Shown piece by piece: positions 1 to 56,971 of a DNA stretch of 56,971 nucleotides. The position numbers and the translations under genes are program-made. The stretch spans positions 1-56,971 of the forward strand of contig NIVC01000549.1 of the NCBI GenBank assembly GCA_002269645.1, in the 5' to 3' direction. A model generated the notes under the pieces. It was given only the letters and a program-made list of their open reading frames with translations. It was not told the DNA's origin and ran no database searches. The stretch comes from Macrostomum lignano. Lineage: Eukaryota. Every line of letters begins with the position of its first letter. Position 1 is the first letter of the stretch.

Positions 1-479
1 GCTTCTGCAGCTGGGCGCGATGCTGCAGGTTCTGGTATGGACTAGAAACTTGAACTGGCTGATGAGGCGGAGACTGGCACTGGCCGCTTTACTCCGTCTG
101 CGTAGGGCTTATGGTGGTTATTCGCCTGTTGAGCTGTAGTTGTTGCTGTAACCGTTCGCTGCTTCTGACGCTGCAGCTGTTGCTGCTGCTGTTGCTTCTG
201 CAGCTGCTGCTTGTTTCCAGGACGAAACCGGGTCGTAGCGGACGCTTCAGCTTTCTAGTGCTCGGCCGCTTTTTAGCATCTGTGCTGGACGATTTTGAAG
301 TCTGCGTCGACAAGTTGAAGTCGATACGGCGACGGGACGGCGAAACAGACGATTGATGAAGGGGCGGCGGCGCTGCCGGCTGCAGTGACGTGTGCAGACG
401 GGCCAACAGCCGAGTGGCTTCGCCGGCTTCAACACAGAGACGCAGACGCAGCGCGCTGATCTCGCAATGTGCCAGCGTG

Positions 480-2121
480 TCAACGGCGCTGACCAGGTGG
501 GCCGCCGAGACACCGCCGCTTCGGCTCGTCGCGCGGTGGCCTCGTCGTTGCAGCCGCCTCGGATTCGACAAAAGCCGCCTGCATCGCCAAGCAGCGCAGG
601 CAGCTGTCGATGACTTGTTCGGCCAGCTGACGACACTCCGAGTCTCTCGCCGCCGTCGCCGCTGCGGCAGCTTTCGCCAAATTGGCAACAATGCCGTTTG
701 CATCGCGTCCGAATCGATCGAATCGACGCGGCATCAACAAGCGACAGTCGTCAACGCGAGGTTGGGAATTTTCGCGTAACCTGCGGCAAAAGACGGGTTG
801 ATAGAAGTGGTAAGTGTGTAAGGTAGGACCATGGTCGGTAAGGTAGGACCGTGTGTCGGTAAGGTAGGACCGTGTGTCGGTAAGGTAGGACCGTGTGTCG
901 GAAAGGTAGGACCGTGTGTCGGTAAGGTAGGACCGTGTGTCGGTAAGGTAAGACCGTGTGTCGGAAAGGTAGGACCGTGTGTCGGTAAGGTAGGACCATG
1001 TGTCGGAAAGGTAGGACCGTGTGTCGGAAAGGTAGGACCGTGTGTCGGAAAGGTAAGACCGTGTGTCGGAAAGGTAGGACCGTGTGTCGGTAAGGTAAGA
1101 CCGTGTGTCAGAAAGGTAGGACCGTGTGTCGGTAAGGTAGGACCGTGTGTCGGTAAGGTAAGACCGTGTGTCGGAAAGGTAGGACCGTGTGTCGGTAAGG
1201 TAGGACCGTGTGTCGGTAAGGTAGGACCGTGTGTCGGAAAGGTAGGACCGTGTGTCGGTAAGGTAGGACCGTGTGTCGGTAAGGTAAGACCGTGTGTCGG
1301 TAAGGTAGGACCGTGTGTCGGAAAGGTAGGACCGTGTGTCGGAAAGGTAGGACCGTGTGTCGGAAAGGTAGGACCGTGTGTCGGTAAGGTAGGACCGTGT
1401 GTCGGAAAGGTAGGACCGTGTGTCGGAAAGGTAGGACCGTGTGTCGGAAAGGTAGGACCGTGTGTCGGTAAGGTAAGACCGTGTGTCGGAAAGGTAGGAC
1501 CGAATGTCAATAAGGTTTGGCAGTGTCCGGTAATGAGCTTGTCTTTGTAATGAAGGATTGTGTGTGAGTGTGCGTATTTTCTGGACTATTAATTTAGGGA
1601 ACAATTTGTTGACATTTTATAAGTAAGATTATACGCTCGTAATGTACTTGATTTCAATATTAATACATGTCTGCGTGGGACAATGGCGTCAAAGGCGCTG
1701 CGCTAGGGTGCCCCCCCACAGCCTTCTTCAGATACTACCATTTTTTTTAATTCCGAGAAAGTTCTCTCACCTGCTTCCCATCTGGTCTAATCAGGGTCTG
1801 CTGAAACGGCATCATCGCCATCTGTCCCAGAAAGTACAGTCTCAGCAGGTTCAACGCGCCCAAATAGTTTCCGCGCCTCTCGCGCTGATCGAATGCCAAC
1901 TGCAGCAGACGGTACTTCTCGGCCAGCCTGTCCGGCAGCTTGCCCCAGCTGATTTTGCAGCCGCAGGTGGACTCGATTTTGCGCAGTCGGTGATCGTCTG
2001 GCAAGTCGCTAAACAATGCCTGAGGCAAAGTTTTCTGATAAGCCGGTATGAGGAACGAGGCCCGGAGTACGCGGTCCTGTTGCTGCTGCTGCTTCTGGTG
2101 CTTCGGACCTTTGCTGGTCAT
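480..2121 (-). CDS. Unknown protein of about 224 aa with a possible degenerate KH fold. Proposed exons 2121-1771, 1670-1648 (23-nt micro-exon), 780-480
   Basis: ATG at 2121 opens ORF 1747-2121. Donor CAG|GTGAGA at 1770 and acceptor TTTTGCCGCAG| at 781. Joining these directly gives an early stop; the micro-exon (acceptor CACGCAG|, donor AA|GTACAT) restores the protein-like frame LRENSQPRVDD...AFVESEAA. The 3' end is uncertain (see findings). Confidence 0.5.
820..1501. repeat. 21-bp minisatellite GGTAAGGTAGGACCGTGTGTC, about 32 copies, in an intron of the first gene
   Basis: Direct tandem units visible; explains the periodic ORFs DTRSYLS, THGPTLP and VGKVGPC. Confidence 0.97.
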
Positions 2122-2328
2122 TCTTCTTTTGTGAATCAGTCTGATGTAATCTAACCTATTTAATGCCAGTGCAATGACAGCTTATACACGTTATTAAGTT
2201 CTCGATTGGGGAATATTAAGGTCATCAATTGTCTATGGCTGAGAACTCTAAGTCTAAGGCAGACAATCGGCTGGATAAGTTTTATCAATAGATACGCTCG
2301 TAAGCATGATTAAAGTACGAGCTACGTA

Positions 2329-2533
2329 TACTCAGCCACATTGAAAAGTCGCCACTCTATGCGCCAGTGAGCAATATCTCTTGACCCCACTTCATTTCTC
2401 AACTCAAGTCTTCCGCGGCGTAGCTGCAAGTTGCGTCACTCGCAAAGATTGAGAGACTTTACCTGCACTCAAAAGTGGCGACCACTGACGGAATCTTCTG
2501 TGATGCATGGCGACTTTTCAGTGTTGTTGAGTA
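2329..2533. mobile_element. MITE-like element of about 200 bp with terminal inverted repeats and TA flanks (Tc1/mariner type)
   Basis: TACTCAGCCACATTGAAAAGTCGCCA (2329-2354) matches the reverse complement of 2508-2533 at 23 of 26 positions; no internal ORF. Confidence 0.6.
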
Positions 2534-2689
2534 CATGTATCAGGCTAAATTCCATTGAGCTACAGTTTTTCCGGAAGCATGAAGCTGGAGGCTGCAGCTA
2601 GTTCGGTGACAATACAATACAATAGATACAAGGTCCTCCGACCACAAAGTGGTCAGGAAAAGGGGGGACAATGTCAAAAAAACAGGCTT

Positions 2690-3130
2690 AGTCGCACAGT
2701 CTCTAATAAAGGCAACACCGTTGGCCTGATCAGGCGACTTGGCACCTTCCGTCAACACAGTCGACGAACCTCCGGGTCCGGGCCTGCCCCGCCGGAAGGA
2801 GTTCTGGGCAGTTGACGCGGCACGGATGACGCGACCCGCCAGCTTCAGGCGTCGCTGTCGCAGGGTCATGCTGGGAGGGCCCAGCTTGGCCCGTTGACAG
2901 AGGGCCTGGTTGGTGACGTGCTCGGCGTGACGGTGGATGTTGAAGGTAGCGCGTAGCAGGCTGGAGTGCACCGCGTCCAGTTTTCGCTCTAGGACCTCCG
3001 TTATGGTCCATGTCTCGGCGTTGTAGAGGAGCACCGCTTGCCCCGCTTGGTCTTCAACTGGTCCGACAGGGTGTCGCTTTTGAGCACGACATGCAACTGA
3101 GCGGAAAGTTCGGTGACAGATTCAGGATTA
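2690..3130 (-). mobile_element. 5'-truncated, frameshifted non-LTR retrotransposon (RTE-like LINE) remnant, C-terminal part of the RT ORF
   Basis: VLLYNAETWTITEVLERKLDAVHSSLLRATFNI...HVTNQALCQR...LRQRRLKLAGRVIR matches the typical post-RT LLYGxETW...RRLRxAGH segment. The upstream segment VLKSDTLSDQLKTK is in another frame. Confidence 0.8.
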
Positions 3131-5034
3131 CCGTCAACACTGTACTGCCTTGTAGGCTGCAAGACGGGGTATCCAGGACACACATTAGACACAATTTTTG
3201 GACTGGGCTAGTTCACTGTCTTTTGACGCGCATCGCGTACAACGGAAGCCACTCAAATAATGCGAAGAGGCACGCAAGCCGCTGAATGAATGCCACGTGA
3301 AAGGACGATGCACATTAATTACAAACGCTGAGAACTGTATTAGTCGCGACATGCAGACTATTTATAAACAGCTACATGTACATTACATTTATTTCAAATT
3401 TCATATCATAGAAAACTAAATAGAACAAGGAACATGCAGTAATTTTTGGTGTTGTGGAATTTGGTTCTTATGAAGCCCCAATTCAGTCTCGAGTTTTGCA
3501 TTGATAACACACCTATACAGGCTACCTGTAGGCGGCCTACACCTAAACAATTCAGGGGTTATGGTGTCAAATTTAGGTAGAGGTTTGTTTGGGTATGAAT
3601 CGGATGATACTATAACATAATGTGCAACGAAAAAGTCAGTTTCAATTGTACATATATCTGCTTCTATGAGAGGTAATATATGACGTAATCGGAGAATTGG
3701 AGGGGTCTGTTGCCTGAAGCAAATCTCAATAAATTGTCTTAGCAGGCGACGCCCTGAAACAACGGTTCACAACGTGGGGTGGAGGGGGCAAAAAGCATTG
3801 GCATATCCCCTTACATGTAATAGCTTTTACTGGAGGGACACATGCACATGCAACACGAATACATGTACATTATGTGGGTGGAGTAACAGAGATTTCAATT
3901 TCGGGCATTTCAAGCAAGAGTTTGTAAAATTCGGGCGACATCATTCCACAACCCCAGCGCTGACTGTCTAACCGCACACTCTCTGAGCTGTGGTGCTTGG
4001 CCCCTGAAACACTGAAATTAACCAAGGCAAAACAGACAGACAAAACTGAAGAGCATTTTGCGGGATGGAGAATCCAAATTACAATTGAGTCATTTGAACA
4101 CTGCAGCACAGATATTACTGTACCGCAACTAGTGCATTGTGTTGCTAAACAATATATAATATAAGTTAATAAGTTAATTAATGACATGCAAAATTTAGAC
4201 AAGACAAATACTACTACTAGTAAGTAAGCAAGCACGAATATAATATTTTTGAAGTGTTCGATACAGAAATATTTTCATTTTGTTTTAAAACAAACAGAAA
4301 CAAATGAATGAAAAAATATTGACTTACAGTGGGTAGCATTTAGAAATGAAAGAAACAGCGTTTCAAACTAAGTTTATAAAATGATTGCACGAAGCTTATC
4401 TAGCTACTCACTAATGGGGATTTTCATTGTGATTTAATTAGCAACAAAATTATTGCCAGCCAGAGAGCAATTTTGACCATAAAAAATAAAGAAAAGCCCA
4501 ACTTGAGGCAAAGTTTATGAAATTTAGAACAAAACACATTGAAGTAAGCACAACTAGTCTATTAATTAATAATTGTTACTATAATAATACTTTACCGCCA
4601 ATTGACAAAATAATATTTATAGTTTTGTTTTAACAAAATAAATAATGGCATTTATATTAGACAAGCAAATTAACAAAAAGCAAAACCACCATAGCAACAA
4701 GAACAATACAGAAATACTACAGAAATAGAGACAGAGCATTGCAAAGGTGCCAAGTTATAGAGAAAGCTGACTGACGTACTGCATGCAGTAGTATATTCAG
4801 CTGCAGTAAAATGTGTGTTTTCACTGTGTTAAGCAAATGATTATTCTAGTTTTAAACTACTTGCAATGGACTACTTACACAGAATTAAATAATACCAAAG
4901 GTGACAATTGCATTCATCAATTGTTAATAAGCTCCTGTCAAAGTCTGCTTAACTTTGCAACTCTTTTTTGAAGCAAAACAGTATGGTCATTATTTGCCTC
5001 AAACTATAAAATAGCTTACAGTGTTCATGCAGCA

Positions 5035-8000
5035 TCATTTCGTTGGCGATGAAGAGCTTCTACTAACAGCGGAAACACTCGAAGAAGCAGTCGAAGCAGA
5101 AACGGTATTAGCGGCGGCTTCTCCACCGGGTGGTGACGAAGTCGAACTTGAAGTAGCCGCAGCCGTAGTAGTATTACTATTAGTCGACAGGACACCCTGC
5201 GGCATCTGCAGAATTGTACTCTTCTTCAACAAGCTCATGGGAAACACGGCCGCTTGTCGTTGCAGATCTGTGGTGCGCTGAGCAGCCGCCAGAACTAGAA
5301 CTGGCGGAGCAACCGATGCAGTTGGAGTTGCAGCAGTCCCAGCCGAAGTTGCTGCGGAGGCGACAGCAGTTCGCAGAACGGACACTTTACCGTGAACAAT
5401 ACCAATTGGTGCAGTGGAGGTTGGCGCAGAACCGGGACTGCTACTAATGCTGGTAGCACTACTGCTAGTAGCCACTGCGGGATGGTTAGCTACAGGAGAC
5501 TGAGTTGCAGATGCCTGATTTGACACTTCCTGCTGTTGCTGCTGCTGTCCTCTAGTAGCCCATTTGGGCACCGACACACTATAGGGAAACATGATTCTTT
5601 TGTTGCCAGCAGCAGCAGCAGTAGCAGCAGCTGTAGCGCTTGAAGCAGACACAATGGTATTGGCCGCATCTGCTGCTACTACTGCTGTATTGCCAGGTGC
5701 CGCGATGCTAGCGACTGTTGGAGCCGCAACGGCCGCCGCGCCGGCCCGTCCAAGGTGATCAATCAGTCGACCGCGTGTCTGCTCCAATTCATCCTGCCGC
5801 TGCTGCTCCATCTTCAGCTTCACATTCATGTACTCTTTGAAGCTGACACGAAACGGTTGAGCAGACACAGCCGATTGAGTAGTCAGTTCGCTGCTGCTAG
5901 ATGGAGCACCTACTGAGGCGCTATCGAATACGCTGGACACATTGTCGCCACTAGTCGGTCGTGAGTTTGGATTGCGAATTTTAACCGAAGTGACAGTGTA
6001 ACTACTACTAGACGCTGGAGTAGCAGTAGTAGCAGACGATGCAGCCACACCTTGAAGAAGCAATTGCTGCTGTTGCTGTTGCATAGTTTTAAAACTATTC
6101 TTAATAATAGCCGTGGTCTTGGGAAACTGCTGCACCATTCTGACGGACGACGGCGCCTGATGGACCTGATGCGTAGGTGCTACTGGGGACTCCAGCTGGC
6201 TCGAACTTGTCGAACTGGCCAACGAGACAGCTGGTGTCGTTGCGGTGGCGACAGCGGTGGCAGCGGCGTCGGCTCTGGACTGACGATAAGCCGGCCGAGA
6301 CTCCAGCACGCTGTTAATAACCGACTCAAGATTGGGATGATTGCCCTCGATAAACAGAGTGTCGCCTTCCGGTAAGACAATCATAGATTTGCGTTTAGGA
6401 CCTTGGCGCGGCTGTTCGGTCTGATTGGACGCGCTGACGTGTACATTAAACACTCGATTCGGTGCCGGCATTCGAATTGTTGTCGAAGTTGACGCCGCAG
6501 CGGTTGCGGTGGCAACTGGTGCTGCTGTTGTAGAAGACGCTGTAGACAACTGCGGGGGCTGCTGCGGCTGCTGCATTGGTAGGATGGACCGGAACAGGGA
6601 GTTGCCCGAGCTAACAGGAGCCAGCCGAGTCAGATTAGGAGAGGCCACAGGCACCCGTTGATAAGGCTGCGAGCTCAGTGATGCCCCGCTAGGATGCCGT
6701 AGCACAATGCCAGGATAGGCTGGTCGAACCTGACAATGCCGTTGTGCTGGAGCAGCGGCCTGTTGATTCGGCTGAGCAGAGAGTACACCGACAGGTACAG
6801 CCGACTGACTACCAGATCCGTGACGTAGATGCACAGTCTGCGTTGGCAACAGCGATGGAGAATGTGGCTGCTGATGCTTCTGATGCTGGCTCTGCTGTTG
6901 ACGGCGTTGCATCTTTAGCAGCTCAAATGCTGTCGGTTGGCGCGGCTGAGGAGGCGGCGGCGGGGGCGGAGGCGGCGGCGGAGGCTGTTGCTGTTCCTGC
7001 TGTTGTAGCATCGCAACAGCGGCTTCCGTTTCTGCTTCCGGTGCGTTGCCGTCGCTTCCAGTTGAACTAGCTGACGCGGCGCCGGTGGCAGCAGCGGCCG
7101 CCGCTTTCTCGATTCGAACATAGCTGATGGCAGCTTTGACCTCCTCGGAGGTGAACTGGGCAACGCCGGCGCTGCTGCAAGCGGCAGTCGCAGTAGCGTT
7201 AGCAGACACAGAAGCAGACAGATTAGCAATAGCGGCCTTCTCTTCGGCAGTTTCCTCTTCGGCATCCTCAGCATTTGAGCTGGAGCTCTCCCAATTATCA
7301 GCGCTGTCTAACATCCTGCGAATGCTGCGAATAACATTGGACTTTCTCTGGACAAGAACGGCACAGAACACCAGGCCTGTACTGTTCACCAGTTTGTGCT
7401 TCACCGCGCGCAATTTAAAAGACGAATCGTCTAAACGTTCCTGCAAAGTTTCTAAATCGCCCAGGCTCAAATCTACAACGTTAACAATGAACTTGTCGAA
7501 CGGCATTGAGCGTTGAATTTCAACGTCGCAGCTCAGATCGTTAGTGAGCGCCTGCAGCTCCCTGGTCAGGCTGTGCGACAGTGGAAATGCGGGCGTCACG
7601 CCGCTGCCAAAAATCTGCTTCCGCTCCTGCCGGCCGGCGCCGCTCGATGTCGATTTCGGCACCGTGGACGGATCGTTGTTGTCCGCTTGCTGATTCTCCG
7701 ACTTGATGCCGGTGTCAACTGTTGCCGAGTTGTTGTTGTCAGGGAACTCTTTGGCATCTCCGCCACCATCAGCAGCGGCAGTGCTGGACCACGGCAAGCT
7801 TAGCGGCGACATTGGCTGCTTCTGTAGGCGCTTCTTTTTCTTCTTATTGCCGCCGGTTGATTGCTGCCACAGTTTGTTCAATTGGGTTTCAACGCCGACT
7901 GGTGCGTGCCGCTTCTTGTCACTGTCCATGATGCTGACCTTCGGCTTGGCGCCGCCGGGCATCGCCGCCTGGTCTCTTTGCTGCTGCTTCCGCTCCTCGC

Positions 8001-11000
8001 TAAACATGTTCCACTGCAGCAGTTTCGATCTGAGATCAACTTTACGCTTCGATCGGCGAATGCCGCCGTGACCCGAGGCAGACGACACCGAATCGTCTTC
8101 GTTCTCGATTTCCTGCTTCTTCCTTGAAGCCGCCGCCGCCGCCGCCGCTGTGCCGACTTGACGACGCTTACCGAATCGGCGAATGGCAACCCGCGGCTCC
8201 CGCTTGATCATGGACTGATGCCGATCTTCGGAGCTCTGCAGTGCTTCCGGTCGAGTCTGCTGCTTTCGTCGTTGCAGACTCTGCTTCTCGCTAGCAGGAT
8301 CGTCTGTCTGACCCTGAGCCAGACCGGCCACTTCGAATCCTTGCGAGCCGCTGGAAGCAGTTGATTTGGCCGTGCCAGCCGGTTCAACGGAACTGGCAAC
8401 GCCTTCAGAGTCCTCGCCATCGTCCGGCTCTTCATCCAGCAGCTCCTCCTCGTATTCCTCTTCGAAGTCGTCCTCGGACAGAACTCCGCCAAGCGAGTCG
8501 CTGGCCACGTCGGCATCTTTGACAAACTTAGCGGAGCCCGGGTGCAGGCTGAAAGTCGGCTGGCTGGACGCCCGAAGGTTTGGCTGCCGGCAGAGCGGCC
8601 ACAGTCGATGCCGATGCTCCTGCCCGGCGTGACGCCGTCGACCTCCCGTTGTTGTTTTCGAACTTGAAGCGGTTGCTAGGCCGGTTGCTAGGCGACGACG
8701 CTTCTGCTGTTCCATGGAGGAGGCGGCGGCGGCTGCGGCGTTAGCAACTTGAGCAGCCTGCTTCTGCTGCCGGACCTCCTCCTTGGAGATGTACTTGCCG
8801 TTGTGCAGCACCAGGATGTTGGGGTCGGGCTTGCGCTTGTGCACGTGACGGCAGAGCCGCATTGGCTGGCGAGACGATGTGGCTCGGTGAAGCTGCAGCC
8901 GGAGCGCCTGGCCCTGCATAGCGGGTGGGTGGAGACTCAAGCTTTGAGGTCTACGATAGAGAGGTCTATCTAAAACTGGGTTGATCCAACTAAAACGGAC
9001 ATCTATCTAAAACTGAGGTCTAACTAAAAACCTGGGTCTCTCTAAAACTAAGGTCTATCTAAAACTAAGGTCAATCTAAAAATGGGGTCTATCTAAAACT
9101 GAGGTCAATCTAAACCTGAGGTCAATCTAAAAATGGGGTCTATCTAAAACTGAGGGTCTATCTAAAACTCAAAAACTGTGGGTCTACCTAAAACTGAGGT
9201 CTAACTTAAAACCAGGGTCTCTCTAAAATTGAGGTCAATCTAAATCTGGCGTCTATTTCAAACTGACAAGATCTGTCTGAAATTCTGAAAAAAAGAGTGT
9301 AAAACTCAGACGATCTATCTAACATCCAGCGGGGCTGCTAACTCAAAACGCAGAAACTGCGAAACAAACCTGGATAGCTTCCCGGATAGCCTGCCCAGCC
9401 TCAGATGGCACCAGGCCAAGACAGGCCAGGCCGGCTACTTTTGCTTCGGCCTCGGCGTTGACTTCGCCAGGATCGATCAGGGAGCAGGCCCGGTAGCCGG
9501 CTGGGCACACGTCTCGCAGTGACGATACCAGCCTGTGAATTTGAGAGCACCATTAGTCTCTTTTATTCGGGAGATAAGAATATAGGGGATTAGGAACATA
9601 GAGATCAGGCATGGGGACATGACTATTCGACACCTCTGATCTTCAATACCCAAATGCTGTACGTCCCTGATCCCCAATATCATTAATCCCGTGTGTCCCT
9701 GATCCCCAATATCCTTAATCCCGTGTGTCCCTGATCCCCAATATCATTAATCTCGTGTGTCCCTGATCCCCAATATCCTTAATCCCGTGTGTCCCTGATC
9801 TCCAATATCCTTAATCCCGTATTTCCATGATACCCAGTATCCTTAATCACGTGTGTCCCTGATCCCCAATATTCCAAATCCCGTAGGTCCCTGATCCCCA
9901 ATATCCTTAATCCCGTGTGTCCCTGATTCCCAATATTCCAAATCCCGTAGGTCCCTGATCCCCAATATCCTTAATCCCGTGTGTCCCTGATTCCCAATAT
10001 TCCAAATCCCGTAGGTCCCTGATCCCCAATATCTCAAATCATGTACGTCCCTGAACCCCAAAATCTATAATCTCCAGTTTCTGATCCCCCATATCCTAAA
10101 TCATACATATCTCAAATCTTCTATTTCATTGATGCTAATCCCCTACATCTTCAATCGCATTCTCATGTGCTTCCTATCTGTTTTACCTTATGTATATTAA
10201 TCTTTCTACTCTAAACTTTCCATCATTCTGCTGGTTCTAACAGTTCGTGATTGTCTTGTACTTTATCTTTCATAATAATTTATGTACCAAGATTACAGGT
10301 AAGTCAAATAACATCCCTAGCACACAAAGAAAGACTATTAACATGAAAATACAATTTAATTTAACCAACCGTTTCAATTGCTTATTGCACTCCAATGTGT
10401 CTGTAGACCGTCTCCCTGGTAACGAAGAGATAGCGTCCCTAGCAGCGGCGGCGGCTGCTAAAACCTCGGCATCGTTTGAGCTCAGCCTGCGAAGCCTAAC
10501 AACAACATTGGTATCGAGGCTACGACGCTGAGCAGCCAATGGCAGCAGAGGAGCCTGTTGCTCCTGTTTCTGAGCCTGCTCATCACTAGCCTGATCTTTT
10601 AAAGCGGCGGCTTTGCGCCTCAGTTGCTGCTGGCGCTCCTCGTATTGATGCATCACCTTCATTGGCACCTGCAGAGCTTTAGTTGGCGGTCGGCCCACAG
10701 ACCGTCGCTGGGTGACAGGCCGCGAAATTTTATCAGGATTTGGCGGTCGGCCGCGCTTTGACGGCTTAGTAGATTGGTTGGACAAGCCAGCCGCTTCTGC
10801 GGCGGGATCTTGGCTGACACTGGGACTGGCAGCTCTGCCAGCTGTTGAAGTTCGAGCTCGCTTGGCTGGCCGGGAGATGGCGGCCATGGCAGCTGCGGCC
10901 AGACCAGTCAGGGGGCCGCCAAGGAGTCGCTTTTTAGCCAGGCGATCTGACTTCTTCACTGGGGTTGGCGAGGTAGCAGCAGTGCTAGAGGTAGCCATGG

Positions 11001-11097
11001 AGGCTGTGGCAGGGACAGAGACATCGCCAGCTTCAGATGGGGCGCCAGATGAAGACTTGCAACTGTTGCTGCCACCTGGCTGAGTTTTTGTTCGCAT
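5035..11097 (-). CDS. Large low-complexity (Ala/Gln/Ser) putative nuclear protein with AT-hook-like motifs, about 1589 aa. Exons 11097-10370, 9532-9370, 8913-5035
   Basis: ORFs 10270-11097 and 5035-8940 are joined by a 163-nt middle exon (LVSSLRDVCPAG...IREAIQ) with consistent phases 2 and 0 and canonical GT-AG ends; total 4770 nt. KRGRPP and SVGRPP in exon 1; several basic NLS-like clusters. Confidence 0.8.
8960..9260. repeat. Degenerate 17-20-bp tandem repeat (GTCTATCTAAAACTGAG core) in intron 2 of the AT-hook gene
   Basis: Repeated TCTATCTAAAACT / TCAATCTAAAA units. Confidence 0.8.
9660..10090. repeat. 32-bp minisatellite CCCTGATCCCCAATATCCTTAATCCCGTGTGT in intron 1 of the AT-hook gene
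   Basis: Units start at 9665, 9697 and onward, with variant units. Confidence 0.92.
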
Positions 11098-14000
11098 TAT
11101 GTTTGGCCTGTGAAAATTTTATTTTGTAAGAATTGCTTAATTATTTTCATTCACATAGGTAAAAATATTGAACAAGGTTTAGTTAAATTAAAATTCTATA
11201 AAACTCTAAAAAATATTAACATCTTAGTTTCTTGATAATATTTCACATTAAATTAATTAAATGAAATAAACTACCAAAGACAATATATCAACTCTATAAA
11301 ATTATTTACTTTAAATTATTTTCTATAACCAAAACAGCCTATTATGAAATGTATAAATATTTATTAATCATTTAAAAGATTTTAATTGTTAACTTTAATA
11401 TAAAATAAAAATAAGGCTATTAAATTCAGAGTTATTAAATTTTGAATTATGGAATTGAATTTGAATTTTGAGTTATGGTATAAAATTAAATAATATAGTA
11501 TATATAATTCATATTATAATGAATTATGTTAAATAATTTGAATAAAGCTAAAATTTTTACTTCAGGCCTATTTATCAATTAAATTTAGGCCTATACAAAT
11601 TATATACTAATATAGAAAAAACTGATCAAAAAGTAAGCATTGTTAGATTATAATAATAAAGATAGTATCTAGTAGGCTCTCTCCTAAACTGTTGAGCATT
11701 ATACATTTAAAATAGTGAAATATATAATGATTCATAGCCATCATAGGTTGTCTTACTCTTAATTATGATAATTTTATAATTATAAAATTAATAAAAAATA
11801 TTAAACACACAACATTGTAACCATATGTCATATATTGTTTTTTGTTTAGTAATACAGGCTATGGTCTCAAGGTTTTTATGTATTTCCTTATTTAAATAGT
11901 AAAAATGAACCTAGGTCACTGGGTGATGATCAATTAACATTAACAATTATAGAGTTAGGCCTATCTTGCTTATCTTTGACATTATGGCTGAGGTTTTAAA
12001 CGAAATAATTGAAGGGTTAGTGTAGGATAAATAAACAATAGACAATAAGTAAAATTTTTATATATCTAACAGTTTAAACACACCAGTATTAACAATTAAG
12101 CGAAAGCAGGTCAAAGCAAATGGACTCACCTATTATATCACAGTTTTAAGAGAGTAACTTAAATGAATCGCAAATTGCATAGACTTTTTGGGACAAAACT
12201 GAATTAAGCACTTATTTTGACCATATACGCTGGAAATATGAACAATATGAATAGGTTTACAATCACACTTCTAAGCACAAATTTAGGAGGTTGTAGAGTA
12301 AATTGAATCTGGTTTTGCGCCTTCAAAATGGAGCGAAAATATATTTGTTAAAAATTTGTAAAGAGTTCAGTAAATGTAAGTTAAAACAAAACCTTTATTA
12401 CTAGATTTTATTAAAATGCATAAAGTAGACAATCGTTAAAATAAAATTTTACTTATAAATATTTTTACAAAAGAACACAATTTTTTCTCTGCATAAACAA
12501 ACGCTGTTTGAGCCCTAACTAAACTTAACGAGTTTTAAAAGATTAATGTCCGCAATTTTTTGTACACTCATGAAACTTTAAGCTTGTAAAATTCGTCAGA
12601 TATCATAGAATTTATTTTGTCTTGATTATCTATTGGTACGAATTCGTCTTCATTATCTATTGGTATAAATACAGATTGTTTTAAGTAAATACGGACACCA
12701 TTCCGTTAATAAGTGCTAATCCATTAATAAGCATTAATAAGAATTTATTAAATATTCAATGTAAGATTTTTGCACTAACTCTCACTGATTAACAAATTTG
12801 CATAAATAATGACAAATTATAGGTAACTAACATTAATGACAAGCCAATGAGACCAAAAATGCAAAAAAGAACATAATATACCATAACTTATAGATAGTAA
12901 TTAATTGGCATGTCACTTTAATTGTCATGTCATATAATTATAAAGTAGGGCCTATGATGAGAAGTTACAATATTACATTACATTACAAATGTATTCTATT
13001 TACCTAAACCTAAGTGCCTAATTAAACTTTGTTAATGATAATTGATAATGATCATGCAAATGTAACAACTTCTTACTTATAAAACTTTATTTACTTAAAA
13101 TTAAGAACTATATTGGTTGCATATAAGCAGCACTTTTAGTTTTTTTTATTTATTTTCCAATATTTTTTGCCTTGTGGCCACATTGGTCTGGCCACCTTGT
13201 TCCATCACCATTCTAAGTCCCACAACTTGATATATAGCTTTTCATAACAAACAAAATGACTCCACAAATATTAGCAAATATAGAAGTGACAAATAAAATG
13301 TAGCAGATTAAATCACTTTCAACCCAAATGGCAATGTCTTAGTTTCCTGCATTAAATTATTTTGACCTGATTTTCATTATTTTCAGTTTAAATCATGGCT
13401 GGATAACCTCAAGCACTTGTAAATATCCTACCTCCTACCAATTTGTGGCCATTGGCCGACTTCTATGACCTTGAGATCAGTCATTGAGAATACCATTGAA
13501 GGCACCTGGGCTCACAGGAAGGCAAATTTTTGTAGTCAACTTGGCACCAGTGATGATCTTTTTGACTCCTAGCTTAGCAAATTTCTCTAGTGCCAACTCT
13601 ACCCAAAAAGAGCTTCAGCAGCTTTCTGTACTGGCTAATACATTACTACGCTATGTAATACTCTTTTAAGACCAAAGACTCATTTTAAATCTTGAATAAA
13701 CTTGCTTTTGTTTGTTTGTTTCAAATTTTGGGTCAAAATAATTTAATGCAAGAAACTAGGACATTGCCAATGCCACCCAAATATATATTGGGTGGAAGCT
13801 AATATTTTTAGCCTAATATATATTTTAGTAATTATATATAATACAATAAAGTTTTATGTCTTAAACAAAGTCATTTCTCATTTTGTTTTTAAATTATTTA
13901 ATACAATTTGTTGCTTTATATAGAATATTCTATTTATTATATTTTTTATTAGGCCTTATATCAATAAGTTATGTCTGTGGTAACTACATGGCCATTATAT

Positions 14001-15029
14001 ACAATAATAGAAGCTATATCCATTATCCTCTTCCAATAGGCTAGGCTAACAAAAATATAATTATTGGACCCTGCTAGCAAATTCATTATCTTATTCATAT
14101 CTATCAGGTTAAGCAACACTCTTTCTTGAAAAAAAGTTTTTAATAATTACTTTTATGCCACTAGATGAAGTCACGAGATGATTTTATAGGTTTTCAGATA
14201 AAAAAATATTTGATAAGTTTTCTAAAGAATTTCTAAAGAATTTCATTATTTTTGTTTTTTTTTTTTCTGCTTTGTATTTAGAGCTTGCATTATTAAGACT
14301 AAACTAGTAAGGTCCAACCAAGCTTGGATTTTGGATAATTTTTAAGTCAACAGCATTTAGGGATTCCTTGTAATCATTAATACAACAAATTAAAGAAAGA
14401 ATTTTCTATAGTTCTTGACTCAGTTTGATGTTTATAAACTTTCAAAACTCTAAAGGTTAGTAAGAAAACTATTATCTAATCAGTAATGGTTGCACTTTTA
14501 TAAATTTTAAGAAATATGTTCTTTAAAGTACATAGATTATTTACTGTCTCTAAACTTATCAAAGACTAGCTTAACTCCAAATGCAAAAGCACCAATTAAG
14601 TTTAGTCAACAATATCTCAAATTATACATGCATATACATTTTGGCTGGTGGGTGAGGGGCCCAGCCAACCTAAGTTGCAAAATTGCCTATCCAAATATAT
14701 GGACATAGTAATAAATCAATGATGAGGTATTTAGCCTTATAATATAGTTATATTAACTCCTATCATTCACCCAAAATTGCACTAATACATTAAAGGGCCT
14801 GTTAACTTAAGCTTATAAAGTGGAGCCTAATTAAATTATATATAAGCCATAAACAAACAATATGTCATTCTGCTCACAATCACACTAGAGAGCTGCTGGG
14901 TTTGGCAAGCAAGTGAAGAATTAGGGACTTTATGAGCTTAGCTCGTAAGTTGACAAAATAGTCCTCAAATTATTGCCTTGCTTTTTCTCCCAAGTTCAAT
15001 TTTTGTTGCTTTTTTTGCCAAACCCTGCT

Positions 15030-15578
15030 TCCTGGTATCATTGTGTGCAGAATGATGTATCATTAGTATACAATTCCTGGTATCATTGTGGGCAGAATGA
15101 TGTATCATTAGTGTACATATTCCTGGTATCATTGTGGGCAGAATGATGTATCATTAGTGTACATATTCCTGGTATCATTGTGGGCAGAATGATGTATCAT
15201 TAGTGTACATATTCCTGGTATCATTGTGGGCAGAATGATGTATCATTAGTTTACATATTCCTGGTATCATTGTGGGCAGAATGATGTATCATTAGTTTAC
15301 ATATTCCTGGTATCATTGTGGGCAGAATGATGTATCATTAGTGTACATATTCCTGGTATCATTGTGGGCAGAATGATGTATCATTAGTTTACATATTCCT
15401 GGTATCATTGTGGGCAGAATGATGTATCATTAGTTTACATATTCCTGGTATCATTGTGGGCAGAATGATGTATCATTAGTGTACATATTCCTGGTATCAT
15501 TGTGGGCAGAATGATGTATCATTAGTGTACATATTCCTGGTATCATTGTGGACAGAATGATGGATCATTTGTGTACAT
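15030..15578. repeat. 46-bp intergenic minisatellite ATTCCTGGTATCATTGTGGGCAGAATGATGTATCATTAGTGTACAT, about 12 copies
   Basis: Near-identical units 46 bp apart (15121, 15167 ...) with no unique spacers. Confidence 0.97.
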
Positions 15579-16021
15579 AGGTTACTCAGGCTCCACTTTA
15601 TGAGGTTAAGTTGACAGGCCCTTCTGCTTAGGTTTATTTCATAGGTAAGTTGCATGTTTGGTCAAAAAGTAAGTCACACCGACTTACTTTTTAAATCAGA
15701 GGGGTTGCGCATGTACCTGTATGTCCCTCGAATCATACTAGATTAATCATGCATACAGTGCAGGAGTAGTCAGCTTACTCTATATGCCAATTTTGAACTA
15801 TATGAGTCAGTAGTGCGCAACGCAAATTACTTGAAGCACAATTATCTCATTAGCTGGGCATTGTCTAAAAAAGCATCAGAGTCTAAAAATAGATTTTCCA
15901 CTCTATTTAAACGTTAATAAGCGCCATTTGCAGTTTAGCATCTTTCAGGAACTAAAAGATAAGTTCAATCAACATTTTTTTTAAAATTGCAGTCACTCTT
16001 CTAACCTGTACTATCATCCAC

Positions 16022-17960
16022 ATGCCGCCACCTCCGCCGCCACCGCCGCCTCCACCGCCACCGCCTCCGCCGCCGCCTCCGCCAGCACCCTCGGCTCCGA
16101 AGGCACCAAGCGGCGGAGCTCCAAAGCCTCCCGGCGGTGGGAACGATAGAAATGCCCTGCTGGGCGCCATTCAGAAAGGTACACGGCTAAAGAAAGTGCC
16201 TGAAAGCGAGAAAAATGATCGCAGCACTGCACTAGTTGGATCGGACAAGCCAAGTGAGTCTATGGACTTGTGCTCATTTATTTATTTCTGCTGTTTTCAG
16301 TGAGCTGCTGCACTGCTCCACCTGATACCTCAGTGAGCTTATGGCTTCACAAATATTATAGTTCACCTTTCCAGATCCTCAGTTGCTGGGCCAGCCTCCC
16401 AGATCCTCAGTTGCTGGGCCAGCCTCCCAGATCCTCAGTTGCTGGGCCAGCCTCCCAGATCCTCAGTTGCTGGGCCAGCCTCCCAGATCCTCAGTTGCTG
16501 GGCCAGCCTCCCAGATCCTCAGTTGCTGGGCCAGCCTCCCAGATGCTCAGTTGCTGGGCCAGCCTCCCAGATGCTCAGTTGCTGGGCCAGCCTCCCAGAT
16601 GCTCAGTTGCTGGGCCAGCCTCCCAGATGCTCAGTTGCTGGGCCAGCCTCCCAGATCCTCAGTTGCTGGGCCGGCCTCCCAGAGTGTCAGTTGCTGGGCC
16701 AGCCTCACAGATCCTCAGTTGCTGGGCCAGCCTCCCAGAAACTCAGCAACTGGGTGTCACCCTCCCAGGTTTTCGTTGGCTGCTTCTGGCTCTTATATTT
16801 TGATTGAAATGAACGGTTTTGCTTATAGGCACTGTCAAAATATCCACCATTGCCCAGGCAACGGCCCGTCGTCGGCCAGACCGTCTCCAGCAGCTGGCGG
16901 GGGAGGCGGAGGCGATGACACCTCGTCGGGACCGAGGCCCGCAGCTCCGTTTTCAATGGGCGGCGGCGGCGGCTCTCTGCAAGACGAGCTGGCAGCTCGC
17001 ATCGCCCGTCGCCAGAATAAAGCTGGCGGAGGCGGAGGGGGCCCAGGTGGCGGCGGAGGCGGAGCTCAGAAAGCCTCTCGGCCCGGTCCAAAGCCGTTCA
17101 TCCCCGCCGCTGCTGCCACCTCGGGTGCTCCGCCTCCGCCCGCGGCTAATCTGAAGCCGACGGCTTCGAATGCCCCACCAGCTGCAGCAACAACGCCTCC
17201 GCCGCCTCCATCTCCGGGTTTGAAGCCTGCAGTGCCAGCCGCATCTGGGCCGCCTCCGCCGCCTCCATCTGCGGGTTTGAAGCCTGCAGTGCCAGCCGCA
17301 TCTGGGCCGCCTCCGCCGCCTCCATCTGCGGGTTTGAAGCCCGCAGTGCCAGCCGCATCTGGGCCGCCTCCGCCGCCTCCATCTGCGGGTTTGAAGCCCG
17401 CAGTGCCAGCCGCATCTGGGCCGCCTCCGCCGCCTCCATCTCCGGGTTTGAAGCCTGCAGTGCCAGCCGCATCTGGGCCGCCACCGCCACCGCCGTCGCA
17501 GAGCCAGAAGCCAGTTTCGCCAACGACGCCAGCTGTACAGCAGCAGAAGCCGCCGCCTCCGCCTCCCGTACCGCCAGTTGGAAAGGCGCCCTCGCCAGAA
17601 GCGGCTATTAACAAAGCAATGCCCGGTTTAAAAGCAGCCGGGATTCCTAGTTTGCCTCCGCAGTCACAGCAGCAGCGGCCGCCGCCAGTGCCGCAGCACC
17701 CTAGGCCGGCTCCAACGCCTTCAACGGGCCCTTCAAAAGGTGTTGCTAGTCGACCGCCTCCGCCGCCGCCGCCGCCTCGCGCTCCTCCGTCAGTGCCGCC
17801 GCCAGGTCCGCCTCAACAGCAGCAGGCGCAGCGTCAGCAGTTTCAACAGCAGCAGCCACGCCAGTCACGCGGCTTTGCTGATAGATTCACTTTTAAGCCA
17901 ACGACGTCATTTCCGCGAGTTCAACCATTCACTAACGCTTTTAATAAATCGAAAGGTTAA
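16022..17960 (+). CDS. WIPF: WASP-interacting protein (WIP/verprolin family). Exons 16022-16253 and 16858-17960
   Basis: N-terminal polyproline, then the WH2 motif RNALLGAIQKGTRLKKV..EKNDRS, a proline-rich body, and a C-terminal WASP-binding-like DRFTFKPTTSFPRVQPF. Donor A|GTGAGT at 16254 and a phase-matched acceptor CCCAG| at 16857. Confidence 0.88.
16372..16750 (+). repeat. 28-bp minisatellite AGTTGCTGGGCCAGCCTCCCAGATCCTC, about 13 copies, in the WIP intron (family A, locus 1)
   Basis: Direct tandem units; the 28-aa periodicity in three frames confirms a 28-bp unit. Confidence 0.97.
17195..17490 (+). repeat. Coding 57-bp tandem repeat (19 aa GPPPPPPSAGLKPAVPAAS, about 5 copies) in WIP exon 2
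   Basis: TGAAGCC(T/C)GC recurs at 17221, 17278 and onward, in frame. Confidence 0.95.
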
Positions 17961-19706
17961 TAATGTAAAATTCATTTATTCATTCAACATTAGTTCGGTT
18001 TATTATATTGCAACGATTTTCTTGTTAAGAACCGTTTAAGATAACAGAGCTATTTTGCTAGCAAACCCTTTATTTGTCTCTGTTATATAAGAGTTAACCT
18101 GTCGATTTCATTCACTTTGTCTTGACCCGCCACCGTTTCACCTAATGCCTGCAGTACAATTTAAACATCCAAGATGAAATGAAATGTGTTGCAGTTTTAA
18201 ACCGCATATTATTAACTGTCTAAGACTAATCTTGCTGGCGATAAACTTGCACCAGACCCCCCCCCAAGTTCATTCTTTAATTGCCGCTCAAAACTGCCCC
18301 TTAATGTGTTCGCTCATCCGCCGCATTCCACAGCCCCAAAGTTTCTCGCCCCCCGCGTCGACTTCTACCCTCTCCGCGCGGACAGTAGCTAATGTACATT
18401 CCTGTTTTCTTATCTTTTCAATGTACATTCGTTTTTTCTTTTCTTATCCTTGGGCTGGCCACCCCCCCCCCGAGGGGGCGCGCAGATTGCAGACTGCCAT
18501 CAGGCAATAAAGAATCAACCTAGCTTATTTACGTGCTGCTGTGTCGTGCCTTATGCAAGAAGTTCAAAAAAATTCTGCGCAAGGCGAATTCACCCCACCA
18601 TTTATATTGGTCTATTTGTCAGTTTTAGATTAATTATAAAACATTCAACTGTGGTTTTTTTATCTACTAATAGTAGAACAGTGTAAAATATACATCATTT
18701 TAAAATGTCTGTTTTTATCTAATGTCTTAAAAATAGCGACAGAACACTTATACTACTGTATCTCCGTATTTATTTAAGTCTTGACTTTTTTCTTTGTATC
18801 TTCGATGGTGCTATGAAGGATGCAGTCCCACATTGTTCTGACAAGTTTCTTAAATCCAGACTTTGGTATCGGTACTTCGTACTACTACCTACCCAACTGT
18901 AACATTTTTATCATCGAATTTTGTCTCCATGCCCACTATTCTTTTTTCGCAACTATTTCGGAACATTTCTGTTTTGCTTTCCATTAAAATTTTATGAATA
19001 GTATGAAGGGAAGTAAGATATAAAAGTGTCAATTTTATTCAAGGAATTCAATTGTGCGTATGCAACTTTGGCAGATGTGTTCCATTTTGATTCCTATCAA
19101 TTATTTTTTTCTGTTTTGTACTTGGTCTTTTGTTACCAACTGACTCTCTTGTGTCTCACCGTTTTTTTTTTAATTAATTAGGCCGTGATTTTTGTACTAG
19201 TAGCGAATTTTACAATATATCAATGGTTTTATGTATTGACTATGCGGTCGCTTCAAACACATGGATGCTTCCAATTTTCATGGTTAAATTTTGATTCATT
19301 GCTTTATCAATTTCAATCGGTTGTGCGCCTTATTATGTTAATTTGAATTTGTTACACCCAGTTGGCGGCATAGAGAATGCCGAAAATATTATTATTTTGA
19401 TATTTATGCATAGAAATTAAACATTATCAGCTAAGGAACAGCATCGACCATGTATTGCGGAGTGATAGATGAATTTTATTCAGTTCGTATACAATGCTTG
19501 TTTTCTTTTCTTCTTTATTTTCCTAGTATTCAACAAAAGTTTTTTTAATTAGTTTTCTTACTACTATCAGCGACTCAGAGCGTTTTACTATATTTTTTAT
19601 ATATCGTTTAAAATATTCCCGCTTATTTATCTTCATGATGCTCCCTCCAATTAGACTGGTACAGTTTCACTAAAACTGTTGCGCCCACTTTTCCGTTTAC
19701 TAATAA

Positions 19707-22700
19707 ATGGAAGAACCTCTAACGCCACCGGCAAGCAGTTTTGCGGCATTGCGCAGCGAAAATGACGACCTTCGCGATCAGCTAGCAAAATTGCGCGCCG
19801 ACAAAGAGTTTGTCTGGTCTTTGTGGAAGAAGTTGCAAGCTACGACGCCCGATGTTGGTCAAGCTGTTAGTCTGGTTGCTCAAAGGTGAGTCGCATGGTT
19901 AATTTGACGCGACCTGCACCGTGTGTTTATATTTTACTCTTCGTCAATCAAATAAACTTGCTTTCTTAATTTCAGAGAGCGAGAACGGGCAGAAGCAAAA
20001 GATCAAAAGGTGTTGCAAATTTTGCAAGCAAAAGACGCTCGATTAGCTGAATTGGAGTCGCAAAATGCTCGACTGTCTTCGGAAATGTCCGGACTAATGA
20101 AACAGTAAGTCTTTGTATGGTAGATAATCCGGTATGTATCGAAAGTAACATGAGTTACTGTATATTGACACAGAAGGTTAGTTTGTTTATTCAAAGAGCT
20201 ATGTCTTGGTGCCTTGGTGTCTTCATGTCTTGGTGCCGGCAGTGTCTTCATGTCTTGGTGCCTTGGTGTCTTCATGTCTTGGTGCCTTGGTGTCTTCATG
20301 TCTTGGTGCCTTGGTGTCTTCATGTCTTGGCGCCGGCAGTGTCTTCATGTCTTGGCGTCGGCAGTGTCTTTATGTCTTGGTGCCTTGGTGTCTTCATGTC
20401 TTGGTGCCTTGGTGTCTTCATGTCTTGGTGCCTTGGTGTCTTCATGTCTTGGCGCCGGCAGTGTCTTTATGTCTTGGTGCCTTGGTGTCTTCATGTCTTG
20501 GTGCCTTGGTGTCTTCATGTCTTGGTGCCTTGGTGTCTTCATGTCTTGGTGTTGTAACGTTTGCCCTTTGCTTCGGTCCTATCGATTTGCCTGAAAATGA
20601 ACCTAAAACGTTAGCCTTGACTTGGTAGGGTTGCTGCCACCTTGGTGTGCGGACTCGACGCGTCGGCAGAGTTGTCTATCCGTCACCTGAAATAAAATTA
20701 ACGAAGTCACTCGGAGCAAAGGCCAAATCTGAAAATGTCTCGATAGTCGATCGTCTTAGTTGAATGCTGCTCGGACCTGAAAACCTGTAAAACCTGAAAT
20801 GAGAGGGGAGAGCTCGGAGGCAGAGACTTCACGAGTTAGCCACAATGCTCCGCGAGACGACGCAGTCTGGAGAAAAATGGCTCGCAGATGCTTCGTATTT
20901 ATAGCCGAGCGGACCCCCAAAAGTCACGTGAGTTTCATGCGGTGAGCGCGTGAAACTTCCTTATTTGGGCATTGGAATCATGCGAACGCTGCGTGATCCA
21001 TGGCCAACTTCCAAATAAGGCAACCTTGTCACGCAGCAGTGGCGTGACTCAAGGTCAGTGGCCACGCTCAGAGTGCGTGCACAGTCACGTGCTTATTCTG
21101 TGCTAAAAATAGAACATGGGCGGATGAGTCATCCTGTTTACTCCCTCTAGGCAGCCATTATACTCCGCGCAGGTGATGAGTCATTCTGCTACGCCTCCTC
21201 AGCGCGAGTGGGAAGACATTGAGTGTGGCTGCCCGCGCCCGCTCAGGCGATGAGTCATCGGGCAGTAAACACTTAGGCCCAGCACAGGGTAACTCTCTCA
21301 CTAGCTCAGGTGGACTGAGATACTGTGCAGCGGATCACAGCACTCTTAAGGAAAGCTAGTGAATGCTTCTGAATAGCCAGTTAGCAGCCAGTCACTACAG
21401 TGTCTTCATGTCTTGGTGCCTTGGTGTCTTCATGTCTTGGTGCCTTGGTGTCTTCATGTCTTGGTGTCTTCATGTCTTGGTGCCTTGGTGTCTTCATGTC
21501 TTGGTGTCTTGGTGTCTTCATGTCTTGGTGTCTTCATGTCTTGGTGCCTTGGTGTCTTCATGTCTTGGTGTCTTCATGTCTTGGTGCCTTGGTTTCTTCA
21601 TGTCTTGGTGCCGTAGCGTCTTCTTGCGCTTTAATCTAAATTATTAATTTGGCTACGCTGTGGATTCGAACCAAGGACGCAGATTTGGAGCGAGAGTTTA
21701 CTCTGCAAGCAATCCTCATACGTAAAAGAGACGTATAAAAGAGATAAATTTAGTTTGGTAAAAACTCTATGTAATAAATTTGTTATTGTCTCCCAACGCA
21801 GAAAATCGGATTTGTTAGAAAGAGTCGAACGACTTGACGCCGAAATTGTCGGCTTGCACGATAAAAATCGCCACCTTAACGGACAGGTGAGTTAATTGGT
21901 GATTCGATTCGCTTGAATCCTTTATGACCTATGTATCAATGCAGTTACAGATTTAACAATCTGTATGATTATGACCAGTATTGCCAATCTGTATGACCAG
22001 TATTGCCAATCTGTATGACCAGTATTACTAATCTGTATGACCAGTATTACTAATCTGTATGACCAGTATTACCAATCTGTATGACCAGCATTACCAATCA
22101 ATATGACCAGTATCACCAATCAATATGACCAGTATTGCCAATCTGTATGACCAGTATTGCCAATCTGTATGACCAGTATTGCCAATCAATATGACCAGTA
22201 TTGCCAATCTGTATGACCAGTATTGCCAATCTGTATGACCAGTATTGCCAATCTGTATGACTAGTATTGCCAATCAATATGACCAGTATTGCCAATCAAT
22301 ATGACCAGTATTGCCAATCTGTATGACCAGTATTGCCAATCTGTATGACTAGTATTGCCAATCTGTATGACCAGTATTGCCAATCTGTATGACCAGTATT
22401 ACTAATCTGTATGATCAGTATCACCAATCAATATGACCAGTATTGTCAATCTGTATGACCAGTATTACTAATCTGTATGACTTGTATTGCCAATCTGTAT
22501 GACCAGTATTACCAATCTGTATGACCAGTATTGCCAATCTGTATGACCAGTATTGCCAATCTGTATGACCAGTATTGCCAATCTGTATGACCAGTATTGC
22601 CAATCTGTATGACCAGTATTGCCAATCTGTATGACCAGTATTGCCAATCTGTATGACCAGTATTGCCAATCTGTATGACCAGTATTGCCAATCTGTATGA

Positions 22701-25700
22701 CCAGTATTGCCAATCTGTATGACCAGTATTGCCAATCTGTATGACCAGTATTACCAATCTGTATGACCAGTATTGCCAATCTGTATGACCAGTATTACTA
22801 ATCTGTATGACCAGTATTGCCAATCTGTATGACCAGTATTGCCAATCTGTATGACCAGTATTACTAATCTGTATGACCAGTATTGCCAATCTGTATGACC
22901 AGTATCACCAATCAATATGAACAGTATTGTCAATCTGTATGACTAGTATTACTAATCTGTATGACTTGTATTGCCAATCTGTATGACCAGTATTACTAAT
23001 CTGTATGACCAGTATTGCCAATCTGTATGACCAGTGTTACTAATCTGTATGACCAGTATTGCCAATCTGTATGACCAGTATTACTAATCTGTATGACCAG
23101 TATTGCCAATCTGTATGACCAGTATTACTAATCTGTATGACTTGTATTGCCAATCTGTATGACCAGTATTGCCAATCTGTATGACCAGTATTACTAATCT
23201 GTATGACCAGTATTGCCAATCTGTATGACCAGTATTACTAATCTGTATGACCAGTATTGTCAATCTGTATGACCAGTATTACTAATTTGTATGACTTGTA
23301 TTGCCAATCTGTATGACCAGTATTACTAATCTGTATGACTTGTATTGCCAATCTGTATGACTAGTATTACTAATCTGTATGACCAGTATTGCCAATCTGT
23401 ATGACCAGTATTGCCAATCTGTATGACCAGTATTGCCAATCTGTATGACCAGTATGACCATCTCAATTTTTCTCCGCCAGCTAAAAAATGTCGAGCGCGG
23501 CGCGCAAAGTCACGACACTTTGGCGCGCGACAGTCTGGCGCGCAGCGAAGCTGAGGCCAGCCGCCTGCGCGCCCAAGTTGGCGCCCTGCAAGCCGAAGCC
23601 GCCGAACTGCGCGACCAGGCGGCTAGCGCGCGGCTGGCGGCGCGCCAATCGCTCGACGAAAGTCGGGCAGCGCGCGCAGCAGCAGCCGCCGATAAAGAGC
23701 GCCGCGATCAACTGGAAGGTCAGGCAGCTCTGCTGCAGCAGGTTCAATCGCTTCAAGAGGGAACTCAGGTGAAAATCAGATTTTAAATACTATATACACA
23801 TAGATAATCTTTTATTACATAGTCAACATCCTACAAATAAACATCCTACAATTAAACATCCTACAATTAAACATCGTGTAAGTAAACATCCTACAATTAA
23901 ACATCCTACAATTAAACATCCTACAATCAAACATCCTGCAATTAAACATCCTGCAATTAAACATCCTGCAATTAAACATCCTGCAATTAAACATCCTGCA
24001 ATTAAACATCCTGCAATTAAACATCCTACAATTAAACATCCTACAATCAAACATCCTGCAATTAAACATCCTGCAATTAAACATCCTGCAATTAAACATC
24101 CTAAAATTAAACATCCTACAAGTAAACATCCTACAATTAAACATCCTACAATTAAACATCCTGCAATTAAACATCCTGCAATTAAACATCCTGCAATTAA
24201 ACATCCTAAAATTAAACATCCTACAAGTAAACATCCTACAATTAAACATTCTGCAAGTAAACATCCTACAATTAAACATTCTGCAAGTAAACATCTTACA
24301 ATTAAACATTCTGCAAGTAAACATCCTACAATTAAACATCCTGCAATTAAACATCCTGCAATTAAACATTCTGCAAGTAAACATCCTACAATTAAACATC
24401 CTACAATTAAACATTCTGCAAGTAAACATTCTACAATTAAACATCCTACCAGTAAACTTCCCAGAAGTAAACACAGAAGAAAAGTTCATAGACCCACAAA
24501 AGCCACAAAATTGCTGCCAGGCCAAGCCAATTGACAAATGACTCAATTGCAGGCCATGCTGGAGACTCAATCAGACGAGATCACCGGCCTGAGAACCGAA
24601 CTTCAACGCTGGCGCGACCGATGCAGCGAGTTGGAATCTCGCTGTCTAGCAGCCGAAGGCAACGACGACGCTGCTGCGCGACCTTCGGCCGCGACCTCGC
24701 CCGTGACAGACTATCCGTACAAAGTGGCCCAGCTGGAGGCTCAGGTGGCCAATTTGAAAAGCCGTCTGCGCAATGTTGGCACAACGCCAGTGCCGCAGGC
24801 CATGGTGGAACTGCAGAGCAAGGTGAACGCAGCCAATAAGCGGGCAGCCGCTGCCGAGGCCGAGTTGAAACTGCGGGACGCTGAAGCTGCCCGGCTGAGC
24901 GGCGAGTTGCGCAATAAATCCGCCAGGGTGACTGCGCTGAAGGCTTCACTGCGCCAGGCCAAAGCTGATGCTGAACAGCGGCTGGAGACTGAGCGACTGC
25001 TTGAAGAGAAGTGAGTCAGTCGATCGATCAGGTTTAGTTTACAGAGAACATCCTACTTAGGAGTAGTGAGAATAGAATATAAAGCGAATTTCTGCTCTGT
25101 CTACTTTGAGCTTTGTAGTAGTAACCACATGAAAGTTTAATGCTAGCTGATAATAGGTATGATTTCTTAAAAAGATGCTTGAGTACCTTGGCGGGTGTTG
25201 GAGATGTGGAGTGTTGGAGATGTGGAGTGTCGGAGATATGGAGTGTCGGAGATATGGAGTGTCGGAGATGTGGAGTGTCGGAGATGTGGAGTGTCGGAGA
25301 TATGGAGTGTCGGAGATATGGAGTGTCGGAGATGTGGAGTGTCGGAGATATGGAGTGTCGGAGATGTGGAGTGTCGGAGATATGGAGTGTCGGAGATATG
25401 GAGTGTCGGAGATATGGAGTGTCGGAGATATGGAGTGTCGGAGATATGGAGTGTCGGAGATGTGAAGTGTCGGAGATATGAAGTGTCGGAGATATGGAGT
25501 GTCGGAGATATGGAGTGTCGGAGATATGGAGTGTCGGAGATATGGAGTGTCGGAGATATGGAGTGTCGGAGATATGGAGTGTCGGAGATGTGGAGTGTCG
25601 GAGATATGGAGTGTCGGAGATGTGAAGTGTCGGAGATATGAAGTGTCGGAGATATGGAGTGTCGGAGATATGGAGTGTCGGAGATATGGAGTGTCGGAGA

Positions 25701-28700
25701 TATGGAGTGTCGGAGATGTGGAGTGTCGGAGATATGGAGTGTCGGAGATGTGAAGTGTCGGAGATATGAAGTGTCGGAGATATGTGAATCATCAGAGATA
25801 TGAAGTGTCGGAGATATGGAGTGTCGGAGATATGGAGTGTTGGAGATGTGGAGTGTTGGAGATGTGGAGTGTTGGAGATGTGGAGTGTCGGAGATGTGGA
25901 GTGTCGGAGATATGGAGTGTCGGAGATATGGAGTGTCGGAGATATGGAGTGTCGGAGATATGTGAATCATCAGAGATATGAAGTGTCGGAGATATGGAGT
26001 GTCGGAGATGTGTGTCGTAGAAGTGAAATATCGCCGATATTAAATGTCCGAAATATCACAGTAACCCTGACGGTATCCTTATGTTTGTGAACTCGCTGAG
26101 CTCCTCTCCTCTCAACAATTATATATAGCAGTTTTGTCCACTAATTAATATTGAACTCTTGATAAAAAGAGTAAAATAGAGTACTAGCGGAGCGGCGACG
26201 ACATCAAAAGCTAGATTTTTATCTTCAAATTGGAATCATCTGTATAGATGAACTATATAGCAGTTTAGATGAATTTAATTAAACTAGCGCCGGCAACATC
26301 AAAAGATTCTTATCTTTAATAAAAAAATCATCTAATAGATAAAATAGCATTTTGGTAGCGGCGGCAACTTCAAAGGAATCTTTTTATCAGCAATCATCTG
26401 TCTCAATTTTCAGTGCGCGCTTGCAGAACGAACTGGCCCTGGTGCAGGTGCAATTAGACGAGCACGCGGCCACAGGCCAGCAGTTGCGCAAATCGTTAGA
26501 CTTTGAGAGGCGTGCCAACGCAGAGCTTAGCCAGGCTCTTGAGTCCGCCAACTCAGCAGCTCAAGCTGCCGCTGCTCAACCTGATGAGGTGCGAGAGCTC
26601 ACTAATGAGCTGGATAGTGCCCGACGCAAGGTGTTGCAGCTGCGCGATCTGATTGGTCGGCAGACTCGCGAGCTGGAGGGTCACGCGCGCGCCAGGCGCG
26701 AAGCAGAAGAACGCGCAGAATCGGTGCGCGCAGAATTGGTGCGCAAGAGTCAGGTTAGCGGAACTTTTAAATATACAATAAAAACCCGATTTGTCTACTA
26801 TCAGTAGGCAAATCAGAAATGCATTAGCTAATACCGTTTTTTCTGTTGAAGTTTTTAAACTTTCTTTTATTTCTACTTTGAGTAGTGTAGTTTGAGCGCG
26901 ATCCGCAATTCAATTCTCGTTATTTTATAAAAAAAATTGAACTTCTCTCAGGTTCTAATCGAAATGAAACGTTACCTGCGTCATCTCGGCCGTCGAGTCA
27001 GCGGCCTCAGAACCGGCGCCGCGACCGCCGCTCGCCGAGCCAATCACAATCGACCAACAGCAACGGCGAATAGTCGATCGCAAATAAACGCCGAATCCGC
27101 TTCGATTATCGACGACGAGTACGACGAAGACGGCGAAGATTGCGGCTGGGAGGACGTGCCAACGGATGACTGCGGCGATGGAAGAACCGCCGCGCACAAA
27201 GATTTCGACGATGCCTCCGTCGACGGTCTCGAGGATGTCGACGAACGACAGCTGCGTCAGCCGGACAGCGGCCGCAGTCTTGGCAGAGCGATCGCCAACA
27301 GAGCCAAGAGCCAGGGCGATGCACATCGACCGATGTTCGTTGCCAGGCTGCAGGCTCGGACTGGCGCTCTTCAGCAGCAGCTGCTGCAGTGCCGTCGGGC
27401 ACGTCAGAAGGCGTCGGCGGAGCGAGATCGACTGGCTGGCGAGGTGGAACGGCTTCGAAGGGAATTGGCGCAGAGCCAGGCGCGGTGTCGGAGGCTGAAG
27501 GAGGCCTGCGATAGAGCTGTGAGATGCTGTTGTCTGTCTCACCCTGTCTCACTGTCTTTCTCACCCTGTCTCACTGTCTGTCTCACCCTGTCTCACCCCG
27601 ACTCACTGTCTGTCTCACTGTCTGTCTCACCCTGTCTCACTGTCTGTCTCACCCTGTCACGCTGTCTGTCTCACCATGTCTCACCCTGTCTCGCTGTCTT
27701 TCTCACCCTGTCTCACTGTCTGTCTCACCCTGTCTCACCCCGACTCACTGTCTGTCTCACTGTCTGTCTCACCCTGTCTCACTGTCTGTCTCACCCTGTC
27801 TCACTGTCTGTCTCACCCTGTCTCACTGTCTGTCTCACCCTGTCTCATTGTCTGTCTCACCCTGTCTCACTGTCTGTCTCACCCTGTCTCGCTGTCTGTC
27901 TCACCCTGTCTCGCTGTCTTTCTCACCCTGTCTCACTGTCTGTCTCACCCTGTCTCGCTGTCTTTCTCACCCTGTCTCACTGTCTGTCTCACCCTGTCTC
28001 GCTGTCTGTCTCACCCTGTCTCGCTGTCTTTCTCACCCTGTCTCACTGTCTGTCTCACCCTGTCTCGCTGTCTGTCTCACCCTGTCTCACCCTGTCTCGC
28101 TGTCTTTCTCACCCCGACTCACTGTCTGTCTCACCCTGACTCACTGTCTATCTCACCCTGTCTCACCCTGTCTCACTGTGTCTATTTCGCCGTCTCACTG
28201 CGCTTATCTCACCCCATCTCAGTGTGTCTATCTCACCCTGTCTCAGTGTGTCTATCTCACCCTGTCTCAGTGTGTCTATCTCACACTGTCTCATAAATCT
28301 CACCTTCTTTTTTACCATGACTCTCACCTATCTCACCATAAATCTCACCCGAATACTCACCATGAAGGTCACTCTCAGTCAGTACTTTACAACGCTTTAC
28401 AATGCTTTTTACTACCATATAAAAACAGCAACAATCGGCCAAGGACCCGGGCTACCATTCCGAAGGACCAACAGCCGAGGACTACTTGACCAAATCGGAC
28501 GAATCGACATCCGCGGCAGCGGCGGCCACAGCTGAGCTCTCCGACTCCTTAGCGCGCTGTCGTCAGGCTAAATCGCGCGCTGAACGAGAACTGCGCGTCG
28601 CTAAGGACACTATAGACGAGCTCAGGCGTCGGGTTAGAGAGGCCGAGGCGGCTGCTGCTAGCGAGCGGACAGCGGCGGAGAAGGCCAAGACTAAAGCGGG

Positions 28701-30685
28701 CACGCTGAAGGAGACCGTGAGGTGAGTCATCGGATCTTCTAAGCGTGCATTTTTTCTGACAATTGCCTTGTGCGCAATTCATGCGATTTTTTAAAATAAC
28801 GGATTAACTGCTTTATCGTGTGCCCTCCCATTTTTCCGCCAACTTATTTTTCCGCCCTTCGATTTCCGCCCTCGATTTCCGCCCCCTATTACCGCCCCTC
28901 CATTTCCGCCCCTCCATTTCCGCCCCCTATTTCCACCCCAACTGATTTTTCCGCCCCCCGATTTTCGCCTCAACAGACTTTTCCAATCCCAGCTCTGGAA
29001 TCCGCCCTCATTTCCGCCCCCTCAAACCCGCAGGCGCATCCAGTCCCAGCTGGATTCCGCCCGCTCGGCCGCCACCTCAGCTGGCGAGCAGCGCCGCAGG
29101 TTCGAGCAGCTGTGGCAGGAGAGCCGGGCCGAGCTGGACCAGGCCCGCAGCCGGGCCCGCTCGTCGGCTGTCGATTCCGAACGTCGACGTCGACAAATCG
29201 ACGAGGCGTCGAATCGAGCCCAGGCCTCCGAGGCGGCGGCTCGCGAGGAGCTGTTGCGCTGTGAGAATCGGCTGAGCCTGGCAGAACGGTTGCTAGGCCA
29301 GATTGCCAGACTAGTCGAAGCCAAGTCTGAATCAACCAGGCTGCTGGTGTCGACGCATTGCGACAGAGTGGAGGCTCTGCCGCCGCCGTTGCCACCGCAG
29401 CAGCAGCAGCCTGTCGGTCCCACAGAGTCGGAGGTGCACCAGCTTCGAGCTAGGCAACGAGCTGCCAGCATCCTGAACCTCAGCGATGGAGAGCTGGATT
29501 CGCTTCTGATGGCTTCGGGATCTCCGCAGCAGCAGCAGCAGCAGCCGACAAAGACTAAACTGGCAGAGCTGAGAACCGCAATGGGTAGCCGCGAGACCGA
29601 CAAGCAATGGGCCAATCAGTGCATGCGGTTGGCGCAGGCTGTCAAGGTTTGTGTCTTTTTGAGGAGATCACTAACTGGAAATGCATTTTGCTTCAACTCG
29701 AAATTAGATATTCAATACTCGATATTCGACATTCGATACTCGATATTCGACATTTGACATTCGGTATTCGACATTTGATATTCGACATGCGATATTTGGC
29801 ATTCGATATTCAACCCTGGAAGCTTCATATAAACAGGGGATTTTTATAAACTCTGAAACTTCAGGGGATACTTACGAACTCTGAAACTTCAGGGGATACT
29901 TACGAACTCTGAAACTTCAGGGGATACTTACGAACTCTGAAACTTCAGGGGATACTTACAAACTCTGAAACTTCAGGGGATACTTACGAACTCTGAAACT
30001 TCAGGGGATACTTACGAACTCTGAAACTTCAGGGAATACTTACAAACTCTGAAACTTCAGGGGATACTTACGAACTCTGAAACTTCAGGGGATACTTACG
30101 AACTCTGAAACTTCAGGGGATACTTACGAACTCTGAAACGTCAGGGGATACTTACGAACTCTGAAACTTCAGGGGATACTTACGAACTCTGAAACTTCAG
30201 GGGATACTTACAAACTCTGAAACTTCAGGGGATACTTACAAACTCTGAAACTTCAGGGGATACTTACGAACTCTGAAACTTCAGGGGATACTTACAAACT
30301 CTGAAACTTCAGGGGATACTTACAAACTCTGAAACTTCAGGGGATACTTACGAACTCTGAAACTTCAGGGGATACTTACAAACTCTGAAACTTCAGGGGA
30401 TACTTACAAACTCTGAAACTTCAGGGGATACTTACGAACTCTGAAACGTCAAGTAAACTTGCGTGCGGATATGCGTGCAGATTGACGGGAGCAAAATGCT
30501 TAGCAAAACTCACATGTAATTATGTCTATGGCCGAAACCTCATTGAGCCTCTTCACGTTGACTCATTCCAGGCGTACAACAGCTCACCGAATACCTCATC
30601 GCCAGCTGAGCTGGATCAGCTGCTGGACAAATTCACTGAAAAATTGGACGATTTTGTGAACACGGTCAGACTGCTAGCAAACTGA
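19707..30685 (+). CDS. CNTLN: Centlein-like centrosomal coiled-coil protein, about 1021 aa. Exons 19707-19885, 19976-20104, 21802-21886, 23481-23768, 24553-25010, 26414-26753, 26952-27518, 28429-28721, 29034-29646, 30572-30685
   Basis: N-terminal LRADKEFVWSLWKKLQATTPDVGQAVSLVAQRERERAEAKDQKVLQILQAKDARLAELE matches the centlein N-terminal signature. All nine introns are GT-AG and phase-consistent; total 3066 nt; the rest is coiled-coil-like. Confidence 0.85.
20203..21612. repeat. 24-bp minisatellite GTCTTGGTGCCTTGGTGTCTTCAT, split in two (20203-20552 and 21400-21612) by an inserted LTR
   Basis: The same unit lies on both sides of the 847-bp insertion. Confidence 0.95.
20553..21399 (-). mobile_element. 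Solo LTR of an LTR retrotransposon (847 bp)
   Basis: Termini TGTA...TACA, a 4-bp target-site duplication GTGT on both sides, and non-repetitive sequence interrupting an array. A minus-strand TATAAATA at 20903-20896 suggests the orientation. Confidence 0.8.
21955..23458. repeat. 22-bp minisatellite CTGTATGACCAGTATTGCCAAT, about 68 copies, centlein intron 3
   Basis: Direct tandem units running to about 20 bp from the acceptor. Confidence 0.97.
23822..24450. repeat. 15-bp minisatellite AATTAAACATCCTGC/AC, about 42 copies, centlein intron 4
   Basis: Direct tandem units; MFNCR periodic ORF. Confidence 0.97.
25195..26010. repeat. 16-bp minisatellite TGGAGTGTCGGAGATA, about 50 copies, centlein intron 5
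   Basis: Direct tandem units. Confidence 0.97.
27530..28330. repeat. Composite 10+12-bp minisatellite (TCTCACCCTG / TCTCACTGTCTG), centlein intron 7
   Basis: Alternating subunits that decay toward the acceptor. Confidence 0.95.
28825..29025. repeat. Short degenerate ATTTCCGCCC repeats, centlein intron 8
   Basis: Roughly a dozen TT(T/C)CGCCC-type units in a 312-bp intron. Confidence 0.8.
29700..30450. repeat. 7-bp ATTCGA(C/T) run (29700-29812) followed by a 28-bp minisatellite AACTCTGAAACTTCAGGGGATACTTACG, about 21 copies, centlein intron 9
   Basis: Direct tandem units. Confidence 0.95.
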
Positions 30686-30844
30686 CCTGCGAGCTAGTTA
30701 GTACATTATTTTTCCTTTAGAAATCTCAGCTCTCTATCTGCTCAAGTAATTCTCTAATGTTACTTATTTAAAATCGCTGAGCGAGTTAACTGCTTTGTTA
30801 ATTACTTAGTCTGTTCACTAAAGTTGCCAGCCTTCCAGATCGTC

Positions 30845-31165
30845 AGTTCTCCCAGAGTGTTAGTTGCTGGGCCAGCTAGCCACCCAGGTCCCCAGTTGCT
30901 GGACCAGCCTCCTAGAGTGTCAGTTGCTGGGCCAGCCTCCCAGAGTGTTGCAGTTGCTGGGCCAGCCTCCCAGAGTGTCAGTTGCTGGGCCAGCCTCCCA
31001 GAGTGTCAGTTGCTGGGCCAGCCTCCCAGAGTGTCAGTTGCTGGGCCAGCCTCCCAGAGTGTCAGTTGCTGGGCCAGCCTCCCAGAGTGTCAGTTGCTGG
31101 GCCAGCCTCTCAGAGTGTCAGCCGATGAGCAAGCCTCCCAGAGTGTCAGTTGCTGGGCCAACAGC
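30845..31165 (+). repeat. 28-bp minisatellite family A, variant AGTTGCTGGGCCAGCCTCCCAGAGTGTC (locus 2), just downstream of the centlein stop
   Basis: Same core as the WIP intron array; the GAGTGTC variant also occurs once there (about 16681). Confidence 0.95.
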
Positions 31166-32218
31166 CAAGAGCCCCATGAACATTTTACAAGTTGCTATTA
31201 GTACTCGTAACGCACTAGATGATGTATTAATTTCTACTGCACTTAGCGTCAAACCATTCCATGCGTATTTCCCAGTATAAAAATCAGAGCTTAATTGTAT
31301 TGCTTCATAATTTCTCATGTTCTCCGTTTTTCGTTTATAGTTTCTTAATTAAAGGTAACATAGGTTACATATATTAATAATACTTTATGTAAAAAGTGCT
31401 GTAGTTTTTTGGCTCAAATATATGTAATAGAAACATTTTTAATCATTCCGAAAAAAATTGGGAAAATTCAAATATGTTTAGTTGCCTTTTTTAACACGCG
31501 GAAATGAAGGCGGCTGCATCGGATGGAGGGCGGAAATGAGGGAGGCTCCATCGGATGGGGGGGCGGAAATGAGGGTGGATGCATCGGATGTGGTGGAAAT
31601 TAGTTGGACATGCAATATTGTAAATGTGAATGTTTCATTTTACAAATACGAAGGCGGAAAACGCTAATTATACTACTGAAGAAAGACTAGATACTAGATT
31701 TTTGCATATTTAGTCATTCATGTAATTAACGCTGATATCTGTATTTTTAACACTGACCATTCAAAAGCCCATTAAGCTTGCCTTTTGGACATCGAACACA
31801 GTAAGTATATACATGTAAATTCAAGAAAGAATCCAAAATCCAAGTAGATCCAGTTTTAATAAAAATGTAAGCAGATAGAAAAAAAGAGCAGTTTATTAAG
31901 TAACTTATAATAAATTGTGTAATATACCGAGCTTATTCAGTACTCGATTGGATAAACAGCGCAAGAAAAGTAGGCAAACACAAAATAGATAAAAATCGGA
32001 ATAAATAGTTTTTTAAAACAAAATCTCATCAATAAATTATACATGGCTATCATTATCAATAAAAACCATGGATTCATTAAGGTACACATGGCAATTAAAT
32101 ATATACTACAATGCATACAAATCTGTTCTGGAATCGGCAAAAGCCATGGAAAAAAATTGTTGACGCAAAATCCAGCGTGTTTTCCAGCGGGATTTACAAA
32201 TAACAAAAAAAAAGTTAA

Positions 32219-35200
32219 TTACAGCTGCTCCGACACCTGATGCAGCTGCTCGCCCAGTGAGGCCAATTCAGAGCGGAACTCCAAACCCTGAAAGCAAAAG
32301 TTTATATCGATTTTTTATTTAATTTTAATCGACCCAATCATAATGGATTGCTAATCTATCTCTCCAATTAGAATGGATTGCTAATCTATCTCTCCAATTA
32401 GAATGGATTGCTAATCTATCTCTTCAATTAGAATGGAGTGCTAATCTATCTCTTCAATTAGAATGGATTGCTAATCTATCTCTTCAATTAGAATGGATTG
32501 CTAATCTATCTCTCCAATTAGAATGGATTGCTAATCTATCTCTCCAATTAGAATGGATTGCTAATCTATCTCTCCAATTAGAATGGATTGCTAATCTATC
32601 TCTCCAATTAGAATGGATTGCTAATCTATCTCTATCTCACAATCTTAATGGATTGCTAATGCATATCTCCAGTCAAATGGATTGCTAATCTATCTCTCCA
32701 ATTAAAATGGATTGCAAATCTATCTCTTCAATTAGAATGGATTGCTAATCTATCTCTATCTCACAATCTTAATGGATTGCTAATGCATATCTCCAGTCAA
32801 ATGGATTGCTAATCTATCTCTCCAATTAGAATGGATTGCTAATCTATCTCCTCAATCAGAATGGATTGCTAATCTATCTCCCCAATCCTAATGGATTGCT
32901 AATCTATCTCTCCAATTAGAATGGATTGCTAATCTATCTCTCCAATCATAATGGATTGCTAATCTATCTCCCCAATCAGAATGGATTGCTAATCTATCTC
33001 CCCAATCCTAATGGATTGCTAATCTATCTCTCCAATTAGAATGGATTGCTAATCTATCTCCCCAATCCTAATGGATTGCTAATCTATCTCTCCAATCATA
33101 ATGGATTGCTAATCTATCTCCCCAATCAGAATGGATTGCTAATCTATCTCCCCAATCCTAATGGATTGCTAATCTATCTCTCTACTCCAGCCAGCACTCA
33201 CGCTGTGATGGCCATCGGGCACTCCCTCCAGCCCGCCATTCAGCAGGCCATACAGGCAGCAGGCGATGGCCCCCGTAGAGTCATTGTCTCCGCCGTGCAG
33301 CACGGCAGCTTCGCACAGTCGCAGCCATTGTTCACCGCTGCCCTCGTCGCCACCACCGCTACTCCCAGCGCCGCAGGCGAACAGCAGAGCATCGTAGGCG
33401 ATCATCGGGGCGTCGTGACCGGAGGCGCCGCCCCAGCCGCTGTAGGACAAAGACTTGTAGAAGGCGTCTCTCTCGGCCGGGCCGTAGGGCTGCTTGAACT
33501 GCGCCGGCCCCCGGCCGTCAAGAAGGCCGCGTTGGCGAAGGTAGTTGGCCCAGGCGGTGGAGAAGTAGGGCCAGTGGCGCTTGTTCTCAGCGAGGTCGCG
33601 GCCTGCAGGGAGAACGAAGGGGCTTTGTACAGCAACTGAGGATCTGGGAGGCTGGCCCAGCAACTGAGGATCTGGGAGGCTGGCCCAGTAACTGAGGATC
33701 TGGGAGGCTGGCCCAGCAACTGGGGATCTGGGAGGCTGGCCCAGCAACTGGGGATCTAGGAGGCTGGCCCAGCAACTGAGGATCTGGGAGGCTGGCCCAG
33801 CAACTGGGGATCTGGGAGGCTGGCCCAGCAACTGAGGATCTGGGAGGCTGGCCCAGCAGCTGAGGATCTGGGAGGCTGGCCTAGCAACTGAGGATCTGGG
33901 AGGCTGGCCCAGTAACTGGGGATCTGGGAGGCTGGCCCAGCAACTGGGGATCTGGGAGGCTGGCCGAGCAACAGAGGATCTGGGAGGCTGGCCCAGCTAC
34001 TGAGGATCTGGGAGGCTGGCCCAGCAGCTGAGGATCTGGGAGGCTGGCCCAGCAACTGAGGATCTGGGAGGCTGGCCCAGCAACTGAGGATCTGGGAGGC
34101 TGGCCCAGCAACTGAGGATCTGGGAGGCTGGCCCAGCAAGTGAGGATATGGGAGGCTGGCCTAGCAACTGGGGATCTGGGAGGCTGGCCCAGCAACTGAG
34201 GATCTGGGAGGCTGGCCCAGCAACTGAGGATCTGGGAGGCTGGCCCAGCAACTGAGGATCTGATAGGCCGGCAGCAGCCACAGACTCACCAGTCTCCTCC
34301 ACGTACTTCCACGCGGCCGGCAGTGCGGTTTGCAGCAGTTCAGCTCCCCATTTCTCCAACGGCTGGCCTTGCAAAGCGAGCGAGGCGAAGTAGGCAGAAG
34401 CCAGGCTGCCCAGGTAGCCAGTGGGGTGGTTGTGGGTCATCCTGCCAGCCTCCACAGCGGTGGACACCAGCCGCTTGAGCTGGTGCGGCTGCCAGAACAC
34501 CATGCCGATGCACATGGACCGCATGGCACCACCGCAGCCGCCGCCTCTTCAAGATTTTTAATCAATCGTTTTTATTAGCTTTAGATAAACTATAAATTTT
34601 AAATCAGGCAACGATATTTAAAATATTAAATCAATTACCGATCGTTAAATTCGATTTTGTAACCGCCAGTGTCTATGAGATCGTTGCAGCTGAATGAGGT
34701 GCAGTCACCTGCGCGTGTTAAAATATAATTATGCAGCTAGATAATCAGTTCGTGAGCGATCATTCTTAGAAACGGGTGAAAAGTTTTCTAAGAAATGGAT
34801 TGAGTCGGATTGTAAAAAACGAATTGATTGAATAAGATTCTTAGAAACGGAGTGAATTCTTACAATCCGGTGAAAAAGGATTCTTAAAAGTGTGAATAGA
34901 ATTCTTAGAAATGGGTGAAATAGGATTCTTAAAAGTGTGAATAGAATTCTTAGAAATGGGTGAAATAGGATTCTTAGAAATGGGTGAAATAGGATTCTTA
35001 GAAATGGGTGAAAAAGGATTCTTAGAAATGGGTGAAACAGGATTCTTAGAAATGGTTGAAACAGGATTCTTGGAAATGGTGAAATAGGATTCATAGAAAT
35101 GGATGAAATAGTATTCTTAGAAATGGGTGAAATAGTATTCTTAGAAATGGGTGAAATAGGATTCTTAGAAATGGGTGAAATAGGATTCATAGAAATGGGT

Positions 35201-36397
35201 GAAATAGGATTCTTAGAAATGGGTGAAATAGGATTCTTAGAAATTGGTGAAATAGGATTCTTAGAAATGGGTGAAATAGGATTCTTAGAAATGGGTGAAA
35301 AAGGATTCTTAGAAATGGGTGAAACAGGATTCTTAGAAATGGTTGAAACAGGATTCTTGGAAATGGTGAAATAGGATTCATAGAAATGGATGAAATAGTA
35401 TTCTTAGAAATGGGTGAAATAGTATTCTTAGAAATGGGTGAAATAGGATTCTTAGAAATGGGTGAAATAGGATTCATAGAAATGGATGAAATAGTATTCT
35501 TAGAAATGGGTGAAATAGTATTCTTAGAAATGGGTGAAATAGTATTTTTAGAAATGGGTGAAACAGGATTCTTAGAAATGGGTGAAATAGGATTCATAGA
35601 AATGGGTGAAATAGGATTCTTAGAAATGGGTGAAATAGGATTCTTAGAAATGGGTGAAGTAGGATTCTTAGAAATGGGTGAAATAGGATTCTTAGAAATG
35701 GGTGAAATAGGATTCTTAGAAATGGGTGAAATAGGATTCTTACAAATGGGTGAAAGAGGATTCCTAGAAATGGTAAAATATGATTTTGGAAAAAATAAAA
35801 TATAATTTTTGAAAATAGTGAAAGATTTTTTAAATGTGTGAGATATATAGTTGTTTAAAAAGGGGTGGAATTAGCATAGTTAAAGCGTAGTTGAAAACTG
35901 ATTGACTAGAACTCGTAAAAACGAATAAAATAAGATTCCTGGAACAGGATTAAATATGATTCCTAGTAATAGGCAAAAGCTACGTTTCTAAGAAATGGGT
36001 GAAAGCTATAATTCTTAGAAACATTTTAAAGCTGTAAGTAAAAGCCACAATACTTGTAATTTAAAAAATTGCGAAATTAATACAAAAACTAACTCACCTG
36101 GGCTCCGACCAGCCATATAGTTCATGCAGTCGCAGTACTCCTTAGCCAGCTGCAGGTACAGCTGCTCCTCGTCCGGCGCGGTTGTCTTGGCAATTAAAGC
36201 TGGCATTAAATATAAATAATAGGAGAATAAAAACTGCCGATAAAACATTAACTAACTAAGTAACTGACTGACTAACTAACTGACTGACTGACTGACTGAC
36301 TAACTGACTTACTAACTGACTAACTGACTAACTAACTAACTGACTGACTAACTGACTGACTGACTAACTAACTAACTAACTGACCAACTAACTAACT

Positions 36398-36444
<47 letters not shown>

Positions 36445-36477
36445 GACCAACTAACTAACTAACTAACTACTGACTAG

Positions 36478-36511
<34 letters not shown>

Positions 36512-36547
36512 GACCAACTAACTAACTACTGACTAGCTAACTGACTG

Positions 36548-36622
<75 letters not shown>

Positions 36623-37046
36623 GACCAACTAACTAACTAACTACTGACTAGCTAACTAACTAACTAACTAACTAACTGACCAACTAACTAACTAACTAAC
36701 TACTGACTAGCTAACTGACTGACTAACTAACTAACACTGTATTCTACTTCAGTAGAGTATATTGAAAGTATCTGTCCGGTAAAGCGGTCTACAAGGCCAC
36801 ATTCTCACCCTTAGCCGTGGCCATATGCATAACCGTATCGTCGCTAACTCGAAAATGTGGCAGAGTAATGTTTAATTTTGTTAATCCACCCATTCTTTCA
36901 ACCGCGGCGTGCAATCTGGACCCATCGAAGCAGAACTCCCATTCGCCATTCTTGTAGCCCATGGCGTCGCCGCAGGCGCTTAACAGCATAGCGGCTGAGT
37001 AGGCTTGAGCTGTTCTGCGCGAAGCAACGCTGGCTAGTGACGTCAT
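32219..37046 (-). CDS. ADPRH: ADP-ribosylarginine hydrolase (ARH1 family), about 378 aa. Exons 37046-36809, 36199-36098, 34708-34639, 34546-34290, 33602-33202, 32287-32219
   Basis: [83 protein letters not shown] and [12 protein letters not shown] are collinear with ARH1. Five phase-consistent GT-AG introns; total 1137 nt. Confidence 0.95.
32342..33180. repeat. 30-bp minisatellite AATGGATTGCTAATCTATCTCTCCAATTAG, about 28 copies, ADPRH intron 5
   Basis: Direct tandem units. Confidence 0.96.
33632..34262 (-). repeat. 28-bp minisatellite family A (locus 3, reverse complement), about 22 copies, ADPRH intron 4
   Basis: GAGGATCTGGGAGGCTGGCCCAGCAACT is the reverse complement of the WIP-intron unit. 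Confidence 0.97.
34830..35770. repeat. 24-bp minisatellite TTCTTAGAAATGGGTGAAATAGGA, about 39 copies, ADPRH intron 2
   Basis: Direct tandem units; 8-aa periodic ORFs. Confidence 0.96.
36248..36735. repeat. (CTAA/CTGA)n microsatellite, ADPRH intron 1
   Basis: Tetranucleotide array. Confidence 0.97.
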
Positions 37047-37177
37047 TGTGGCAGCAAATTTGAGTTTTAATTGCTATCACATTATGTCAAAAGTGCTGGC
37101 GACTGTTCAGTCCAAGGACTGGGGGTAGGGGGGGGGGGGGTCGCCACACACCCTCAATTACCCCAGCTAATGCTGGC

Positions 37178-37240
37178 ACCCATTTTATAGCTGGGTGAAC
37201 TGAAGCAATGCAGAGTTAAGTGTCTTGCTCAAGGACACAA
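37178..37240 (-). mobile_element. CORE-SINE (MIR-core-like) fragment
   Basis: CCCATTTTATAGCTGGGTGAACTGAAGCAATGCAGAGTTAAGTGTCTTGCTCAAGGACACA parallels the reverse-complemented MIR core (CCCATTTTACAGATGAGGAAACTGAGGC...GTTAAGTGACTTGCCCAAGGTCACACA), recalled from memory. Confidence 0.65.
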
Positions 37241-37651
37241 ATTGTATCTTCGTCTTATAACTCGCACTCAAAACTCAAATGAAAAAAAGACAGCGTAGGA
37301 AACTCTCGTCATAGGAAAATATATGTTTCAGAAAATCGTTTTATTATTCAAGTACAAAGAGAACATATAGAAAATCATAGCACCGAAAAAAATTTTCTCA
37401 CTGTTTAAAAAAGGTATAAGTAGTCAGAAAAGCATGCGAACCCTACCTATAGGAAGCAATTATTAAAATGAGTTCTTAAATGCCTCACTGCAAGGTTTAG
37501 AAAACTGGCATATTGCTATTGTACTGTATAAAAGCATACAGCAAATGCATTCTAAATACTTAATCGTATTGGAAATAGTTAAGCCTGATTTTTCGGACTA
37601 TTATGTAATTATCGTTAAATAATATCAGATTTGAATCTGTTAATCCAGCCG

Positions 37652-37687
37652 GTCTGTCTGTCTGTCTTAGAGTCTGTCTTAGTGTCC

Positions 37688-37735
<48 letters not shown>

Positions 37736-37740
37736 TAGTG

Positions 37741-37789
<49 letters not shown>

Positions 37790-37794
37790 TAGTG

Positions 37795-37839
<45 letters not shown>

Positions 37840-37902
37840 TAGTGTCTGTCTGTCTGTCTTAGAGTCTGTCTTAGTGTCTGTCTGTCTGTCTGTCTGTCTG
37901 GC

Positions 37903-37943
<41 letters not shown>

Positions 37944-37972
37944 TAGTGTCTGTCTGTCTGTCTTAGTCTGCC

Positions 37973-38050
<78 letters not shown>
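37652..38050. repeat. (TCTG)n microsatellite with TTAG interruptions, downstream of the LSM11-like stop
   Basis: Tetranucleotide array. Confidence 0.97.
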
Positions 38051-38051
<1 letters not shown>

Positions 38052-38097
38052 TTTCCGCTCTTATACCCTCATCACTCATAGCAAGGAAAAACAAGCT

Positions 38098-38829
38098 TCA
38101 GGCCAATCGCACCAAGACAACGCAAGATCCTCTCAGCAGAACCTGACCCAAGGTAGAGTGCTCAACCTGAGCCCGACACCGACTCGAACTAGCGCCGCCA
38201 CTACCGTCATCTCCAACCGCTTCGCAATCATCACTGAGTTCTACGAAATCGGCGATTTTCTTTTTCCTGACTTCTCTAGCCGATCTAGCGACGGCGCGTT
38301 TAGCGTTGCGCCTCTGCTTGCGTTGCAGCTCTCTGACGCAGCCGGTGTCCAGGTTAACTAGGCGAGTCTCCACAGCGTCTGTCAGTACAAGATTTACATG
38401 CCTATCGAATGACACCAGCCTGCCCCGTATGATGGCATCGATCTGGTTCATAGCTCTCGTGTACACCGCTACTCTGGGCGGCTGGCTTTCACCTTCAAGT
38501 GAGACATTGGCGCAGCGCCAGAGAAAGTGCAACGGGCCGCAGTTAGGCGAACTAAATCGATGGTCTAGTTGCCATGCAAGATGCTGACGCATGCTGCGTT
38601 GCTGCTTTCGGCGCTGCCGTTCAAGCTGCTTCTCCAATTGCAATTTTTGCTCAGCTTCAAACTGTAGGCACCTTTTCTGCTGCTGCTCCGAAGCACAGGA
38701 GGCTGCTAAATTGTTCTTAGAAGCCGGTGCTGCATCTTTTGATGGGGCGCCTGATGCAATATCCGACCTGATGTTCAGCACCAGGCTGGGGTATTTTCTG
38801 GCCGCTTCGGCCGCTTCTGGCGTTTCCAT
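38098..38829 (-). CDS. LSM11: U7 snRNP-specific Sm-like protein LSM11-like, 243 aa, single coding exon
   Basis: GPLHFLWRC...[35 protein letters not shown] (Sm1) is separated by a long insert from [19 protein letters not shown] (Sm2), the split Sm architecture of LSM11. Confidence 0.82.
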
Positions 38830-38877
38830 GAAAGCAAAATTGCGCCTTGAGTTGCCTGATTGGTATTTTTCTTTCCT

Positions 38878-39585
38878 TTCTGTATTTGTCTGTCAGTTAG
38901 GGCCTGTATTTGCCTGTCAGGGTCTGTATTTGTCAGTTAGGGTCTGTATTTGTCAGTTAGGGTCTGTATTTGTCTGTCAGGGTCTGTATTTGTCTGTCAG
39001 TTAGGGTCTGTATTTGTCTGTCAGTTAGGGTCTGTATTCGTCTGTCAGTTAGGGTCTGTATTTACCTGTCAGTCAGGGTCTGTATTTGTCTGTCAGTTAG
39101 GGTCTGCATTTGACTGTCAGTTAGGGTCTGTATTTACCTGTCAGCTAGGGTCTGTATTTACCTGTCAGTTAGGTCTGTATTTGTCTGTCAGTTAGGGTCT
39201 GTTGTCTGTCAGTTAGGGTCTGTATTTGCCTGTCAGGGTCTGTATTTGTCAGTTAGGGTCTGTATTTGACTGTCAGTTAGGGTCTGTATTTACCTGTCAG
39301 TTAGGTCTGTATTTGTCTGTCAGTTAGGGTCTGTTGTCTGTCAGTTAGGGTCTGTTGTCTGTCAGTTAGGGTCTGTATTTGCCTGTCAGGGTCTGTATTT
39401 GTCAGTTAGGGTCTGTATTTGACTGTCAGTTAGGGTCTGTATTTACCTGTCAGTTAGGTCTGTATTTGTCTGTCAGTTAGGGTCTGTATTTGTCTGTCAG
39501 TTAGGGTCTGTATTTGTCTGTCAGTTAGGGTCTGTTGTCTGTCAGTTAGGGTCTGTTGTCTGTCAGTTAGGGTCTGTATTTGTCT
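38878..39585. repeat. About 24-bp minisatellite GTCAGTTAGGGTCTGTATTTGTCT, upstream of the LSM11-like ATG
   Basis: Tandem units with length variants; most contain one TTAGGG. Confidence 0.95.
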
Positions 39586-39606
39586 ACATTTAGCCCCAAA
39601 ATTAAT

Positions 39607-39680
39607 GTGACTGCACTTGGGAATCGAGCCTGGGCCGCTGGCACATCAGAGCGCCGCGCTAGACCACTTGGTTATGGCCC
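39607..39680 (-). mobile_element. tRNA-derived sequence with A and B boxes; probable SINE head or tRNA pseudogene
   Basis: The minus strand reads GGGCCATAACCAAGTGGTCTAG...GGCTCGATTCC, with A-box-like and B-box-like motifs at tRNA spacing. The acceptor and T stems do not pair properly. Confidence 0.5.
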
Positions 39681-40679
39681 TTAATACTACTGATAGAAGA
39701 CTATTATCAGTAGTGAGTAAACAGAGGAATGTAAAAGACGGTAATAAGCGTAAGTGAAAAAAAACTGCTAAATTTGCAATTCGTGGCTTCAATTAATTCA
39801 TTATTATTAATTAAAAATGATCTGATTAATCTACTTGAAGCAGAGAAAATCGTACACACACAGTTAAATATTGGTGCTAAATTCTACTAAAATAAGAAGT
39901 TAAAGATATGCTTGCATGAGCATTTAAATGGCTTTTATTTAAGGCATATAAAAAACTAATAGCCAGCAATATATAAACGTTTGAGCGTATACAAAAGTTC
40001 GTTAAACTAAAAAATGTTTTTAAATAAAACGTATATTATACGAGTAGCAATATGCAAGTATATATATATATATTTGCATACAATACAATTCAAAATAGCA
40101 GCCAACTAAACAAAGTTGTTTACACAACATATCGGCAATAGCCAACTACAGATACCACCAGCGAGTGAATAAATATGGAAAGTATTTTAAAAATTAGCAG
40201 AAAACAGTTACGAAAAAGGAAAACAAAGTTTAGAAATACTCGTAGCACACTACTGACATAAGTAAACCAATAAGTAGAATAAGTTAATAAACAAAATTTA
40301 GCATAAACAATAAAGAACCGTATAATATATATATATGGAAACTTTTTAATAAAACTTGAATAAAGCTAGTTTACAAATAATATAAACTAGTTAGCGGATC
40401 ACCAGTTCAAGGCACAGCGCAGGAGTAATAAACAGGAAATCCAAAAAATGTATGAAAAATTAAATCGAATCGAAAACTTAAAATAAAAAAGCACGTCAAA
40501 ATTTACATTTTGGCAAGTTGATGTTGATTCCCTACTTTTAATCACATTATTCCGTTTACAGGAAACATAACAGTTTAAAAAAAGGTATTTAAATATGGTT
40601 GTCTGATTAAAATTTATGAATTTCTAATAAAAACAAACTGTTAATGTTAATTTATTATGTTTATAATGTTTAGTCACTG

Positions 40680-41972
40680 GCGATTTCTGATGTGGGGTCT
40701 ATGGGCGATTTCTCGTGTGGAGTCTATGGGCGATTTCTGATGTGGGGTCTATGGGCGATTTCTGATGTGGGGTCTTTGGGCGATTTCTGATGTGGGGTCT
40801 ATGGGCGATTTCTGATGTGGAGTCTATGGGCGATTTCTGATGTGGGGTCTATGGGCGATTTCTGATGTGGAGTCTATGGGCGATTTCTGATGTGGGGTCT
40901 TTGGGCGATTTCTGATGTGGAGTCTATGGGCGATTTCTGATGTGGGGTCTTTGGGCGATTTCTGATGTGGGGTCTATGGGCGATTTCTGATGTGGGGTCT
41001 TTGGGCGATTTCTGATGTGGGGTCTATGGGCGATTTCTGATGTGGGGTCTTTGGGCGATTTCTGATGTGGAGTCTATGGGCGATTTCTGATGTGGGGTCT
41101 TTGGGCGATTTCTGATGTGGGGTCTATGGGCGATTTCTGATGTGGGGTCTTTGGGCGATTTCTGATGTGGGGTCTATGGGCGATTTCTGATGTGGGGTCT
41201 TTGGGCGATTTCTGATGTGGGGTCTATGGGCGATTTCTGATGTGGAGTCTATGGGCGATTTCTGATGTGGAGTCTATGGGCGATTTCTGATGTGGGGTCT
41301 TTGGGCGATTTCTGATGTGGGGTCTATGGGCGATTTCTGATGTGGGGTCTTTGGGCGATTTCTGATGTGGGGTCTATGGGCGATTTCTGATGTGGAGTCT
41401 ATGGGCGATTTTTGGTGTGGGGTCTATGGGCGATTTCTGATGTGGGGTCTATGGGCGATTTCTGATGTGGAGTCTATGGGCGATTTCTGATGTGGGGTCT
41501 ATGGGCGATTTCTGATGTGGGGTCTTTGGGCGATTTCTGATGTGGGGTCTATGGGCGATTTCTGATGTGGGGTCTATGGGCGATTTCTGATGTGGAGTCT
41601 ATGGGCGATTTTTGGTGTGGGGTCTATGGGCGATTTCTGATGTGGGGTCTATGGGCGATTTCTGATGTGGAGTCTATGGGCGATTTCTGATGTGGGGTCT
41701 ATGGGCGATTTCTGATGTGGGGTCTTTGGGCGATTTCTGATGTGGGGTCTATGGGCGATTTCTGATGTGGGGTCTATGGGCGATTTCTGATGTGGAGTCT
41801 ATGGGCGATTTCTGATGTGGGGTCTATGGGCGATTTCTGATGTGGGGTCTTTGGGCGATTTCTGATGTGGGGTCTATGGGCGATTTCTGATGTGGGGTCT
41901 ATGGGCGATTTCTGATGTGGGGTCTTTGGGCGATTTCTGATGTGGGGTCTATGGGCGATTTTTGGTGTGGGG
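40680..41972. repeat. 25-bp minisatellite ATGGGCGATTTCTGATGTGGGGTCT, about 51 copies
   Basis: Direct tandem units with three or four recurring variants. Confidence 0.97.
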
Positions 41973-42024
41973 TTTATAAGCGAATCGGCCTTGACTTTAC
42001 CCGATAAAAACGGTACCCGAGCCC

Positions 42025-42295
42025 TTCTCTCTTCTCCTATCCCTCACTTGTCCTCTCTCTTCTCCTTTTTTCTCTCTTCTCCTATCCCTCACTTGTCCTC
42101 TCTCTTCTCTTTTCTCTCTTCTCCCATCCCTCACTTGTCCTCTCTCTTTTATCCTTCACTTGTCCTCTCTCTTCTCACCTCTCCCTTCTCTCCTCTTCCT
42201 TCGCCTCTCTCCTTTGTCACTTGTCCCCTCTCCTCTCTCCTATCTCTTCTCCTCTCTCTTCTCTTCTCCCTTCTCTTTTCATCTCTCCCCTCCTC
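42025..42295. repeat. Polypyrimidine (CT-rich) low-complexity tract
   Basis: Almost purine-free on the + strand, with repeated CTCTTCTCCTATCCCTCACTTGTC. Confidence 0.9.
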
Positions 42296-42371
42296 TGGGC
42301 CGCAGTCACGCGCTAGATTCTCTATCTGGCACTTTACACATAAAAAGTGTGCCAACCTCTGCCCCCCAAGT

Positions 42372-45300
42372 TCACAGTCGGATAGCCGAGCCAAATGCCT
42401 GAGCAATGGTGAGCCCGGATCGAAGCCTGTCGTGAGGATGGCACAGGTACAGCTCAGCCAGCTGCTCAGTCAGGTGGAACACAGACAAATCCATGAAGCC
42501 GGCCAACTGCTCAGCCAGCCGGCAGTCTTGCCCAGCAACTAAAGCGATTCCATCTAACGAATTCTCAGCTAGGATAGCCTCAGCTGCGACTCGAACTTCC
42601 GACTTACTATTGGCCGATTTCGATGCCGATAATAGTCGAGCAAAATCGACATCGCGAACCAGAGTGGCCGAGCCGGAGGCCGGTGACAACAGCTGGGCGA
42701 CGCTGTCCTCGCCAGGTGGAAGTCGGCCGTCGGCTTGCGATCGGCGCTGGTGCTCAAACAGAAAGCCGATGCGACGCGGCGACGGCGGCTGGCTGCCACT
42801 TGGCGACGACGGCGGAGTCAGCAGGTGATCGCGAAGTCCCGGCGTGACGGCGGCAGCGGCCAGCGAAGGCAGACGAGACTGACTGGCCAGGATGGCTAGG
42901 AATTTACCGTCGGGTTGGTCGCGTCGAAGCAGGGTGGCGCAGATCGGCTTACTGGCGATGGCACGCAGCACCTGGCCGAGGTTGCAGGTCGAATACTGGC
43001 CAGCGAAGAACAGGGCGCCGTGGTTGAGGAGAAGGCCGCTCACCTGGGGCAAGGCGCGGATTAGGAGTGCGGCGGCAGCGGTTGTTGCTTTTGGGGATTT
43101 GGGGTCTTAGCAGAAAAACAAACCCGGAGTCCCTGATTTAAAGACACAGGCAGTCCCTTGCAGACACACTTTATGAGAACAGGCAGCCCCTTGCAGACAC
43201 ACTTTATGAGAAGAGGCAGCCCCTTGCAGACACACTTTATGAGAAGAGGCAGCCCCTTGCAGACACACTTTATGAGAAGAGGCAGCCCCTTGCAGACACA
43301 CTTTATGAGAAGAGGCAGCCCCTTGCAGACACACTTTATGAGAACAGGCAGCCCCTTACAGACACACTATATGAGAACAGGCAGCCCCTTACAGACACAC
43401 TATATGAGAACAGGCAGCCCCTTACAGACACACTTTATGAGAACAGGCAACCCTTTACAGACACACTTTACGAGAACAGGCAACCCCTTACAGACACACT
43501 TTATGAGAACAGGCAACCGCTTACAGACACACTTTATGAGAACAGGCAACCGCTTACAGACACACTTTATGAGAACAGGCAGCCCCTTACAGACAAACTT
43601 TATGAGAACAGGCAACCGCTTACAGACACACTTTATGAGAACAGGCAGCCCCTTACAGACACACTTTATGAGAACAGGCAACCGCTTACAGACACACTTT
43701 ATGAGAACAGGCAACCGCTTACAGACACACTTTATGAGAACAGGCAGCCCCTTACAGACAAACTTTATGAGAACAGGCAGCCCCTTACAGACACACTTTA
43801 TGAGAACAGGCAACCGCTTACAGACACACTTTATGAGAACAGGCAACCGCTTACAGACACTTCCGTTACGAGAACAGGCAACCCCTTACAGACACTCCCG
43901 TTATGAGAACAGGCAACCCCTTACAGACACTCCCGTTATGAGAACAGGCAACCCTTTACAGACACCCAGGGAAAACAGTAACCATCTTAATTTTAAAACG
44001 GGCAACCCACACAATAGCAAAAGAAAAATTTCGAACATGAAAAGACAAATAACATACAATTCTCTCACCTGAGTGAGGTCTTTGTCCACCAGAGCAATAT
44101 CTATGGCGCCCTCGGAGCGAAGAGCAGCCACCACAGGGTGATCTTTTTGACAAGAATCTCCATCCTCGTCTTTGTCCTCAAACGGCATCAGAGCCGCGTT
44201 GTAATAGAAAGCGGCGGCTGGCAGCAGCACCTCGCTAGCGCGGCCGCCCTCCAGCATCAGGGCTTGAACGTCGGCATCGTAAACAACTTCTTTGATCTTG
44301 GCCGCTTTACCTTTCTGATCTAGCACCAGAGTGCGAGCCTGATGGTTTAGGGTGGTCATGAAAGCAATTGCGTGAGGGGTCAGACAGGGGGTCGAATCAG
44401 GCGTATTACTAATAAGGGGGTCAAATGAGGGCAGTGTAGGTCCACTTGGGGGGGGGGAAATGAGGTCAATTTGTGTTAGTAGGGAGGTCAAATGAGGGCA
44501 ATTTATGCCACTAGGGGGGTCAAATGAAGGCAACGTATGTCACCAGGGGGGGTCAAATGAGGTCCACTTGGGGGGGGGGGTCAAATGAGGGCAGTGTAGG
44601 TCCACTAGGTGGGTCAAATGAGGGCAGTGTATGTCACTAGGTGGGTCAAATGAGGGCAGTGTAGGTCCACTAGGTGGGTCAAATGAGGGCAGTGTATGTC
44701 ACTAGGTGGGTCAAATGAGGGCAGTGTAGGTCCACTAGGTGGGTCAAATGAGGGCAGTGTAGGTCCACTAAGGGGGGGGGGGCAAATGAGGGCAGTGTAG
44801 GTCCACTAGGTGGGTCAAATGAGGGCAGTGTAGGTCCACTAGGTGGGTCAAATGAGGGCAGTGTAGGTCCACTAGGTGGGTCAAATGAGGGCAGTGTAGG
44901 TCCACTAGGGGGGGGGGCAAATGAGGGCAGTGTAGGTCCACTAGGGGGGGGCAAATGAGGGCAGTGTAGGTCCACTTGGGGGGGGGGGCAAACGAGGGCA
45001 GTGTAGGTCCACTAGGGGGGGCAAATGAGGGCAGTGTAGGTCCACTTGGGGGGGGGGCAAACGAGGGCAGTGTAGGTCCACTTGGGGTGGGGGTCAAATG
45101 AGGGCAGTGTATGTCACTAGGTGGGTCAAATGAGGGCAGTGTAGGTTTACTTGGGGTGGGGGTCAAATGAGGGCAGTGTAGGTTTACTTGGGGTGGGGGT
45201 CAAATGAGGTTAGTGTATGTCACTAGGTGGGTCAAATGAGGGCAGTGTAGGTCCACTAGGTGGGTCAAATGAGGGCAGTGTATGTCACTAGGTGGGTCAA

Positions 45301-46045
45301 ATGAGGGCAGTGTAGGTCCACTAGGTGGGTCAAATGAGGGCAGTGTATGTCACTAGGTGGGTCAAATGAGGGCAGTGTATGTCACTAGGTGGGTTAAATG
45401 AGGGCAGTGTAGGTCCACTAGGTGGGTCAAATGAGGGCAGTGTAGGTCCACTAGGTGGGTCAAATGAGGGCAGTGTAGGTCCACTAGGTGGGTCAAATGA
45501 GGGCAGTGTAGGTCCACTAGGTGGGTCAAATGAGGGCAGTGTAATTCCACTAGGTGGGTCAAATGAGGGCAGTGTAGGTCCACTAGGTGGGTCAAATGAG
45601 GGCAGTGTAGGTCCACTAGGTGGGTCAAATGAGGGCAGTGTGTGGATTCATAAGGTTTTAGAATCCAATCGCTTACCTGAAAGGCCTCCAGAACATCAAT
45701 AGGCGCCAAAGCTCCACTTTGCATTCGATTTTTCAAATCCTCGTACTCTTCCAGGCACAAAGTTTTAGAATTGGCCACTGGTCCGCCCAGACTATTTAAT
45801 TTATTCCATAGCCTTGCCTTCTTCTCTAATTGCTCTTTCTTAGTCTTGCGCTTGGTACGATAGGCTGATATCAGACGCCAGGCAAATTTGCCCAGCAACA
45901 GGATAGAAACAGTCAATAGACCGGTTAGCAACAGTTTAACGCCCCAAGCAACGCTAGATTCGAAGAATAGTCGCGAAAAGACCAAAGCCAGCGGCACCGC
46001 CAAAGCACCAGCCGCTAGCACTGATGGCACCGATGGAGGCTGCAT
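42372..46045 (-). CDS. Divergent FAAH/amidase-fold membrane protein lacking the catalytic signature, about 436 aa. Exons 46045-45677, 44338-44069, 43043-42372
   Basis: N-terminal hydrophobic helices, then LKNRMQSGALAPIDVLEAFQARTL and DHPVVAALRSEGAI, which echo FAAH-type L.SGEL....V...Y and D..VV..L...GA motifs. Two phase-0 GT-AG introns. The 3' end is less certain. Confidence 0.65.
43155..43960. repeat. 33-bp minisatellite GAGAACAGGCAGCCCCTTACAGACACACTTTAT, about 24 copies, intron 2 of the FAAH-like gene
   Basis: Direct tandem units; 11-aa periodic ORF. Confidence 0.97.
44415..45640. repeat. 33-bp minisatellite GGGTCAAATGAGGGCAGTGTAGGTCCACTAGGT with poly-G variants, about 37 copies, intron 1 of the FAAH-like gene
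   Basis: Direct tandem units. Confidence 0.96.
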
Positions 46046-46404
46046 TGAGGAATAGGGATTATATATATATATTAATCTGTAGCTAAACCAAGTCGCAATG
46101 AACGCTTAATAAAACTATTGGGTAGCAGCGGCTGCCTAACAGTTGTATTAATACACCCTAGCTAGCTAGCGAGACTCTATACAAGTGCCACCCAACCAGA
46201 CTCTGTCAGTTCTCTCTCTCTCTCTCTCTCTCCTTACCCCTTTAGCCATACCCAAGGAGGACTTGAAGCAGAGCATGGAGTAGCAACTCTTTAGACAACT
46301 TTAGGCCCGACTGCACTGCCCAGATGTGACGCGTGACGTCTCTCTATCCGGCCATTGGCTACTTTGAAACTTCAAAATAGCCATCGGGCCTGCTGATTAT
46401 TCGT

Positions 46405-47165
46405 GTCTCTTCTCTCTTTCTTTCCCTCCCCTCCCCTCTTCACTCCTCTCCCCTCTTTTCTCATCTCCCCTCCCCTCTTCTCTCATCTCCCTTCACCTCT
46501 TCTCTCATCTCCCTTCACCTCTTCTCTCATCTCCCTTCCCTTCTTCTCTCATCTCCCTTCAACTCTTCTCTCATCTCCCTTCACCTCTTCTCTCATCTCC
46601 CTTCCCTTCTTCTCTCATCTCCCTTCAACTCTTCTCTCATCTCCCTTCACCTCTTCTCTCATCTCCCTTCCCTTCTTCTCTCATCTCCCTTCCCTTCTTC
46701 TCTCATCTCCTTTCCCCTCTTCTCTCATCTCCCCTCCCCTCTTCTCTCATCTCCCTTCACCTCTTCTCTCATCTCCCTTCACCTCTTCTCTCATCTCCCT
46801 TCCCTTCTTCTCTGATCTCCCTTCCCTTCTTCTCTCATCTCCTTCCCCTCTTCTCTCATCTCCCCTCCCCTCTTCTCTCATCTCCCTTCACCTCTTCTCT
46901 CATCTCCCTTCACCTCTTCTCTCATCTCCCTTCCCTTCTTCTCTCATCTCCTTTCCCCTCTTCTCTCATCTCCCTTCCCTTCTTATCTTATCTACCCTCT
47001 CCTCTTTTCTCCTCTCCCCTCTTTGCTCCTCTCATCTCATCTCTTCTCTCCTCTCCTCTCCCTTCTTCTCTCCTCACACCTCTCCCCCTCTTCTCTTCTG
47101 TCCTCTCCCCTCTTCTCTCCTCTCCCCTCTTCTCTCCTCTACCTCTTCTTTCCCTCTTCCTTCGT
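46405..47165. repeat. 22-bp polypyrimidine minisatellite CTCTTCTCTCATCTCCCTTCAC/C
   Basis: Tandem CT-rich units. Confidence 0.93.
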
Positions 47166-48009
47166 CCCTCTTTCCTACGGTATAGTAGCATTAAACTGTG
47201 TGTAAAACCTGCATTCAGCCGACAGTTGTCTGAGGAGTTGCTATGCTCTAGACTTTGACTGTGGGTCTCCCATGGCTGCACTCCAAATGCTTTGCCGGCG
47301 AGCGCAGGGGTTCGCACAATACAGCTAGACAATGGCTGGAATTTCTAAATTGTCATTTCTTTCCTACTCCAGTTTTTAAGTCTCTCTGGCCAGCTGAACT
47401 AAGAATATGAGTATAGGGAGACACAGCAGCAGAGGACAGACCCTATACTAAAAGAGCATTCAGTTGTTGAAGTAGCTAAACTGTCCAGGGGTTGAGTCTT
47501 GTGATCTACTACAGCTAAAAAGTAGGTACACAATCTTACGCTCTTAAACATCCACTATAATAAGCGTATTTATTATGTAAAATATTGTAAAAAATGAATA
47601 CAAATTATAACAAACATTAACAAACAGTTTGCTATATTTTATTAGTTGATTAATTTACTTAGAAAAAAGCTATATTAAATATAATTAGCACATTGTCAGC
47701 TGAAGATATTCAATGCTTACAATTGCAGATTAAATGTCACTATAATAGTTTGGCAAATATAATATTAAAGGGGACATACTGTGAAAACTAACATATATGA
47801 ATATAATTCCAAGTTGCAGAGGGCAAGTCTGGGAGAGAGGTGGAAGAGAAAAATGGAATTAGCTTGTAGATGCAGATATAGGGACAACAGGTAGATTACT
47901 GTAGATAGGGATAGGTAGGAGTGGATATAGATATAGAGAGGGTAAAGTGTAGAGTATAGTTAACTGGATAGGGGTAGTAAGGGTAGAGATAGGGAAATAA
48001 GGCAATATA

Positions 48010-48445
48010 TTGGGGTAGAGTGGGTAGATAAGGTAGAAGATGAGGTAGAGTGGGTAGATAGGGTAGAAGATGGAGTAGAGTGGGTAGATAGGGTAGAAGA
48101 TGGGGTAGAGTGGGTAGATAGGGTAGAAGATGGAGTAGAGTGGGTAGATAGGGTAGAAGATGGGGTAGAATGGGTAGATATGGTAGAAGATGGGGTAGAG
48201 TGGGTAGATATGGTAGAAGATGGGGTAGAGTGGGTAGATAGGGTAGAAGATGGGGTAGAGTGGGTAGATAGGGTAGAAGATGGGGTAGAGTGGGTAGATA
48301 GGGTAGAAGATGGAGTAGAGTGGGTAGATAGGGTAGAAGATGGAGTAGAGTGGGTAGATAGGGTAGAAGATGGAGTAGAGTGGGTAGATAGGGTAGAAGA
48401 TGGGGTAGAGTGGGTAGATAGGGTAGAAGATGGGGTAGAATGGGG
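48010..48445. repeat. 30-bp purine-rich minisatellite GGGTAGAAGATGGGGTAGAGTGGGTAGATA, about 14 copies
   Basis: Direct tandem units. Confidence 0.96.
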
Positions 48446-49389
48446 GAGAGGGGCAGGCAGAGAGGAGTACAAATAATTATTACGCCTAAATTCGATTAGA
48501 TACGATTAAAGACAAGTTCGGATTGAAATTAGGCCAGAAGAGACATGAAAGTGCACAATGTACTTTTATTCGAATACTATTCAGTTATCGTGCATGTACA
48601 GTAAAGGAAGCACAGATACAAAGGGGCTGGATCTTATTATAATAAATAATAATAATAATAATAAAAATTATAATAATAACAAGTAAAGCTCTGTTAAAAA
48701 CAATTAACAAAAATATCTATAATAAATATAATAAACAATTGAAAGCAACGTCAATTGATCAATCAATCAATTTCTAATAGAAACCGATAACTGCAGCTAG
48801 CAAAAGTTTATCTGCACACACTTGAGGGTTTTTGTAAAACTAACTGAATTTGTCAATTAAAAACAATGGAAGAGAAATACTTCGGTCAAATTGAATAAAA
48901 AACAAATAAAATAACAACATTTCCGCATAATCTACTAACAGTAGAAAAGTAGTTGAGAAAAAAACCGCATATTTTTTGTACTTTTATTGAAAACAATTAT
49001 AAAATCGACAGACATGTCTGCATGACAAAACAAACAAACGCACACAATGAAAATTTGCTGAAAGAAAGCCAATATGCCTATCTTTATAAAAATTAACCAA
49101 AATATTATAATCAGGTAGTAGGAAATAGCAGTCGATATTTTACTAAACTAACGAAGTTTCAGGAGTAGCCGAAGTTATTGGCTGACCAAAAATTGGGAAT
49201 CTTCGGCATTGCACATGCGTTCTATAGGGTTAATGAGTACATACTTAAAGCGAAAAAAAACATTTAATAAGCTCTTTAAGAAACAGTTGTTTATGAATTT
49301 ACGAGAAAATCTATTTCAGGACACTAACAGAAGCATACTAGATCCGTTAGACTGTCTCTGTAGATAATCCTATAGGATTCACCATATTT

Positions 49390-49720
49390 TGGTGAATAGC
49401 TGGGGAATTACATGGGAAATCCTTAAGAAATACATAGGGAACTGTATGGGGGACTTTTGGAGAATCTACAAGGGAACTGGATGGGAAATCCTTAGGGAAT
49501 CTCTGGGGAATTCTTGGGGAATCTGCAGTAAATTGTATGGGAAATCCTTAGAGAATCCCTGGGGAATTGCACGGGGGAATTCTTGGGGAATCTACAGGGG
49601 AATTGTACGAGGAATCCTTAGGAAGTCCCTATGTAATTGCATGAGAAATCCTTTGGGGAATCCCATGGAAGATATTCAGGGATATTCCTAGAAAAAATTC
49701 CAATGGGAAATCAGCTTTAG
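49390..49720. repeat. Degenerate GGGAATC/GGGAAATCC repeat region downstream of the GBA2 stop
   Basis: Recurrent GGGAAT / GGAAATCC words without clean periodicity. Confidence 0.6.
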
Positions 49721-49865
49721 GAGAATACCTAAAATAATCGATACTATTTTTCTATTAAATATTCTTTAAATTGTTAGAAAAAACAAAAATATCAAAAAAC
49801 TATATAAAAACACACAGCGTCGCTGTCAGTAGTTACTACTTGCCTAACCACAAGTCAGTAGTAAA

Positions 49866-52800
49866 TTACGATGAAGATTTCCTAGCCGACCTAAGCAGAG
49901 CCCACACGCACAGCGGTCGCATATAGCCTAACGAGCGGAACCGCCTATCGGAGAAGATCGCCTCCGGCGTCTGATAAGCCAGCCCGAAATCGTTCCACAC
50001 GGTTTCGTAGGTGCCGGCGGCGCAGGACCAGGCCTGCTCAGCGAGTCCGGACTCTAGCATAAGCGAGGCGACGCCATAAGATACGCCAATCCAGGATTCT
50101 TCAGCTTGAATTGAGCGCAGCTCCGGTCCTAGCGGATTCTTTAATCGACCGCCGTTAAATAGGCCCATCTGACCGTTGAAGCCCTGTGGAGTAGTACAGA
50201 TTGAGACTTGCGGCTTAGCTATAGACTGGTGGGAATCTTAGATTCATAGTGTTAGCCCCACTGTTGCCTGCTGTCACGTGACTGCTTCCCATTAATAGCA
50301 ACTTACAGTATACGCGTTGTGGATCTGGAACTTTGAGGTATTCTAGGACTCCAGTTGTCACTCACGTGAGGGGCGGACAGAGAGAAGAAAAGATGGGGGG
50401 CGAGGGGCGGAGGAATATGGGGAGAGGGTGGAGAGGGGAGAGGGCGGAGAGGGGAGAGGGCGGAGGGGAGAGGGTGGAAAAGGGAGAGGGCGGAGAAAGG
50501 AGAGGGCGGAGAGGGGAGAGGGTGGAGAGGGGAGAGAGCGGAGGGAGAGAGCGGAGAAGGGAGAGGGCGGAGAGGGGAGAGGGCGGAGATCGGGAAGAGG
50601 GCGGAGAGGGGTGAGGGCGGAGAGGGGAGAGGGCGGAGAGGGGAGAAGGCGGAGAAGGGAGAGGGCGGAGAAGGGAGAGGGCGGAGGGAGAGGGCGGAGG
50701 GGAGAGGTGAAGAAGGGAGGGGATATGGCAGAGATTATAAAAACATGCGCAGCAAATACTTAAATGAATCCAGTCAATTCAAAGCATCACCTGAGCCAGA
50801 CAGTTGCACCTGTAGACAGTTTCCATAGTAACCCGGACAAACTGTTCCGGCAGTAGCGGATCTTGCTCGCCAACTGTGGCAGCCTGATCTTGCTGGGAAG
50901 TTTTAAGCATCCAATAGCCAAACAGCTGGTCGGACATGACCGTGTCGTTAAATCGGCCGCCAGTATCGAAGCGGAACTGCTGGCCAGTCCACAGCTTATC
51001 CAGGTAGCTGGCCCGAGCTTTATCCGCTAATAGGCGCCATTCGTTGGCGCTGGCTCTGTCCGCCGAGGCGACAGCTGACATTTCGGCAGTGGCTCGCAGG
51101 GCGGCCAACCAGAGGCCGGCGCAGTAGGCCGACACGCCCGTCATTGGCCAGGCGTCGTAGGTCTGATCAGCGTAGCCTTGATGGGGGTAGATTGAATCTC
51201 ATACATGCTTGATTTGTAAGAAAGGAGAAATTGATTCTGGGATTCTAGGGTGAGATTCTGAGATTATATGGTGAGATTCTGAGATTCTAGGGTGAGATTC
51301 TGGAATTCTGGGATTCTAGGGTGAGATTCTGGGATTATAGGGTGAGATTCTGGGATTCTAGGGTGCGATTCTGAGATTATAGGGTGAGCTTCTGGGATTC
51401 TAGGGTGAGATTCTGAGATTCTAGGGTGAGATTCTGGGATTCTAGGGTGAGATTCTGAGATTATAGGGTGAGATTCTGGGATTCTAGGGTGAGATACTGA
51501 GATTCTAGGGTGAGATTCTGGGATTCTAGGGTGAGATTCTGGGATTCTAGAGTGAGATTCTGGGATTCTAGGGTGAGATTCTGAGATTCTAGGGTGAGAT
51601 TCTGGGATTCTAGGGTGAGATTATTCTTGGATTTTAGGGTGATATTCTGGGATTCTGGGGTGAGATTCTGGGATTCTTGGGTGAGATGATTCTGGGATTG
51701 TAGGTTAAGATTCTGAGATCCTAGGGCGTGATTCTGAGATGCTAACGGTGAGATCCTGAGATTTTAGGGTGGGATTGTTGGATTTCAGGGTAAAATTCTG
51801 CGATTTTAAAGATTCTAGGATTCTGTGATGGGGGATTTAAGGGATTTTAGGGCAAGTTTTAGAAGTTGTGCTTGAGCATGAGAATAAGGATTTGGATGGG
51901 ATTGTGATTACAGAGTTCGGATATGCTCATTCAGGATGGGTTACAAGGAAGATGGCGAGGAATCTACCTATATAAATGGGAGTATAGTTACTCCTGCTGT
52001 TTACCCAGGTAACTCTGGGTCTTAGTCTTGATCACTTACCGGTATTCTCAACCAATCCATCATTGTCAGTGTCCCACTGTAGGCAGCGTCGCATCAGGCC
52101 CTCAACAATGGGCATCATATCGGCCAAATACTCGGTATTGTGCTCGGGCAGAAGCTTCCAATCCCGGTAGACGCTAAGTACAAATTTGGGATTCAAATCG
52201 CGCCAATCGTCGCTGCACATCATGATGTAGCTGTTGACTCGGATGAATGGCTCGTCCTCTGCACGCAGGGTTGGAATAAATGACAATGGGGAATTTATTC
52301 CAATATGCGGAATAAATGACAATGGGGATTTGGGATTCCAGAACAGGGATTTGGGATTCGAACGAGGATTTGTGATTCTAGAGTGGGGATTTTTGATTCT
52401 AGAATGGGGATCTGTGATTCTAGAATGGAGATTTGGATTCTAGAATTGGGATTTGGGATTCTAGAATGATGATTTGGGATCTGATTCTAGAATGATTATT
52501 TGGGATCTGATTCTAGAATGATGATTTGGAATCTGATTCGAGAATGGGGTTTTGGGATTCTAGAATTGGGATTGGGATTTTAGAATAGGGATTTGGGATG
52601 CTAGAATGGGGATTTGGGATGCTAGAATGGGGATTTAATACTCTAGAATGGGGATTTAGGATTCTAGAATGGGGATTTGCGATTCTAGGATGATAATTTG
52701 GGATCTGATTCGAGAATGGGGTTTTGGGATCTGATTCGAGAATGGGGTTTTGGGATCTGATTCGAGAATGGGGTTTTGGGATTCTAGAATTGGGATTGGA

Positions 52801-53305
52801 ATTTTAGAATAGGAATTTGGGATGCTAGAATGGGGATTTGCGATGCTAGATTGGGGATTTAGGATTCTAGAATGGGGATTTGGGATTCTAGAACAGGGAT
52901 TTAGGATTCTATAACAGGGATATGGTATTCTAGAATAGGGATTTGGGATGCTTGAATTGGGGATTTGGGATTCTAGAATAGGGATTTGGGATTTTATACT
53001 GTGGATTTGGGATTCTAGACTGGGGATTTGGGAATAAAATCCCGCTAAGCTGGGACCATAGAAAAAATGGTCCCAACCTGGATCGCCTAAATCGTGAGGC
53101 AGACACATGCGCTGATTCCGTCCGGTTCGAACATTAGTAACCAGCCAGTGCACTTTGGTCTGGTCTTCATCCACCGCCGCTTTGGCTGAAATGAAGTGTT
53201 ACAAAAAGAACCGTTTTAAGCAAGTCGAAACCGCTCAATAATACTCGTATTTAAGCTTTATACTGCTTTAATATAATAATTAACTCACAACTAACTGACT
53301 AACTC

Positions 53306-53344
<39 letters not shown>

Positions 53345-53365
53345 GACTAACTAACTGACTGACTG

Positions 53366-53396
<31 letters not shown>

Positions 53397-53481
53397 GACT
53401 AACTGACTAACTAACTAACTGACTGACTGACTAACTAACTGACTAACTAACTAACTGACTAACTGACTGACTGACTAACTG

Positions 53482-53512
<31 letters not shown>

Positions 53513-53589
53513 GACTAACTGACTGACTAACTAACTGACTAACTAACTAACTGACTAACTAACTAACTGACTGACTGACTGACTAACTG

Positions 53590-53632
<43 letters not shown>

Positions 53633-55274
53633 GACTAACTAACTGACTGACTAACTAACTAACTTACTATAAAACAGAATACTTACCAAAATCGTACTGG
53701 ATAGCGATCTGCAATTTGGGGAAATTCTCCAAAAACGCCCAGGAAGCGTAGGTGTGCACGTCGTAAGTGGAAAACATGCGATACTCGTGACCCTCCAAGT
53801 AGGCAAACAGGCCCATTTCGGCTTTCACAGGGCAGCGCCATCGGCCATCCTGACTGTGCCAGTCGTTGGTGTCGCCTCCGTCTAGCCAGATGCTGCCGGA
53901 ATCGCTGAGGTAATAGCTCTCATTAAACACGGCCGATTTGAACCAATCGGGCAGGCGGGAATCATTCAGCACGCTATTGTGCCAATTGCTAATCGATTCG
54001 AGCCAATTTGGTAGGCGATTGAATGAGTAACGAATCAGAGCTATGGTGGCCTCTGATTGGCTGCCGTTGAACCAGCGAGTGTGACGCCTTGAAATTGGGT
54101 TTCAGGCATTTGCTGTATTAATTTAGGGCAATATAGAAAACATTTTTAGCTGACTTTCCATTATATTGGGATTTGCACAGGGATTTGCGCAGGCATGGAA
54201 TTTGAGAATTTTGAGGATATTCACCTAGTCCTTCGGAATTTGCGATCTGGTGTTTGGGATCCGGGATTTAGGAATTGGAATTTGCGATTTGAGATCTGAG
54301 ATTAGAGGTCCTAGATTTTGGATCTGGGATTAGGGACCTATTGGGGATCTGGGATTGGGGATCTGGGATTGGGGATCTGGGATTGGGGATCTGGGGAGTT
54401 CGGACTCTGTGATTGGGGATCTGGGTTTAGGGACCTTGGATTGGATATCTGGGATTGGGGATCTGGGATTGGGGATCTAGGAGTGGGGATCTGGGATTGG
54501 GGATCTAGGAGTGGGGATCTGGGATTGGGATCTGGGATTCGGGATCTGGGATTGGGGATCTGGGATATGGATCTGGGATGGGGATCTGGGATTGGGGATC
54601 TGGGATTGGGGATCTCTGGGATCTGGGATTGGGGATCTGGGATATGGGATCTGGGATTGGGGATCTGGGATTGGGGATCTGGGATTGGGGATCTGGGATT
54701 AGGAATCTGGGATTGGGGATCTGGGATTGGGGATCTGGGATTAAGAATCTGGGATTGGGAATCTAGGATTAGGGATCTGGGATTGGGGATCTGGGATTAG
54801 GAATCTGGGATTGGGGATCTAAGACTGAAGATCCGAAATTGGGATCTCGGATTTGGGATAAAATGTGTAACTTATGGAAAAATGTGGGGTTGGTGAGGAG
54901 TATTTCAGATATCCATGACTTGGCATGTATCCATGATATCCATGAACTTCAATATCAAGCAACGAGAACCCTCACCGAGTGTACAGCTGCTCCCCGGAGC
55001 GGAACCGAACATTGGGCAGATGCCAGGCCAGACAGAATTTAGCGGAATCCACCGAAGATCGAGCCGGCACTCGACTAGAAACGCACACGGCAGTGGCAAC
55101 CTCCTCGCCAGACTTGGTGGCAGTTCCGGCGAATAATTTAGCCTCAGACTCCGATGAAGCAGCCGTTGGTGGCCATTTAATTAGGCGGCCAGTGTTGATC
55201 AGAGACGACCAAAGCCGATTCGCTAAGCTGGGATTCGTTGACGGGTCGAAGCGAGGCCAGATGGTTACGGATGA
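49866..55274 (-). CDS. GBA2: Non-lysosomal glucosylceramidase (GH116), 3' portion. Exons 55274-54976, 54087-53687, 53185-53078, 52258-52040, 51176-50791, 50183-49866; 5' exons lie beyond the window
   Basis: LPDWFKSAVFNE, AYLEGHEYRMFSTYDVHTYAS (nucleophile Glu region), LPHDLGDP, DWRDLNPKFVL.VYRD, GYADQTYDAW (acid/base Asp region) and QTPEA...FRSLGYMRPL.VW. All joins are phase-consistent GT-AG. Confidence 0.95.
50390..50720. repeat. About 16-bp polypurine repeat GGAGAGGGCGGAGAGG in the last GBA2 intron
   Basis: GA-rich tandem units. Confidence 0.92.
51235..51800. repeat. 21-bp minisatellite GGGATTCTAGGGTGAGATTCT, GBA2 intron
   Basis: Tandem units that decay toward 51800. Confidence 0.94.
52320..53035. 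repeat. About 21-bp degenerate minisatellite CTAGAATGGGGATTTGGGATT, GBA2 intron
   Basis: Tandem variant units. Confidence 0.9.
53285..53665. repeat. (CTAA/CTGA)n microsatellite, GBA2 intron
   Basis: Same array type as ADPRH intron 1. Confidence 0.97.
54300..54830. repeat. 14-bp minisatellite CTGGGATTGGGGAT, GBA2 intron
   Basis: Tandem units. Confidence 0.94.
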
Positions 55275-55429
55275 CTGCAGTTCAGGTAAAGGAATTCACA
55301 TATGCGTATTATGCTACTTAAAGTAACATGGAAAAGTAGTTAGCAAGACATTTTATTACTGTGAACCCAATTGATTATGATTGAAAGATGACTTTACTCA
55401 AAACACGATAAAGGATTTCAGAAATGGGA

Positions 55430-56832
55430 TTTAAGAGTAGGATTTGAGATTGGCAGGTAGGCATTAGAGATCCTGGAATTTGGATTTGGAATATGGGATT
55501 TGAGACTGGCCAAAGGGCATTATAGAACTTGGAATTGGGATTTGGAATATGGGATTTGAGACTGGCCGAAAGGCATTATAGAACTTGGAATTGGGATTTG
55601 GGATTTTCGAGACTAGCCGAAAGGCATTAGAGATCCCGAAATTGGGATTTGGGATTTGGAATTGGCAGATAGACACCAGAAATCTTGAAATTAGGATTTG
55701 GAATTGGCAGATAGACACCAGATATCTTGAAATTGGGATTTGGGATTTGAGATTGGCCGATAGACACCAGATATCTTGAAATTGGGATTTGGAATTGGCA
55801 GATAGACACCGGAAATCTTGAAATTGGGATTTGGAATTGGCAGATAGACACCGGAAATCTTGAAATTGGGATTTGGAATTGGCCGATAGACACCAGAAAT
55901 CTTGAAATTGGGATTTGGAATTGGCCGATAGACACCAGATATCTTGAAATTGGGATTTGGAATTGGCAGATAGACACCAGAAATCTTGAAATTAGGATTT
56001 GGAATTGGCAGATAGACACCAGATATCTTGAAATTGGGATTTGGAATTGGCCGATAGACACCGGAAATCTTGAAATTGGGATTTGGAATTGGCAGATAGA
56101 CACCGGAAATCTTGAAATTGGGATTTGGAATTGGCAGATAGACACCGGAAATCTTGAAATTGGGATTTGGAATTGGCCGATAGACACCAGAAATCTTGAA
56201 ATTGGGATTTGGAATTGGCCGATAGACCCCAGATATCTTGAAATTGGGATTTGGAATTGGAAGATAGACACCAGAAATCTTGAAATTGGGATTTGGAATT
56301 GGCAGATAGACACCAGATATCTTGAAATTGGGATTTGGAATTGGCCGATAGACACCGGAAATCTTGAAATTAGGATTTGGAATTGGCAGATAGACACCGG
56401 AAATCTTGAAATTGGGATTTGGAATTGGCAGATAGACACCGGAAATCTTGAAATTGGGATTTGGAATTGGCGGATAGACACCAGAAATCTTGAAATTGGG
56501 ATTTGGAATTGGCCGATAGACACCGGAAATCTTGAAATTGGGATTTGGAATTGGCCGATAGACACCAGAAATCTTGAAATTGGGATTTGGAATTGGCCGA
56601 TAGACACCGGAAATCTTGAAATTGGGATTTGGAATTGGCCGATAGACACCAGAAATCTTGAAATTGGGATTTGGAATTGGCCGATAGACACCAGATATCT
56701 TGAAATTGGGATTTGGAATTGGCAGATAGACACCAGATATCTTGAAATTGGGATTTGGAATTGGCAGATAGACACCAGATATCTTGAAATTGGGATTTGG
56801 AATTGGCAGATAGACACCAGATATCTTGAAAT
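55430..56832. repeat. 42-bp minisatellite TAGACACCAGAAATCTTGAAATTGGGATTTGGAATTGGCCGA, about 28 copies from 55640, preceded by about three copies of a related longer unit; GBA2 intron
   Basis: Direct tandem units; 14-aa periodic ORF 55627-56817. Confidence 0.96.
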
Positions 56833-56844
56833 TGGGATTTGAGA

Positions 56845-56971
56845 AAGGAATTCCTATATACTAAAATGTGATGTGATGTCGATATATATATATATGTGAT
56901 AGATTAGAGAAAAAATGGCTGGACCGATTTTGTTCGAACTTGCACTGTTCGATCAGAAATTTTCCCGTGAC
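56845..56971 (+). mobile_element. Possible 5' end of a non-autonomous Helitron-like element
   Basis: TCCTATATACTAAAATG...AAATGGCTGGACCGATTTTGTTCGAACTT resembles the 5' motif of invertebrate Helitron-derived repeats as I remember it. It is truncated by the window end, and the canonical A|TC junction is not exact. Confidence 0.35.

What the first reader, a model, noticed from the sequence alone, without database searches (positions are those of the whole stretch)
16372..34262. One 28-bp minisatellite family at three unlinked sites, always in the sense of the nearest gene and with no carrier element
Seen: AGTTGCTGGGCCAGCCTCCCAGATCCTC occurs in the WIP intron (+), just after the centlein stop (+) and in ADPRH intron 4 (-), reading the same way relative to local transcription each time. 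The flanks share only about 15 nt (CTT(T)CCAGATC(C/G)TCAGTT) at two loci, with no TIR, TSD or poly-A. Inference: the array itself disperses (RNA- or circle-mediated, or by gene conversion), or orientation is filtered by splicing. With three loci, same orientation has a 1-in-4 chance probability.
Basis: partly seen in the sequence, partly recalled or inferred. Interest (0 to 1): 0.7.

Follow-up and report, generated by a model that had tools for sequence, protein, structure and literature searches.

The report
Dispersed 28-bp minisatellite in flatworm genes
A 28-base tandem repeat sits at three places (two introns and one gene tail) within 18 kb of the flatworm Macrostomum lignano genome, always reading with its host gene; but a third of this region is such repeats, three cases cannot show an orientation rule, and it looks like an ordinary dispersed repeat family.

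Summary
AGTTGCTGGGCCAGCCTCCCAGATCCTC forms three arrays: A1 16371-16746 (+), A2 30849-31160 (+) and A3 33630-34262 (-). There are 39 matches against 0 expected. The window is Macrostomum lignano. The hosts are a WH2/proline-rich (WIP-like) gene intron, the stretch 165 nt after the centlein stop (probably 3'UTR), and ADPRH intron 4. All three arrays read in the sense of the host gene.

Three corrections apply:
- The sites are not unlinked. All lie within 17.9 kb.
- The "shared 15-nt flank" is only the degenerate first repeat unit.
- Three of three in one orientation has p=0.25.

I found no TIR, TSD, poly-A or shared flank. The same tests did find a TIR carrier around a different array 1 kb upstream. 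Tandem arrays cover 36% of the window, and four of five ADPRH introns each hold a different array.

A1 and A3 have identical consensus units. A2 differs by a 3-nt block that recurs once inside A1, so the arrays share descent or exchange sequence.

The best reading is short-range DNA-level copying of array segments, followed by local expansion. An eroded transposon carrier is the main rival. No M. lignano genome was reachable, so the genome-wide orientation test could not be run.

Verdict: new member of a known kind, with modest interest.

The parts
16352..16785 (+). Array A1. The core is 16371-16746: 13.4 units of 28 bp, 95% matches, six of them perfect consensus units. It holds a block of four GATGCTC variants and one A2-type unit at 16661-16688. 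Degenerate edge units extend it to about 16352 and 16785.
16254..16857 (+). Host intron of A1 in the WH2/proline-rich (WIP-like) gene. The donor is CCAA|GTGAGTCT at 16254. The acceptor CCCAG| at 16857 is inferred because only it keeps the proline-rich reading frame.
   Evidence: plus reading of the frame
30813..31175 (+). Array A2. The core is 30849-31160: 10.9 units, 87% matches, with unit tail AGAGTGTC in place of AGATCCTC. Both edges are decayed, with indels. It begins about 130-165 nt after the centlein stop.
30683..30685 (+). Stop codon (TGA) of the centlein-like gene. The first poly(A)-signal variant on + after it is ATTAAA at 31348, so A2 is probably in the 3'UTR.
33629..34281 (-). Array A3. 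The core is 33630-34262: 22.6 units, 94% matches. Its consensus is identical to that of A1, and it has private GATCCCC variants. One degenerate unit lies next to the donor.
33603..34289 (-). ADPRH intron 4 (687 nt, phase 1 in Gly223), host of A3. Only 27 nt at the donor end (GTGAGTCTGTGGCTGCTGCCGGCCTAT) and 27 nt at the acceptor end (TACAAAGCCCCTTCGTTCTCCCTGCAG) are not core array.

Best explanation
The three arrays are one minisatellite lineage. It was copied at the DNA level over a short range (18 kb or less) into three transcribed but non-coding positions of a Macrostomum lignano gene cluster, in a genome where almost every intron here carries its own minisatellite.

A piece of an existing array was seeded at a new site. 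The likely routes are break repair with ectopic template use (template switching or interlocus gene conversion) or re-insertion of array-derived DNA. No transposase or poly-A retroposition step is needed. Each copy then grew, shrank and homogenised on its own by replication slippage and unequal exchange, while its edge units decayed.

At least two transfers at different times are implied: an older one giving A2 and a younger one linking A1 and A3. The shared sense orientation is most likely chance.

Shown: common descent or exchange, absence of recognisable carrier signatures, physical clustering, and the general array load of the region. Inferred: the copying mechanism, its direction, and its local nature.
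For: - The units are near-identical at three sites with unrelated flanks.
- The A1 and A3 consensus units are identical in 28 of 28 positions. A2 differs by the block TCC>GTG, and exactly that block occurs once in A1 at 16661-16688. Each array also has private variants in blocks.
- No TIR, direct repeat above shuffles, or A/T run flanks any array. The same searches detect a 50-nt TIR pair around the 46-bp array at 15029-15579.
- Three arrays lie within 17.9 kb. My own Poisson arithmetic uses the 764-Mb assembly size from PMC5730564. If N arrays were scattered at random, P(3 or more in 57 kb) is about 7e-5 for N=1000 and about 0.04 for N=10,000. So the family is either very abundant or locally clustered.
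- 36 arrays cover 36% of the window, so array birth and growth is rampant here.
- Carrier-free spread of satellite arrays by microhomology-mediated repair, eccDNA or interlocus conversion is documented in Drosophila (PMC7403614) and Tribolium (PMC11610590).
Against: - No empty site, paralogous copy or genome-wide census could be examined, so the insertion boundaries and the mechanism are unobserved.
- A1 and A2 share a C>T change in their first, edge unit (CCTT(T)CCAG). This hints that a defined left end was copied too, which fits a bounded element better than circles cut from the interior of an array.
- Similarity does not follow distance. A2 and A3 are the closest pair but the least alike.
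- If the family has 10^4 or more copies genome-wide, no local process is needed.
Confidence: 0.45

Rival explanations
1. The arrays are the internal tandem-repeat cores of a non-autonomous transposon (MITE, foldback or Helitron-like), or parallel expansions of a short seed that such an element delivered. Its termini have since been lost, overgrown or deleted.
For: - A clear example sits in the same window. An 831-bp element at 14793-15623 has 50-nt TIRs and carries a 46-bp x12 array derived from its own subterminal sequence.
- This route is one of the established ways satellites spread (PMC11610590, discussion).
- The first units of A1 and A2 share the same derived change, as if a fixed left boundary had been copied.
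- Weak short matches lie just upstream of the arrays: AGTCTGT in A2 and A3, and GTTCAC in A1 and A2. I read these.
Against: - Flank alignments are no better than shuffles and show no BLAST hits.
- There are no inverted repeats in any of the three host segments and no TSD.
- In ADPRH intron 4 at most 27+27 nt are available for any carrier, and part of that is itself a degenerate repeat unit.
- The short shared k-mers are within chance expectation (about 0.04-0.3 expected per pair, my own arithmetic).
Confidence: 0.25
2. The array travels as, or makes, an intron. This would be an introner-like or reverse-spliced unit that can insert only in the sense of a transcript, using a GTGAGT head and its own pyrimidine-rich CAG motifs as splice signals.
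For: - All three copies are sense.
- ADPRH intron 4 is essentially all array. It lies at a lineage-specific position, 10 codons upstream of an intron shared by Patiria, Ptychodera and Physella that M. lignano lacks.
- The A1 and A3 introns both begin GTGAGTCT(A/G)TGG.
- The A1 5' intron flank resembles diverged units carrying CAGTGAGC (p about 0.05).
- Each sense unit carries two acceptor-like motifs.
Against: - A2 is not in a recognised intron.
- GTGAGTC..TGG is common to other donors in this window (19886, 25011, 28722, 36808).
- ADPRH intron 5 is at a conserved position yet is just as full of a different array. So an array-filled intron does not imply a new intron.
- The 3' ends of the A1 and A3 introns are not alike.
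- The homogenised unit has only a poor donor (GTTGCT).
- The age of intron 4 relative to the array is unknown.
Confidence: 0.08
3. The repeat is kept in sense orientation because its RNA or DNA does something. It could be a splicing or 3'-end regulatory element, or a protein-binding array.
For: The array is sense in three transcribed positions. It has a C/T-rich sense strand and its core is well conserved.
Against: - With n=3, p=0.25.
- Copy number and variants differ freely between sites.
- There is no Rfam match and no unusual fold (z -1.0 and +0.7).
- Dozens of unrelated arrays occupy equivalent positions.
Confidence: 0.04
4. Assembly artefact: one array was mis-placed or duplicated by a long-read assembly of a very repetitive, partly duplicated genome.
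For: The M. lignano assemblies are known to be difficult and redundant (PMC5730564).
Against: - Each array has its own variant pattern, copy number and unique junctions with verified exons.
- The ARH1 protein model on record (P0001) reads straight across intron 4.
Confidence: 0.03

Closest known systems
Euchromatic satellite spread in Drosophila (Rsp-like and 1.688 on the X; Sproul et al. 2020, PMC7403614)
   Same: Short satellite arrays appear at new euchromatic loci without a transposon carrier. They then expand by unequal exchange. The proposed routes are microhomology-mediated repair, eccDNA and interlocus gene conversion.
   Different: - The units there are 100-360 bp, not 28 bp.
- There, insertions go into pre-existing arrays of another satellite, and junction microhomology was shown. 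Here the junctions cannot be reconstructed.
- No orientation relation to genes was claimed there.
Cast1-Cast9 satellites in gene-rich regions of Tribolium castaneum (PMC11610590)
   Same: These are dispersed arrays in gene-rich euchromatin. Junction and flank analysis found no common motif for most families. Two routes were proposed: transposon carriage and eccDNA insertion.
   Different: That was a genome-wide study with eccDNA shown by 2D gels. Here there are three arrays in one window, much shorter units, and arrays that fill introns.
Non-autonomous transposons with central tandem repeats (foldback/Tetris-type, MITEs), including the in-window element at 14793-15623
   Same: A minisatellite is multiplied and moved as cargo. 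The same genome region has such an element.
   Different: The 28-bp arrays show no TIR, TSD or shared flank.
Introner elements / intron transposition
   Same: The same sequence sits in introns of unrelated genes in sense orientation. One host intron is at a lineage-specific position.
   Different: - Similarity is confined to the array and does not span the intron ends.
- One copy is outside any recognised intron.
- There is no TSD or TIR.
- Copy number is unknown.
Classical GC-rich minisatellites (units of 10-100 bp, variant-block structure)
   Same: The unit length, G+C richness, strand asymmetry, blocks of variant units and decayed edges all match.
   Different: Classical minisatellite loci are usually single-locus families that share only a short core. 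Here whole 28-bp units are identical between loci.

Membership tests
Minisatellite (tandem array, unit 10-100 bp) | Head-to-tail copies of a 10-100 bp unit, with variant units arranged in blocks | tested here: met
   Period 28, with 10.9-22.6 copies at 87-95% matches. Variant blocks are seen.
Dispersed (multi-locus) satellite family spread without a carrier | The same unit at several loci with unrelated flanks | tested here: met
   Three loci. Flank alignments equal shuffles and there are no flank BLAST hits.
Dispersed (multi-locus) satellite family spread without a carrier | Junction microhomology, or an empty site showing an array-only insert | not testable with these tools
   No M. lignano genome or related species locus could be fetched.
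Dispersed (multi-locus) satellite family spread without a carrier | Presence of the unit in extrachromosomal circular DNA | not testable with these tools
   This needs Circle-seq or 2D gels.
TIR transposon / MITE / foldback element carrying a tandem core | Terminal inverted repeats bracketing the array | tested here: not met
   0 inverted pairs in 16254-16830 and 33590-34300, and only AT-rich 11-12-mers far from A2. The positive control at 14793-15623 was found.
TIR transposon / MITE / foldback element carrying a tandem core | Target-site duplication and flanks conserved between copies | tested here: not met
   The longest direct repeats are 5, 5 and 7 nt. The 7-mer (p=0.046) lies inside exons, not at the edges. 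Flanks are not conserved.
Retroposed copy (LINE-mediated) | 3' poly-A tail and a TSD | tested here: not met
   No A or T run of 6 or more within 60 nt of any edge, and no TSD.
Introner-like element | Similarity spans the whole intron including both ends, in many genes | tested here: not met
   Only the array is shared. The donor similarity GTGAGTCTRTGG is largely the local donor consensus. The 3' ends are unrelated. A2 is not in a recognised intron.
Introner-like element | Host introns at evolutionarily new positions | tested here: inconclusive
   ADPRH intron 4 is at a position not seen in Patiria, Ptychodera, Physella or Nematostella. No flatworm relative could be checked, and the WIP intron was not tested.
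Known structured RNA | Match to an Rfam family, or a fold better than shuffles | tested here: not met
   0 Rfam hits at the gathering threshold. Fold z-scores are -1.0 and +0.7.

The most novel reading that the evidence does not exclude
The 28-bp array is a sense-only, transcript-linked mobile unit. It is a tandem array whose units supply pyrimidine-rich CAG acceptors and, in older units, a CAGTGAGC donor-like motif. It could therefore seed or relocate spliceosomal introns. ADPRH intron 4, which sits 10 codons from a lost ancestral intron, would be an intron made by such an insertion.
Probability: 0.07. Interest if true: 0.8.

Novelty: new member of a known kind. Interest (0 to 1): 0.3.

Why it matters
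If the local, carrier-free copying is real, this locus is a compact case of how minisatellites colonise neighbouring introns and UTRs. The M. lignano genome is 15% simple and tandem repeats (PMC5730564), and in this window 36%. The repeat content of Macrostomum genomes has not been analysed in detail (PMC10468722). The family could serve as a tracer for the process that fills M. lignano introns with arrays. In the less likely case, it could link tandem repeats to intron turnover. As it stands, it is one more dispersed repeat family, and the orientation pattern is not statistically supported.

Tried and rejected
- **Fetching more copies of the family or paralogous/allelic copies of the locus.** The exact-protein look-ups for M. 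lignano ARH1 and for the 1294-aa ORF found nothing. A protein search with the translated array found nothing. Pattern scans of metagenome and prokaryote genome contigs gave 0 hits. A literature search for the unit sequence gave 0 papers. The genome-wide orientation and flank census therefore could not be done.
- **Hidden carrier.** All-against-all BLAST of 200-nt flanks of all 36 arrays, Smith-Waterman comparison of 300-nt flanks against shuffles, TIR search and TSD/poly-A search were all negative for the 28-bp family.
- **7SL/Alu-like origin.** I considered this because of GGGAGGCTG...GAGGATC on the antisense strand. There is no Rfam hit at the gathering threshold, so I dropped it.
- **Hairpin-driven instability.** The DNA folds are not better than shuffles.
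- **A general strand rule for arrays relative to transcription (C>G on the sense strand).** My rough family-level count compositions is 9-10 against 4, which is not significant.
- **Other multi-site families as extra orientation tests.** The 24-bp pair lies in one intron. The TAAC and CT-rich arrays are of low complexity. The GGGATT group lies in one gene. None is an independent test.
- **Donor-head homology between the A1 and A3 introns.** This is largely explained by a local extended donor consensus.
Full report
**What is there.** The 28-mer AGTTGCTGGGCCAGCCTCCCAGATCCTC matches 39 times with at most 3 mismatches, against none in 100 dinucleotide-preserving shuffles. The matches form three arrays, which Tandem Repeats Finder also reports:
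- A1: 16371-16746, + strand, 13.4 copies, 95% matches.
- A2: 30849-31160, + strand, 10.9 copies, 87% matches.
- A3: 33630-34262, - strand, 22.6 copies, 94% matches.

**Organism and hosts.** Two exons flanking A3 are 100% identical to ADP-ribosylhydrolase ARH1 of Macrostomum lignano, so the window is from this free-living flatworm. Mapping that protein gives six ADPRH exons on the minus strand. A3 lies in intron 4 (34289-33603), which is phase 1 in Gly223.

A1 lies in an intron (16254-16857) of a + strand gene with a WH2 motif and long proline-rich repeats, consistent with 'WIP'. I inferred the acceptor at 16857 because only it keeps the proline-rich frame.

The + strand coiled-coil gene running from 19.7 to 30.7 kb has an N-terminus 55% identical to fish centlein. 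Its stop is at 30683-30685, about 165 nt before the A2 core. The first poly(A)-signal variant on + after that stop is at 31348. The ADPRH signal on - is at 31892. So A2 is probably in the centlein 3'UTR. All three arrays therefore read in the sense of their host transcript.

**Corrections to the observation.**
- The sites are not unlinked. They span 17.9 kb, and A2 and A3 are 2.5 kb apart across the convergent 3' ends of centlein and ADPRH.
- The 'shared 15-nt flank' is the first, degenerate repeat unit. A sliding comparison with the consensus shows unit-like sequence from about 16352 to 16785 (A1), 30813 to 31175 (A2) and 34281 to 33629 (A3). Similarity falls to background outside these limits.
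- Three of three in one relative orientation has a chance probability of 0.25.

**Context.** 36 arrays with TRF score of at least 150 cover 20.6 kb, which is 36% of the window. Four of the five ADPRH introns are each filled by a different array:
- Intron 1: (TAAC)n at 36249-36735.
- Intron 2: a 24-mer at 34869-35792.
- Intron 4: A3.
- Intron 5: a 30-mer at 32334-33182.

These arrays leave only short splice-signal ends. Only the 89-nt intron 3 is array-free. Published work gives 15% simple and tandem repeats for the whole genome (PMC5730564) and notes that Macrostomum repeat content awaits detailed study (PMC10468722).

Nearly all arrays here belong to families seen once. A self-comparison of the window finds only the 28-bp family in several genes. 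The other multi-site cases are a 24-mer split within one intron, (TAAC)n, CT-rich low-complexity arrays, and related GGGATT arrays within the GH116 gene.

**Carrier search.** Flanks of 200 nt from all arrays share nothing between A1, A2 and A3. Smith-Waterman scores of 300-nt flanks, for 5' against 5', 3' against 3', inverted and direct comparisons, fall within shuffles. One exception is the A1 inverted comparison, with a score of 28 against a null maximum of 27, and it gave no repeat in the dedicated search. The longest direct repeats across each array are 5, 5 and 7 nt. The 7-mer lies inside exons. No A or T run is present.

The methods do detect a carrier where one exists. The 46-bp x12 array at 15029-15579 lies in an 831-bp element with 50-nt terminal inverted repeats (14793-14842 and 15574-15623). 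Its unit is an inverted copy of the element's subterminal stretch.

For the 28-bp family, the space left for any carrier is small. In ADPRH intron 4 there are 27 nt on each side, and the donor-side stretch aligns to the unit (p about 0.03).

**Relationships between the arrays.** The A1 and A3 consensus units are identical in 28 of 28 positions. The A2 core differs at three adjacent positions (TCC>GTG). Exactly this block occurs once in A1, at 16661-16688. A2's 5' edge in turn holds GATC-type units. Each array also has private variants in blocks: GATGCTC x4 in A1 and GATCCCC in A3.

This means common descent or exchange, not convergence. A2 is more decayed and its edges carry indels, while A3 is long and sharp-edged. 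That points to at least two events of different age.

**Mechanism.** The best-supported reading is DNA-level copying of array segments to nearby sites, followed by independent expansion and homogenisation. This is the behaviour described for euchromatic satellites in Drosophila (microhomology-mediated repair, eccDNA, interlocus conversion; PMC7403614) and Tribolium (PMC11610590).

Clustering supports a short-range process, unless the family is extremely abundant. With N arrays placed at random in 764 Mb, P(3 or more in 57 kb) is about 7e-5 for N=1000 and about 0.04 for N=10,000 (my own Poisson arithmetic).

One observation counts against pure interior-derived circles. The first units of A1 and A2 share a C>T change (CCTT(T)CCAG), as if a fixed left end had been copied. 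This keeps an eroded carrier as the main rival.

**Orientation and splicing.** Reading the unit, the sense strand offers two acceptor-like motifs per unit (CCTCCCAG|A and TCCTCAG|T) and one poor donor (GTTGCT). The antisense strand has no GT and no pyrimidine tract. A purifying splicing filter would therefore not favour the observed orientation. The ARH1 protein model on record reads straight across intron 4, which implies that the model splices the intron out.

**A less ordinary possibility.** ADPRH intron 4 is not at an ancestral position. Patiria, Ptychodera and Physella share an intron 10 codons downstream, after the W of KxW|xYF. M. lignano lacks that intron, and Nematostella has neither. 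Both array-bearing introns begin GTGAGTCT(A/G)TGG. The A1 5' flank also holds diverged units reading CAGTGAGC (p about 0.05). This could mean that the array came with, or made, the intron.

Several points count against this:
- GTGAGTC..TGG recurs at other donors in the window.
- Intron 5 is at a conserved position yet is equally array-filled by another family.
- A2 is not in a recognised intron.
- The 3' ends of the two introns are unrelated.

I rate this reading at about 7-8%.

**Limits.** No M. lignano genome sequence beyond the window was reachable.

**Verdict.** This is a real, previously undescribed dispersed minisatellite family of a known kind. No paper holds its sequence. The sense-orientation pattern is unproven and the interest is modest.

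Noticed in passing
window 1-56971; ADPRH introns at 36809-36219, 36092-34731, 34289-33603 and 33201-32291: 36 tandem arrays cover 36% of the window. Four of five ADPRH introns, and most centlein introns, are each filled by a different minisatellite family, leaving only short splice-signal ends. Only the 89-nt intron 3 (34549-34637) is array-free.
   Followed up: partly
window 14793-15623: An 831-bp foldback/MITE-like element has 50-nt terminal inverted repeats (84% complementary). It carries the 46-bp x12 array at 15029-15579, whose unit is an inverted copy of the subterminal stretch 14850-14893. No clear target-site duplication was seen.
   Followed up: partly
window 13329-13769: A 441-bp MITE-like element with 39-nt terminal inverted repeats (95% complementary).
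   Followed up: no
window 33603-34289 (ADPRH intron 4): The intron position (phase 1 in Gly223) is lineage-specific. A sea star, an acorn worm and a snail share an intron 10 codons downstream that M. lignano lacks. Introns after residues 79, 137 and 356 are at conserved positions.
   Followed up: partly
window 17194-17488: An in-frame coding minisatellite in the WIP-like exon: 57 bp (19 codons, PPPPPPSAGLKPAVPAASG-like) x5.2 copies at 97% identity.
   Followed up: no
window 36249-36735 and 53277-53669; 37652-38051: Two (TAAC)n arrays of about 100-120 copies lie on the same strand, in introns of two different minus-strand genes (ADPRH and a GH116/GBA2-like gene). There is also a (GTCT)n array of about 98 copies.
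   Followed up: no
window 2543-3121 (-): An open reading frame resembling the C-terminal part of a non-LTR retrotransposon reverse transcriptase. I judged this by eye from the translation and did not search it.
   Followed up: no
window 818-1516: A 21-bp x33 array whose unit starts with splice-donor-like GTAAGGTAGG on the + strand. Its host transcript was not determined.
   Followed up: no
donor sites at 16254, 19886, 25011, 28722, 34289, 36808: Donor sites in this window often extend beyond GTGAGT to GTGAGTC..TGG. This may be a species-specific extended 5' splice-site consensus.
   Followed up: no
window 51233-56841: A run of related G/T-rich arrays (GGGATTCTAG, GGATCTGGGATTGG, TTGGGATTTGGAATTGG...) all lie on one strand within the introns of the GH116 (GBA2-like) gene.
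   Followed up: no
L004 (Dreissena polymorpha): The ADPRH homologue of the zebra mussel is intronless (1083-bp single exon), unlike the multi-exon genes of Physella, Patiria and Ptychodera.
   Followed up: no
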